Shown here: piece after piece, positions 1-64,000 of the stretch
How positions within the stretch are numbered: position 1 is the first letter of the stretch
Layout: each line of letters begins with the position of its first letter
DNA from: Dendrobates tinctorius
Lineage: Eukaryota
Assembly (NCBI RefSeq): GCF_039654945.1
Contig: NW_027361679.1
Span: forward strand, 101,742,001-101,806,000
Direction of reading: 5' to 3'
DNA length: 64,000 bases
Program-made: the position numbers and the translations under genes
Notes under the pieces: model-generated
Told to the model about the DNA's origin: nothing
Database searches by the model: none
The model's input: the letters and a program-made list of their open reading frames with translations, nothing else

Positions 1-1085
1 GCGTGCTGTTTTTCTTCTGGCAAGAAAGATGTTCTCAATTGGGAAGTCTAGTAGGACCCCTAGGAATTTCTTCTTGGGTTCTGAAACCAGGTCCGACTTC
101 TTCCAATTTATGACCCATCCCAGCTTCTGAAGCATGGAGATCGAGATCTGGCAATGGTCCCTGAGCTGTCCCTCAGAGCTGACCATTATCAGGAAGTTGT
201 CTAGATAGAGGACTATGATGATGTCCCATTTCCTTAGGTAGGAGACTACCTCCACTACCAGCTTGGTGAATACCCTGGGTACTGAGGCTAGGCCAAAGGG
301 AAGACATCGGAACTCGTAGTGACGGACCCTCCCTTGGACCCTCAGAGCAAACCTTAGGAATCTCTGGTAAGAAGCATGGACTGGACCGTGATAGTATGCA
401 TTCTTTAAATTTAGGGTTCACATCACCATATTTTTGGCTATAACAGGAATCATAAATTTGATGGATTCCATCTTGAACTTCTTGCATCTTATCCATTGGT
501 TTAAGGGATTGGGGTATATTATTGCCCTACTCTCTCCTGAGGGTTTCATTACTGAGAAGAGGCTGGAGTAATGGCCATTGCACTTGTCCTGCTTGTGGAC
601 CGGGACTACTGCTCCAATCTTTAGTAAGTCCTGGACATCTGTCCATATAGGGGAGGCGGCTGACTGAATTCAGGAGTTCGTTATTATGAACCTTTCAGGG
701 GGTAGATGGGTGAACTCTATTTTGTAACCGTTGGAGACTATCTCTAAGAGCCATAGATTTTCTGAGATCTCCTGCAGGGCAACCAAGGTTGTGGAGTTGG
801 TAAGCCAAACCTTCGACTCCGACTTCTCAATTTCCATGACACCAACTCCCTCATACATGGCTCATGTTTAAGTTTAAGCGATAAATTTACTGTAATAAAA
901 TGCTAACAACAGGCTTTTAATCATTATTATGATATAATAATCAAGTCATTTAGATAGAGCATAAAATATATTTATTGGAATACAACTTTACAACAAAAAA
1001 ACTTTTGCATATTTACAATTATACACTATGCAGTAAGTGGAAAAAAACAGTTTAACAAAAACGTACTGAATAACATTTGTGCAGT

Positions 1086-3928
1086 CTATGAATTTGTTCT
1101 GAGAAACAGTATCGCCTTCATCACATCCTCCATCATAGATTACCTCAAATCTGACCTAATTATTTTAAGGTTAGAGAACAACCTCTCTACACTAACTTGG
1201 GTTCATTGCAAAACAGTAACCACATGGGCAACATCTCTAACAATTTCAGGGTATAAAGGAAAGGCCTCTTGCACAGTCAGTTTTGATGAGCGATTAAACT
1301 CTTCTACGTCTTTGAGAGCAAGTGAAAAATTTTGCTGAAATATAGTCAATCTGTTTTCTATGGGAGTGGAATCTTTTTCCCTGTGGCAACGCTTTGCCTG
1401 CTCCATGTAGTCCAAATACTTTTCGAAATCAAATTCCTCATCTGATGAGGATGAAGAAATGGCGGCTGTGGTGAGCTCTCTTGATCTGACTTTTGAGGCA
1501 AGGCTCCCTCTGGTGGATACTGCTGGTAGTGGTGCTGGTCAACATGATGTTAACCTAACAGCTGCAGAATATAATTGGAGGAGTGGTGGTAGTGACTGGG
1601 ACTACATAAGTGAGCATACTTCTCTCAGTGACTGCCGGTGATACTCCTTTCTCTGCTTACTGAGGATTTCTGTCTGCTGCCTGATCCTGCGTTTTTTAAG
1701 CTAAGTGTCACTTGCTAAACCCTTTGCATCTGTTTTTGCCTTGCTGTCAGGGGTCAGCTTGCTCCCCCTGGGGCTGCTGGCTCCTGTCCTGTATTTTTGT
1801 ATTTTGTGTTTGTTTGCTCAGTCCCCGGCTGTATTAGCCTGTTGCTAGCCGCCAGTTCACACCTGAGTGCTGATATAGTAGGGGCGAGGTTGTTCAAACC
1901 TCAGTATTTTTGTACATCAGTCGTGTTGGATTTATTAGGGTTTTTGCATGATTGCAGACAGTGCCTTTTCTGTCCTGTCCTATCTAGTCAGTGTGGGCCC
2001 ATCATTTGCTCAGTCTATTTTCTGTCTGGGTTTGTGCTTCATCTTGTCTCACCGACAATATATGTTTGGGGGCTGTCTATTCCTTTGGGGATCTGCTCCG
2101 CGGTAGTTTAGATTTCACCTTTCTGTCTTTAGGCTTAGTTAGTCTTCCGGCTGTGACAAGGCATCTAGGGCAACATAGGAACGCTCCACGGCTACTGCTA
2201 GTTGTGTTTTTAAGATCAGGGGTCTGCAATCCGCTGAGTGACCAACCTCTCTGGTGTTCTGGTGGCATAGCCTATTGCGCTCTCCTCCTCGGTGACCCAT
2301 TCATAAAAGGCGGCAGCAGCACTGGCAGGACCCGAGTCCTCTTGCTCTTGGCCGTCCTGTAGCCCACTCATCCTAACTGTTACCTCAATCAGAGCTTTTT
2401 TCCTTTAGTAAGCTGTTGATCATCCAGCAATATACGATGACTCAGGTCCACAGAAACAGCTGCCAGAAGAATTTTATTTTCTAATAACAGTGTCTCTCTC
2501 CGTTTCATTGAAGCAACAATGCAATGTGCTATTAAACCTCCTCTTCGGGACAGGCAAAACAACAAGTTCTTCCACTCCTTTACGAAAATGCCAGGAGTTA
2601 AGTCCTCAGCTTGTAACTTTTTAGTCACTGTAAATGGTGATGAAGCAATTCCTTCAATTCAGCCACCTGTGTCCATTGACCTTCAAGTAGTGTTAACTGA
2701 GGGTTGGCCATATCTACAAGGAAGGGTTTCAGCTCAAGCAATTGCTCAATCATTAAATAGTTGCTGCCCCACCGAGTGGCTTGATCCATAATTGCCCCTT
2801 TTCCCGCATGTGTCCTCAAGATGGAATCAATTTTAGGGGTTCTGGCAGCAATAGCCAATTTCCTCACTTTGCTAATCAGAGTTCCAGCATGTCCCTCTTG
2901 CAGATTATCTTTTATTGCCAGCTGCAGCGTGTGCACAACTCAGGGCATGTGATGAACAGGAAAGAGGTGTAAAGCAGCTTCAACAAGATCATCTAATTGT
3001 AAAGAATAATTTTGCTGTTCTTCTGTAGTGATATCTGTTTGTTGCTCCGTTATGGGAACAGGACTGTGGCCTTTCATCTCCAACATACTGAATGTGAAAT
3101 ATTCTTCTAGCTGCTGTTCACCTTCATTATTCTCATTCATCAGTTTAATTGTACTTATGTTTGAAGCATTATCAGTTACAATTACAAGAACCTGTTCTTT
3201 TTTGAGTTCATACTCTTGCAGAACTTTTTCCACTAAGGTCTGGAGAAACTGACTGCTGTGATGAACTTTAGTATCTTTTTCTGCTAGCATCTTAGTAACA
3301 GTTTTTTTGTTGTCATAAACATATCGAATGTTGATAGCAAAATAGTTCACTCTGTGACATGTGCAGGCATCCAGTTTAAGAAACACAAAGCGTCTCTTGA
3401 GAGTCTTTTTAAGATCTTCCTTTTAGTTAAGGGCTTCTTCAATCACTAATTTTCTAATACTTTCTCTTTCCAGAGAAGCACCAAGTTTGGGGGCCATTTC
3501 TCCATTAAGAGCTGTAAAAGCTGGTCATGCAAATAATGATAATGGTACACTGTCCTTCACAACAAGCTCGATGAGCTGTCTTTTAAACACATCTACTGTC
3601 ATTGTTACAGTAACTTTGTCATTTACAGTACAAAATATCTTGTTACTGATGTTTGAGATGCTCTTTCCTCCTCCTTGGCCTGGTAGGAAGTGCTGGTCTA
3701 CGGTTTCTTGGTGGTCCTGAGATCTTTTTCAATCACAGCTTTGTAAACTTCTGGGTTGCAGCGTTGTAAATGTCTTTTTAGATTCGAAGCTATTGAAGGA
3801 GCATTTTTATCACTGCCTGAGTATGCACTGATTTTGGCATCACAGCATTTGTTTTAAAAAAAATTTTTATCTTGAGTCACTGTGAAATGCTCATATACAG
3901 CTGACTTCATAGGATGCTTCTTAGACAT
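1086..3928 (-). pseudogene. hAT transposase (BED finger, RNase H DDE core, C-terminal dimerisation domain), frameshifted
   Basis: MSKKHPMKSAVYEHF..SNLKRHL (BED-like); FLKLDACT..IVTDNASN; VHTLQLAIKD; DQATRWGS; TQVSVERLFSNLKIIRSDLR..ILFLRTNS*. Confidence 0.88.
1467..2308. mobile_element. Solo LTR inserted in the hAT transposase
   Basis: Ends TGTGGTGA...TCATAAAA (decayed TG..CA). Direct repeat GGCGGC at 1461-1466 and 2309-2314. hAT coding sequence resumes on both sides. Confidence 0.7.
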
Positions 3929-4788
3929 TTTGTAATTATGTAAATTCACTCTCAAAATAATTTTGTCCTGTAAAACAATAAGGTATATTGTAATTCTTGC
4001 AAGAATAGGGAATCATGCACTGCATAATTAAGGATAGAAATAAAACAATCTTTTCATAAATCAATAGGACAGGATGATAAGTGTAAAGTTTGTAAAATAT
4101 GTTGTTAGATAGCTTTACCCTGAATTTTCAGTGTCAGACTTTTCTCAGGGTACATCTCACTAAATGCTTCACATCATATTTCTTCACATGCTATGAAGAG
4201 GGGAGGAGGGAGGGAGCAAGTTTGTGCTGAATCATATTCCAGAACACACACACAAAAAAATAAATATGTCCTCATCGATTCTGTTACTGTGTTTCTGAAT
4301 TTGAGAGGTTAGAAAACAGTTTTTCCCCTTATATTCTATGTATAGTGTATATAAGTCATCAGAGCAGCTAATTTCTGCAAACATGAGCTAAGAGGAAAAA
4401 CAAACTAAAACATCAAGCATACTGAGACAACATTTACTGGACTATTGATTTATGCACAGTTTATTGAAAGTTAATCCTGCTTTCCTGTTCACTCCAGAAG
4501 TTTTGAGATGAATGCAGGCATTCCTTCCCTGTGTGTTATTTTTCCCCTTATCTGTAGAGGAGGAGCTTCACTACAGATCATGAACATAAACTGCAGCACA
4601 TATTCATCTCAGCTAAAAGTCTAGACCTTAGATTAGGAATAGGACAGACAATTATAGGACATTTCTTAACTTTCCCTAATTCTTATGAAAAAAATATTCC
4701 CCACAAACTGCATTGAACTATTGTACCCAATTTATTATATATTTTAGGAGTGGGAGTTGGTCCATTTTATACCGACTCCACAGCCCTG

Positions 4789-5820
4789 CCAGGAACCGCC
4801 CTAGCCGTCCCCCTACTCTCATGGGGTCACTTTCTACCTGAGCCTCAACCAAAAATGGAGGTCTTACCCCTACCTCTCTTGGGGTAACTCCATCTGCCCA
4901 TTTTTCCTTTCCCCTTATAGCCCGATTTTTGGCTAGGTTGGGGCCTACGAAAGGGCTGATAATTCTTTGGTTTCTCCTCAGAGAACCCCTTATTTTGTCT
5001 GATGCCTTTTCTAGAATATCATCCAGAAAAGGCCCAAACACTATTACCCGAGAAGGGAATAGAACTGAGCTTACTTTTGGACTGAGTGTCCCCGACCAAG
5101 TCTTTAACCAGATAGCCATTTGGGCAGCATTGGACAAAGACCCATTCATGGCTGTGAATTGTACAGATTCTGCCGATGTGTCAGCCATGAAACCAGTCTC
5201 CAGTTTCAGGAGGGGAAAGGATTTTAGGATCGTGTCCCTGGGAGTCTTAGATCTCAAATGTTCCTCTAAGTCGTCAACCCATAAGTGCATGGACCAAGCC
5301 ACCGAGGTTGCCACGATATTGGCTCGGACTATGGCTGCCGAGGTTTCCCAGGTTCTTTTAAGGAAACCATTCGCCTTCCGGTCTATGGGTTCTTTCAACC
5401 TAGAGGAATCTTCAAATGGGATGAAGTTCTCTTCGCCACTTTGGCTACCGGAACGTCTATCTAGGGGATGTCTTCCCAGGCTTTGATATCTTCTGGCTCA
5501 AAGGGTAAGCGGAGCTTAAAGTCTCTCGGCATGACCAGTCTTTTTTCTGCATCCTCCCATTCCTCCATGATCATAGAACAAATGTGGCTGTTGACCGTGA
5601 ACACTCTACTTCTCTGGGATCGTAACCCCCCAATCATCTCGTCCTGTATGGAGAGGGGTTTTGGGGTTTCCTCCACCTGCATGGTATCTCGTGCCGCACG
5701 AAGGAGTTTGTCCGAGTCGTCGGAGGAAAAGAGGTACTGCTTCCCTCCCTCTGGTGGGTCAGTAAAGACTTTCCCTTCCTCCTGGTCGGATTCATCCGAT
5801 ATCTCATCTTCAGAGGACAT
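4789..5820 (-). pseudogene. DIRS ORF1 (gag-like) remnant
   Basis: ORF track 4718..5398 KEPIDRKANGFLKRTWE..AESVQFTA..SNAAQMAIWLKTWSG and 5461..5820 resemble vertebrate DIRS ORF1; frameshifted. Confidence 0.75.
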
Positions 5821-6524
5821 TTTTATCTCCCTTGGTCTTTTACGGGACCCTTCCTGGGATTAGGATTGTGAGGTATGAGAGTATACTATCCCGTAAATTG
5901 ATGCCTGGACCTCCTCTCTTATTATAGACCTCATGTCTGAAAGCAAAGAAGTCTGTTCTTCTCTGATGATTTTCAAAGTGCAGGGTTCACATAGGTGTTT
6001 CTGCCAGGTCTCTGGAAGTTTGGCGTTACAGATAATACATCATTTAACTCTCCCTTACTTTTTGTTATCCTTCTTTGGAGTTGCCGAGGTGGTGTTTCTC
6101 CATAGATTACACAGAGTATATGCCATGTGTTTCCAAGTGTAGGGTAAGGGCTAAAGTGGGTGATGCTTTGCAAGCTTATTCACATGTCCCTGGCTTTGTG
6201 ACAAGCCAATGTCTGAGCCGAGAGTCCCCAGGCAGGGGAAAGCGGCTCACAACTCAGAAGCAGCGCTTCACTGAGGTAGGCTGAGGGACCCCCCATCGGA
6301 GGGTGTCGGCCGCAGATCGCTTGATAGCAGGAAGCAAAAGGCTGGGTCCCCCTGATCCACGCTGATCTGCCCGATGCAGCCAGGGATAGGAGCTTCCTCT
6401 TGTCGTTCCTATCCTCATTGGGACAGGAAAAAACACTGAGGGGGTGGAGATGGGAGGGTCCTTTTAATCTCTCGTTGTTTCCTGTCCCAATGAGGATAAG
6501 GACGTCATCCATGGTGCTGTCAGG

Positions 6525-7368
6525 ATTGGTGAACTGGAAAAGTTCTATTTTGGTCTCATTTGACCACTTGACCTTTTCCCATGCCTCCTCTGGATCATCC
6601 AGATGGTCATTAGTGAACTTTAACTGGGACAGGACATGTGCTGGCATAAGCAGGGGCCCTTGCGTTCCCTGCTGGATTTTAATACATGATGGTGTAGCGT
6701 GTTACTAATGGTAATGTTTGAGACTGTGGTCCCAGCTCTCTTCAGGTCATTGACTAGGTCACCCCATGTAGTTCTGGGCTGATTCCTGATTTTTCTCAGT
6801 ATCATCCATATCCCACCAAGCGAGATATTGAACCCCAGACGGAGGAAGATTGATAGTCATCTTGTGTTTCTTCCATTTTCTAATAAATGTGCCAACAGTT
6901 GTTGCTTTCTCACCAAGCTGTTTGCCTATTGTCCTGTAGCCCATCCCAGCCTTGTACAAGTCTACAATTTTGTCCCTGTGTGTCCTTAGACAGCTGTTTC
7001 ATTTTGGCCATGGTGGAGAGGTTGGAGTGTGATTGATTGTGTGGACAGGTGTCTTTTAGACAGGTAACGAGAGCAATTAATACAGGTAATGAACGCAGAG
7101 TAGGAGGGCTTCTCAAAAAAAAAACTAACAGGTCTGTGAAAGCCAGAATTCTTGCTGGTTGGTATGTGATCAAATACTTATTTAATGCAATAAAATGCAA
7201 AATAATTATGCAAAATTCATACAATGTGATTTTCTGTTGTTTTTTTTTTAAGATTCTGTCCCTCACAATTGAAGTGTACCTACGATAAAAATTACAGACT
7301 TTTCCATTCTTTATAGGTGGGAAAACTAACAAAATTGTCAGTGTATCAAATACTTATTTTCCCCACTG
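6525..7368 (-). mobile_element. Tc1-like transposon, truncated (one TIR plus transposase N-half)
   Basis: TIR CAGTGGGGAAAATAAGTATTTGA with flanking TA at 7369-7370. [27 protein letters not shown]..; WEKVKWSNETKIELF. Confidence 0.88.
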
Positions 7369-7811
7369 TATATATCTTATAAATACTGTAGCCCACACAG
7401 AGAAATGTATTGGATGAGCCAGAAAAATATATATCAACCTGACACAATCAATATACCAACAATCAATATAAAAATAAGTCTATGCGTATATATTTCTCAA
7501 AGCAATGTCTCCTCCTTGTGGGGTAGTTAAAAATAACATCAGTATATCTGAACAAAGTTATCTCACATCTGTACAGATTCAGTAGCTAATAGACCCAGTT
7601 AATATATTTTAATATAGGTGTATAGAATGCTTCCCAAAAATGTGTTGAATGCATGTCAGCACCAGACGTTAAGTAGACATTATAACCATAAGAGAAACTA
7701 AGTCAGACATGATTGAAAAGAAAAAGCACAAAACAGTTACCACCACACGTTTTGTACTATGGATTTCTCATTTTTGCAAACTCCTTGTAACATGTATGAC
7801 TTTTCTTTAAG

Positions 7812-7980
7812 GGTGGGTTTCCTCCGGGTACTCCGGTTTCCTCCTACATTCCAAAGACATACTGATAGGGAATTTAGATTGTGAGCCCCAGCCGGGACAG
7901 TGATGATGATAATGTCTGCAAACTGTAAAGCGCTGCGGAATATGTTAGCGCTATATAAAAATAAAGATTATTTATTATTA
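7812..7980 (+). mobile_element. V-SINE, 5'-truncated
   Basis: V-domain GGGTTTCCTCCGGGTACTCCGGTTTCCTCC..TCCAAAGACAT followed by L2-like tail GTAAAGCGCTGCGGAATATGTTAGCGCTATATAAA and (TTA)n. Confidence 0.8.
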
Positions 7981-8096
7981 AGGGGAATTGAAACCCCAGT
8001 CTGCTTTGAAATCTGTGCCAAGGAGAGACCTTGCTGATGCAGCATAAATACAGATAAATGAACAGGAACATCATTTTAACCTGACACAATAACTTG

Positions 8097-9225
8097 CCGC
8101 AATGCCAGCCTCCCCTCACTCATGGAGCAGGTTCCAGACCTCCTGCTCCCTGGCCTTTTTCTTCCGGATGACATCCGCGACCCAAACGGAGGGTCTGGTG
8201 TAGGCCCCGGAGTCCAGTGGGCGGGACACAGCCAGGGTTGAGAGCGGGGCAGAGGCGGCCGTAGATGTCGGTGGCCCAGCAGCCGTTGGGGCCGGGCGGC
8301 GGATAGGGGCATCCGTGATTCCTGGCAGATGGGCCGCAGAGCCTGACAAGCAGGCCGCGGCCAACTCCGGTGGTGACGCATATGCGGCCGCGGGGCAGGC
8401 TGCAACCGGAGTCGCAGACAGGGCCGAAGCGGCGGCCGGCTTCAAGGGACAGGCCGCTGCTGGCAGGTGGAACGCAGCAGCGTCAGCCACGGACTGGCTC
8501 CGCACTGGCGACACTGGACGTGGCGCCGCCGGGCGGGGTGGCTCGGGGACGGGAGCAGGGGCATCGCTCAGCCCGGCGGAGGCCGCAGAGCCCTCCACAG
8601 CCGGGAATCCTGGAGCGCAGGAGGCCGCGCAGTGCGGCCGGATGGTGGGGGCCACTTGCGGAGCTGCCGGCAGAGCCGGGGGAACTCTCACCTTCCCCGG
8701 CGCCACGGTCTCCGACACGTCATCCCGCAACTCCTCCCTCAGCCTCCATTCTTCACCCCGCCGTCCGGCAGGGCCAGCCTCCGGGCTCGGGGATCCTGCA
8801 GGGAGGCTCCCCGGTGATGTATTCAGCGGCCGCTCCCGCGGGGTCCGCCGTCGCTCCTCTTCTCCGCCCGTAGTCTGGAGGACTGTCCGTGACTACAAGA
8901 AGCAGGTCTTCCAGCGAGACTCGATCTCCCGACGCGATTGCCACTCCAGGCGTCCGAGGCCATGGCAACTGCAGCGTCGCATCCCGTCCGGTGGGCAACA
9001 GTCGAATGGCGCGAAGCAGCCGCAGCCGACCTTCTCTCCCTGACCACTCCTGCTCCTGGGTGGGACGGTGGCCGACTTCTCCACCCAGTTGCCCGGGTCC
9101 AGTATGAGGGGTGGCGGCCTCCAGACACACCACTCCCCCCAGGGGTACATTGGAGGGGGCCACAGTCTGTCCAGAACGACTGTAAATGCCCAGGACTCTT
9201 CCCAGCGCTGAAGTACCACCGCCAT
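8097..9225 (-). pseudogene. LTR-element ORF copy A (Cys cluster plus Pro/Ala-rich region), truncated just before the cold-shock domain
   Basis: ATG at 9225 in AATATGG context. ORFs 8893..9321 and 8116..8730 are in the same frame, separated by a TAG where copy B has GAG. TGA at 8116 corresponds to AGA in copy B. Confidence 0.75.
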
Positions 9226-10165
9226 ATTGGACGGAATCTGGTGCCGCCCCGGATCGACTGATGGCAGCGATGATCCGGAACAACGTCCCCAATTTATAAT
9301 CCACCGGTGTTTGTAATCCACAGGTATTTGTAATCCACAGGGGAGCAGTCCAAGTCCTTCTAGTTTCTCCAGACGCAGGCCTGCCGCGGAAGGTGTCGTA
9401 TTAGCGGCGGCGAACCTGCCGACTACGCCAAATGTGGTAGGGGCCGGGGATGGGGGTTGGACCGCTGCTTACCAGACGAGGCAAAGACGAGACAGAGACA
9501 GAATCCAGTTGTAACAGTTCCAGGTTTATTTCGTCATCCTCCTGATGACCACTGTCACGCACCGCAGCCACTTTACAATTCTCTGTTTCTAGGCCCGGGT
9601 ACCTTTTCACCTTTCCCTTTAGTAGTGTTAGCGTCCCTCGTGGATCTTTCACTGGGGCTGTCCTAGACCAATCTACCGCCAGCGCTTCACCTGTCCGAGA
9701 TCGCCGTCCAGTCGGTACTCCCGGGGCCTCACTTGTTCTGCGGTACGTCACCTCGCCTGTCCTGCGATACGTCGTGTCAGGGCCACCCCCCTGACTGTCC
9801 TCTCCTGTCAGTCCCCTGGCCAAGCTTTCTCCGTTCTCTGTCTTCTGACTTCCTCTGCTAAGCTCCTCCCAGGACTGACCACTCTGGAACCCCAACCACT
9901 CCTACTTATCCCCTCTCTCACCGGGAATTCCCCTCCTGGGTTCCTATCTCCCCGCCCCCCATGACTGTGCGTTTCTCGAGCCATAAGCCGTTGTTAAGTC
10001 CAAAGCTACTCTCCATTGCCATCTTGTGGTCATTTCTCGGTACTGCACTCTCCTATCTCCCTTTCCTAGCTGTCACCCTTCTAACCTGTCAATCTCTGTC
10101 TCTAGTGCATAAACCGTCCCCGCCTACTACCAGTCAAGTCTGTCCGTCAAGTCACCTTCCCCACA
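8097..10165 (-). mobile_element. Non-autonomous LTR retroelement, copy A (5' LTR 9433-10165, PBS, ORF; 3' part deleted)
   Basis: LTR TGTGGGGAAGG...TACCACA on minus strand. PBS TGGCGTAGTCGGCAGG at 9415-9430. Same right flank (CCTGCTAAGAGGAGG) as copy B. Confidence 0.88.
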
Positions 10166-10564
10166 CCTGCTAAGAGGAGGAGCTGACACACCTCCTTCCC
10201 TGCCTGATAGCTGCTCCTCTAATGCCCTGCAGTACAGAAGCATAGCAAGTATCAGATCAGTGATCTGTCACTATACAGTGATGTCCCATCCTGGGACAAT
10301 GTAAAAAAATTAAAAAAAAGTTATTACAAAATAAAAAAAACTAATATAAAGAACAAAAATAAAGAAAAAATATTATTACAATAATTACATTTATTTATGT
10401 AAAAAAAAAGTACACGGATTTGGTATCGTCTCTTTTGGAACGTTCCAACCTGCAAACTGTCCCACTAGTTAACCCTGTCAGTGAACACCGTAAAAAATAG
10501 GCAAAAATATGCTTAATAATCATATTGCCGAATCAAAAGTGCAATAAAACATGATCAGAAAGAC

Positions 10565-12336
10565 CAGTGGCGGATTAAGTGGACCATGGGCCCGGGGCTG
10601 TTCATAAAACCTGGGCCCTAGTACCCCCCTTCCCAGCAAAACATTTTCTGTAAAAATTTTGTGGCTCTTCTCACAAAAACACTGCATATGCTGATTTTTA
10701 GGTATACAAATTGTAACATTTATTACACCATAAAAACAAAGAAAAATTACTTTTTTCTCACAAGAAATTGTATTGTATGGTCAAACAATATAAATAATAT
10801 TAAATATTCCTCAAAATCATCAGTCAAAATATATAATGTGGTATATACTGGCCTGTATTTCTTCATACAAGGTAAACATAAGGCTACATTCACCGTACCA
10901 CATGTAAGTGCAAATAAGAACATGTAAACATAATATTAAACAATAATTCAACATAATTATTTATCTATACAGATGTATATCTGTGTGGGTGGTAGCCTAA
11001 CAGGAAAAGTGCAATGAGCACAGGCAACAATTTCTTAATGGACTAGAAACGTGGATTTTTTTTGACACTGAAGATCATAAACTGCTCACAGACTTTTTCG
11101 GCGAGATTTTTTGGTGCTAAAGTCGTTGATGATTTCTGAGAGGTCTAGACTCTTCAAAAGCTCTTGTTCAATGCTCATTAAAGAGAGATGATTGAGTCTG
11201 TCTTGTCCCATTTGACTCCTCAACTCATTTTTAATTCGTTTAAGTTTTGAAAAGAATCTCTCACCTGTGCAGTTTGAATCCATCATGCATAAATACAGCT
11301 AGCTGAGCGCTGCGGTCCCCGTGCGGGAATTGACAGCCGTACGGACCGCAGCACTTGGTTTGCTGCAGGTCCGTACGGAAAACCCGCCACCATTCCGCCA
11401 CGTGTGGACATGGCCTAAAAAGACGTTGCACATAAGCTGTAGGCCTACGGCCAATACGCACAAAATCGCCCAACGTGAACCTGGCCATAGGGGACGTGAT
11501 GTGAGGACCTGAATGGGTTACGTTACATAATGCGTGCAGTGCACTGCTTACTGGCCCGAGGCTGTTCCTAAAGTCTGGGCACCTGGCACCCCTCTTGACC
11601 AAGGCCCCCCCCCTGCCCACCCCCCCATGCCCCCAACCACCACATAAAGTAGGTGAGAGAAAGATGTGGTAGGCAACTAAGGGCTAAAACACGTGTGCCG
11701 GCGATCAAGGACGGAGGCCCAGATGTTATGAGGTGTACTCTTAGAGGGTAATCATCAATAGGCAGGAAATGTACATTCAGTTTATAATGTTTAATGAGCA
11801 ATCAACATAGGGCTAAAATACATGTATAACAAAGAGTGTTTTTCCCCACATCCACATGAGTCAGTCATGACATACCTCCGCCCCACCCTGCTGCGACTTA
11901 CCCCCAAGTTCGGAAAGGTGAGGAACAGGCAGTGCTGCTGCTGCAACACTGTCCACCAGGCACCAGAGAGTTCTTCTTCCTCCTGTGATACACGGCGTCG
12001 GCTGGGCTGTCAGTTGCCGGGCCCCGCTGTATCTATGGACACCAACGAAGGGGAGGGAACAGAGGAGCCGCTGCCAGAGTGTGAGTGGCCAGTGTCACTC
12101 TGATGCAGCCACGTGATGTCAGTTGCTGGCCGGAATGAGCGCGGACGCTGCGGAGAGAGGGGAGGAGGATCAGGTGACTGAGCCAGCCATTCAGCGCAAC
12201 GCAGCCGCCGACAATTGCTGCGACACGCGACTATTGGGGGAAGCCAAAATTGCGCTGCGGCGGCTCCAGATTGGCCCCCAAAAAACCTTGGGCCCGGGGC
12301 GACCGCCCCATCCGCCCCAATTAAGATCCGCCACCG
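10565..12336 (-). mobile_element. Internally deleted hAT transposon (Tip100/Charlie-like C-terminus), present only in copy A
   Basis: TIRs CAGTGGCGGAT / ATCCGCCACCG. Perfect 8-bp TSD AGAAAGAC (10557-10564, 12337-12344), single copy at the empty site ~29620. ORF 11086..11286 NCTGERFFSKLKRIKNELRSQMGQDRLNHLSLMSIE is the hAT dimerisation domain. Confidence 0.92.
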
Positions 12337-12638
12337 AGAAAGACGACTATAAATAAAAATGGCATCGCTGAAAACTGTCTTGTCCCACAAAAAACAAGTC
12401 CCCACAAAGTTCCGTCAGCAGAAAATTAAAAAAGTTATAGCTCTCAGAATAAATCAATGTAAAAATAATTATATTTTCTATAAAATAGTTTTTATTGTGT
12501 AAAAGTGCCAAAACATAAAAAACATGATATTAATGAGGTATTGCTATAATCATACTGACCTGAAGAATAAAGCTGCCTTATAGATTTTACCACACTCAGA
12601 ATGGTATAAAAAAAAAAAAAAAATTCCTAAATTGCTGG

Positions 12639-15600
12639 GGGTTTTTTTTTTTCAGTAAATATATTTATTAAAGTTTTAAACAGTAAAAGCATGTCCAAGG
12701 CTAAACATTAAATCTCTGTAAAAGCAGCACACTTATAGCCAAACAAGGACTCAGGCATATATAGGATACATGCTTGCTATCTTGAGAAACATCTCAAGAT
12801 ATGAACCTTATAACCTGTAAGAAAAGCAGTTATAGAGATAGAAGAAGAAGGAAAGCAAGATAAAAAGAGAAGAGAGAGAAAAAAAAAAAAAAAAGGGGGG
12901 GGTGGAATAGGAAAAAAGGGGAGTAGGGAGGGAGAGGGTTAAAGGGGACCCAATAGCATCAGTGTCCACGTATTGGGGGTTGTGAATATGTACGTAGCCA
13001 GTTCAGGAACCCCGCGCTCTCCTTGAAGGATTGCCAGAGGAACCAGGTGCGCCCCTGTTCACATGCAACACCACCGTCACCACCGCCACCCACCACCATT
13101 GACTCCAGACGATGAAGTCTCTCCATTTCAGATATCCATTCCTCCGTGGAGGGAACCTCAGTGGACCTCCAATGCCAAGGAATAACCGCTCTGGCAGCCG
13201 TTAAACAGAATCTTAGAATCCCCTTTTTAACCGAAGCTATCGAATTGGGAATCAGGGACAGTAGGGCAATTTTGGGGGAGGGCTCATGGCAGACCCCAGT
13301 CATCAGATGAAAGGCATCAAACACTGAGCTCCAGAAGGGTTGCAGGAGACCACAGGACCACCAAACATGAAGCATAGAGCCTGCAGCGGATCCACATCTC
13401 CAACAGGCATCCGGGGTCTCCGGGTTAATCCTATGGAGAAGTGTGGGACATCTACACCAGCGCGTCAGCAATTTATAATTCCTCTCCTGCGACTGACTGG
13501 ACATTGTCATCTTATGTGCAAGAGTGAAAATTTTTAAACTATCCGCCTCAGAAAAGGTGATCCCCAGGTCCCTCTCCCAAGCCTCCATGAAGCCGAGTGT
13601 AGTAGAGGGAAGTGAGTTGAAGACCAGGCCATAGAGCACCGAAACCACATGAGAGGGACCCTCGGTAGGGAGCATCAGAGACTCAAATGGCGTCGGCGCC
13701 CCTAATGGTATACTGAGAAGAAAGCTCCGCAATTGCAGAAACTCCAGCCAGGACAGCGGCGCCGTTCGATCAGGGCCCCGCAACCCCCGCACATCGGAGA
13801 GCCCCGCAAGTTTATCCCTCACCTGACCCAGTACCACCTCGTCAGGTCGCGACCAACACAAAAACGTAGATCTATTCATTGCTGGGGGAAAGGCCGGATT
13901 GTCAAAAAGGGGACTCAATCTGCTCAATTGAGAAGTCAGGCGTAATTTCACGTAGGCTCTGTCCCAGAACCTCAGATCAACCTGTGTGAGTGGAGCATAA
14001 CTTGACACAGGCGGGCGTCCGATTCCCCCCCAGCCAAGGTACCAATACAAAGAAGAGGGCGATAAAAGTTTCTCCAAGAACACCCACTGTTTATGAGCAT
14101 CGCCAAACCTCCAATCGACTATCCTAGAGAGCAAGACTGCCTGATAATAACGTTTAAAATCAGGGAGGCCTACCCCCCCTTTAGTCTTGGGTCTCACTAG
14201 TACCGAGAACCGAGTCCGCGGTTTCCTAGTTCCCCAAATAAAGCTATTGATAGCCGATTGCAGGCGCCTGAAAAAGCAATCCGGGACCTGCACTGGAGCC
14301 ATCTGAAAAAGATAGAGGAATCGGGGCAAGATTTCCATCTTGATCTCTCCTACCCGTCCGAACCAAGATAGCTGAGGTCTGCTATATCGTTTAAGGTCCA
14401 AGATAGTTTTCCGCAGGAGCGGGACATAGTTCAGAGCATATGTTGGGTTAATGTCAGCAGGTATTAAGACTCCTAAATATTTCAAGGCGGCCGTCTTCCA
14501 CTTAAAAGAAAAGGACGTCTGGAGCTGAGAAACCAGATCATTAGGCAAGGAGATATTGAGCGCCTCCGTCTTGGAGTAGTTAACTTTAAAATTTGAGACC
14601 TCCCCGAACCTACGGAACTCTCGGAGAAGTACAGGAAAGGCCACAGTCGGGTTGGTAATGTATAGCAGTAAGTCATCCGCATATAGGGATATCTTAAACT
14701 CATGTTGACCAATCCGCAAACCCTCAATATCGGGTGTCTTCCGTAATGCCACTGCTAGGTGCTCCATCGCGAGGATATAGAGTAAAGGAGAGAGGGGGCA
14801 ACCCTGTCGGGTCCCGTTCCTTATATTAATGGGCAGGGAGAGGGTGCCATTAACTCTGAGACGGGCTGTAGGTCTATGATATAGAGCAAAAATCCTCTCC
14901 ATCATATTAGGACCCACTCCTAGTTGCTGCAGAGAAGCACGCAGAAAGGGCCAACCTAGGCGGTCAAACGCCTTCTCAGCGTCAATGGATAATAAGCATG
15001 CTGGTACCTTTCCTGTGCGCATGTACGAAGTCAGAAGCAACATCTTCACCGTGTTATCCCTGGCCTCCCTGTGAGGCACAAAGCCCACCTGATCATTATG
15101 GATGGACCCAGGGAGAACAGGGTTCAGTCTACCAGCTAACACTTTCGCGAACACCTTCACATCTACATTAATAAGGGATATGGGCCTATAACTTGCACAT
15201 AATAGGGGATCTTTACCCAGTTTAGGAATCACGGTGATTGTAGCTATCAGCGTTTGGGGGGCAAAGGGACAGCTGGCCGAGATAGAATTAAACAGTTTGA
15301 TCATGAAGGGGACCAGGGAGTTTGCAAACAATTTATAAAAGGCAGCGGAAAATCCATCCGGGCCAGGACTCTTACCATTAGCTAAGGATTTTATTGTGTC
15401 GAGAACCTCCTGCTCTGAAAGAGGGCTCTCCAGGGTCTCAGAATCCTCCACCGACATAGGCGGGAGCCCAGTATCCCGGATGTAATCATCCACCCGTGCT
15501 TGAAACTCGGGGGGAGACATATCAGACAACGGGCCATTTAAATTATAAAGAGAGTCCTAATATGCTCTGAACCAGTCCACAATCTCCCCAGGAAAATGGA

Positions 15601-17608
15601 CCAGTTCACCCGTAGCAGATCTCATGGTAGGAATATAAGTGGTAGGGGCACGGGGATGCAGAAACCTCGCCAGGGCTCTCCCAGGTTTATCAGAATATTT
15701 GTACAAAAATTTACGGAAGCGGTCCCTCTGTCGTGCTAACGTCGCGTCTAACAAGGTGCTCAACTCACAGCGCGCCCGGAGGAGATCAGTCAGCACACCA
15801 GCATCTCTAGTCCGTTTATGGTCCGTCTCCAAAGCTTGGACACGAGTCAACAAACCCATTATATTAGTTTCCCTCTCTCTTTTCAGTCTGGCCCCTTTTT
15901 TATAAATACCCCCCGTATGACTCCTTTCAAAGCTTCCCATTGATACGGAATAGCCGTAGGGTCGTGTTTGTGAAAATCTAGAAAGTCCGAGATTGCTGTT
16001 CGCACGGCCGCCTGACACGTTAGCCCCACAAGGAGACCAGGATTTAAGGACCAGGTCCATTCCTTCGGAACGAGACTCGGCAACCGCAGGGACGCAGGGA
16101 GAGCAAGACCGGGGCATGGTCCGACCATAACATCGTGTCGATGTCGGACCTAGGGTCAAAAGACAGGAGCCCGTGGCTGATCAAAAAATAATCTAATCTA
16201 CTGTAGGAATTGTGTATTGTGGAAAAATAGGTATAATCCCGGGCAGTGGGGTGCAGTAACCTCCAGACATCCACCAACTTTGAGTCTGACAGGGCCCGAC
16301 GTAGTCTCTCCATCTGCGAGGGGGACACCGCTGACCTGCCCGAAGAGGAATCCATAGCGCGGTCCAACACCATATTGAAGTCCCCTCCCATGATCACGTA
16401 GCCCTCCGCAAAAGCCGATAGGTCCCGCAAGTACTTTCTGCATGCTCGGACCTGGTCTTGATTGGGGAGATAAATGTTAGCTATGGTGAACAGATCGTGG
16501 GCGATTTTAAGCTTCAGAAACACATATCGACCACCAGAATCCGTCTTAGAGGCGACAACCTGAGCCTGTAGAGACTTATGTAATGCAATACTGACTCCTT
16601 TAGACTTGGAATCAGAATTACTTCCATGGAACCACTGTGTGTCGTATTTATGGCTAAGCGTAGGAATTCTGTCTGATCGGAAATGCATCTCCTGCAGCAG
16701 AAGTATGTCAACCCGTTGCTTATGCATACTGTATAGAACCTTCGATCGCTTTTCGGGGACATTAAACCCCCTGACATTAAGTGAGCAGAGTTGTAGGGAT
16801 GCCATATGAACTATCGGGCCCACAGGTGGCACAATCAGGTCAGGGAGGAGTAGGGGGGTGGGTAGTGGGAAGAGATAGAGATAGTAAAAGTAAAGCACCA
16901 AGGAAAGAGAGTAGTTCAGCCAGAGGACAATGAACCGACAGAAAAGAAAAAAGAAATAAAGGGAAGACCAAGAGGTCACTAGACCTCTGGTGTAAAGGAC
17001 AATATCAGAGAAAACTCTGAGAAGTAGTGTCACAGACACACCCTAGTGGGGAGGTGATTGGGCTAAGAGCAAGCAGCCAACAGCCAAGCCCCTGCAGCAA
17101 AAAAAAAAAAAAAAAGAAATCCAAACTCCACCCCATAGGTCTGTAGACCTGTCAATATAAACAATATTAACAAATACAACAGGACAAGTCATAAACCAGA
17201 TACTTTTGCAGAAGTGAACACAGTCGGAGCGGGTCTCCGAAGGGGCATCTCCGAGTGCTAAATTTAGGAGAAAGAGTAGCGTTAGTCAGCCTAGGATATA
17301 AATAGTGGAATTATAAAGTAATACAACAGATAAGCACGTCATTTGGGGTGCCCATCGGAGTAGGAAACCATTCATAAACAGTGTAAAATAGGCTATGCTG
17401 GGAGCTCCGTTAAAGAGTCCCAGATAGAATCTGATGAAAATGAAACCGCTACCAAACATATGGCTCCAGTCCCCCTGCATTAATCAAACTTGAGCAAAGT
17501 TACGACCAGACTCCTCTTGGGAGCCCGACAATATGCCGGGGTACTGCAGGAGGAACAAAAGAGACAATAGAAAACATATAATCTAGGATAGATGATCAAG
17601 TGTCGTCG
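12639..17608 (-). mobile_element. L1-clade LINE, 5'-truncated (no ORF1), present only in copy A
   Basis: TSD AAATTGCTGG (12629-12638, 17609-17618). Poly(A) (T-run 12642-12652) preceded by AATAAA. Empty site at ~29913. Confidence 0.92.
12959..16805 (-). pseudogene. L1 ORF2: APE endonuclease, RT and C-terminal CCHC; frameshifted between EN and RT; 856-aa RT part open
   Basis: MASLQLCSLNVRG..LLQE..GGDFN..SRLDYF..SDHAPV (EN); KSPGPDGF, YRPISLIN, IDAEKAFD, GTRQGCPLSPLL, LYADD (RT); CWRC..HVWWSC. Confidence 0.93.
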
Positions 17609-17932
17609 AAATTGCTGGTTTTTGTTCATTCTACATTTGAATCAGGCCCGGATTGGTAATATAACCAACCGGGCATTTTCCCGCTGGGCCGCTGTCATGT
17701 GGGCCGCTGGCGGCAGCACCTGCTCATCTGGCCGCTTGCCAGCTGATGCAGCCACTGGTCTGGCTGTTGCTCCTGCCACCGGCCCTCTGCGGGCACGGCG
17801 GTTATAGTTTCCAACCCTCCCGCACTGCAGGGAGATAAGCCGCCACCCCCCCACGCACCCCATCCTCGCCGTAGCATGAGACCTCCCCACCGCAGCCACC
17901 CACTGCATTGCTTGCCTGCTCTCTTCTCTGTT

Positions 17933-18060
17933 CACAGGACCTGTGATGAGGTCACAGGAGGGGAGGAGTCAGGGGTCACATGATCAGGAGCCTTTGTCCA
18001 GACCCCTGATCATGTGACCCCTGACTTTCTCCCTCCTGTGACCTCATCACAGGTCCTGTG
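17933..18060. repeat. Near-perfect palindrome, ~56-bp arms (second copy ~30258-30385)
   Basis: CACAGGACCTGTGATGAGGTCACAGGAGGG..GGGGTCACATGATCAGG, spacer, CCTGATCATGTGACCCC..CCCTCCTGTGACCTCATCACAGGTCCTGTG. Confidence 0.9.
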
Positions 18061-18174
18061 CGCTCAGCCTTGCCTCTTGGTGTCTGTAAGACTCTGCTGT
18101 GCTGTTGTCATGGTGCTGGATGAGGTAAGTATGTGTGGGGACAGGAGGGGTTTACAGGGTAGATGCAGCAGAGC

Positions 18175-19175
18175 TGTGTGTGTATGAGGTGTATGGAGAG
18201 GAGCCGTGTGTGTACGAGGTGTATGGAGCGGAGCCATGTGTGTACGAGGTGTACGGAACGGAGCCATGTGTGTACAAGGTGTACGGAGCGGAGCCGTGTA
18301 CGAGGTGTACGGAGCGGAGTCATGTGTGTACGAGGTGTATGGAGAGGAGCCGTGTGTGTATGAGGTGTACGGAACAGAGCCGCGTGTACGAGGTGTACGG
18401 AGCGGAGCCGTGTGTACGAGGTGTACGGAGCGGAGCCGCGCGTGTACGAGGTGTACGGAGCGGAGTCGTGTGTGTACGAGATGTATGGAGAGGAGCCATG
18501 GGTGTATGAGGTGTACAGAACAGAGCTGCGTGTACGAGATGTAGGGCGTAGCCGTGTGTACGAGGTGTATGGAGCGGAGCCAGGCGTGTACGAGGTGTAT
18601 GGAGCGGAGCCGCGCGTGTACCAGGTGTAAGGAGCGGAGCCGCGCGTGTACCAGGTGTACGGAGCGGAGCCGCGCGTGTACCAGGTGTACGGAGCGGAGC
18701 CGCGCATGTACCAGGTGTACGGAGCGGAGCCGCGCGTGTACGAGGTGTACGGAGCGGAGCCGTATTTGTACAAGGTGTATGGAGAGAAGCCATGTGTGTT
18801 TGAGGTGTACGGAACGGACACGCGCGTGTACGAGGTGTACGGAACGGAGCCGCGCGTAAGAGGTGTACGGAACGGAACCGCGCGTACAAGGTTACGGAGC
18901 GGAGCTGCGTGTACGAGGTGTACGGAGCGTAGCCGCCCGTGTACGAGGTGTACGGAGAGGAGCCGTGCGTGTACGAGGTGTATGGAGCGGAGTCATGTGT
19001 ACGAGGTTACGGAGCGGTGCCGCGTGTGTACGAGGTGTACGGAGTGGAGCCGTGTGTGTACTCGGTGTACGGAGCGGAGCCGCGTGTGTAAGGGGTATAC
19101 AGAGCGGAGCTGTGTGTACGGAGTGGAGCCATACGTGTACGGGATGTACGGAGCGGAGCCAAGTGTGTACGAAGC
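18175..19175. repeat. Minisatellite, ~30-bp unit GTGTGTACGAGGTGTACGGAGCGGAGCCGC
   Basis: Directly visible tandem array with 26-30 bp variants. Confidence 0.95.
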
Positions 19176-20740
19176 ATACAAAGTGGGCTTTTCCCACGGA
19201 CACAGGAGTACATGGCGGAGCCCCGAGGAGCATTTTAAAACACACACATGAAGTTCCACCTGAAGTGATGTGCTGGAAGCTGACCGGAAATGAGATAATT
19301 TCTTGAGGAGATTGTGAAAGAACCAGGAATGCTTCAGATCCATCACCGTGTCCTCCTCCGACAGCGCAGACAGCAGGATCGCCTTGGAATCGGGGATGCC
19401 GGCCATGTGAGCGGATCATGATATGTCCTGCACCGGGAGGCTCAGGTGGGCACTATAATGGGATCCGGGCTGCTATAGTATCTTTATAGAATCTTTCGTT
19501 ATTTCTTTTTCTCTTTTTCTTTATTTCTCTGTTCTTTCTTTCTCATTCTCTGTTCTGTCTTTCCCTCATTTTCTTTCTCTCTCTCTGTTCTTTNNNNNNN
19601 NNNNNNNNNNNNNNNNNNNNNNNNNNNNNNNNNNNNNNNNNNNNNNNNNNNNNNNNNNNNNNNNNNNNNNNNNNNNNNNNNNNNNNNNNNNNNNNNNNNN
19701 NNNNNNNNNNNNNNNNNNNNNTCTCTGATCTTTCTCTGTTCTTTCTTTCTTTCCCCTCTTTCTTTCCCTCTGTTCTTTCATCTTTCTCTCTCTGTTCTTT
19801 CTTTCTCGCTCTCCTTTCTTTCTCTCTCTTTTTTCTCTCTCTCTGTTTTCTCTCTTCCTTAGTGTCAGTCAGTGTGCCCATAATGCCAGCCACTGTGCCC
19901 TCAGTACCAGTCAGTGTGATCAGCAGTGCTAAATGGGTGCGATTAGGCGTGGACATGGGTGTGACTAGTTGCGAAATGGATGTGGCCGGGGCGTGGCCCA
20001 AATTTGCAGCGGAGCGTGCAGCGCGCCGCAGTCTTTGTCCCTCTTTCCCTTCTTCAAAAGTTGGGAGGTATGATAGGGGCAGCTATGACCAGGGGGTCTG
20101 CTTGCCCAATGGATAGCAGTTCTGCCAGGAATTCTGTCACCGTGTGTACAAAAGGGGACAGAGCTTTGGGAGGAGTACTGTACCTAAAAGCAATAAATAG
20201 GACTGAGCTGAAATACTGGGCACAGCTCTGACTACATGTTATATAGTCGTGTTAATCTCCTCTCACTTCTTGTAACCTACAAGTGTACAAAGATATTATA
20301 TAGTCACCATGTGACTAGTGGGCCTGTGTAACTTCAAATGCCAGGGCTGAATTTTAGTCCCAGTCCGGCCCTGATTACAATGGTATAAGTTGAACAGAGC
20401 AGGTCAGATATGACCTTGGTCAGATTTGACATCACTTGAAGTGACATCTTTAAAGTGATACATGAGAAATATACCAGAAATAGTCCAGAAATCGGTCAGA
20501 CGGTAAGACTAACCACTGCATTCCTACTTTACTTGCTCACATTTGCCATCACCGTTTTTGCTCCACTAATCTTCACTCTCCTTCGCTATCCCCAAACCCC
20601 TGCACCCTTGAACCAAATAACTATCTCCCCCTCTCTCTTACCCCCACCTCACTTTATCTGCAGACATACTCCTTAACCTCAGACCTCTCCTACTAAGATA
20701 CAATACAAGACGATCACTCTCCTTCACCTAACTGCTTTCC

Positions 20741-20791
20741 CTTTCTCTGCTTCTTCTCACTGCTGGTGACATATCCCCCAACCCTGGCCCC
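20741..20791 (+). other. 2A-like (StopGo) peptide upstream of the L2 endonuclease, LSLLLLTAGDISPNPGP
   Basis: Translation CTT TCT CTG CTT CTT CTC ACT GCT GGT GAC ATA TCC CCC AAC CCT GGC CCC; identical in copy B at 32821-32871. Confidence 0.8.
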
Positions 20792-22557
20792 CCCTGCCTC
20801 ATACATCCCACTAATCCTCACCCCTATCTTTCTCACACTAAGAGAAACTACCGCAATCCCTCAAACTTAAAACCTGTGCCACTGACCCCCTCCCTCCCGC
20901 ACCCTCTTTCTGGAGCACTTTGGAATGCTCGCTCCATCTGCAACAAGCTCCAGGTGATCCACAACCTCTTTACCTTTCCTTCCTGGCCCTCACTGAGACC
21001 TGGCTGACACCCCCTGACACGGCCTCCCCGGCCGCACTGAGTTATGGTGGCCTCCACTTTACCCACACTCCTCGCCCTGGCAACAGACATGGTGGAGGAG
21101 TGGGTTTCCTCCTTTCTAAAAACTGCTCCTTCAACCCTATCCAACCCCCACCCTCCCTTATCCTCCCTTCTTTTGAGGTTCACTCTGTCCGTATTTACTC
21201 TCCCTCTAATCTCCAAATGGCTGTCATATACCAACCACCGGGCTCAGCCACTGCCTTCATCAACCAATTCTCCATCTGGCTCCTCCACTTTCTCTCTTCT
21301 GACATCCCCACCATCATCATGAGGGACTTCAACATCCCCATTGACACCCACCAGCTAGCAGCCTCCAAATTACTGTCAATTACCTCATCCTTTGGACTTA
21401 CTCAGTGGTTATCCACAGCCACCCACACAGATGGACATACATTAGACCTCATCTTCACCCGCCTCTGTTCCCTATCTAATCTCGTAACCTCTCCCTTCCC
21501 CCTATCTGACCACCATCGACTCACCTTCTTATCCTTGTCCTTCTCACCTGCCCCCCATGTCCAGCCACTAGAACATCATCGCAGAAACCTCGCACACCTA
21601 GACATTCAGACTCTCAGACTCTCTTTTACCTCTGTTCTCCATATCTTCACTCCACAACACAGACAGTGCCACCGCTTTCTACAACGCCACCCTCACATCA
21701 GCCATAGACTCAGTCGTCCCTCTCATGCATGGCAAAGCGCAACAAACCAATAGACAACCCTGGCATAACAACCTCACCAAAATATTTTGACAAGCATCCA
21801 GGGTCGCGGAGGGGTGTTGGAAGAAAACACGCTTGCCAGATGACTTCACTGCTTTCAAACATGCTACACTTGCCTTTAAATCAGCCCTCACCTCTGCTAA
21901 ACAGACCTATTTCTCAAACCTTGTATCTTCATTATCCCACAACCCAAAACAACTGTTCAGCACATTTAACTCTCCTCCACCCACCACTGCCACCTCCAAC
22001 TACCCTCATCTCTGCTGAGGACTTTGTCACCTACTTCAAAAACAAGATCGACCAAACAAGGAAAACCTTTACAGTTCCACCACCCTAACCACTCCACATA
22101 CCAGACCTCTGCCCTTCCCTAATAACCTCCCTCTCCAACATCACTGAAGGAGAGCTTACTTATCTCCTTTCCAAATCACACCTCACCACCTGTGCACTTG
22201 ACCCCATCCTTTCCCACCTGCTCCTCAACCTCACTAACATGATCATTCCAGCTCTAACACATCTCTTCAACCTATTCCTAACTTCTGGTACCTTCCCCTC
22301 TGCCATCAAACATGCCACCATAACACCCATCCTCAAAAAATCAAACTCTGACCCAACTGCTATGCCCAGCTTTCGCCCAATATCACTGCTCCCGTTTGCT
22401 TCCAAACTCCTTGAACAGCATGTCCATGCTCAACTTTCCTCCCACCTCTCATCTAACTTCCTCCTTGACATCCTGCAATCTGGCTTCCGCCCCCACCACT
22501 CCACTGAAACTGCCCTGACCAAAATTACTAATGACTTACTCACAGTCAAAGCTAACA

Positions 22558-24211
22558 TAGAATCATAGAATCATAGAATCATAGAATCGTAGAGTTGGAA
22601 GGGACCTCCTGGGCCATCTGGTCCAACCCCCTGCTCAAAGCAGGATTCGCTAAATCATCCCAGTCAGATGTCTGTCCAGCCTCTGTTTGAAGACTTCCAT
22701 TGAAGGAGAACTCACCACTTCTCGTGGCAGCCTGTTCCACTCATTGATCACTCTAACTGTCAAAAAGTTTTTTCTAATATCTAATCTGTGTCTCCTCCCA
22801 TTCAGTTTCATCCCATTGCTTCTAGTCTTTCCTTGTGCAAATGAGAATAAAGTTGATCCTTCTACAATGTGACAGCCCTTTAGATATTTGTAGACAGCAA
22901 TTAAGTCTCCTCTCAGTCTTCTCTTTTGCAAACTAAACATTCCCAAATCCTGCAACCTTTCCTCATAAGACAGGGTTTGCAGACCGGTCACCATTCTGGT
23001 CGCTCTTTTCTGAACTTGCTCCAGTTTGTTGATGTGTTTTTTAAAATGTGGTGCCCAAAACTGGACACAATATTCCAGATGAGGTCTGACCAAAGAGGAG
23101 TAGAGGGAAATAATGACTTCACGTGATCTAGACTGTATGCTTCTGTTAATACATCCTAGAACTGCATTTGCCTTTTTTGCTGCTGCATCACACTGTTGAC
23201 TCATATTCAGTCTGTGATCTATTAGTATACCCAAGTCTTTTTCACATGTGCTGTCACTTAGCCCTATTCCTCCCATTCTATATATGCTTTTTTCATTTTT
23301 ATTGCCCAGATGTAGTACTTTGCATTTCTCCCTGTTAAAAACCATTCTGTTAGTTACTGCCCACTTCTCCAGTTTATTTAAATCTTTTTGAATCCTCTCT
23401 CTCTCTTCTCTAGTATTAGCTATCCCTCCTAGCTTTGTGTCATCAGCAAATTTAATCAGTTTACCCTCAATTCCTTCATCTAAATCGTTGATAAAGATGT
23501 TGAACAATACAGGGCCCAGGACAGAGCCCTGTGGTACCCCACTTGAGACATTCTTCCAACTGGATGTGCAGCCATTTACGACCACTCTTTGGGTCCGATC
23601 ACTAAGCCAGCTATGAATCCACCTAACAGTTGCCTTGTCCATTCCATACTTAGTCATTTTTTCAATAAGGATTGTATGAGAGACTTTGTCAAATGCTTTG
23701 CTGAAGTCAAGATATACTATATCTACAGCATTTCCTTGATCCACCCAATCAGTGATACCGTCATAGAAGGAAATTAAGTTAGTCTGACATGACTTATTAG
23801 TTACAAACCCATGCTGACTCTGTTTGATCACTTCATTCTTATCCAGGTATTGACTTACATGTTGTTTAATAATTTGTTCAAAGATCTTTCCTGGTATAGA
23901 AGTCAGACTCACCGGCCTATAGTTGCCTGGGTCCACCTTCTTCTCCTTTTTGAAGATAGGAACAACATTTGCTCTTCTCCAGTCTTCTGGCACTTCTCCT
24001 GTTCTCCAAGAATTTTCAAAGATTATGGAGAGTGGTTCAGAAATTTCTTCTGCTATCTCCTTCAGTACTCTGGGGTGTAATTCATCTGGACCTGGAGACT
24101 TGAATTCATTTAGGTTAGCTAAGTGTTTCCTCACTATCTTTCTGTTTATAGATATCCTGGATTCTTCTATTCCCTTAATAGGACAGTGAATAACAGTTGG
24201 TGTTACATTTC
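22558..24211 (-). mobile_element. CR1 LINE, 5'-truncated and young, inserted antisense into L2 copy A
   Basis: (ATTCTATG)n 3' tail at ~22556-22592. TSD CTAACA (22552-22557, 24212-24217). Empty site at ~34601. Confidence 0.93.
22650..24211 (-). CDS. CR1 ORF2 reverse-transcriptase portion, uninterrupted
   Basis: [70 protein letters not shown]; no internal stops. Confidence 0.92.
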
Positions 24212-27004
24212 CTAACAGACAGTTCTCCGTCCTCCTCCTTCTTGACCTGTAATCTGCCTTTGACACAGTTGACCACTGCCTACTGCTACAGATTCTTTCT
24301 TCCCTTGGCATCAAAGACCTTGCCCTGTCCTGGATTTCCTCATACCTTTCTGACTTCATGTTCAGCATTTCCCACTACCACACTACCTCCTTATAACACC
24401 CCCTCTCTGTTGGAGACCCCAAGGCTCTGTCCTGGGGCCCCTAGTTTTTTCCATCTATGCTCTTGGCCTAGGACAACTCATAAAGTCCCATGGCTTCCAG
24501 TACCATCTGTATGCAGATGACACTCAGATCTACCTCTCTGGCCCAGATGTCACCTCTCTACTGTCCAGAATCCAGGAGTGTCTATCAGCCATATCCTCCT
24601 TTTTCACCTCTCGCTTCCTAAAACTCAACGTAGACAAAACTGAACTCATTATCTTTCCTTCAACTCACGTATCTTCCCTACCTGATCTATCTATTATGGT
24701 AAACGGCATCACGCTCTCTCCCGCACCTGAAATCCGCTGCCTCGGAGTAACTTTCGACTCTGCCCTGTCCTTCAAACCACACGTCCAAACTCTTGCCACC
24801 TCCTGTCGCCTCCAACTCAAAAATATTTCCAGAATCCGTCCCTTCCTCAGCCCTCAATCTACTAAAACTCTTGTACATGCCCTCATCATCTCCCGCCTTG
24901 ACTACTGCAACACTCTCCTCTGTGGCCTCCCTGCTAACTCTCTTGCACCATTCCAGTTCCAGTCTATCCTTAATTCTGCTGTCTGACTAATCCACCTCTC
25001 TTCTCGCTACTCCCCTGTCTCTCCCCTCTGCAAATCCCTCCATTGGCTCCAAATTCCCCAACAAATCCAGTTCAAACTACTAACACTGACCTACAAAGCC
25101 ATCCACAACCTTTCCCCTCCCTATATCTCTGCACTAATCTCCCAATATCTTCCCTCACTTAATCTTCAAGCCTCCCAAGACCTCCTACTCTCCTCCACAC
25201 TTATTCCTTCCTCACACAACCGCTTCCAAGATTTCTCCCGAATATCCCCTATCCTCTGGAATGCCATGTCTCAACACGTCCGATTATCCACCACCCTCGG
25301 ATCCTTCAAACGGAACCTGAAAAACCATATTTTCAGGAAAGCTTACAGCCTGCAATAACCATTCTGCCGCCTCACCACCGCCTGAGCTGCCGCCTCATCA
25401 CCACCAGAGCTGCTGCACCCCGACCTTCTGTCTCTTCCCCACTATCCCGTAGAATGTAAGTCCGCAAGGAGAGGGTTCTCTCCCCTCTGTACCAGTCTGT
25501 CATTATAAATTTGTTTACTATTAACGATATCTATAACTTTGTATGTAACCCCCCTTCTCATGTTCAGCACCATGGAATTAATGGCGCTATATAAATAAAT
25601 AATAATAATTCTACCTCCCAAAAATCGGAATAGAAAGTGATCAAAAAATATCATGTGCCTGAAAATGGCACCAATCAATAAGTCAACTCGGGACACAAAA
25701 AAAGCTGTCACATGACTCTGTCGCCCAAAATATGGAAAAATAGTAGCTGTTTAAATATGGTGTTGCAAAAACTAGTTTTTGCAATAAAAAGCGTGTTTAG
25801 TGTGTATTCACACCAACCCGAAAAATAAGTTTTTCTAATCACTTATACCGCACGAGGAATGGCGGAAAGAAAACCAAAACTATTCTTCATCTGCTGTTGA
25901 TTTGTTCATTTATTCGCAGTAAAGCTCGGCTCACATTTATCCTTACACTGGGGTTTCTGTGTAAATCTCTGAAATATGTGATTCAGATGGACTCTCCTAT
26001 CTCCCTTTCCTAGCTGTCACCCTTCTAACCTGTCAATCTCCATCTCTAGTGCACAAACCGTCCCCGCCTACTACCAGTTAAGTCTGTCTGTCAAGTCACC
26101 TTCCCCACACTCCCCCTCCCTTTGTCCATTGTCGTCCCGACAATCGTACCACCTACCTACGTCGTTCTAAAGCTTGTCCACAGTCTGTTGTTGGACCGGT
26201 CGTTGGGCCACACCCACCACCCACGGGGGCCGCACCCAACCGGGAGCACCATGCTCCGAGCAGCCTACTGCTACTCGCCAGCGCGCACACCATGTGACAA
26301 CTTGCTTTCAGGTTGGCGAGGTCCACCCGGACTTATCTACGGCATGTACCTCCCACTGCTCTCCCCTTCTGTTACCTTCAGTTACCTGGAACGCCATGAC
26401 CGAGGCCTTTCGCCTAGCAGGTCACCATTGGCGCCCGCCTGTCCGTTTGGGGTGTCCGAGGTGTCGGGGACCTGACTGACGGACCACTGTCTGGTTCCTT
26501 GTTCTTCGTCACTTCATCCTTCACCTAAAAAGGAGTCATGGTCGGCATCTTAGTTACATCTACCTCGTACCCGGAACCTGTTACATGCACCTTTTTTTTT
26601 TTTTTTTTAAACATATTATTCACCAAATCAACTCTTAACATACGATTACTCTTACTTTAATAACATGAGGAGTTACTCAACTGGAGTAACCCCTTTTCCT
26701 CTCTCTCTCTTTTCCCAAAACATGTTAACATTCTTTTTCACAATACTTCCCATACAGCATCTTTAAAATAAAGACTCCCTTTAACATTAATACTCCCTCT
26801 TTCGCATCCCCACTATGTCAGGAAACACAAATTCAACAATATACAAAAACATTTTTTTCTTAACCTGGACGGAAAACTGTCCTCGTGGTCTGCACAACGG
26901 TGCAACGAAATCCCAACAGTCCAGGCCATCTCCTGATGGCCGGTAGCAAGGGGCCCCACCGCCGTGGAGCTCCTGGGATGCAGGGAGTGTCTCTATAGTC
27001 CTTT

Positions 27005-28294
27005 CTACGGGGGCTCGTGACCTTCGGGTTCAGCAATCACAGCTGCCGCGTAGTAGCGGCGGGGACAGTACTCTTTGTAGTACGACACCAAGTCCCCCTC
27101 TCGCAAAGCCCGGCCGTGACGGATGGAAGTCACATTAATATACACCTTTTGGCCGGTAGCGAGGTCTCGGATGAACCCGTATCCTTTTTGCAGGTTGGTG
27201 TACATGAGCCGTCCCATCGATCGTGAAGCCGCAATGCCAGCCTCCCCTCTCTCATGGAGCAGGTTCCAGATCTCCTGCTCCCTGGCCTTTTTCTTCCGGA
27301 TGACCTCCGCGACCCAAATGGAGGGTCCGGTGTAGGCCCTGGAGTCTGGTGGGCGGGACACAGCCAGGGTTGAGAGCGGGACAGAGGCGGCCGTAGATGT
27401 CGGCGGCCCAGCAGCCGCTGGGGCCGGGCAGCGGATAGGGGCATCCGTGATTCCTGACAGATGGGCTGAAGAGCCTGACAAGCAGGCCGCGGCCAACTCC
27501 GATGGTGACGCAGATGCGGACGCGGGACAGGCCGCAACCGGAGTCACAGATGGGGCCAAAGCGGCGGCTGACTTCAAGGGACAGGCCGCTGCAGGCAGGT
27601 GGAACGCAGCAGCATCGGCCGCGGACTGGCTTCGCACCGGCGATACCAGCCGCAGAGCCCTCCACAACCGGGATTCCTGGAGCGCAGGAGGCCGCGCGAT
27701 GCGGCCGGATGGTGGGGGCCGCTTGCTGAGCCGCCGGCAGAGCCAGGGGAACTCTCACCTTCCCCGGTGCCGCGGCCTCCGACACGTCATCCCGCGACTC
27801 CTTCCGCAGCCTCCATTCTTCACCCCGCCGTCTGGCAGGGCCAGCCTCCGGGCTTGGGGATCCCGCGGGGAGGCTCCCCAATGATGTCTTCAGCGGTCGC
27901 TCCTGTGGGGTCCGCTGTCGCTCCTCTTCTTCGCCCGTAGTCTGGAGGACTGTCCGTGACTCCAAGAAGCAGGTCTCCCAGCGAGACTCGATCTCCCGAC
28001 GCCATCGCCACTCCAGGCGTCCGAGGCCACGGCAACTGCAGCGTCGCATCCCGTCCGGTGGGAAACAGTCGAATGGCGCCAAGCAGCTGCAGTCGGCCTT
28101 CTTTCCCCGGCCACTCCCGCTCCTGGGTGGGACGGTGGCCGACTCCTCCACCCAGTTGCCCGGGTGTAGTATGGGGGGCGGTGGCCTCCATACACACACC
28201 GCTCCCCCCAGGGGTACGTTGGAGGGGGCCACAGTCCATCCAGAATGACTGCAAATGCCCAGGACTCTTCCCAGCGCTGAAGTATCACCGCCAT
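27005..28294 (-). pseudogene. LTR-element ORF with C-terminal cold-shock (OB-fold) domain at 27038-27217; two frameshifts in this copy
   Basis: GRLMYTNLQKGYGFIRDLATGQKVYINVTSIRHGRALREGDLVSY..YAAAV aligns by eye to the CSD pattern G.VKWFN..KGFGFI......DVFVH.SAI....L.EG..V.F..A.NV (RNP1 KGYGFI, RNP2-like VYIN). Confidence 0.8.
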
Positions 28295-28481
28295 ATTGGA
28301 TGGAATATGGTGCCGCCCCGGATCCTCTGATGGCAGCGATGATCCAGAACAACGTCCCCAATTTATAATCCACCGGTGTTTGTAATCCACAGGTATTTGT
28401 AATCCACAGGGGAGCAGTCCAAGTCCTTCTAGCTTCTCCAGACGCAGGCCTGCCGCGGATGGTGTCGTATTAGCGGCGGCG

Positions 28482-28499
28482 ATCCTGCCGACTACGCCA
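28482..28499 (-). promoter_or_regulatory. Primer-binding site complementary to tRNA-Ser 3' end
   Basis: TGGCGTAGTCGGCAGGAT, 2 nt downstream of the LTR end; complement of vertebrate tRNA-Ser ...AUCCUGCCGACUACGCCA. Confidence 0.9.
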
Positions 28500-29946
28500 A
28501 ATGTGGTAGGGGATGGGGGGTGGACCGCTGCTTACCAGACGAGGCAAAGACGAGACGGAGACAGAATCCAGGTGTAATAGTTCCAGGTTTATTTCGTCGT
28601 CCTCCTGATGACCACTGTCACGCACCGCAGCCACTTTACAATTCTCTGTTTCTAGGCCTGGGTACCTTTTCACCTTTCCCTTTAGTCGTGTTGGCGTCCC
28701 TCGTGGATCTTTCACTGGGGCTGTCCTAGACCAATCTACCGCCAGCGCTTCCCCTGTCCGAGGTCGCCGTCCAGTCGGTACTCCCGGGGCCTCACTTGTT
28801 CTGCGGTACGTCACCTCGCCTGTCCTGAGATACGTCATGTCAGGGCCACCCCCCTGACTGTCCTCTCCTGTCAGTCCCCTGGCCAAGCTTTCTCTGTTCT
28901 CTGTCTTCTGTCTTCCTCTGCTAAGCTCCTCCCAGGACTGACCACTCTGGAACCCCAACCACTCCTACTTATCCCCTCTCTCACCGGGAATTCCCCTCCT
29001 GGGTTCCTATCTCCCCGCCCCCCATGACTGTGCGTTTCTCGAGCCATAAGCCGTTGTTAAGTCCAAAGCTACTCTCCCCTGCCATCTTGTGGTCATTTCT
29101 CGGTACTGCACTCTCCTATCTCCCTTTCCTAGCTGTCACCCTTCTAACCTGTCAATCTCCGACTCTAGTGCACAAACCGTCCCCGCCTACTACTAGTCAA
29201 GTCTGTCCGTCAAGTCACCTTCCCCACACCTGCTAAGAGGAGGAGCTGACACACCTCCTTCCCTGCCTGATAGCTGCTCCTCTAATGCCCTGCAGTACAG
29301 AAGCATTGCAAGTATCAGATCAGTGATCTGTTACTATACAGTGATGTCCCATCCAGGGACAATGTAAAAAAGTTTAAAAAAATAGTTATTACAAAATATA
29401 AAAAACTTATATAAAGAACAAAAATAAGGAAAAAATGTTATTACAATAATTACATTTATTTATGTAAAACGTGCACAGATTTGGTATCGTCGCTTTTGGA
29501 ACGTTCCAACCTGTAAACTGTCCCACTAGTTAACCCTTTCAGTGAACACCGTAAAAAATAGGCAAAAAAATATGCTTAATAATCATATTGCTGAATCGAA
29601 AGTGCAATAAAACACGATCAGAAAGACGACTATAAATAAAAATGGCAACGCTGAAAACTGTCTTGTCCCGCAAAAAACAAGTCCCCACAAAGTTCAGTCA
29701 GCAGAAAAATAAAAAAGTTATAGCTCTCAGAATAAATCAATGTAAAAATAATTATATTTTCTATAAAATAGTTTTTATTGTGTACTGTAAAAGTGCCAAA
29801 ACATAAAAAAACATGATATTAATGAGGTATCGCTATAATCATACTGACCTGAAGAATAAAGCTGCCTTATTGATATTACCACACTCAGAATGGTATAAAA
29901 AAAAAAATTCCTAAATTGCTGGTTTTTGTTCATTCTACATTTGAAT

Positions 29947-32422
29947 CAGGCCCTGATTGGTAATATAACCAACCGGGAATTTTCCCGCTGGGCCGCTGTC
30001 ATGTGGGCCGCTGGTGGCAGCACCTGCTCATCTGGTCGCGCGCCTGCTCATCTGGCCGCTTGCCAGCTGATGCGGCCACTGGCCTGGCTGTTGCTCCTGC
30101 CGCCGGCCCTCTGCGGGCACGGCGGTTATAGTTTCCAACCCTCCCGCACTGCAGGGAGATAAGCTGCCACACCCCCCCCACACACCCCATCCTCGCCGTA
30201 GCATGAGACCTCCCCCCCAGCCACTCACAGCGTCGCTTGCCTGCTCTCGTCTCTGTTCACAGGACCTGTGATGAGGTCACAGGAGGGGAGGAGTCAGGGG
30301 TCACATGATCAGAAGCCTTTGTCCAGACCCCTGATCATGTGACCCCTGACTCCGTCCCTCCTGTGACCTCATCACAGGTCCTGTGCACTCAGCCTTGCCT
30401 CTTGGTGTCTGCAAGACTCTGCTGTGCAGTTGTCATGGTGCTGGATGAGGCAAGTATGTGTGGGGTCAGGAGGGGTTTACAGGGTAGATGTAGCAGAGCT
30501 GTGTGTGTATGAGGTGTACGGAGTTGAGCCGTGTGTGTACGAGGTGTACGGAGCGGAGCCGTGTGTCTACGAGATGTACGGAGTGGAGCCGTGTGTCTAC
30601 GAGATGTACGGAGCGGAGCCGTGTGTGTACGAGGTGTACGGAGCGGAGCAGTGTGTGTACGAGGTGTACGGAGCGGAGCCGCGCGTGTACGAGGTGTACG
30701 GAGAGGAGCCGCACGTGTACGAGGTGTACGGAGAGGAGCCCCGTGTGTACGAGGTGTACGGAGAGGAGCCGTGTGTGTATGAGGTGTACGGAGAGGAGCC
30801 GTATGTGTACGAGGTGTATGGAGAGGAGCCGTGCTTGTACGAGGTGTATGAAGAGGAGCCGCGCGTGTACGAGGTGTACGGAGAGGAGTCGTGCATGTAC
30901 GAGGTGTATGGAGAGGAGCCGCGCGTGTGCGAGGTGTACGGAGCGGAGCCGCACATGTACGAGGTGTACGGAGAGGAGCCGTGCGTGTACGAGGTGTATG
31001 GAGCGGTGCCGTGTGTACGAGGTGTACGGAGCGGTGTCGTGTGTACGAGGTGTACGGAGCGGAGCCGTGTGTGTACTTGGCGTACGGAGCGGAGCCGCGT
31101 GTGTATGGGGTATACAGAGCGGAGCCGTGTGTACGGAGTGGAGCCATATGTGTACGGGATGTACGGAGCGGAGCTAAGTGTGTACGGAGCGGAGCTAAGT
31201 GTGTACGAAGCATACAAAGCGGGCTTTTCCCACGGACACAGGAGTACATGGCGGAGCCCCGAGGAGCATTTTAAAACACACACATGACGTTCCACCTGAA
31301 GTGATGTGCTGGAAGCTGACCAGAAATTAGATAATTTCTTGAGGAGATTGTGACAGAACCAGGAATTCTTCAGATCAATCACCATGTCCTCCTCCGACAG
31401 CGCAGACAGCAGGATCGCCTTGGAATCGGGGATGCCGGCCATGTGAGCGGATCATGATATGTCCTGCACCGGGAGGCTCAGGTGGGCACTATAATGGGAG
31501 CCGGGCTGCTATAGTATCTTTATAGAATCTTTCGTTATTTCTTTCTCTCTTTTTCTTTCTTTCTCTGTTCTTTCTTTCTCATTCTCTGTTCTGCCTTTCC
31601 CTCATTTTCTTTCTCTCTCTTTGTTCTTTNNNNNNNNNNNNNNNNNNNNNNNNNNNNNNNNNNNNNNNNNNNNNNNNNNNNNNNNNNNNNNNNNNNNNNN
31701 NNNNNNNNNNNNNNNNNNNNNNNNNNNNNNNNNNNNNNNNNNNNNNNNNNNNNNNNNNNNNNNNNNNNNNNCTGTTCTTTCTTTCTTTCCCCTCTTTCTT
31801 TCTCTCTCTGTTCTTTCTTCTTTCTCTCTCTGTTCTTTCTTTCTCTCTCGCTCTCCTTTCTTTCTCTCTCTTTTTTCTTTTTTCTCTCTCTCTGTTTTCT
31901 CTCTTCCTTAGTGCCAGTCAGTGTGCCCATAATGCCAGCCACTGTGCCCTCAGCACCAGTCAGTGTGATCAGCAGTGCTAAATGGGTGCGATTAGGCGTG
32001 GACATGGGTGTGACTAATTGCGAAATGGATGTGGCCGGGGCATGGCCCAAATTTGCAGCGGAGCGCGCAGCGCGCCGCAGTCTTTGTCCCTCTTTTCCTT
32101 CTTCAAAAGTTGGGAGGTATGATAGGGGCAGCTATGACCAGGGGGTCTGGTTGCCCAATGGATAGCAGTTCTGCCAGGAATTCTGTCACCGTGTGTACAA
32201 AAGGGGACAGAGCTTTGGGAGGAGTACTGTACCTAAAAGCAATAAATAGGACTGAGCTGAAATACTGGGCACAGCTCTGACTACATGTTATATAGTCGTG
32301 TTAATCTCCTCTCACTTCTTGCAACCTACAAGTGTACAAAGATATTATATAGTCACCATGTGACTAGTGGGCCTGTGTAACTTTAAATGCCAGGGCTGAA
32401 TTTTAGTCCCAGTCCGGCCCTG
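29947..32422. mobile_element. Non-autonomous hAT with minisatellite, copy B
   Basis: TIRs CAGGCCCTGATTGG / CCAGTCCGGCCCTG. Perfect 8-bp TSD ATTTGAAT (29939-29946, 32423-32430). Confidence 0.88.
30500..31210. repeat. 30-bp minisatellite, copy B
   Basis: Exact 30-bp periodicity GAGGTGTACGGAGAGGAGCCGTGTGTGTAC over 30541-31010. Confidence 0.95.
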
Positions 32423-32599
32423 ATTTGAATGGTATAAGTTGAACAGAGCAGGTCAGATATGACCTTGGTCAGATTTGACATCACTTGAAGTGACAACTTT
32501 AAAGTGATACCTGAGAAATATACCAGAAATAGTCCAGAAATCAGTCAGACGGTAAGACTAACCACTGCTTTCCTTCTTTACTTGCGTTTTTTTTAACCC

Positions 32600-35500
32600 T
32601 GCTCTTTAACCATGCTCACATTTGCCATCACCGTTTTTGCTCCACTAATCTTCACTCTCCTTCGCTATCACCAAACCCCTGCACCCTTGAACCAAATAAC
32701 TATCTCCCCCTCTCTCTTACCCCCCCCCTCACTTTATCTGCAGACATACTCCTTAACCTCAGACCTCTCCTATTAAGATACAATACAAGACGATCACTCT
32801 CCTTCACCCACCTGCTTTCCCTTTCTCTGCTTCTTCTCACTGCTGGTGACATATCCCCCAACCCTGGCCCCCCCTGCCTCATACATCCCACTAATCCTCA
32901 CCCCTATCTTTCTCACACTAAGAGAAACTACCGCAATCCCTCAAACTTAAAACCTGTGCCTCTGACTCCCTCCCTCCCAAACCCTCTTTCTGGAGCACTT
33001 TGGAATGCTCGCTCCATCTGCAACAAGCTCCACGTGATCCACAACCTTTTTACCTCCCGCAACCTTTCCTTCCTGGCCCTCACTGAGACCTGGCTGACAC
33101 CCCCTGACACGGCCTCCCCAGCCGCACTGAGTTATGGGGGCCTCCACTTTACCCACATTCCTCGCCCTGGCAACAGACATGGTGGAGGAGTGGGTTTCCT
33201 CCTTTCTAAAAACTGCTCCTTCAACCCTATCCAACCCCCACCCTCCCTTATCCTCCCTTCTTTCGAGGTTCACTCTGTCCGTATTTACGCTCCCTCTAAT
33301 CTCCAAATGGCAATCATATACCAACCACCGGGCTCAGCCACTGCCTTCATCGACCAATTCTCCATCTGGCTCCTCCACTTTCTCTCTTCTGACATCCCCA
33401 CCATCATCATGAGGGACTTCAACATTCCCAATGACACCCACCAGCCAGCAGCTTCCAAATTACTGTTACTTACCTCATCCTTTGGACTTACTCATTGGTC
33501 CTCCACAGCCACCCACACAGATGGACATACATTAGACCTCATCTTCACCCGCCTCTGTTCCCTATCTAATCTCACAACCTCTCCCTTCCCCCTATCTGAC
33601 CACCATCTACTCACCTTCTCATCCTTGTCCTTCTCACCTGCCCCCCATGTCCAGCCACTAGAACATCATCACAGAAACCTCACACACCTAGACATTCACA
33701 GACTCTCAGACTCTCTTCTACCTCTGTCCTCCATATCTTCACTCCACAGCACAGACAGTGCCGCCGCTTTCTACAACGCCACCCTCACATCAGCCATAGA
33801 TTCAGTCGCCCCTCTCATGCATGGCAAAGTGCGACAAACCAATAGGCAACCCTGACATAATAACCTCACCAAAAAACTTCGACAAGCATCCAGGGTCGCA
33901 GAGCGGCGTTGGAAGAAAACACGCCTGCCTGAAGACTTCACTACTTTCAAACAAGCTACACTTGCCTTTAAATCAGCCCTCACCTCTGCTAAACAGACCT
34001 ATTTCACAAACCTTGTATCTTCATTATCCCACAACCCAAAACAACTGTTCAGCACTTTTAACTCTCTCCTCCGCCCACCTACTTCAAAAACAAGATCGAC
34101 CAAACAAGGAAAACCTTTACAGTTCCACCACCCTAACCACTCCACATACCAGACCTCTGCCCTTCCCTAATAACCTCCCTCTCCAACATCACTGAAGGAG
34201 AGCTTACTCATCTCCTTTCCAAATCACACCTCACCACCTGTGCACTTGACCCCATCCCTTCCCACCTGCTCCCCAACCTCACTATCATGATCATTCCAGC
34301 CCTAACCCATCTCTTCAACCTATTCCTAACTTCTGGTACCTTCCCCTCTGCCATCAAACATGCCACCATAACACCCATCCTCAAAAACATCAAACTTTGA
34401 CCCAACTGCTATGCCCAGCTTTCGCCCCATATCACTGCTCCCGTTTGCTTCCAAACTCCTTGAACAGCATGTTCATGCTCAACTTTCCTCCCACCTCTCA
34501 TCTAATTTCCTCCTTGACATCCTGCAATCTGGCTTCCGCCCCCACCACTCCACTGAAACTGCCCTGACCAAAATTACTAATGACTTACTCACAGCCAAAG
34601 CTATCAGACAGTTCTCCATCCTCCTCCTTCTTGACCTGTAATCTGTCTTTGACACAGTTGACCACTGCCTACTGCTACAGATTCTTTCTTCCCTTGGCAT
34701 CAAAGACCTTGCCCTGTCCTGGATTTCCTCATACCTTTCTGACTTCATATTCAGCGTTTCCCACTCCCACACTACCTCCTCATAACGCCCCCTCTCTATT
34801 GGAGACCCCAAGGCTCTGTCCTGGGGCCCCTACTTTTTTCCATCTGTACTCTTGGCCTAGGACAACTCATAAAGTCCCATGGCTTCCAGTACCACCTGTA
34901 TGCAGATGACACTCAGATGTACCTCTCTGGCCCAGATGTCACCTCTCTGCAGTCCAGAATCCCAGAGTGTCTATCAGCCATATCCTCCTTTTTCACCTCT
35001 CGCTTCCTAAAACTCAATGTAGACAAAACTGAACTCATTATCTTTCCTCCATCTCACGTATCTTCCCTACCCGATCTATCTATTATGGTAAATGGCATCA
35101 CACTCTCCTGCACCTGAAATGCGCTGCCTCGGAGTAACTCTCGACTCTGTCCTGTCCTTCAAACCACACGTCCAAACTCTTGCCACCTCCTGTAGCCTCC
35201 AACTCAAAAATATTTCCAGAATCCGTCCCTTCCTCAGCCCTCAATCTACTAAAACTCTTGTACATGCCCTCATCATCTCCCACCTTGACTACTGCAACAC
35301 TCTCCTCTGTGGCCTACCTGCTAACTCTCTTGCACCACTCCAGTTCCAGTCTATCCTTAATTCTGCTGCCTGACTAATCCACCTCTCTCCTCGCTACTCC
35401 CTTGTCTCTCCCCTCTGCAAATCCCTCCATTGGCTCCCAATTCCCCAACAAATCCAGTTCAAACTACTAACACTGACCTACAAAGCCATCCACAACCTTT

Positions 35501-35952
35501 CCCCTCCCTATATCTCTGAACTAATCTCCCAATATCTTCCCTCACGTAATCTTCGATCCTCCCAAGACCTCCTACTCTCCTCCACACTAATTCCTTCCTC
35601 ACACAACTGCCTCCAAGATTTCACCCGAATATCCCCTATCCTCTGGAATGCCATGTCTCAACACGTCCGATTATCCACCACCCTCGGATCCTTCAAACGG
35701 AACCTGAAAAACCATATTTTCAGGAAAGCTTACAGTCTGCAATAACCATTCTGCCGCCTGAGCTGCCGCCTCATCACCACCAGAGCTGCTGCACCCCCGA
35801 CCTTCTGTCTCTTCCCCACTATCCCGTAGAATGTAAGGCCGCAAGTACAGGGTCCTCTCCCCTCTGAACCAGTCTGTCATTATAAATTTGTTTACTGTTA
35901 ACGATATCTATACCTTTGTATGTAACCCCCCTTCTCATGTACAGCACCATGA
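32600..35952 (+). mobile_element. L2-clade LINE copy B, degraded, tail deleted
   Basis: ATG at 32612, 2A-like motif at 32821-32871, EN ORF 32956..33855, RT fragments 34411..35373. Confidence 0.92.
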
Positions 35953-36002
35953 GTGCTTACACTGGGGTTTCTGTGTAAATCTCTGAAATATGTGATTCAG
36001 AT

Positions 36003-36450
36003 GTCTTATCCTCCAGTCACCTCCAGAGCTGCAATGAAATATTCTGCTGTTACATCGTGTCCCTATTCTCCAGTCACCTCCAGAGCTGCAGTCACTATTC
36101 TGTTACATCTTGTCTTATCCTCCAGTCACCTCCAAAGCTGCACTCACTATTCTGCTGTCACATCATGTCTTTTTCTCCAGTCACCTCCAGAACTGCAGTC
36201 ACTATTCTGCTGTTACATCCTGTCTTATCCTCCCGTCACCTCCAGAGCTGCAGTCACTATTCTGCTGTTACATCCTGTGTTATCCTCCAGTCACCCCCAG
36301 AGCTGCAGTCACTATTCTGCTGTTACATTGTATTATCCTCCAGTCACATCTGAATCTGCACTCATTATTCTGCTATAACATTGTGTCTTATCCTCCAGTC
36401 ACCTCCAGAGCTGAACTCACTATTCTGCTGTTGCATCGTGTTTTATCCTT
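36003..36450. repeat. Tandem repeat, ~57-59-bp unit TCTTATCCTCCAGTCACCTCCAGAGCTGCAGTCACTATTCTGCTGTTACATCGTG (~8 copies)
   Basis: Directly visible. Confidence 0.9.
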
Positions 36451-37079
36451 CAGAGAGAGAGAGAGATTTCGCAGCCGGGATATAGGGTTAAATCACCCGG
36501 ATAAGCGCAAAATGCGGATCCGCGCATGAAAAAAACGTTTCATGCTCCGTCCTGTCGGCTTAACGGACGGCAAAATCTTGGCAGATCCATACAATAGCGG
36601 ATCGAACAGATGACCATCTGTCAAGATCCGCCAATAATGCAAGTCTATGAGGAAAAAAACGGATCCGCCAAGAAAAATGGCGGATCCGTTTTTTTTGCAA
36701 ATCGGCGGATCTTGACTGATGGTGACAAACGGATGTGTGAAACAGGCCTAAGCTGACCGCCGGAAATGACTGCTGACCTCATTTCCTGGCGGTCAGCTTA
36801 TAGCATGTCACCTCAGGAGGAGGTAATCGTTCGGGACTCCGCAGGAGGACAGCGAAGTGGCGGCGGGGCATCAGCGCTCCATTTTTTTTCTGTTTATAAT
36901 TATTGTTTATGAAACAGTGTGATCAGCAGTGCTAAATGGGTGCGGTTGGGGCGTGGATATGGGCATGACTACTAAAATGGGCGTGGCTAGGGCGTGGCCT
37001 AAAATTTCTCCCTCTTTGCCTTCTTCAAAAGTTGGGAGCTATGGCTTTGAGCTGGGCATAATGTATTGGTCCCTACAAC

Positions 37080-38206
37080 GTTTCACTCACCAACATCCAC
37101 TACTGCTTGTTTCTGGAAAACACCCATGGAGTCAAAGTCATCACTACACCTGTAAATAAATTCCCTAAGTCTCTCGCATGAAAATCTGGCACTGCCGCCG
37201 ACACTGGGACCGGAGCGTGCGGCTGCATAGAAATACATGTAGCCGCATGCTCCAGTCAGCGTGCCGGTGGCAGTGCCAGGTTTTGATGGGAGAGACTCGC
37301 ACGAGAATTGTGCGAGTCTCTTGCAAGTGAGTATGAGCCCATAGGGGTATAATTTCCAAAATGGGGTCACTTGATGGGGAATTCTGCTTTTCTGGCACTT
37401 ATGTATATGGAGTCTGCAAACTATTCTAGGAAAATCTACGCTCCAGTAGGTAAATAGTGCTCCGTTCCTCCCGAGTCTCTCTGTGTGGCTAAGCAGTACT
37501 GTACAGCCATATATAGGACAAATTTTGGTGCCATTTTTACCCATTTCCCAGTATGAAAATATAAAATTTGGGGATAACACACAATCATGTTCGTAAAAAT
37601 GTTAATTATTTTTTGTTCACTGCTCAATGGTATAAAGTTCTGTGACACACCTGTGGTGTCATTATGATCACTGCACCCCTAGGTGAACTCATCGACAGGT
37701 GTAGTTTGTAAAATGGGGTTAGGCCGGTTTCACATTTGCGCTTTATGGCGCAGCGGCGGCCTGCGCACGGCCGCCGCTAAGCCCCGCCCCCTGCCGGCTC
37801 CCTGCCCGCCCATTCCGGTCATCGCCGCCTTCTAGTGCACATGGACACTTGCGATCTGTGCACCCTATCTTTAGCATAGGGTGCGCAGATCGTGCGCTGG
37901 CCATGCGCTAGCAGGGTTTTGCCATGCGCTGCGCACTTTTGAAGGTGCGCCGTGCGCGCCGAAAAGCAACATGCTGCGTTCGGCACACACGGGCGCACCT
38001 TCAAAAGTGCGCAGCGCACGGCAAAATCCTGCTAGCGCACGGCCAGCGCACGATCATAAAGTACAATGTCACGAAAAAACACAAACTCGGGATCTGACGG
38101 ATCCATTGAAGTGTTCTAGAGTTATGACCATATAAAGTGACAGTTGTCAGAATTGAAAAAAATTGGCCTGGTCAGGAAGGTGGGAACCCAGGGATGAAGG
38201 GGTTAA
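37080..38206. mobile_element. Fragments of an AT-rich non-autonomous piggyBac-like element with nested MITEs
   Basis: Ends GGGATGAAGGGG-TTAA at ~38191-38206. Nested palindromic MITE pieces at 37170-37340 and 37721-38055. Similar AT-rich sequence at 10200-10560, 12345-12630 and 25610-25940. Confidence 0.5.
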
Positions 38207-38678
38207 GTCCCAGGTTCACATACGCTTTTGTCTGTCAAACAAATTTCTATATACTAATACAATGACAGGCTTAAAAAATAAAAAAAATGTATTGCCCTGT
38301 GGAATGCAAGTGAATATGATACTTTTTTTTTTACTCTGTTGCACATATGAAATAAAATTGCGACATTTTTTGCAAGTTTTCTCCATAGCATTTGTTTATA
38401 TAAATGTGTCAGCCACAGTGTACTTGCCCACTAGGCCGGAAAAAAGAACTATACGTTGAAAACGCTCTGCCTTGTGGAATGCAAGAGAATATTATCCCTT
38501 ATCCTTTTTATTCTGTTGCAGGATTGAAAAAAAAATGCTACTTTTATTACAAGTTTTCCTGGTGGCGTTTGTATACCTATATAAATTTGTTTGACTGCTG
38601 GACTTTTATCTCATACAAAACACTATATAGCGGCACTATGGAATTAAAAGCCAGATTTACTTGGCAGTCACCTGCTAA

Positions 38679-38859
38679 GGGCTCATACTCACTTGCGAGA
38701 GACTCGCATGAAAACCCGGCACTGCAGGCGGCACTCGGAGCGGAGCGTGCAGCTACATGTATTTCTATGCAGCCGCACGCTCCGGTCCCAGTGCCGGCGG
38801 CTGTGCCAGGTTTTCATGCGCGAGAATCGTGCGAGTCTCTCGCAAGTGAGTATGAGCCA
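38679..38859. mobile_element. PIF/Harbinger-type MITE
   Basis: TIR GGGCTCATACTCACTTGCGAGA / TCTCGCAAGTGAGTATGAGCC, flanked by TAA/TGA. Relatives at 37170-37340 and 63888-64000. Confidence 0.8.
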
Positions 38860-39402
38860 TGACTACTGCATTTCACCCAGTATGTGGTCCCAGCACCCAG
38901 GTGGGGGTATCCTGTTCAAATTTTATTTTGCCTTTACACCGCTGTAAATGCGTTACACCCCCCCTTGTTTCCAGCACTAGTGTGTGCAAAGAGGGAATTA
39001 GCGCGGATGACAACGTTCAGACATCTACACGACACATGGCCAAACGTGTCAACCTAAGAATAGCCCCAAGTCTAGGAAAGGGCTCCAATGGTGGGGGAAG
39101 GGAGACCCACAAATAGAGAGACAGGCAAGACGTGGAGAACGACACGAAGGGGAATGTGACACATGAGGCAGATTTCAGTAGCCCATGAGACAGGTGACAC
39201 CAGTAGTAAGAGGCAGCAGGTTCTACAGTATATGAAAGAGAATAGAAGAGTGTAAGGCTGCATTCACACATCAGTTTCCATTTTTTCATTTGTGTCTCAT
39301 CTGTTTGGCATCTCAGATGCATCAGTTTTTTTTTCTCATCCATTTTTATAACTGAAGGGGCTGTCTAAACTTTTTATCCATTGACTCTTTGCAATGGATC
39401 TT

Positions 39403-40018
39403 GTGTATAATGTCATTGATCACTGTATTACCTGCACACAGACACTGCATACTAAGTACAAATCTCCAGCGTATAATGGCACTTATGTTGATAGTATCGT
39501 GTTTTTTTTCTATTACTGATCAGTATTGTAGTATTCTGTCACTGTGGTGGTAATATGTGGTCTGGTCATGGTCTGGCGGTATTTGTTCTTTGTGTGTGGT
39601 ATTATAGGTCACTATGTGGTCTGGACATGGTGCGGTGGTATTTTTCCCTTGTATGTGATATTATTGGTCATTTTAAAAATTGAAAAATAGAAAAAAACCT
39701 AAATTGTATCACATATTTTAACAAATATTTAATAGGTTACAGTAGAATAGAGCTCGGCCAAAAGAGTCTACTCTGTTATGGTGGCGGCTTAAAAAATCTT
39801 TTGGCCAAAACAAAAGCTGACGGCTATATGTGTGATCTGGTGATGGGAACTGTTAATGTGTGATTGGTGAGAAGTGGAGTTTTTCCAAGAAAGAGCGGTG
39901 GGACTTTGGACAGTTCGAGGGGTGGAGGCGGGGCTGGGGTGGTGCCTGGGCGGAGTCTCAAGGGGGCCCTGAAAATTTTACCAGTATGGGGCCCCCGAAA
40001 TTCCTAGTGGCAGCCCTG
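39403..40018 (-). mobile_element. Truncated inverted copy of the hAT element at 46569-49733
   Basis: Reverse complement of ~46569-47250; ends CCTAGTGGCAGCCCTG. Confidence 0.88.
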
Positions 40019-40344
40019 GCCATCCTACTTAGAGCGCTGTTGTGTTCAGGATGTGTCTCAGTGCGGCGATAGGCAAAATGACGATATTTGGCATTGTGCT
40101 ATTCAAGAGGGGATGTGATCAGTGTTGGTCCGTGCTCACAGATAATAAATTCACAGAATTCAATTCCGGGGGTTCTGTAATAGAGATTCAGAATGTTAGT
40201 TTCATATAGGTTACAGCTATGTCACAATTTATTCTCACAATTTATTCTCACAGAGCCCGGCTACAAAGCGCACAAAAAAGCAGTCACAGAGCTCTGCCCC
40301 AAGGACATGGGGTCAGAGTCCCTCTAGACCTCCTGAGCGTGCGG

Positions 40345-40998
40345 TGTCACACCTGCAGACGCCACTATAGATGCTGACTATGGAGTGTCGATGACGTGCA
40401 CCGTGGCATGCCGAGCCACATGTGGACACTGATGCCAGTCTCAGACTCTGCCTCTACCTACACCTAAGCCTGGGCGCTTAACAGGCTAGGCTGCACAACA
40501 CATGCGTACCAAGGGTAGGGGTTTCTTAATGAGTCATTCATCAGAGACATTCATACATGCATACTACACTCACTCCTCATAGTCTGATAATGCAGTCTAT
40601 ACTAGCGCATGGCCGAGCGGCCATGCGATCCTTTTATAGCCGCGTCCTTCCGGGACCTTCCTGACATTTCTGATGGTCCAATCCGAGCTGGAGAAGGACC
40701 TGAGCATGTGACCTCCGATCTCTAATGAGAGATCGTCCCACGGGCATGCTCAGTGGACTGAAAGGAGGACTTAGTCCCTGGAGTAGCTCGCTGCTGACCA
40801 GCATGCATTGCTATAGCTGGACCACAGGTGGCAGCACCAACCAAACCCACAGAGCTGGTTTGAGCAGAGCGCCGGGATCGACGAGTCTGCTGATCAGGCT
40901 CCTCTGCGGCCGAAGAGGAATGGGAGACAGCCGGATGCAAGGCTCGGGATTTCTGCTGTGCAGCGACTGGAACCTGATGCCTAACACTTCCCCCTTTA
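40345..40998 (-). mobile_element. 3' LTR with adjacent PPT of a second LTR retrotransposon family
   Basis: Minus strand AAAGGGGGAAG followed by TGTTAGG...GTGTGACA; TATAAAAGG on minus strand at ~40630-40638. Confidence 0.65.
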
Positions 40999-41751
40999 GA
41001 TAGCTCGTATTATCCCTTTAACACCACCTGTACACGTATATAGAATTGCATTATGAACGTCATCTGTTATGGCAGTGTAGACAAACAACCCACATATACA
41101 TACTCCCGAGACCGTTCATTCACCTATCCACTCATCCCAATTCCATCCAAGGCGTCCACAGTTTGTCATACATCACCATTTCATACATACATACATTTCT
41201 TGAGAGAAAGGAGAGCCTAGAATCCAAATCCATTTCAACCGTATATTGTATTTATTTATCAAAAAAGACACACATTGGAGATACAGGAAAATAGCAGAAC
41301 CAATAAAATGGGTAGTCACATGAGGCCCGATACTAGAAAGACAAGCAGACAGCCTATAATGGGCATGTATAGCCAAAAGACAGATACCACAGGTTTGCAA
41401 TATAATCACAATGATAATGATAAGATGGCATAGAGAATAGTCACTGAACCAGCCACAGAACAAATGGTTAATCTATTGTGCAAGAGTCGCTGTCAAACAG
41501 CAACACCCAGGGCAATGTTGTGTATTGTGTAATACTCAGATAGAAATGACAGTGCCAATTACTGGTAAACTGGGTGTAGGTCAGCCAGTATGTCCTAAGA
41601 CTAAATATGTGAGAAACTCAAACATGCGCCATATCAATGTGTCATAAATCATGTAGTAAACAATCCTGTGGAAAACGTCAGAAAAAAGCTCAAATGAGCT
41701 GGTTAAACATACCCATCATGTCCCAGTGTGTAGTAGGCGTCAGCTTGTGTG

Positions 41752-41796
41752 CCCCTACGCGCGTTTCACGGTATGGGAGACCGCTTCCTCGGGGGG
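41752..41796 (-). ncRNA. Degenerate minimal hammerhead ribozyme in the Penelope 3' region
   Basis: Minus strand CCC CCGAGGA AGCGGT-CTCCCAT-ACCGT GAAA CGCGCG TA GGGG; core CUGANGA appears as CCGAGGA. Confidence 0.65.
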
Positions 41797-42718
41797 CGTG
41801 GCTATGACTGTGAGCATCCCAGGTTAAATGCCTGGCTGGGAACAGTCATCTGATCATTGTGAGCCAATCAATGGGGAGACTGTCGCACATGCGCGGTACC
41901 AGTGGGGCTGCCTTCCGATGAGCTGACATCATCACGTGACAGTCAGCAACAAACCGCTGCCTAGGTTACAGCCAAGACAAGCGGTGTTTTGTTCCTGGTA
42001 AGCAGACGCCACGTGTGAGCGGCCGGCGCTAGACCGCTACACAAGCAGCGTCTGTCCCATCTAATACACGTCTGTATGACGCACAGCGTACGTGAGTCCC
42101 CCCATGGAAAGGTCACAAAAACATCAGATGATCTGACCCTATAAAAATAGAAATAAAAATAAAGAAAAATAAGGAAAATTAAACAAAAATGATGAGAAAA
42201 GGGAAGATTGTTAACTGAAAAAGGTGGGAGTGAATATTATACTAGTTAACTGTGCGTGTGTTATACGCGAATAGCATATGCGTTGGACAAAGAGATAACC
42301 CATCTATTGATGCAAGCAGTGAACTGTCAAACAGAGCAAAAAATTATTATTATAAGCAGCAGACAAGATGCAACCACAAGTGTATGTTCGTCCATTTGCG
42401 TCAGGTCCTCTATTTGCGCATTTTCTGCCGGTAACATGTCAGCCATAAAATCATATGCTGCTTGCAAGTTCCATGATGATTTTATCACGTAGGTCCCATA
42501 TCACGTGCTACTTGCGTCACAGTTTAATTCTCCACTCCAGAACGTCAGGGCGAAAAGGTGCATAATCTATAGCCAGACAGATAACGGTTAAAAAATGAGA
42601 TTAAGTACGGAGTCCAAAAAAACACGTACTCTAAAAACATCAAATAATTAAAAGAAGGGAGAGGAGGAGAGACACCTATTTAGGGATGGCAGGCAGAAAT
42701 AAATCAATATTTTATAAA

Positions 42719-44053
42719 TCATAAAAAAGGCGCAAAACTGAGTGATTCGTTTAACCCATGTGGTGTCATGGTCCCAAGTACCATGATCCATCTGCATTCC
42801 TTCTGTGCGAGAAGGCGTTTGATGTCGCCGCCTCTAATACCACTATTTACATGCTGAATGCCTCTCACCGAAAAGGATTTGGGATCACTATTATGCATTA
42901 ATTTATAATGTTTGGGTATGGTTTTTAACTGTGTAAGATCCGTTATCGTCTTTGATGCAAGAATGTCGCGGACATGTTCGCAAACGCGTAATTTTAGTTG
43001 GCGACTCGTGAGACCTACATAAACTTTAGGACACCCACACGTAGCATAATAGATGACCTGAGCGGTGTTACAAGTTATATGTTGTCTAATTGAATAGGTT
43101 CTTGTTCCATCAACAGATTGAAATGATGATGTCCGTACGACATTCTTGCATGCGACGCAATTACCACAAGGGTAACATCCCAAAGGAGGGCCACGAGAGT
43201 CAAAAGGATTCCTGATATGTGGGACATAATGCGAACGTACCAACATATCCCCTAAATTGGGGCTTCTGCGGTATGTCATAAGTGGATACTCAGAGACTAT
43301 ATTCGTCAATGAGGACTCCGTCTTCAATATGTTCCAGTGTTTTGTGAGTATGTCCCTCATTTGGTTCCATCCCCCATTAAAGGTTGAGATGAACCTGACA
43401 TTGCCCTGCTCTTGTTTTTTCTTTCTAATATTTGATTGTAAAAGAGCGGACCGGTTTGTTTTTCTTGCCCTGTCAAAACCCCTCCTGACACAGCGCCGAC
43501 TATAGCCCCGTTTGAGAAAACGATCTCTCAATTCTCCGGCTTGATCCAAAAAGGTTTCCTCTGAGGAGCAGATTCGCCTAATCCGCAAGAATTGGCCAAC
43601 AGGGACGGCCCTTACAGTTGCCCATGGGTGGCAGGATCCAGCATGGAGAAGTGAGTTGACTGAGGTGGGTTTCCTATATACATCCGTCTGCATATTAAAT
43701 GCACGGTCCACCCGTATCTTGATATCAAGGAAATCCACCTCAGAATTGCTGCAGGTATAAGTTAATTTAATGTTATAGTCGTTGTTATTAAGACTCTCCA
43801 TGAATTCTTTAAGCTGTTGGTGTGAACCCTGCCACACCATGAGCAAATCGTCAATGTAACGCAGCCAGCACTGCACATGTTCAGCGGCCTGCCCCCCCTC
43901 CCCCGCAAAGACCTCCCGCTCCCAGTATCCCAGGAAGAGGCCAGCAAAAGAGGGGGCACAGGCCGCGCCCATGGCAGTGCCGCACTGCTGCAAATAAAAC
44001 ACGTCCCTGAAAACAAAAAAATTGTGTGTAAGGACGTATTCAAGTAACTCCAA
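42719..44053 (-). CDS. Penelope RT C-half, Cys4 linker and GIY-YIG endonuclease, 444 aa open
   Basis: QQCGTAMGAACAPSFA, WLRYIDDLL, VDFLDI, YRKPT, GQFLRIRRICS, CYPCGNCVAC, VIYYATCGCPKVYVGLTSR..RVCEH, ECRWI..GLN. Confidence 0.93.
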   Translation of the reverse strand: MELLEYVLTHNFFVFRDVFYLQQCGTAMGAACAPSFAGLFLGYWEREVFAGEGGQAAEHVQCWLRYIDDLLMVWQGSHQQLKEFMESLNNNDYNIKLTYTCSNSEVDFLDIKIRVDRAFNMQTDVYRKPTSVNSLLHAGSCHPWATVRAVPVGQFLRIRRICSSEETFLDQAGELRDRFLKRGYSRRCVRRGFDRARKTNRSALLQSNIRKKKQEQGNVRFISTFNGGWNQMRDILTKHWNILKTESSLTNIVSEYPLMTYRRSPNLGDMLVRSHYVPHIRNPFDSRGPPLGCYPCGNCVACKNVVRTSSFQSVDGTRTYSIRQHITCNTAQVIYYATCGCPKVYVGLTSRQLKLRVCEHVRDILASKTITDLTQLKTIPKHYKLMHNSDPKSFSVRGIQHVNSGIRGGDIKRLLAQKECRWIMVLGTMTPHGLNESLSFAPFL

Positions 44054-44111
44054 GACTAAGTCACATGTAGGTCCATCCCAGCTGCTGCTCCTCAGAAAAA
44101 ACCTACAGGCA

Positions 44112-44716
44112 TCGCCTGATCCCGCAGCCGAAACACTTTTAAGAGACGGTCCTGGTGCTTGCTGGTCTTTCTTGGGCGCCCTGGAGCCTTTTTGGCAACA
44201 AGGGAACCTCTCTCCTTGAAGTTTTTGATGATGTGATAGATTGTTGACTGAGGTGCAATCTTTCTAGCTGCGATACTCTTCCCTGTTAGGCCATTTTTGT
44301 GCAGTGCAATGATGACTGCACGTGTTTCTTTAGAGATAACCATGGTTAACAGAAGAGAAACAATGATGCCAAGCACCAGCCTCCTTTTAAAGTGTCCAGT
44401 GGTGTCATTCTTACTTAATCATGACAGATTGATCTCCAGCCCTGTCCTCATCAACACCCACACCTGTGTTAATGGAGCAATCACTGAAATGATGTTAGCT
44501 GGTCCTTTTAAGGCAGGGCTGCAATGATGTTGAAATGTGTTTTGGGGGATAAAGTTCATTTTCTAGGCAAATATTGACTTTGCAAGTAATTGCTGTTAAG
44601 CTGATAACTCTTTATAACATTCTGGAGTATATGCAAATTGCCATTAGAAAAAATGAAGCAGTAGACTTTGTAAAAATTAATATTTGTGTCATTCTCAAAA
44701 CTTTTGGCCATGACTG
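44112..44716 (-). mobile_element. Tc1-like transposon fragment
   Basis: TIR CAGTCATGGCCAAAAGTTTTGAGAATGAC with flanking TA; MVISKETRAVIIALHKNG..GRPRKTS. Confidence 0.88.
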
Positions 44717-44935
44717 TATAGTATCTTAGGCAACAGAATCATTTTGATGAGATTGACCAGTCCATCCACCGACAAGTGTAGCTTAGTCCAGGCCCCCACC
44801 TTCGCCTTAAGAACCCCCAGTACAGGAGTCAGATTCTTATGTAGATAGTCTGTAACCGGCATAGAGACCCATATCCCTAAATATTTAAATTGATCTGCCA
44901 CTTTAAGTCTATCCACGCCTACGGCGTCCCTCACC
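44717..44935 (-). pseudogene. L1 ORF2 fragment
   Basis: FKYLGIWVS..NLTPVL..WTKLHLSVDGLVNLIKMILLPKILY, homologous to the matching part of the L1 at 12959-15529. Confidence 0.75.
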
Positions 44936-46568
44936 TCATCGCCTGCAAGCCTTCGGCGTCCCTCACCTCATCGCCTGCAAGCCTTCATTAGCTCCCTGGC
45001 TGTCATAAAATCAATGAGCCCTTGCTCCTCTTTAAAGTCCGCCATGCACTTTAGATAGTTGTTGGTGAAATGATGGTTCGGCCAATCGTTTGGCTGACAG
45101 CTATCCCACCCCACACTCCCATTCATATTGAACATTCCAGATCCTTATCTCTCCTGACACTAATCTGTCAGGGATCACTTTACACGTTAGACTGTTGGCC
45201 AAACTCCTCGATATCGGTGACTTCAGTCAACTGTCATCTAATGTATATCATGGCCTTCACCGTTTTGATTCTGGAGTCACTACTGACCATGGCATCTGAG
45301 GGAATAAATGGCTAGGATCAGAGTTCTCTCTCTGACCCCAGTTGTTGTGGCAGACTGTCAGCTGTAATTTACAGCTGAAAATTACTGAACATGGCCTATG
45401 CGTGTGACATCACAGTGCTGTATACACAATTGGCCATAATTGCATTATGGAAATTTATCATATTTTATGATCGTTTGAGGTCTTAGTAGGGTGATGAAAT
45501 GTTTAATTTGTATATTGAAGGGAAGTGACCTTTTAATATCTGAGACTGGTTTCTGTATTGATCCATGGAATCTTATCAGACAAAATAGTACAACATGCTG
45601 TATTATTCAGGACAACATTTTTGGCTTGATCAACAAGGCATTAAGTTTTAAGGTTTTCAAATGTGGCAGATTTCTATTATAGGGAAAAAATTAGCAACCC
45701 AATCCGACTGTGTAACCATGTCCAGTACATCTCCACTCAGCCAGTGGATTCTGTGAAGAATATGAGAGGTCGGATTAAAGTGGTTATTGTCACACAGGTT
45801 ATCGTAGGTTCATGTTTTTACAGTGCTCTCCACTGAGTACCGTGTTGACTTTGTGCTCTTTTGTGCCTAAAAAGGTGGGAAACTGATGGAACAAAGGCCA
45901 AACAGATACATTGTAATTATTAACATAGGACATTGTATTTCTTATTGTACACTTTTCCAATTGTTGATTAAAACAGATGCCATAAGGATATAATAAAAAA
46001 CAGACGTAGGGATGGCACATGGATGACATACAAATTGAATATGGATTGGGTTTTTTTTCTGTATCTTTTCATATACTTGACTGAACCCAGAATAAGATAG
46101 AAACCCCAATTAAGAGCTCAGAGTAGAGCACAGGATATACACAATATGAACCTAGTCTAATGTTGCAGTGGACATATAGTTAGGAATTGCTACACCACCA
46201 AAGAAAATATAGCCACAAAGCTATCATATGAATAAAATAGATAATCATAGTGAACTTAAGGATCATCATATGTAGATCTGATTCTTACCCATAATATGCA
46301 AAGTAAAAGTGCATCATATGGTCGCCACCAAACCAATGCAAATTTCGCTTGTCAAGGGGTTGAATAAATACAGTAACTGCTGTTGGGTTCATTAGATGCT
46401 CCATCCCCGTTGAGGTTACACACGTCACCTTGCCCCAATTCCAGGTGTCAACCAGGATAATGCATGCACAAATAGCATCATTACAATGTGGAAACGCAGA
46501 GATGGGAATAAGACCTTGTTTGAGGATGGGTCAGGCAGGTGCCGCATCGCAGAGACAAACACCATAGG

Positions 46569-49500
46569 CAGGGCTGCCACTAGGAATTTTGAGGCTCCAT
46601 ACTGGTAAAATTTTCGGGGCCCCCTTGAGACTCCGCCCAGGCTCCACCCCAGCCCCGCCTCCACCCCTCGAACTGTCCAAAGTCCCACCGCTCTGTCTTG
46701 GAAAAACTCCACTTCTCACCAATCACACATTAACAGTTCCCATCACCAGATCACACATATAGCTGGCAGCTTTTGTTTTGGCCAAAAGATTTTTTTAAGC
46801 CGCCACCATAACAGGGTAGACTCTTTTGGCCGAGCTCTATTCTACTGTAACCTATTAAATATTTGTAAAAATATGTGATACAATTTAGGTTTTTTTCTAG
46901 TTTTCAATTTTTAAAATGACCAATAATATCACATACAAGGGAAAAATACCACCGCACCATGTCCAGACCACATAGTGACCTATAATACCACACACAAGGA
47001 ACAAATACGGCCAGACCATGACCAGACCCCATATTACCACCACAGTGACCGAATAATATCACATACAAGGAACAGCACCGCACCATGACCAGACCACATA
47101 TTACCACCACAGTGACTGAATACTACAATACTGATCAGTAATAAATAAAAACACGATACTATCACCATAAGTGCCATTATACACTGCAGATCTGTACTTA
47201 GTATGCAGTGTCTGTGTACAGGTAATACAGTGATCAATGACATTATACACAAGGCCTCTATACAGTGTATAGTGTCGGTGTATAGGTGACACACTAACTC
47301 ACCAGTGAGGTCTCTAGGTGAAGTCCTTCATCTTTGCTTTTCATCTTTCATCCAGGACAGACCGCCATCACATCTTCCATCCAGGGCTTGTCTCTGCAGG
47401 AAATAACAGTTACCTAGAGCTCCGCTTGCAGAACATATTACTTAATTTTCCCAACTTCTACATTACATCACATGAAGAAAAAAAGGCAACATAGTGTCAC
47501 TCTACACAGTAACAGGACCGCCCTCCCCCCATTTAAAACAGTATACTCAAAAAATAAAATAAATACATCACTGCAGTAATAATATCCCTTAATTAGACCC
47601 TGTGGTAATAATATCCCCCATCCTAGCACCCGTGTGTCTCATTCCTGGCTTCAGCCATCCGTTCTCCCATCCCGCCCTCATAAGTATCCATTCTGCCCCA
47701 TATGATCTCCCCATCCTGCCCCATCTGTCTCCACCGTATCCATCCTGCCCCATGATCCTGCACTATCTGTCTCCAATCCTGCCCCCAGTGTCTCCAGTCA
47801 TGCCCCCATGTCTTTGATCCTGCCCCCTGTGTCTCCAATCATGCCCCGTATCTCATTCTGCCCCTTCCTGTGTCTCACTGTCATATTCTGCTCTCGTGCC
47901 TCACATTCTGCCCCTTCCTGTATCTCACTGTCACATTCTGCCCCCGTGCCTCACATTCTGCCCCTTCCTGTGTCTCACTGTCACATTCTGCCCCCGTGTC
48001 CATTCAGCCCCCTCCTGTGTCTCACTGTCACATTCTTCCCCTATCGTGTCCAGCATTCTGCCCCCATCGTCTCCAGCAATCTGCCCCATCGTGCCCAGCA
48101 ATCTGCCCCATCGTGTCCAGCATTCTGCCCCCATCGTGTCCAGCATTCTGCCCCATCGTGTCCAGCATTCTGCCCCATCATGTCCAGCATTCTGCCCCAT
48201 CGTGTCCAGCATTCTGCCCCATCGTGTCCAGCAATCTGCCCCATCGTGTCCAGCATTCTGCCCTCATCGTGTCCAGCAATATGCCCCATCGTGTCCAGCA
48301 ATCTGCCCCATCGTGTCCAGCAATCTGTGCCATCGTCTCCAGCAATCTGCCCCATCGTCTCCAGCAATCTGCCCCATCGTGCCCAGCATTCTGCCCCTAT
48401 CATGACCAGCAATCTGCCCCGTCATGTCCAGCAATCTGCCCCATCATGCCCAGCATTCTGCCCCCATCGTGCCCAGCATTCTGCCCCCATCATGACCAGC
48501 AATCTGCCCCATCGTGTCCAGCAATCTGCCTCATCGTGCCCAGCATTCTGCCCCTATCATGGCCAGCAATCTGCCCCATCGTGTCCAGCATTCTGCCCTC
48601 ATCATGTCCAGCATTCTGCCCCCATCGTGTCCAGCATTCTGCCCCCATCGTGTCCAGCATTCTGCCCCCATCGTGTCCAGCAATCTGCCCCATCGTGCCC
48701 AGCATTCTGCCCCTATCATGACCAGCAATCTGCCCCATCGTGTCCAGCAATTTGCCCCATCATGCCCAGCATTCTGCCCCCATCATGACTAGCAATCTGC
48801 CCCATCGTGCCCAGCTTTCTGCCCCATCGTGAACAGCATTCTGCCCCCATCGTGTCCAGCAATCTGCCCCATCGTGTCCAGGAATCTGCCCCATCATATC
48901 CAGCAATCTGCCCCATTGTGTCCAGCAATCTGCCCCATCGTGCCCAGCATTCTGCTCCAATCATGACCAGTAATCTGCCCCATCATGTCCTGCATTCTGC
49001 CCCATCGTGTCCAGCATTCTGCCCCCATCATGACCAGCAAACTGCCCCATCGTGTCCAGCAATCTGCCCCATCGTTCCCAGCATTCTGCCCCTATCATGA
49101 CCAGCAATCTGCCCCATCGTGTCAAGCAATCTGCCCCATCGTGCCCAGCATTCTGCCCCATCATGCCCAGCATTCTGCCCCCATCATGACCAGCAATCTG
49201 CCCCATTGTGTCCAGCAATCTGCCCCATCGTGCCCAGCATTCTGCCCCATGTCCAGCAATCTGCCCCAGTGTTCATCATTCTGCCCCATGTCCAGCAATC
49301 TGCCCCAGTGTTCAGCATTCTGCCCATGTCCAGCATTCTGCCCCCATGTCTCAGTCTCCCTTGGGCCCCCCGGATTGCCGCTCTTAAAAATTTTTAAAAA
49401 TAAAAAAAAGTTCTTCTTACCTGGCCGCGGTCCAGCGGTGGGCGACGCTCGCGCTCCTTCCACACTGCAGCGCGTCCCAGCCGGTGACTGACAGTGACGT

Positions 49501-49733
49501 CAGTCACCGGCGAGGTGCGTGTTGCGGCTGACGTCAGCTGCCAGCCTCCTATTGGCTGGCGGCTGTTAACTATTGACGTGCGGGCCGGCGGGCCCGCAAG
49601 TCAACAGCGTTTAGCTGCGGCAGCGCCGAGGTCCCGGTTTACCTACCGGTAGGGGCCCGGTGACCAGAGGAGACCGGGCCCGATGCGGGCCCTATACGCC
49701 AGTCAGGGCAGTAATACCCTGATGGCGGCCCTG
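46569..49733. mobile_element. Non-autonomous hAT carrying a large minisatellite
   Basis: TIRs CAGGGCTGCCA / TGGCGGCCCTG; perfect 8-bp TSD ACCATAGG (46561-46568, 49734-49741). Confidence 0.92.
47690..49350. repeat. Minisatellite, ~23-24-bp unit CATCGTGTCCAGCAWTCTGCCCC
   Basis: Directly visible; older diverged variants at 47690-48040. Confidence 0.95.
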
Positions 49734-50135
49734 ACCATAGGTATCTCCCATGTTTAGCTATCGCTCAATCAAACTGAAATAGTACGATGTGCATTAAATT
49801 AGAACCCATATACTGTAATAGTAGCTTTATTATTAAGTGATGGTTGAAAATTGAATAACAATGCTAAATCAATTATTAAAAATATAATATACAGTAAAAA
49901 ACTTTATTATTATAACCCATTGCTACAATAACCAAAGTGTATAATTAAAGAGCATGATTAAAGTGCAGAAAATGCATGTTGTTCTTTCATCTCTCATCAC
50001 ACAGTCAACAACAACGATAACAATGGAGAAAAAATATATCAATCTATATAGACAATATAATAAAAATGATAAAATAGTGCAACAAAAATAATAGAGTACA
50101 TTTAAAAGGGTAGCTTAGTGATATAGAGTGCATAA

Positions 50136-51654
50136 GGCCTGTTTCACACTTGCTTTTTTTTGCAGCGCATTTTTCCCGCAAAAAAACGCATTGAAAAACG
50201 CATACAAAAGCATACAACTGCTGCGTTTTTTTCAAGCATTTTTATGAGCATGCATGAAAAAAACGCAGCGTTTTTATGCGTTTGTATGCGTTTTTAGTGC
50301 GTTTTTACCGCGTTTGCGTTTTTTCCAACATTAGGTGGCCCCTCACACTAACCCAAACCATGACTTTACTAACCCTAACCCTGACCCTAACCCTAACCCT
50401 AACCCTTAACCAAACCATACTTAACCCTAACCCTGACCCTAACCCTTAACCAAACCATACTTAACCCTAACCCAAACCCTAACTAACCTTAACCCTAACC
50501 CTAACCCTGACCCTAACCCTAACCCTTAACCAAACCAAACTTAACCCTAACCCTGACCCTAACCCTTAACCAAACCATACTTAACCCTAACCCAAACATT
50601 AACTAACCTTAACCCTAACCCTAACCCTGACCCTAACCCTAACCCTGACCCTAACCCTAACCCTTAACCAAACCATACTTAACCCTGACCCTAACCCTTA
50701 ACCAAACCATACTTAACCCTNNNNNNNNNNNNNNNNNNNNNNNNNNNNNNNNNNNNNNNNNNNNNNNNNNNNNNNNNNNNNNNNNNNNNNNNNNNNNNNN
50801 NNNNNNNNNNNNNNNNNNNNNNNNNNNNNNNNNNNNNNNNNNNNNNNNNNNNNNNNNNNNNNNNNNNNNNNNNNNNNNNNNNNNNNNNNNNNNNNNNNNN
50901 NNNNNNNNNNNNNNNNNNNNNNNNNNNNNNNNNNNNNNNNNNNNNNNNNNNNNNTTAACCCTNNNNNNNNNNNNNNNNNNNNNNNNNNNNNNNNNNNNNN
51001 NNNNNNNNNNNNNNNNNNNNNNNNNNNNNNNNNNNNNNNNNNNNNNNNNNNNNNNNNNNNNNNNNNNNNNNNNNNNNNNNNNNNNNNNNNNNNNNNNNNN
51101 NNNNNNNNNNNNNNNNNNNNNNNNNNNNNNNNNNNNNNNNNNNNNNNNNNNNNNNNNNNNNNNNNNNNNNNNNNNNNNNNNNNNNNNNNNNNNNNNNNNN
51201 NNNNNNNNNNNNNNNNNNNNNNNNNNNNNNNNNNNNNNNNNNNNNNNNNNNNNNNNNNNNNNNNNNNNNNNNNNNNNNNNNNNNCCCTAACTCTAACCCA
51301 AACCCCTAAATTCCATGGTTAACAAAAAAAAAACGCATGTGCAAAAAAACGCATACATAAGCATGCCAATGCGCACATATGCGCACCCATAGACTTATAT
51401 TATGTGTCTTGCTGTAAAAAAACGCATTGCGCGCGCATGCGTTTTTTTTAGGCAAATCGGACGCACAAAAAATGCAACAAGTTGCATTTTGTGCGCCCGA
51501 GCGCATACCGCAAAAAAACGCATGCGCGGTAAAACGCGTACAAACGCATGTGTATGCGCACATAAGCGCATCCCATGCAAAGTATAGGAAAAAAAACGCA
51601 TGCGCTATTTAGCGCTAAATTACCGCGAAAAAAAACGCAAATGTGAAACCAGCC
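50136..51654. mobile_element. PIF/Harbinger-type MITE containing a telomere-like array (spans assembly gaps)
   Basis: TIRs GGCCTGTTTCACACTTGC / GCAAATGTGAAACCAGCC; TAA on both sides. Confidence 0.7.
50348..51309. repeat. Degenerate interstitial (CCCTAA)n array with higher-order unit
   Basis: CCCTAA/CCCTGA/CCCAAA mixed with CCCTTAACCAAACCATACTTAA; mostly N from 50721 to 51284. Confidence 0.9.
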
Positions 51655-51841
51655 TAAGCTTTATAGAAATTATGCAAAGCCCAATTTTTGATTGGGCACT
51701 CATTTTGGGTCCACAGACATTTTAAGTTACCCCCCCCCCCCCCGATACTGCTCATATTATTTTGCTGTTCTTTTGGATTTTTCATAGAAAACCTCTATGT
51801 GACAATGAATTGTGTTCTTTTTAATGTCTTATAATAAAAAT

Positions 51842-52166
51842 TAGTGATGAGTGAATGTAGTCTGATAAGGTGGTATCTAAATCTGCTAAATCTGAGCATG
51901 CTCATGTCCTCATTGAGTATTTTCGGCATGCTCGAAAAAGATGTTCAAATCCCCGTAGCTGCATGTCTCGCGGCTGTTCTACAGCCACAACACAAACATC
52001 GATTTCCTGTTTGTTAGGCAATCACTGCATGTGCTGCAGTTGTCGAACAGCCACGAGACATGCAGCTGCGGGGACTCGAACATTTTTTTCGAGCACGCCG
52101 AAGACACTCGGTTAGCACTGAGCATGCTCAGATAACACCTTATCCCAGCACGTTCACTCATCACTA
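51842..52166. mobile_element. Palindromic hAT MITE
   Basis: TIR TAGTGATGAGTGAA / TTCACTCATCACTA; TSD ATAAAAAT / ATAAAGAT (7 of 8); internally self-complementary. Confidence 0.82.
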
Positions 52167-52927
52167 ATAAAGATGTATTTTTGCTCATATGATTGCATTA
52201 TGCCTCTATTTTCTATGGTGGTGTATGTAATTATGGAGCCGCAACGAGCAATAATTACCCGATTATCTATGGTAGGATACTATACAGATGCTTTGCATGT
52301 ACTCCTCCTATGTAAGTGGTACCTTATGAATAGCGTTTTAAATATACTGAAGAACGGACAGTGTTCTGAGTAGCCGTAAAAAGATATCTAAATTTACAGA
52401 TAAGTACACTGTTCTGCTGGTTATACAATAGACACAAGCACAGACTTCCACTGTTCACAGCTTTATGTACGCTGCCATTTCCAATCTACACTGGAAACAG
52501 AAGCGTGAATGCATGTGTGCATAGCAGAGTTATATGTTTGCAGAACTATCAGTGTGTTTAGAGGGAATCTGTCACCCCTTTTTTGAGATATCATATAATG
52601 ATATCATTCAATTGTGAGTCACATAAGGATTCTCTTAGTACTTTTGCTTCCCCCTGACCCCGCACCTTTCATGCATAAATACCTTTTTTATATCGGTTCA
52701 GATGTATGTAAACTGCCGCTGTCCGGTCCGATGGGTGGGGCTTATTCACCTGCTCCCCCCCTCCCTGTCTTGCTCTACGCATTTCTTCTTGTGTAGAGCA
52801 AAGTGTATTACGTCTGCAAAGAGAGTGAGATTCAGACCCTGGCTTCCAGAGAATCTTATCTTATCTCGTATATTTCTACAGGATCGAGTCCTGTTAAGAA
52901 CACTACCTTCTTTTACCCCTTAAGTGG

Positions 52928-52965
52928 ACTCACTGATGAAGGGGTAGCGAAACACGTGTTGGAGT
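52928..52965 (+). ncRNA. Degenerate minimal hammerhead ribozyme (Penelope-type remnant)
   Basis: ACTCA CTGATGA AGGGGTAGC GAAA CACGTG TT GGAGT; stem II poorly paired. Confidence 0.55.
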
Positions 52966-53154
52966 GGTGAGGGGTTGGGACATGCCCCCATTGTAATTAC
53001 CATATATTTACCTTGACATTTTAATTTTATGAGTCCTTTTAAATTTGGCTTTGTGCAATATACTATTGGAGAATATTTCACAATATGTATTTGTGTTTGT
53101 CAGTAGACCCCTATTTATTAAAATCTTTTTTATAAAATATATATACATTACTTA

Positions 53155-55255
53155 TCTGTATATATAAAGCTGAGTGTATGTATGTGTGTATGTATCAAGC
53201 CATGCCCATTTCACATAGCACCCACCCACTCCACATAGCCACACTCACTCCACATGCAAAGCCCCGTCCACACGGCTCACGTTATTGGCACACACAGGCG
53301 TAGACACATTCACCTCGAAAGCCACCCTGCAAAACTCACCGGCTGCGACGTCCCAGCCGCTACGAGCTACAATCAGGTCCTGTCATGATCCATGCTGGAT
53401 CAGGACATATAAAAAGCACAGGTAACCTTTTTTTTTTCTTAAGCTGTGCTTAAGGTTGGTTTTTGCCCCCGGTGGCCATTAGGATTATTGCACTGTGGTG
53501 TCGTTTGTTCTAAGTTTGCCCCCGGTGGTGGTGAGCGTCATTGCACTCTAGTTTCTTTAGTTAAGTGCACATGTTTATTATGCAGGGGTGATTGCTGGCT
53601 CTGCTATAAAAGAGTCACAGGTGTTGCAATCAGTGTTGGTGATAGTGTTCATTTCAACCATCCTTGGTGGAGGAAGGAGCTGGAGAGCGTTCCATGCAGC
53701 ACTGTCTAGCCTGGTGTGAAAGGAGTCATATGGGATTTCCTTGTACCTCTGACAGAGCTTGGTGGCCGCGATTCAGGAGGAGAGCTGCATGCTGGTGGTG
53801 GACTCTGTTGCCAGGAGCAAGTGCAACAGAGTAAAGCTAAGTGGTGTCTCCCTGTTTGTGTTTTTCCTTAGTGTGCATTAGTACAGCAGTGGGGCCAGTG
53901 CCTGCGCCACCCAGTTCCCTAGCAAGGGATAGGTGTAGGGTGTGCTAGGGCGACAGGTTCCTGATCTGCGCCTGGTGCGGAACCAGCATAGGGAACGTTA
54001 GAAGCGTTAGGGACACTGACTCAGGGGAGTGCAGGAGGTCTCCACGTCCCCTTCCCTATCGCAGGGCCCACTGTTGTAACTGTTTCCCTTCCCTTTGTCT
54101 TGTTTTAGTTACCGGCCTGCGAGCTGTGTCACACAGGACAATATCACGTGCCGCGTCCTGTTATTCTAGTTACCGGCTTGCTGGTCGTGTCACACAGGAC
54201 GGGTCCATGTGACAGGTCCGCTGCCTTCCAAGTATCAGTGCATGGCAGGCAAAAGCCACATCTAGCTCCATCATGTCTAGAATGGAGTTGCTCCTGTGAG
54301 GCATGACATCAAGGGAAAGGGAGGAGCCTCATGGATTACACCACTGTGCTCATAACAAGAAGTTGCTGTGAATGTGTGAGGGGAAAATGGGAGGAGTGAG
54401 GGGGAAATGAGAGGAGTGAGGGGAAAATAGTGGAATGAGGGAAAAATGAGAGGTGTGAGGGGGAAATTGAGAGGAGTGTGGGGGAAAATGATAAATGTGA
54501 GGGGGGAAAATGAGAGAAGTGAGGTGCTGCTGCAGTATGAGGCTGTGCATAGAGAAGAGTAAGGCGCTGCAGGTGGAGTCTGTGTATAAGGCCACATTCA
54601 CACGTTCAGTATTTGGTCAGTATATTACCTCAGTATTTATAAGCCAAAACCACGAGTGGGAGAAAAATACAGGAGTGGTGACGTATTTCTAATATACTTT
54701 TCCTCTGATTGTTTTACTCCAAGTTTTAGCTTACAAATTCTGAGGTAAAAATACTGACCAAATAATGTGTGAACTAGTTCTAAAGGAGAAAAGGGTGGTT
54801 CTGCAGAAGAAGTAGGCTGTGTATACGATACGCTTTATTGCAATTAGTGCAATTTCTCTTGGGATCAAGTGATTCCAATTGTATATGGAAGAGAAGAGTG
54901 AGAGTGTGAGGTGCTCCCAGAGGAGGCAGCTATAAAGGAGAAAAGCTGTGCTGCAGAAAAATGCTGTGTATAAAGGAGGATCGTGAGGTGCAGGAGGAGG
55001 CTGTGTAAAAAGAAGGAGCATGAGGTGCAGGAGGAATAAGGTCCCTTAACTGCCGCCGTTAAAAGTCGTATCGGCAGTCATTAAGGGGATAATATTGTGT
55101 TAAAAAAAATTGCTTCAACAAAATGGCGCCGTTGTATTCCATGTACCAGTGCTATGTTCAACAGCGACAATTTATGTGCAATATAATCATTATAATATGT
55201 TATAACTAACCACAGTTAGTTACTATGCCCGGGCAACGCCGGGCTCTTCAGCTAG
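53155..55255 (+). mobile_element. Non-autonomous Helitron
   Basis: 5' A|TCTGTATATATAAAGCTGAGTGTATGTATG; 3' hairpin GCCCGG-GCAACG-CCGGGC then TCTTCAGCTAG|T; no TSD, inserted at A|T. Confidence 0.8.
53381..54214. mobile_element. Solo LTR nested in the Helitron
   Basis: TGTCA...TGACA termini; 5-bp TSD GGTCC (53376-53380, 54215-54219). Confidence 0.82.
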
Positions 55256-55819
55256 TTATTTATATTTATTTTATCACTTTTCTTATATTTACATTACATT
55301 GCCACAGTGATTACATGCTTCCCAGCCCTAATCATTGTGTGTTAGAGAACATCCAGTCCCCTCTTTTCCTTTCTAGATATTTTTAATGTTTTCTTCTCAT
55401 CTTGTGGTGTTCTGAAATCCATTGGCTGTATACTTCAATACTAATAAAATGATTTCCAGAATAATTATTGCCTAATTTTTCTAATACTGTTGTTCGAGGT
55501 ATATACTCTTAAAAATAGCCCTATCTAGGAGCTGTTTCATGCTTGTGTACCATCAATAAATGACATTTACCAGTATCAGTAAAGTATGAATCCAGGAGAT
55601 GTGTGGCTGACATGGCTGTGACGTAGCAGAGGAAGAAGCCACATGGTTGGAAAAAATATGACACTAAACTCAAAGAAATGTCTGACAGTGTAATGCCAGT
55701 AACGGCAACCCCGTCACAAGCGCTACAGTCTAGCACTATAAAACACAGTGGGCGGCCAGTAGATGTGTAACTGGCAAGGCTGTGAAGTGACAGCATCAGA
55801 AGCCTTGTAGTAGTAAAAT

Positions 55820-56149
55820 ATTGTGAAAAATGAGGATGAATGAACTCATGGAGATCAACATCCAACATCCATGTTGGATGTTGATCTCCATGAGTTCATT
55901 CATCCTCATTTTTCACAGTCTTTTACTAGGCATTGCTCCTACTAGCCAGTTTCCTACTCCACACTGATGAGGGGCAATACCCCGAAACAGCTGTCTGTGG
56001 ATGGATACCATGTTTTGGCATAGGTGGTTTCCTTAATTGAAGACTGCCCTTCCCGTGGTTGTTCCTTCTCGGTGAAAGACCTGGCTAGTCATTGCTTGCG
56101 TTGAGAAACATGTGATGGTGTCTCCGCGGCTCTTGATTTACATGTTTTT
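55820..56149 (+). mobile_element. Short hammerhead-bearing retro-insertion (retrozyme-like or Penelope terminal piece) with 5' fold-back
   Basis: 10-bp TSD GTAGTAAAAT (55810-55819, 56150-56159); perfect palindrome 55822-55917; hammerhead at 55958-56001. Confidence 0.8.
55958..56001 (+). ncRNA. Minimal type I hammerhead ribozyme, intact core
   Basis: Stem I TCCACA/TGTGGA, CTGATGA, stem II GGGG-CAATA-CCCC, GAAA, palindromic stem III CAGCTG, GUC cleavage triplet ending at 55995. Confidence 0.9.
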
Positions 56150-56579
56150 GTAGTAAAATTTGACAGGGTGGGCAAGGAGGTCTGGCAGTATACAGCCAGC
56201 CTTAGCAATGTGATCTAGCACTATAAAACATGGTGGGCAGGCAGGAGATGTTTAGCTAACATGGCTGTGTGCAGTGGCACTGGTAGAAGTGGCACGGCAG
56301 AAAATTATGGCAGGGCATGCAAAGAGATGTTGAGCAGTTGAGGGCCAATGGCGGCAGCAGTACAGTACAGCACTCTAAAACAGAGTCAACAGCCAAGAAA
56401 TGTGTCACTGGGTGGCTGTGAAGAAGCCACATTGTAGAGCAGTTTGACAGGGCAGCAGCTTTACTACAGTAAAGATGACATGATGAACTGGGAGTGGATG
56501 CCTGGCTTAATGCTGGTCATCAGCACTGGTGACAGAACTATGTAAAAAAAACAAAAGGGCAGGCAGATGGTATGGCCAA

Positions 56580-59050
56580 TTTAATAATTGGCTTCAGCCA
56601 TAGATGAATGAAAGTCGGCATTGATCCAAACCCAATAGATTTTGACAAATATAGTATTCCACGTTTGCTGCGGACATCCTGTTCCTTCCCTCTGACATTA
56701 CACTGAATAATGAACATGACCCTATGCTGATAGCAAACTGAGTCAGTTCTTGTCACTGGGCCAATTTTCTGACCAAGATGTACATGGTATCGGGGCAGCG
56801 GGGCTCAAGGTATCTGTCCGAGAAAAGACACTGTCTATATACAACTTGAGCCTGGCTGTTCTGATGCATCTGAGTTTACTGGAGTGCAGTTGATGCAATG
56901 GCAGTTAAAATACCTTTTCCATCATGTAAAAAAATACTATAACTTTTGCCATTGCTTTGGTTACTTGTAGGCCTATCGCTGGCATAGGTGGGGGGTGTTT
57001 GGTTTGTGGAGATCACAGAGGGGTCTGCTGGTCAGTTGTATGGTCAGCAAGCATCCACTCAGTGAAAGCTGTGGAGAGAAGGTAAAACAAATTATCCTTG
57101 AAATAAGCCAAATTGGATTCCCTTTTAGAAGCTGGGAAAAATTCCCCCATTTTGTTTTTACAGTGAGGGTCTAAAACTTTGGCTAATAGTCATCACTTTG
57201 CTTGATGGTAACAATACTCCTGTCATCCCACAAGTATTCCAGCATATAGATTCTTATGCAAGCCAGCATGACGAAGGGCCCCTTTTGCACATTTTCATCA
57301 CCCTATTGTGACGATTGCTTGTCATGACAAGCATCGTCATTGTCATCATCTTCACTTTTACCATAAACTTTGACCCCCATCTGTACCTTCACTTCCAACT
57401 GCTGCTCTTCCTGCTTCCCTTAATTCTTATCTAAATCCTGCAGCATGAAACCTGCACCTGGAGGATCCTCAAGACACAGGAGAGTGATGAACATCTGCAA
57501 GTTTGCTGTTCTTCCTCCATCTTCTCTTGCATTCTGGTGAGTGTTTTTTTTCAAGGATAAAGATGAAGTAGATGACATTGTTGTACCTAGATGTACCTAT
57601 TGATAAATTTCAAAGGGCTTCAATAAGTGACACATTAGCTACCAATGACAGATCTCAATTTAGTCCATGCTCCAGTTTGGTTGTTGCATGATATAGTGCA
57701 TCACCACTTAATGCTGCTTGTACAGACACTCCAACATGCATTGTTTTATTTTATCAGATTGCGATGTAGAAAATCAGGTGGTGCTGTGGCACACTGTCCT
57801 GTTTTTACCCAACCGAGGACATGCTTTGCCACATTAAAAAAATGTTGAAATGAACAGACTCTTTCCTGGTCATAGCCACCACATTCCTGAAGGAGATATA
57901 TGTCTGAAAGAAATGTTGCACAATTAAATTCAGGTCATGAGCTATGCAGGGAGTGTGAATTACTTTGCCGAATCATAAGGTAACCAGAATGTTCAGGGCA
58001 TGAGAGCTTGCAACATTTCCCAGGAGAAGTTGACAGGGAGATAGCCAGCATGAGACTTTTTACTTGGTACACATTAACATTTCCATTGCATTGCTTTTCA
58101 AACCATGCTTTCAAGCTGTAACCATGCTTTCAAAACCTCTTGGGAGTGCTTTTGCTTGCATGAGCAAAAGGAATACGATCTATATGTTGAATAAAGTATC
58201 TACCCTGTGACTGTTGGGGATGGGTTCATGTCTGTTGTGTAACATCCAGAGGAGGTGTTGAGAAAGACAGGTAACCAATTCCTGGTGGTAGAAACAGATG
58301 TAGCTATCAGTTGCGGAGGCTTCACCACCTGTCCTAGTTGCGCTGGTGCATTGCTGTCACTCAAAATATTCAACCAGTGGGCTGTTAAACTAATGTATTG
58401 TCTCTGCCCATAGTGGCTATCCAAGGTGTGTATGGTGTGATATGATTTGGAGGTCAAGCTAATTTGAGAAAGAGAAATAATAACAGCTGGGTATCCTTCA
58501 GCGAGTCTGAGCGCATCTATCTTTTCTCAAAAAGGCAGCCAATTTCACAGCCAGTGCACTACTAGCAACTTGACAAGATAAAGACTGGCACACAAGTGGA
58601 TGACTGGGAGCATACGCCTATTCCCTCATCACACAACTGAGGTTGTTTATCTGCCGTGTGGCAGAGAATGAGTAGTAGCATGACAAGTAGTAGTGGTGAA
58701 TGACGAGGGTGCAGCCTGGCTGATAGAAAGACTGGTGTGGTGAGAAGGGGTAGAAGAATAACTTGAGACATGCTTTGACTAGCCAGCTCGCTTTTACCAG
58801 GTGATGATGCTGATGTAGAGCCATATTTCTTAGACTATACAACCTATACAACCTATAATAGGATGTCCACAGCTTATTTCTCTCTTGCTGGACCTACAGA
58901 CTGACAAATAATTGACAAAATGCAGTTTGACAAAATGCACGTAAGTCAAAATTCTTCTGGGAAAGTATCTTGTGGACAGATGAGACCAAGATAGAGCTTT
59001 GTGGTAAAGCACATCATTCTATTTACTGAAAACAGAACAATGCAAAAGAA
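56580..59050 (-). pseudogene. Ancient, heavily decayed hAT transposase
   Basis: HTIHTLDSHYGQRQYISLTAHWLNI (first catalytic Asp region, 58200..58457); BED-like remnant ~58860-58950; dimerisation-like remnant LTQFAIS..SVMSE at ~56680-56750. Confidence 0.6.
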
Positions 59051-59258
59051 CTCTTATATACTAGAACCTTCATGTATGACTCGTCACCACCTTGACTAGG
59101 TCTTTCAGGTGCTGTTGAGCCTCTTCCATCCATTCAATTCACCATCTACTCCAGAGCTGATTGCAGAACAAGCAGATTTTACTCAAGAGGATATTCTGAG
59201 CACAAAGACTGACTGTTCATCCCTTCCAATAAATCAGCAGGAAGAAGTTGTTCTGGTA

Positions 59259-59501
59259 TTATTTATTTATTATGAGCTGCTTATATAGCACCATAATATT
59301 CCATAGCGCTTTTTCATCACTGTCCCCATTTAGGCTCACAATCTAAATTCCCTAACTCTGAAGTATGTCTTTGGAGTGTGGGAGGAAACCCATGCAAACA
59401 CGGGAAGAACATACAAACTTTTTGCAGATGTTGTCCTTGTTGCAATTTGAACCAAGGACCCCAGGACTGCAAAGGAACAGTGTTAACCATTGAGCCACTG
59501 C
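59259..59501 (-). mobile_element. V-SINE with tRNA-derived head
   Basis: Minus strand GTGGCTCAATGGTTAACACTG (A box), GGTTCAAAT (B box), GGGTTTCCTCCCACACTCCAAAGACATAC, L2-like tail and (TAAA/TAA)n. Confidence 0.8.
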
Positions 59502-60410
59502 GAGTATCTTTTAGCCCCTGGATTAGGGGACTACGGAGAAGAACAGAAAGAGGTGTCATTGATGCACTGAAAATTCCAGCATGTATAATAGAAAAAAATA
59601 TTTTGACGGTGGACTGAGCAGAACACTAAAATGAAGCTGATGGTGTTGCTGTTAGAGGCTTCAACTTCCTGCTGTGAATGAGAAGAGTGATGGGACATAT
59701 TTTTCATTACGGCCTCTGCTTCCATCCCACTAATATAACTGCTGGGATGGTTTCTGTCAGCAGTGCTAGTGCTAATAATAACAAAATAAAGTAGCATAAC
59801 ACTCTATAGCGCTATAGCAACATGAAAAATATAAAATTTGAATTGCATTACTGCTCTAGAAAATATGAAAAATTTATACTAATTAGCGCATAAATTGGCC
59901 AATTCATGTGTACCCGGCATCAGCAATAAGGCGACTCTCATTGCTGGGACATACTGTACCCTATTTGAGACTCCTCTCTTGGGCTAATAGCCTAGATTTA
60001 TATTAGGAGGTAGGATCCTGCTGTAATTAAAACTATTTGAGGCTGAGGGTTGGAGTGCTCAGTCAGAGAGCCTATGTATACAAATGTCAAAAGACTGACC
60101 GTCACTTCCAAACAGAAATCAGGCGTGTACAGGTGCTTTCTAAGAGTAGCCATGTCTATACATAACTAACAAATAAAGTAACGCTCTGTAGTGCTATAGC
60201 ATGCAAACATGAAACATATGAAATTTGAATTGCATTACTGCTCAAGAAGGTAGAAAAAAATTGAGAATACTTAGCACATAAATTTACCAATTAATGCGTA
60301 CCGGCAGCTGCAGTAATGTAATTCAAATTTCCTATATTTCATGTTTGCATGATCCACCACTCAATAGTTTGCTGCACAGATCACTGTGAAATAACACAGT
60401 CACATCTATA

Positions 60411-61505
60411 CCGTCAAGGTTGAAAGTGTTGGCACCCTTGAATTTGTTCCAGAAAATAAAGTATTTCTTCCAGAATATTATTGCACGTATAGATGTTGTG
60501 CTATACACGTTTATTTATTTTGTGTGTATTGGAACACAAAAAAAACAGAGGCGAAAAAATGCAAATTGGACATAATTTCACACAAAAACCCCAAAATGGG
60601 CCAGACAAAATGATGGAACCTTTCAAAAATTGCAAGCATGTGGTGCTCATTCAAACTTACCTGTGTCAAGTAACAGGTGTGGGTAATATGAAAATCACAC
60701 ATGAATCCAAATAAAACTGTCTGAGGACTTGAGAACCAAAATTGTTAAATAATATCAACAATCTCAAGGTTTCCAGTACTTCTCTAGACATCTTTATGTT
60801 CTTTTGTCCATGATGTGCAACATAATCAAGAAGTTTACAACCCATAGCAGTGTAGCTAATCTCCTTGGACGTGAACAGCAGAGAAAAAATGATGAAAAAT
60901 TGCAACGCAAGATGGTGGATAAGCAGCCCCAATCAAGTTCCAAATAAATTCAAGCTGTCCTGCAGGCTCAGGGTGCATCAGTGTCTGTGCAAACTTGCAG
61001 TCGACATTTGAATGAAATTAAACGCTATGCCAGTAGATGGAGGAGGCTCCCACTGCTGACACAGAGACATAGAAAAGTTATACTGCAGCTTGACAACACG
61101 CATGTGAGTAAGCCAAAATCCTTCTGGGAAAGCATCTTGTGGACAGATGAGACCAAGATAGAGATTTTTGGTAAAGCACATCATTCTACTGTTTACCGAA
61201 AACATAACAAGGCCTACAAAGAAAAGAACACAATACCTATAGTCAAATATGGTGGAGGATAAAATATGTTTTGGGGTTGTTTTGCTTGCTCTGGCACTGT
61301 GTGCATTGACTGTGTGCAAGGCATCATGAAATCTGAAAATTTACCAAAGGATTTGGGGTTGCAATGTAGTTCCCAGTGTCAGAAAGTTGGTTTTGCATCA
61401 TTGGTCATGTTCCAATACACACAAAGGAAATCAACAAGTATTCTGGGAGAAATGTTTTATTTTCTTGGATAAGTTCATGGGTGCCAACACTTTTGGCCTT
61501 GACTG
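60411..61505 (+). mobile_element. Tc1-like transposon, internally deleted
   Basis: TIRs CCGTCAAGGTTGAAAGTGTTGGCACCC / GGGTGCCAACACTTTTGGCCTTGACTG; FWESILWTDETKIEIFG, VKYGGG, MFWGCF. Confidence 0.88.
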
Positions 61506-61998
61506 CATAAATGGGACCTTGTTGTTTCACTGTGATCTGTGCAGCAAACTCTGCAGTGGTGGGTCATGTTTGGAAAATGCAGATATAAAAATCTAAATAA
61601 GTTAAATCCATTATGTTTGCTCAATCACATGAGAAGCCACCAGTAAATATTGTGTGAAGTACTGTATAATATGCATCTGCTGAATAAAAAATGTCCCACA
61701 TTGCGCCCCTGAATTCACATATGCAACACACCATTAAAGGGAAACTGTAGACAGGGCTTTCCTGTGAGTACTACTGCCATCAACCTATATGCATCGTAAT
61801 GCACATTCTTCAACCCCTTTATATTCTCATAGTAGTGGCATAGCTTTAATCAATGCTTTTATAAAGGTCCCAAGCTGCATATAAATCTGGACCTATCAGT
61901 TCGATGGCTGTCCACCATCTCTCAACCACCACCTCTCAGAGCCATCCACTCAATCACTTGGCAAATATATCCATACAGCACAGGCCTTTTTTCAGTTA

Positions 61999-63491
61999 CA
62001 GTTCTGTGAAAAAGCGTTTGCCTCTTCCTGATTTCCTAGTCTTTTGCATGTTTGTCACAATTAAATGTTTCAGATCACCAAACAAATTTACATATTCATA
62101 TTAGACAAAGATAACACAAGTAAAAACAAAAGGCAGTTTTTAAATGAAGGTCTTTATTATTAAGTAAAAAAGGAATCCAAAACATACAGGTCCCTGTGTG
62201 AAAAAATGATTGCTGTGTTACTTCTTCACCAGATGTAAAAAAAAAGTTCAACTTTTGTCTCGTTAGTCCCCAGAGTATTCTCCCAAAAGTCTTGGGGATC
62301 ATCAAGATGTTTTCTGGCAAAACTGAGATGAGCTTTTATGTTTTTTATTGCTCAGCAGTTGTTTTCATCATGGAACTCTGCCATGCAGGCCAGTTTTGCA
62401 CAGTATTTATCTTATGGTGGAGTCATGAATACTGACCTTAACTGAGGGAAGTGAGCCCTGCAGTTCTTTGGATGTTGTTGTGGGCTCATTTGTGACCTCT
62501 TGGATGAGTCGATGCTGCGCTCTTGGGGTAATTTTGGCTGGCCGGCCACTCCTGGGAAGATTCACCATTGTTCCATGTTTTCACCATTTGTGGATAATGG
62601 CTCTCACTGGGGTTTGATGGCTTCCCAAAGCTTTAGAAATGGCTTTATAACATTTTATAGACTGATAGAACTCAATTACTTTGTTTCTCATGTGTTCCAG
62701 AATTTCTTTGGATCGAGTCATGATGTGCTACTTCACTTTGCAGGCAGGTCCTATTTAAGTGATTTCTTCATTGAGAACAAGTGTGGCAGTAATCATGCCT
62801 GGGTGTGGCTATGGAATTTGAACTCAGTTTCCCAGAAATGTGATAAACCACAGTTAATTTATGTTTTGTTATGCGCTACGCAGAGAGACCCGATAAGACT
62901 GGCATCAAACCAGCAAAGGTGCAGCCACAGATACACATGGGGGCCGGAATACTCTTTACTCAGCACCCAGAGATGGAAGGAGAACTTTGGAAGAGCCCTT
63001 CCCAGACCCACTGTCACCTGTCAGCTGGCGCCTGGGGACGCAACCAGTGCCTAGTCAAGAACCAGGTGGGTACCTCTGCAAGAATCCCTAGGAGTGTAGC
63101 ACAAAGAGACCAGGGGTAGAACCCTAAGGAAAATCCTGAAAAGATAACCAACATTGCTAGCACCACTCACCTCCAAAGCACATAGGGACTCCAATAAACA
63201 GCAAAAGCCTGAGCAGGGAGGAGGGATAAATAGCCCACCTGATGCTGAAGGAACTGATCAGGTGTTGACTACCTCCCAATCATCCGCAGGCAACCACTAC
63301 CTGCTAACTTGCACAGCAGAATGCACACAATAGCACCACTGCCTAGTACCAGATACAACAGCGTCCTGCATTCCTTGGCAACATGATGTTCCCTGGGCAG
63401 TGTAATTCGTGTGAGATACGGCATCCCGCATTCCCAGACATGCAAAAGAATAGGAAATCAGGAAGGGGGCAAACACTTTTTCACACAACTG
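61999..63491 (-). mobile_element. Tc1-like transposon, deleted, with an LTR-like insert at ~62867-63440
   Basis: TA-CAGTTCTGTGAAAAAGCG..CCTGATTTC / GAAATCAGG..TTTTTCACACAACTG-TA; minus-strand FWENTLGTNETKVELF remnant at ~62245-62292. Confidence 0.85.
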
Positions 63492-64000
63492 TATGTTTCA
63501 CAGTTACGGAAATATTAACAGGTTGTAGTGAAATACATTAAGGTGATACAGCTGTACATAAAGAAAAAACCTGCTGACAGTTTCTCTTTAACCCCTTAAG
63601 AATCACCAACCATAACAAGACTCAAAACGTTTGGCATTCGAAACTCATAGATTTCAAAGAGGTCCTCCCTTTCATTTTTTATTTATGCAATGTGTATATC
63701 TTTTATCACGATTTTATCTCTTATTAGATTTGGATTTTTTTCTTTCAAACTTGCATCTATAAACGCTGAGAGATACTGTAGTGTTGCCCCATGCTTCCTC
63801 ACTATTCGGAACAGAAAGGATGAGCTGGTATTTACCATGAGACCAACGATCAAAGTGAAAAATATTCCTGTTATATTATGACACTAAGGGCTCATACTCA
63901 CATGCGAGAAACTCAGATGAGTCTTGCACGTCAATACCCGGCACTGCTGCTGGCACTCGGATCGGAGTGCTCAGCTGCATAGAAATACATGGATCCGCAC

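Follow-up and report, generated by a model that had tools for sequence, protein, structure and literature searches.

Non-autonomous LTR elements and captured cold-shock domains

LTR elements without pol, such as TRIM, LARD, and Helenus/Ajax elements, carry two LTRs, a primer-binding site (PBS), a polypurine tract (PPT), and target site duplications (TSDs) and are presumed to depend on a helper, as is the family described here. LARDs are noncoding and TR-GAG elements encode Gag, and the usual non-autonomous LTR elements are either noncoding or Gag-only. TRIMs are under 1 kb in length and encode no protein for their mobilization (PMC10886601). Cold-shock domains (CSDs) have been captured repeatedly by bird endogenous retroviruses (ERVs), with 46 such ERVs reported (PMC12287698). 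Here, we describe a family of LTR elements whose only long open reading frame (ORF) ends in a CSD, starting from two copies (A and B) in a 64,000-nucleotide stretch of the Dendrobates tinctorius genome (GCF_039654945.1, contig NW_027361679.1, positions 101,742,001 to 101,806,000 of the forward strand), which is referred to as the window and is numbered from its first letter.

Two copies in the window derive from one insertion

Both copies lie on the minus strand. Copy A has a 5' LTR with TG..CA ends (9433 to 10165), which were mapped on the window from the paired LTRs of other copies, a PBS complementary to the 3' end of tRNA-Ser(AGA) (9415 to 9430), and an ORF (8096 to 9225) that starts at the ATG at 9225 and is cut at 8096, before the CSD. 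As the original prediction stated, one frame runs from this ATG with exactly two in-frame stops (8893 to 8895 and 8116 to 8118), and neither stop is present at the corresponding codons of copy B. Copy B has a 5' LTR (28502 to 29228) that is 97.2% identical to that of copy A, a tRNA-Ser PBS (28482 to 28499), and an ORF (27005 to 28294) that starts at the ATG at 28294 and keeps the basic helix, the CSD, and the stop codon (27005 to 27007). It is followed by a 3' internal region (26124 to 27004) with neither a long ORF nor a gag/pol relic, a PPT (26110 to 26123) directly 5' of the 3' LTR, as in other copies, and a 3' LTR (25988 to 26109) that is 95% identical to the 5' LTRs and truncated after about 120 bp. 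The copy B ORF has lost 1 nt near 28175 and 65 nt near 27650. The loss of the CSD from copy A and the deletion near 27650 in copy B, with its CSD and stop retained, are thus as originally described.

The two copies had been read as carrying complementary, non-overlapping lesions in an ORF that was intact when the element inserted. A and B share a 1-nt loss near codon 38, so their lesions do overlap. Compared with other copies, copy A has additionally lost 2 nt, and it keeps a single frame because the two losses compensate each other (a double frameshift near 9131 to 9110); the 2-nt insertion once assigned to copy B near 28190 is, against other copies, this 2-nt loss in A. Nor are the copies independent. 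Their 5' flanks (10166 to 10564 and 29229 to 29627) are 95.4% identical over 391 aligned bases, and both copies lie in a tandem duplication (8096 to 25574 and 27228 to 35951, 86 to 95% identity). Because of this common flank and their position in the duplication, A and B are one insertion that was duplicated in tandem, with three later insertions (10565 to 12336, 12639 to 17608, and 22558 to 24211) in the first unit.

The donor of this insertion was probably already broken. L002, an insertion with different flanks, carries the same 1-nt loss, and seven substitutions are unique to the trio A, B, and L002, compared with at most one when any other copy is taken as the third. The shared loss and substitutions in an independent insertion therefore indicate that the donor was probably frameshifted, and the claim of an ORF intact at insertion is probably false for A and B. 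Alternatively, repeated slippage in a C run or gene conversion may account for the common 1-nt loss. The copy A frame contains 2 stops, compared with 7.7 in shuffled sequences (P = 0.018, or 0.04 for the best of three frames). Because this frame alone is only marginally beyond chance, the reality of the ORF rests on the evidence from the family. Copies A and B are dead, and the interest lies in the family.

The window also contains other repeats. The insertion at 10565 to 12336 has short terminal inverted repeats and an 8-bp target duplication, and we take it to be hAT-like. LINE fragments with endonuclease and reverse transcriptase (RT) domains are present at 12639 to 17608, 20842 to 24986, and 32533 to 33855. 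On the minus strand, a 514-aa frame without a Pfam match (42719 to 44263) reads, in our assessment, like a Penelope-type RT end with a GIY-YIG endonuclease, and another frame without a Pfam match (4718 to 5497) resembles a DIRS-type gag. An interstitial telomere-like hexamer array lies at 50348 to 50720.

Structure, age, and copy number of the element family

The family consists of LTR elements of about 3.9 kb (range, 3.4 to 4.5 kb) with paired 700- to 800-bp LTRs ending in TG..CA, a short T spacer followed by the PBS, and a PPT. The PBS is complementary to tRNA-Ser(AGA), and a pattern built from it lands on a tRNA-Ser(AGA) gene in one of six loci scanned. Among 20 loci, 12 of the 13 two-ended copies have a 4-bp TSD with at most one mismatch, and none has a TSD of 5 or 6 bp. 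The internal region contains one long ORF, in which the CSD is the only Pfam match, and no retroviral gag, pol, or env. This ORF lies directly 3' of the PBS, at the gag position, with its ATG about 200 nt past the PBS. Using Gag/Pol queries of local Gypsy elements, taken from 4 of 20 control loci, tblastn at an E value of 0.05 found matches in all 20 controls and in none of 35 family internal regions (median, 2.46 kb). The family is therefore neither a TRIM (under 1 kb and without a protein), given its length and its selected ORF, nor an autonomous Ty3/Gypsy element, which has a gag with a capsid domain and the order protease (PR)-RT-RNase H (RH)-integrase (IN). It is no ERV either, and in its mode of propagation it resembles a non-autonomous Ty3/Gypsy derivative.

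Copies fall into the subfamily of the window (S1) and a second subfamily (S2). On the basis of partial LTRs, LTR pairs are 88 to 96% alike in S1 and 93 to 99.6% alike in S2, and the young S2 copies, in which the similarity of the LTR pair reaches 99.6%, lack pol and have an open ORF. With a substitution rate of 2.5e-9, as used previously (PMC11152451), insertion ages are roughly 8 to 24 My for S1 and about 1 to 2 My for the youngest S2 copies. Two young copies, L105 and L109, lie 3.2 kb apart, apparently head to tail with one common LTR. First-look searches of the genome returned 3,158 to 19,904 candidates, which are unscored and are not copy numbers. All scored candidates matched (150/150 out of 7,108 candidates and 97/97 out of 19,904), and judged from these matches the family is high-copy in the frog genome. 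The closest database protein, a D. tinctorius "uncharacterized protein," is an S2 copy.

The ORF is intact in natural copies and under purifying selection

The ORF of about 450 aa that had been rebuilt by merging A and B is found unmerged in a natural copy, L026, whose 451-aa frame is unbroken and shares both its ATG and its stop with the window ORF. Of 87 loci fetched, 12 were dropped as the same place or tandem neighbors and 17 for not containing both ORF ends, and A and B were added to give 60 rows. The ORF is open in 23 of these 60 copies, namely, 1 of 32 in S1 and 22 of 28 in S2, whose rows were selected on protein score, which favors open frames. A protein search for S2 gave 73 stop-free rows out of 97.

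The ATG corresponding to 9225 had been proposed as the start, and this start is common across the subfamilies; in 22 of 58 copies, the upstream leader is in a different frame. Only 9 of 58 copies (young S2 copies, e.g., L095 and L104 to L106) have an ATG in frame with the ORF that overlaps the PBS and would add 64 residues. Given this count and the out-of-frame leaders, an N-terminal extension from this ATG was rejected as the general start. In addition, an in-frame internal ATG just before the last CxC motif could still yield the helix and the CSD.

Selection was estimated from pairwise dN/dS between 31 S1 and 28 S2 rows, net of within-group divergence. The values are 0.07 (0.03 to 0.15) for the CSD, 0.11 for the basic helix, 0.18 for the Cys cluster, 0.46 for the N terminus, 0.71 for the linker, and 0.38 for the whole ORF. 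The other sense frames of the whole ORF give 0.9 to 1.3, and one antisense frame gives 0.54, an expected shadow; for the linker, other frames give values similar to its 0.7. After the removal of CpG-touching codons (15 x 10 rows), the CSD, helix, and Cys cluster kept their values, and the interval for the N terminus then included 1. The CSD dN/dS is 0.17 among S2 copies and 0.06 in a second CSD family (16 copies). Three indels are fixed between S1 and S2, all of them multiples of three, whereas 50 of 71 indel events within S1 shift the frame. The protein of about 450 aa is the real product of the element and is under purifying selection. Between S1 and S2, dS is 1.1 to 2.4 in the Cys cluster, helix, and CSD (near saturation in the CSD), compared with 0.5 to 0.6 in the N terminus and linker, and this uneven dS along the ORF may reflect a mosaic history or an RNA-level constraint.

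Domains of the encoded protein

The Trp-rich N terminus, Cys cluster, Pro/Ala linker, and basic helix described in the original prediction are all present. In copy A, the Cys cluster (8965 to 9024, minus strand) reads CxC-x5-CC-x7-CxC and lies inside an N-terminal Trp/Cys domain of no known family, which recurs in other tRNA-Ser families. This domain has no match among local Gypsy Gag and zinc-knuckle profiles (probability, 0.2 to 0.4%) or in Pfam, PDB, or Atlas, and the Gag/capsid identity implied for it was abandoned together with a zinc-knuckle origin. A predicted model of the full-length protein has low confidence (pLDDT of 35, and below 50 for residues 1 to 370, from a shallow alignment).

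The C-terminal part is modeled with confidence. The last 106 residues of copy B are predicted to form a long helix and an OB barrel (pLDDT of 84). The helix corresponds to the basic helix at 27257 to 27316 (minus strand; pLDDT of 82 to 86), whose equivalent in copy A lies at 8125 to 8184 (minus strand), and the barrel corresponds to the CSD at 27029 to 27217 (minus strand; Pfam CSD E value of 8.6e-5), for which a five-stranded OB fold is predicted. The top Foldseek matches of the model are CSDs (root mean square deviation, 1.5 to 2 Å), with YB-1 and bacterial CSDs level, and a search of a viral fold library returned only generic phage and giant-virus CSDs. The window copy scores 22.8 bits against Pfam CSD (PF00313), below the cut-off of 27, whereas other members of the wider group of related CSD loci, the clan described below, score 39 to 42 bits. 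In the window family, RNP1 is kept (KGYGFI), RNP2 is VYIN instead of the VFVH of Y-box proteins, and the long loop of the CSD, present in 13 of 18 aligned clan rows, is about 7 residues shorter. Past the CSD, the protein continues for only about 8 residues and has no charged C-terminal domain.

A clan of CSD elements with a probable Y-box origin

Searching the genome with the Pfam CSD profile yielded 5,472 candidates, and all 150 that were scored were above the cut-off. Of 30 CSD loci read, all but 3 are intronless CSD frames; by our own reading, these 3 resemble exons from a multi-CSD host gene. The CSD loci form at least six lineages; paired LTRs surround several of them (L193, L206, L208, L209, and L210), and a second PBS type is present, which we assume to be complementary to a tRNA-Ser as well. 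Four of six matches to related CSDs are in proteins labeled Ranitomeya variabilis, Ranitomeya imitator, and Phyllobates terribilis, and no relatives were found outside poison frogs in protein sets that are mostly repeat-masked. A protein library clustered at 50% gave one close match among 118 and no close match for the second family, and metagenome contigs gave two weak partial matches. The frog gene models P0121, P0125, and P0124 fuse clan CSDs with astacin/UVS.2-like genes, which happens in two genera, or a clan fragment with an MIF4G gene. These fusions are probably annotation chimeras, and their recurrence at UVS.2-like genes is odd.

The clan CSDs probably originate from a Y-box protein, as judged by sequence similarity, and for the window family we are less sure. 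L142, with the loop included, scores 52 bits against YBX1 and 30 bits against the best other CSD. It lies 1.7 kb behind an LTR homologous to that of the window family (E value of 8e-26), and this adjacency is its only link to the family because it is single-copy, has no visible PBS, and is separated from that LTR by another solo LTR. This intronless locus (L142/L203:4061-4552; G000:C214) is possibly the least diverged relic of the CSD capture. The clan profile also ranks YBX1 first, by a margin of about 1 bit. The CSD of the window family alone scores higher on non-YBX CSDs, and in a 71-column CSD tree without YBX rows it groups, without support, with protist and bacterial CSDs that have a short loop. 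The L206 type matches bacterial Csp only.

Candidate helpers

The same PBS pattern also finds Gypsy elements with a PNMA-type Gag, a zinc knuckle, and the order PR-RT-RH-IN (L171 to L190). Like the family, they have the tRNA-Ser PBS, which is identical, a TT spacer, TG..CA termini, and a G-rich PPT, with a 4-bp TSD at L184. They differ in their gag-PR-RT-RH-IN organization, in the lack of a CSD in all 20 loci, and in their LTRs and 3' regions, in which profile searches of the 20 loci detected no homology to the family. A tighter helper pattern occurs in three places, one family copy and two Gag-bearing loci. PNMA-Gag Gypsy elements are thus plausible mobilizers of the family in trans. Among them, L175, L176, and L178 are short two-LTR derivatives (about 3.1 to 3.3 kb from PBS to end) without a CSD. 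In Gmr1-like Gypsy elements, integrase lies upstream of RT; the candidates have RT-RH before IN, and a Gmr1-like helper was therefore rejected. L207, the sole locus with an RT next to a CSD, was also rejected as an autonomous CSD element, since its RT belongs to a nested, unrelated insertion with its own LTR.

A possible role of the protein and alternative explanations

We give an even chance to the reading that the family is an LTR element without gag and pol, likely moved by tRNA-Ser-primed Ty3/Gypsy helpers, whose sole gene encodes a selected and likely Y-box-derived RNA-binding protein that aids its own RNA. In such a cycle, the element would be transcribed from its LTR, the protein would be translated from the ATG about 200 nt past the PBS, and helper Gag-Pol would package and copy the element RNA in trans. 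The protein would bind RNA through the CSD and the basic helix and may favor its own template, because selection would not maintain the gene in a freeloader if every copy profited equally. A YB-1-like stabilizing or annealing activity could then raise the share of element RNA that is reverse transcribed in helper particles. YB-1 packages mRNA, stabilizes it, and helps strands to anneal (PMC7226217), and poison frog ova contain abundant Gypsy RNA (PMC6278860). On these grounds, the likeliest roles would be protection in germline mRNPs or chaperoning in the manner of a nucleocapsid. At least two insertions (A/B and L002) seem to stem from a frameshifted donor, which counts against a model in cis and indicates that the element does not strictly need the full-length product to be made in cis. 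The more specific reading, that this is an old, recently active satellite LTR clan of poison frogs whose Y-box-derived protein acts in cis in germline mRNP protection and the loading of helper particles, is held only tentatively, as somewhat short of an even chance. If it is true, the clan is a retroelement freeloader that has kept, under selection, a gene of host origin other than Gag and has diversified into at least six lineages with two tRNA-Ser primers.

The repeated insertion from a frameshifted donor, which apparently still transposed, would be easier to understand if the protein had its effect in trans, either on the host or on the helper, and were kept through co-expressed related copies. 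It might, for instance, regulate translation, sequester the partners of Y-box proteins as a decoy, or counter small-RNA silencing in oocytes. YB proteins control the translation and decay of maternal mRNA (PMC7226217), and the plentiful Gypsy RNA in poison frog ova (PMC6278860) would fit such a role. ORF-less derivatives should then win, yet the CSD has a dN/dS of 0.06 to 0.09 in two families and 22 of 28 S2 copies, picked by protein score and biased towards open frames, are open, and we regard a role in trans as rather unlikely. It is improbable that the CSD gene belongs, as an accessory gene, to some autonomous Gypsy lineage outside the sample, in which selection acted and from which the elements arose repeatedly by deletion of pol. 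CSDs do occur as extra domains in bird ERVs (PMC12287698), and the exact helper was not found among only 20 helper loci; against this, none of these loci has a CSD, none of 35 internal regions has a gag/pol relic, the ORF directly follows the PBS at the gag position, selection also acts among S2 copies (CSD dN/dS of 0.17), and the only RT next to a CSD is that of the nested element in L207.

The position of the ORF, together with the fact that 36 of 58 copies are in frame with the codon where the helper Gag ATG overlaps the PBS, raises the question of whether it is a highly diverged Gag with an N-terminal capsid and a CSD in place of the nucleocapsid knuckle, and the last CxC motif is, by eye, faintly like a decayed zinc knuckle. 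This is very unlikely, as there is no profile match to the helper Gag or knuckle, Pfam, or PDB, and the full-length model has no confident N-terminal fold (pLDDT below 50 for residues 1 to 370, from a shallow alignment). Only about 110 residues precede the low-complexity linker, and this is too few for a two-domain capsid. It is hardly credible that the frame stays open as a neutral passenger or simply because the sequence is GC-rich. The marginal frame of copy A and the linker, where other frames give a dN/dS similar to its 0.7, would agree with neutrality, but three domains, in two families, have frame-specific dN/dS values of 0.06 to 0.2, the fixed indels keep the frame, and the CSD fold is predicted with confidence. 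The dN/dS values refute neutrality for the Cys cluster, the helix, and the CSD. The reading that we prefer remains that of an enzyme-less element whose protein aids its own RNA: a gene kept at a dN/dS below 0.1 in such an element indicates that the element gains from having its own RNA-binding protein.

Comparison with known systems

The capture of CSDs by LTR elements has already been published for bird ERVs, and what appears to be new here is a CSD-only, enzyme-less clan, which we did not find in the literature. The literature search returned no CSD-only non-autonomous LTR element; it did not cover Repbase or Dfam, so an unnoticed library entry is quite possible. The main texts of frog genome papers (PMC6278860, PMC11152451, and PMC12822217), in the parts available to us, make no mention of a CSD. 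Some of the LTR sequence left unclassified in a poison frog assembly (PMC11152451) may belong to the clan, which also contaminates frog gene models. Considered alongside the bird ERVs, the clan points to repeated recruitment of CSDs by LTR retroelements. These elements also allow a direct test of how freeloaders gain access to packaging or avoid decay in the germline.

The protein resembles the Y-box proteins YBX1 and YBX2/FRGY2 in having one CSD behind an Ala/Pro-rich region and, in most clan members, the long loop. It differs from them in the added N-terminal Trp/Cys domain and basic helix, in the absence of the charged C-terminal domain, and, in the window family, in the short loop and changed RNP2. 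The bird CSD ERVs are retroviruses placed by their RT, and two rows of the supplement list near-canonical CSDs (E values of 1e-23 to 1e-25) in elements of 6.6 to 7.8 kb (PMC12287698), whereas in the frog family the CSD is diverged, forms the end of the sole gene, and is under long-term selection. Compared with TRIM, LARD, and TR-GAG elements, with which it shares the dependence on a presumed helper, the family is distinguished by a length of about 3.9 kb and by one selected gene that is not Gag.

What the first reader, a model, noticed from the sequence alone, without database searches (positions are those of the whole stretch)
25991..29228. gag/pol-less LTR retroelement encoding a cold-shock-domain protein
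Seen: all LTR-retrotransposon cis signals (727-bp TGTGG..CCACA LTR, 18-nt tRNA-Ser PBS, PPT abutting a second LTR) around only ~2.4 kb of internal sequence with no PR/RT/RNase H/IN motif. The single sense-strand ORF ends in GRLMYTNLQKGYGFIRDLATGQKVYINVTSIRHGRALREGDLVSYYKEYCPRRYYAAAV (27038-27217), which follows the cold-shock domain pattern. Established: CSDs (bacterial CspA, Y-box/FRGY2, Lin28, CSDE1) bind ssRNA/ssDNA and act as RNA chaperones; Y-box proteins package amphibian oocyte mRNA. Inference: a satellite-like LTR element mobilised in trans that brings its own RNA-binding protein (nucleocapsid substitute, packaging competitor, RNA masking or anti-silencing factor). I do not know of a description of this architecture, but have not been able to search.
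Basis: partly seen in the sequence, partly recalled or inferred. Interest (0 to 1): 0.9.

Follow-up and report, generated by a model that had tools for sequence, protein, structure and literature searches.

The report
Frog LTR element carrying a cold-shock gene
A dead copy of a small retrovirus-like mobile element from a frog genome has lost all the usual retroviral genes. Its one gene encodes an RNA-binding cold-shock-domain protein. An intact copy with the same layout sits in the poison-dart frog Dendrobates tinctorius, so this is a real, selected family and not a one-off wreck.

Summary
On the minus strand there is a 727-bp TG..CA LTR (28502-29228), an 18/18 tRNA-Ser primer-binding site, about 2.4 kb of internal sequence with no gag, PR, RT, RNase H, IN or env match, a polypurine tract and the start of a second LTR.

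The gene is a roughly 430-codon ORF ending in a genuine cold-shock domain. The sequence scores are sub-threshold but consistent, and the predicted five-stranded barrel matches CspA and YB-1.

Corrections:
- This copy is a pseudogene with two frameshifts.
- Its 3' LTR is only a ~120-nt stump, because a tandem segmental duplication broke there.
- The second copy (8096-10165) comes from that duplication, not from transposition.

New evidence:
- The only relative among 1.84 billion cluster representatives is an intact 431-aa "uncharacterized protein" of Dendrobates tinctorius.
- It lies in an element of identical architecture, at a non-orthologous site, with a 4-bp target duplication.
- Between the two species the CSD region shows strong purifying selection (omega about 0.05-0.13).
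- A 131-nt block just after the stop codon is 95% identical.

The best reading is a non-autonomous, helper-dependent ERV-like family with one selected CSD gene. What the protein does is inferred. CSD capture by bird ERVs was described in 2025, so this is a new variant of a known kind. Copy number and the helper element could not be checked.

The parts
28502..29228 (-). 5' LTR, 727 bp, TGTGG...CCACA. It has AATAAA about 85 nt before its end and a degenerate TATA-like ATAAGTA opposite the TATAAAT of the Dendrobates copy.
   Evidence: It is homologous to the L001 5' LTR, 9028-9803.
28482..28499 (-). Primer-binding site TGGCGTAGTCGGCAGGAT (tRNA-Ser 3' end with CCA), separated from the LTR by a TT spacer (28500-28501).
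   Evidence: Sequence. It is kept 17/18 in copy 1 and 17/18 in L001. The tRNA-Ser identity is from knowledge.
28295..28481 (-). Leader. It holds three tandem ~16-nt repeats YNGTGGATTAYAAA at 28361-28410 and has no upstream ATG in this copy.
   Evidence: The same three repeats occur in L001 at about 9885-9945.
27005..28294 (-). The element's only gene, about 430 codons when compared with the intact Dendrobates protein. Here it is a pseudogene. Relative to copy 1 it has 2 extra nt at about 28198-28199 and a 65-nt gap between 27650 and 27649. The stop is TAG at 27005-27007. A PPxY motif lies at codons 24-27, and a Cys-rich motif GCxCxAPFDCxPPDGMRRCxCxGxGRLEW at about codons 70-100. The middle is Pro/Ala/Ser-rich, probably disordered.
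27023..27319 (-). Basic helix (WVAEVIRKKKAREQEIWNLLHE) followed by the cold-shock domain. RNP1 is KGYGFI; RNP2 is degenerate (VYINV).
   Evidence: Omega is 0.05-0.13 against the Dendrobates copy.
26862..26992 (-). Ultra-conserved 131-nt block immediately after the stop codon, 125/131 identical to the Dendrobates copy. It is a candidate cis-acting element of unknown function.
   Evidence: Binomial p is 3e-8 to 4e-10 against a 75-78% background. No Rfam family matched. The folding z-score is only -1.5.
26592..26608 (-). A17 tract at the end of an AT-rich, 3'-UTR-like stretch, 396 nt after the stop.
   Evidence: The equivalent site in L001 is only A-rich (AAAGTAAAA).
26124..26476 (-). Conserved non-coding 3' internal region (78% identical to L001 11807-12174). 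It ends in a small hairpin ATTGTCG..CGACAAT just before the PPT.
26110..26123 (-). Polypurine tract AAAGGGAGGGGGAG abutting the 3' LTR.
   Evidence: AAAGGAAGGGGGAG in L001.
25990..26109 (-). 3' LTR stump: the first ~120 nt of the LTR, cut by the left breakpoint of a tandem segmental duplication.
   Evidence: D7 (95% to 29107-29229). In one search, 25942-25989 is identical to 35956-36003, the end of the duplicated unit.
8096..10165 (-). Paralogous copy 1, produced by the segmental duplication. It has an LTR at 9433-10165, a PBS at 9413-9430, and the ORF from ATG 9225 in one frame with in-frame stops at codons 111 (8893-8895) and 370 (8116-8118). It is cut off at 8096, so its CSD and 3' part are lost.

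Best explanation
The window holds a dead copy of a non-autonomous, retrovirus-like LTR element family of hyloid frogs. A local tandem duplication has doubled it.

The family keeps the cis signals needed for reverse transcription and integration:
- LTRs with TG..CA ends
- a tRNA-Ser PBS
- a PPT
- a 4-bp target duplication, as in class I ERVs

It has no gag, pol or env. In their place is a single gene for a roughly 430-aa protein. That protein has a largely disordered N-terminal two thirds, with a conserved PPxY motif and a Cys-rich motif, then a basic helix and a C-terminal cold-shock domain.

Shown:
- the architecture
- its presence at independent sites in two species
- the CSD fold
- purifying selection on the CSD
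- neutral decay of the two copies in the window

Inferred:
- The element is copied by the Gag-Pol of an unidentified autonomous relative.
- The CSD protein acts on RNA in the element's own interest. Most plausibly it binds or chaperones the element's transcript, with the ultra-conserved 131-nt block after the stop codon or the leader repeats as candidate sites, for stability, export or packaging into the helper's particles.

Origin: the CSD gene was most likely acquired long ago as an accessory or transduced gene of an ERV, as seen in bird ERVs.

The confidence of 0.6 is for the family-level reading (a non-autonomous LTR family with a selected CSD gene). The specific RNA-packaging or chaperone role alone I would put at about 0.3.
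For: - Cis signals and absence of retroviral domains.
- CSD: Pfam E=9.1e-5. PDB phmmer gives Csp/YB-1 matches with E from 1e-4. A profile of the two family members aligns end to end with CspB. The AF2 model has pLDDT 86-92 over the barrel core, and Foldseek top hits are all CSDs.
- Only close relative in 1.84e9 cluster representatives: P0003, 431 aa, E=7.5e-57, Dendrobates tinctorius XP_073436531.1.
- Its locus L001 has the same LTR-PBS(Ser)-leader repeats-ORF-conserved block-3' region-PPT-LTR order, a TSD of TCTG/TCTG, and no collinear flank homology to the window. The insertions are therefore independent.
- Selection between species: omega 0.13 over codons 326-426 and 0.05 over the CSD (p about 5e-9); omega 0.45-0.6 elsewhere (p about 0.005-0.01).
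- Copy 1 against copy 2 gives omega 0.68, not significantly different from 1. Their lesions are not shared, so the ORF was open over the shared 376 codons when the locus duplicated.
Against: - Only two independent loci are known. Copy number, insertion polymorphism and expression are unknown.
- No autonomous partner was found or could be sought.
- Only one intact annotated protein exists in the whole protein collection. That fits a single host-retained gene as well as a family that annotation pipelines mask.
- The Pfam score is below the curated cut-off. The Dendrobates protein has a degenerate RNP1 (REYGLI), so nucleic-acid binding is not assured.
- The structure model used an alignment that included bona fide CSDs, which biases it toward that fold.
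- The N-terminal 330 residues gave no usable model (pLDDT 36).
- The 131-nt block shows no significant RNA structure.
Confidence: 0.6

Rival explanations
1. Deletion derivative of a full-length ERV that carries the CSD gene as an accessory gene, like the bird ERVs with CSD or the epsilonretroviral accessory ORFs. The gag/pol-less form is a defective variant that was co-propagated by its own parent, and the CSD serves the parent virus. This overlaps with the best explanation rather than excluding it.
For: Bird ERVs of two major groups carry CSDs alongside RT (PMC12287698). An epsilon-like ERV with 147 copies is reported in D. tinctorius (PMC12690878). The 4-bp TSD fits class I ERVs. The 3' internal region and LTRs look retroviral.
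Against: The same gag/pol-less junctions are present in two species whose copies differ by about 25-30%, so the short form has itself been the replicating lineage for a long time. No pol-bearing relative is at hand. No retroviral hit appeared in BFVD or IMG/VR.
Confidence: 0.3
2. One-off LTR-mediated retrocopy or transduction. A cellular mRNA for a CSD protein was copied into an LTR element by template switching. It is a passenger with no role for the element.
For: The ORF is intronless. It is followed by an AT-rich, 3'-UTR-like stretch ending in an A17 tract 396 nt after the stop, and retroelement sequence resumes after that. This chimeric structure is what Tan et al. 2016 describe (PMC5131818).
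Against: No parental gene was found. Outside the CSD, nothing in 1.84e9 representatives resembles the protein except the Dendrobates element copy. The A tract is not conserved in L001, so it may be a local expansion. The chimera then transposed as a unit (TSD, two species) and its CSD stayed under selection.
Confidence: 0.2
3. The selection is host-level. The Dendrobates locus is a domesticated, LTR-driven host gene, and the window copy is an unrelated decayed sibling.
For: The Dendrobates ORF is intact although its element is no longer transposition-competent: the 3' LTR has a roughly 490-nt internal deletion and the LTRs are about 3% diverged. It is the only annotated intact protein of its kind.
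Against: At that age an intact ORF is not improbable by chance; I estimate about 0.2-0.35 from the lesion rate seen in the window copies. The loci are non-orthologous. The ancestor they share was an element, so most of the selection measured acted on a transposing lineage.
Confidence: 0.15
4. The CSD resemblance is a chance pattern in a junk ORF.
For: Both Pfam scores are below the gathering threshold (22.7 and 19.5 bits against 27).
Against: Two diverged family members each hit CSD independently. The match covers the full domain length against CspB. The model has five strands, and Foldseek hits are exclusively CSDs, with 41 PDB hits at E<=1e-3. There is strong purifying selection.
Confidence: 0.03

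Closest known systems
Avian endogenous retroviruses with captured cold-shock domains (Mol Biol Evol 2025, PMC12287698)
   Same: A Pfam PF00313-type CSD is encoded inside an LTR-bounded retroviral element. The authors argue that repeated, convergent capture suggests a benefit to the virus.
   Different: The bird ERVs were found and classified by their RT, so they still carry pol, and the CSD sits at varying positions. Here gag, pol and env are all absent and the CSD gene is the only gene. The host is a frog. Sequence relatedness of the CSDs could not be tested because the bird sequences are not at hand.
Replication-defective transducing retroviruses and LTR-mediated retrocopies (Tan et al. 2016, PMC5131818)
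   Same: A non-viral ORF replaces the viral genes between intact cis signals. An A-rich tract lies at the 3' end of the insert. The element depends on a helper.
   Different: No parental host gene is detectable. The chimera is old, is shared by two species and is selected. It is not a young single-locus retrocopy.
Non-autonomous LTR elements (plant LARD/TRIM; mouse ETn with MusD, VL30, MaLR with MERVL)
   Same: LTR, PBS and PPT are retained. Their own gag-pol is lost. They are copied in trans by an autonomous relative.
   Different: Those elements are non-coding inside or carry decayed remnants. This family keeps a selected protein-coding gene of non-retroviral type.
Epsilonretroviral accessory genes (for example the walleye dermal sarcoma virus rv-cyclin); from my own knowledge
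   Same: A class I retrovirus lineage of lower vertebrates that has acquired host-type genes. An epsilon-like ERV is reported in D. tinctorius (PMC12690878).
   Different: Those viruses are complete, and their accessory genes lie 3' of env. No link between this element and an epsilonretrovirus has been shown.
Retroelement nucleic-acid chaperones (retroviral NC zinc knuckles, LINE-1 ORF1p); functional analogy only
   Same: A small ssRNA-binding module encoded by the element itself. It is preceded here by a PPxY motif like the late domains of some Gag proteins.
   Different: The fold is unrelated (an OB barrel, not a CCHC knuckle or RRM). No capsid-like domain is present. The function is untested.

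Membership tests
LTR retroelement (structural definition) | Two direct long terminal repeats with TG..CA termini | tested here: met
   The 727-bp 5' LTR reads TGTGG..CCACA. The 3' LTR is present only as a ~120-nt stump, 95% identical. Both LTRs are present in the Dendrobates copy.
LTR retroelement (structural definition) | tRNA primer-binding site 0-3 nt after the 5' LTR, and a polypurine tract abutting the 3' LTR | tested here: met
   The PBS is 18/18 to the tRNA-Ser 3' end (tRNA sequence from knowledge) after a TT spacer. The PPT is AAAGGGAGGGGGAG. Both are kept in copy 1 and L001.
LTR retroelement (structural definition) | Target-site duplication | tested here: inconclusive
   It cannot be read in the window because the 3' end was lost at the duplication breakpoint. 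It is met in the Dendrobates copy: TCTG on both sides.
Non-autonomous LTR element | No gag, PR, RT, RNase H or IN coding capacity | tested here: met
   No Pfam retroviral domain in any ORF on either strand at E<=0.1-1, nor in P0003.
Non-autonomous LTR element | An autonomous partner sharing LTR ends, PBS and packaging region | not testable with these tools
   No eukaryotic genome can be searched by DNA here. The viral and metagenome scans were empty.
Non-autonomous LTR element | Multiple independent insertions (evidence of mobility) | tested here: met
   Two non-orthologous loci in two frog genomes, with different target sites (CAGG-side flank against TCTG) and no collinear flanks. The two copies in the window are not independent.
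Cold-shock domain, Pfam PF00313 | Profile score at or above the curated gathering threshold (27 bits) | tested here: not met
   22.7 bits, E=9.1e-5 for the window. 16.1-19.5 bits, E=0.01 to 9e-4 for P0003.
Cold-shock domain, Pfam PF00313 | Five-stranded antiparallel beta-barrel (OB fold) of about 65-70 residues | tested here: met
   The AF2 model has strands 33-42, 47-52, 58-67, 77-84 and 90-95. Foldseek gives CspA TM 0.81 and rmsd 1.7 A, and YB-1 CSD TM 0.77. Caveat: the input alignment contained known CSDs.
Cold-shock domain, Pfam PF00313 | RNP1 (K/N-G-F/Y-G-F-I) and RNP2 (V-F-V-H-F) nucleic-acid-binding motifs | tested here: inconclusive
   RNP1 is canonical in the window copy (KGYGFI) but REYGLI in Dendrobates. 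RNP2 is VYINV/VYVNV, lacking the His and the last aromatic residue.
LTR-mediated retrocopy or transduced host gene | An identifiable parental host gene | tested here: not met
   phmmer of the 220-aa C-terminal part against 1.84e9 representatives, and a word-based search with the whole of P0003, found only P0003 outside generic CSD hits.
LTR-mediated retrocopy or transduced host gene | A poly(A) remnant at the 3' junction between insert and element | tested here: inconclusive
   An A17 tract at 26592-26608 is followed by resumed element sequence. The tract is not conserved in L001.
Class I (gamma/epsilon-like) ERV | Pol/RT phylogeny | not testable with these tools
   The element has no pol. Only the 4-bp TSD points to class I.
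Avian ERV-CSD group (PMC12287698) | CSD homologous to those of the bird ERVs | not tested
   The bird sequences and supplements are not held.

The most novel reading that the evidence does not exclude
The family is a protein-coding 'satellite' of a frog retrovirus. It is a gag-less LTR element that supplies its own RNA-binding adaptor. The CSD protein recognises the element's RNA, through the 131-nt block or the leader repeats. Through its PPxY and Cys-rich N-terminus it links that RNA to the helper's particles or to the budding machinery. This would make an OB-fold protein a functional stand-in for nucleocapsid.
Probability: 0.2. Interest if true: 0.85.

Novelty: new variant of a known kind. 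Interest (0 to 1): 0.6.

Why it matters
Non-autonomous LTR elements are usually thought of as non-coding hitch-hikers. Captured host genes in retroviruses are usually seen as short-lived passengers.

Here a minimal LTR element keeps exactly one non-retroviral gene, an RNA-binding cold-shock protein. It has kept that gene under selection across two frog lineages.

Together with the repeated CSD capture recently reported in bird ERVs, this points to a recurrent advantage of CSD proteins for retroelements, perhaps in RNA stability, export, packaging or escape from silencing. It also gives a compact, natural system in which to test that idea: one gene, one conserved RNA block and a known intact allele in D. 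tinctorius.

Tried and rejected
**Searches for more relatives**
- Word-based protein searches with the 220-aa ORF, with the whole Dendrobates protein and with the 104-aa C-terminus found no further relatives.
- Scans of IMG/VR and JGI metagenome contigs with the C-terminal alignment were empty. So was an exact 28-nt search with the conserved block.
- An exact-sequence look-up of the window ORF in the contig index found nothing, so the source species stays unidentified.

**Characterising the protein and the conserved block**
- Folding the whole 431-aa protein gave pLDDT 36, which is uninformative. The N-terminal domain remains uncharacterised.
- PDB, Pfam and NCBIfam searches of the N-terminal part found nothing.
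- Rfam over the element found no family.
- RNA folding of the conserved block gave z about -1.5 and one compensatory pair. I do not claim a structure.
- Stop-codon readthrough into the conserved block was considered. The frame stays open for 57 codons after TAA in Dendrobates. It is not supported, because the window copy has a different stop, an indel and a second stop, and the few substitutions show no coding pattern.

**Readings rejected**
- The two window copies are not two transpositions. They share flanks as part of a tandem duplication.
- The 'Ago_hook' and 'ORF20A' Pfam hits lie in out-of-frame or LTR ORFs and are sub-threshold.
- The best non-family CSD hits are marine protist multi-CSD proteins. 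They say nothing about origin.

Full report
**1. What is there**

The finding lies on the minus strand. Reading 5' to 3' on that strand:
- a 727-bp LTR at 29228->28502 with TGTGG...CCACA ends
- a TT spacer
- the 18-nt site TGGCGTAGTCGGCAGGAT (28499->28482)
- a 187-nt leader with three tandem ~16-nt repeats
- an ORF region from ATG 28294 to TAG 27005
- about 880 nt of non-coding sequence
- the polypurine tract AAAGGGAGGGGGAG (26123->26110)
- the first ~120 nt of a second LTR (26109->25990, 95% identical to the first, family D7)

The 18-nt site is the exact complement of the vertebrate tRNA-Ser 3' end with CCA. That tRNA sequence is from my own knowledge; no tRNA gene occurs in the window or in L001.

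No ORF on either strand of the element matches a retroviral Pfam domain. A precise PBS, a PPT and LTR ends in the right order and spacing are far beyond chance.

**2. The gene**

Comparison with a second copy in the window (8096-10165) shows what the ancestral gene was. It began at the ATG (28294 here, 9225 in copy 1) and ran in one frame for about 430 codons.
- Relative to copy 1, the copy of the finding has two extra bases at about 28198-28199 and a 65-nt gap at 27650/27649. The frame is therefore lost and regained.
- Copy 1 keeps one frame but has in-frame stops at codons 111 and 370. It is cut off at 8096, before the CSD.
- None of the lesions is shared.

Both copies are pseudogenes. Compared with each other they give omega 0.68, not significantly different from neutrality.

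**3. The cold-shock domain is real**
- Pfam CSD gives E=9.1e-5 and 22.7 bits, below the curated 27 bits.
- phmmer against PDB finds only cold-shock and Y-box proteins from E=1e-4.
- A two-sequence family profile aligns with residues 6-64 of the 66-residue CspB.
- An AlphaFold model of the last 104 residues shows one helix followed by five strands, with pLDDT 86-92 over the core of the barrel.
- Its Foldseek matches in the PDB are CspA, CRHSP-24, Bc-Csp, YB-1, YBX2, Unr and Lin28 CSDs. The TM score to target is up to 0.81, with rmsd 1.7 A.

Caveats: the model's alignment contained bona fide CSDs. RNP1 is canonical here (KGYGFI). RNP2 (VYINV) lacks the usual His and the last aromatic residue.

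**4. The second copy in the window is not a second transposition**

Self-comparison shows a tandem segmental duplication, with unit A at 8096-25989 and unit B at 25990-36003. Positions 25942-25989 are identical to 35956-36003, which is the end of the unit. The left breakpoint of the duplication therefore falls inside the element's 3' LTR, and this explains the stump. Unit A later received LINE insertions and lost the element's 3' 1.2 kb.

**5. A relative elsewhere**

A full HMMER pass over 1.84 billion cluster representatives found one close relative (E=7.5e-57). All other hits were generic CSD proteins, mostly multi-CSD proteins of marine protists. The relative is the 431-aa XP_073436531.1, 'uncharacterized protein' of Dendrobates tinctorius.

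Its gene is intronless and lies in an intron of a SLAIN-family gene. The locus has the same architecture throughout:
- a ~776-bp LTR reading TGTAGGG...CCCTACA
- a CT spacer
- the PBS TGGCGTAGTCGGCACGAT
- three leader repeats
- the intact ORF
- the same 3' regions
- the PPT AAAGGAAGGGGGAG
- a 3' LTR with an internal deletion
- a 4-bp target duplication, TCTG on both sides

Outside the element, the window and this locus share only scattered repeats, not collinear flanks, and their target sites differ. They are independent insertions of one family. The gag/pol-less form is therefore the unit that transposed, not a private deletion.

**6. Selection**

Nei-Gojobori estimates between the Dendrobates gene and the window copies, taken frame by frame with breaks excluded:

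| Region (codons) | omega | dN | One-sided p |
|---|---|---|---|
| 326-426 | 0.13 | 0.18 | 2e-9 |
| 362-426 (CSD) | 0.05 | 0.17 | 5e-9 |
| 1-97 | 0.45 | 0.30 | 0.009 |
| 98-325 (low-complexity middle) | 0.59 | 0.43 | 0.005 |

Over codons 326-426 dS is near saturation. The alignment of the middle region is uncertain. Part of the divergence is neutral decay in the window lineage, so the constraint on the active lineage was stronger than these numbers show.

Motifs conserved in all three copies are a PPxY (PPTY or PPMY) at codons 24-27, the Cys-rich GCxCxAPFDCxPPDGMRRCxCxGxGRLEW, and APGKVRVP.

**7. Non-coding conservation**

The 131 nt right after the stop codon (26992->26862) are 125/131 identical between the two species. 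This exceeds any part of the coding sequence (p 3e-8 to 4e-10).
- No Rfam family matches.
- Predicted folding is not significantly better than for shuffled sequences.
- I record it as a candidate cis-acting element of unknown kind.

The last 350 nt before the PPT are 78% identical.

Between the two conserved parts lies a poorly conserved AT-rich stretch. In the window it ends in an A17 tract (26608->26592). This looks like a 3' UTR plus poly(A) of a captured mRNA. The Dendrobates copy has only AAAGTAAAA there, so the tract may be a local expansion.

**8. Explanation**

The best-supported reading is a non-autonomous, helper-dependent ERV-like element family whose only gene is a selected CSD protein.
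- Shown: the architecture, independent insertions, the fold, selection, and decay of the window copies.
- Inferred: mobilisation in trans by an unidentified autonomous relative, and an RNA-directed role of the protein in the element's own cycle.

The rivals are described in the Rival explanations section with their weights:
- a deletion derivative of a complete ERV that carries the CSD as an accessory gene (this overlaps with the best reading)
- a passenger retrocopy
- a domesticated host gene in Dendrobates

**9. Comparison with what is known**
- CSD capture by ERVs has been described. A 2025 survey of 758 bird genomes found 46 ERVs encoding PF00313 domains, in two major ERV groups, at varying positions and acquired several times. 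The authors read this as convergent and possibly adaptive (PMC12287698). Those elements still carry RT.
- LTR-flanked chimeric retrocopies formed by template switching are known across animals (PMC5131818).
- Non-autonomous LTR elements such as MaLR with MERVL are known (same paper), but they are non-coding.
- I found no description of a gag/pol/env-less LTR element maintained with a CSD gene, and none for amphibians. Dfam and Repbase could not be consulted.

**10. Limits**
- No frog genome could be searched by DNA, so copy number, the helper element, expression and the identity of the source species remain open.
Broken copies were compared piece by piece.
- Nothing in the window was taken for human sequence.

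Noticed in passing
window 8096-25989 and 25990-36003: Tandem segmental duplication, 94-95% identical. Its left breakpoint lies inside the element's 3' LTR. Unit A is twice as long as unit B because of later insertions.
   Followed up: yes
window 12959-17039 and 22650-24368 (minus strand): LINE-type ORFs (endonuclease/exonuclease/phosphatase plus RVT_1) inserted into unit A of the duplication. Related endonuclease fragments lie at 20920-21753 and 32956-33855.
   Followed up: partly
window 26862-26992 (minus strand); L001 11312-11443: A 131-nt block directly after the stop codon is 95% identical between two frog species while synonymous sites are near saturation. No Rfam match and no significant predicted structure.
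   Followed up: partly
window 28361-28410 (minus strand); L001 about 9885-9945: Three tandem ~16-nt repeats (YNGTGGATTAYAAA) in the leader between PBS and ATG. Their number and sequence are conserved in both species.
   Followed up: no
window 27753-27761 (minus strand); L001 about 10505-10515: A conserved AAG|GTGAGA, resembling a 5' splice site, sits inside the ORF in its most conserved nucleotide stretch (51/60 identical).
   Followed up: no
window 18100-19170 and 30385-31220: Arrays of a 30-nt minisatellite (GTGTACGGAGCGGAGCCGTGTGTGTACGAG-like), present in both units of the duplication. They create long spurious ORFs in several frames.
   Followed up: no
window 30255-30388: A 58-nt inverted repeat, 95% complementary, with an 18-nt loop, just upstream of the minisatellite.
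   Followed up: no
window 36001-36453 and 47776-49354: Further tandem-repeat arrays, the second about 1.5 kb long and GC-skewed.
   Followed up: no
L001 9028-12456 (Dendrobates tinctorius JAYMGB010000017.1): The intact element copy sits in an intron of a SLAIN-domain gene. Its 3' LTR has a roughly 490-nt internal deletion between short GGGGA repeats, yet the 431-codon ORF is intact.
   Followed up: partly
window 19594-19721, 31630-31771, 50721-50954, 50963-51284: Runs of N (assembly gaps or masked). They were left untouched. The first two lie at equivalent positions in the two duplication units.
   Followed up: no
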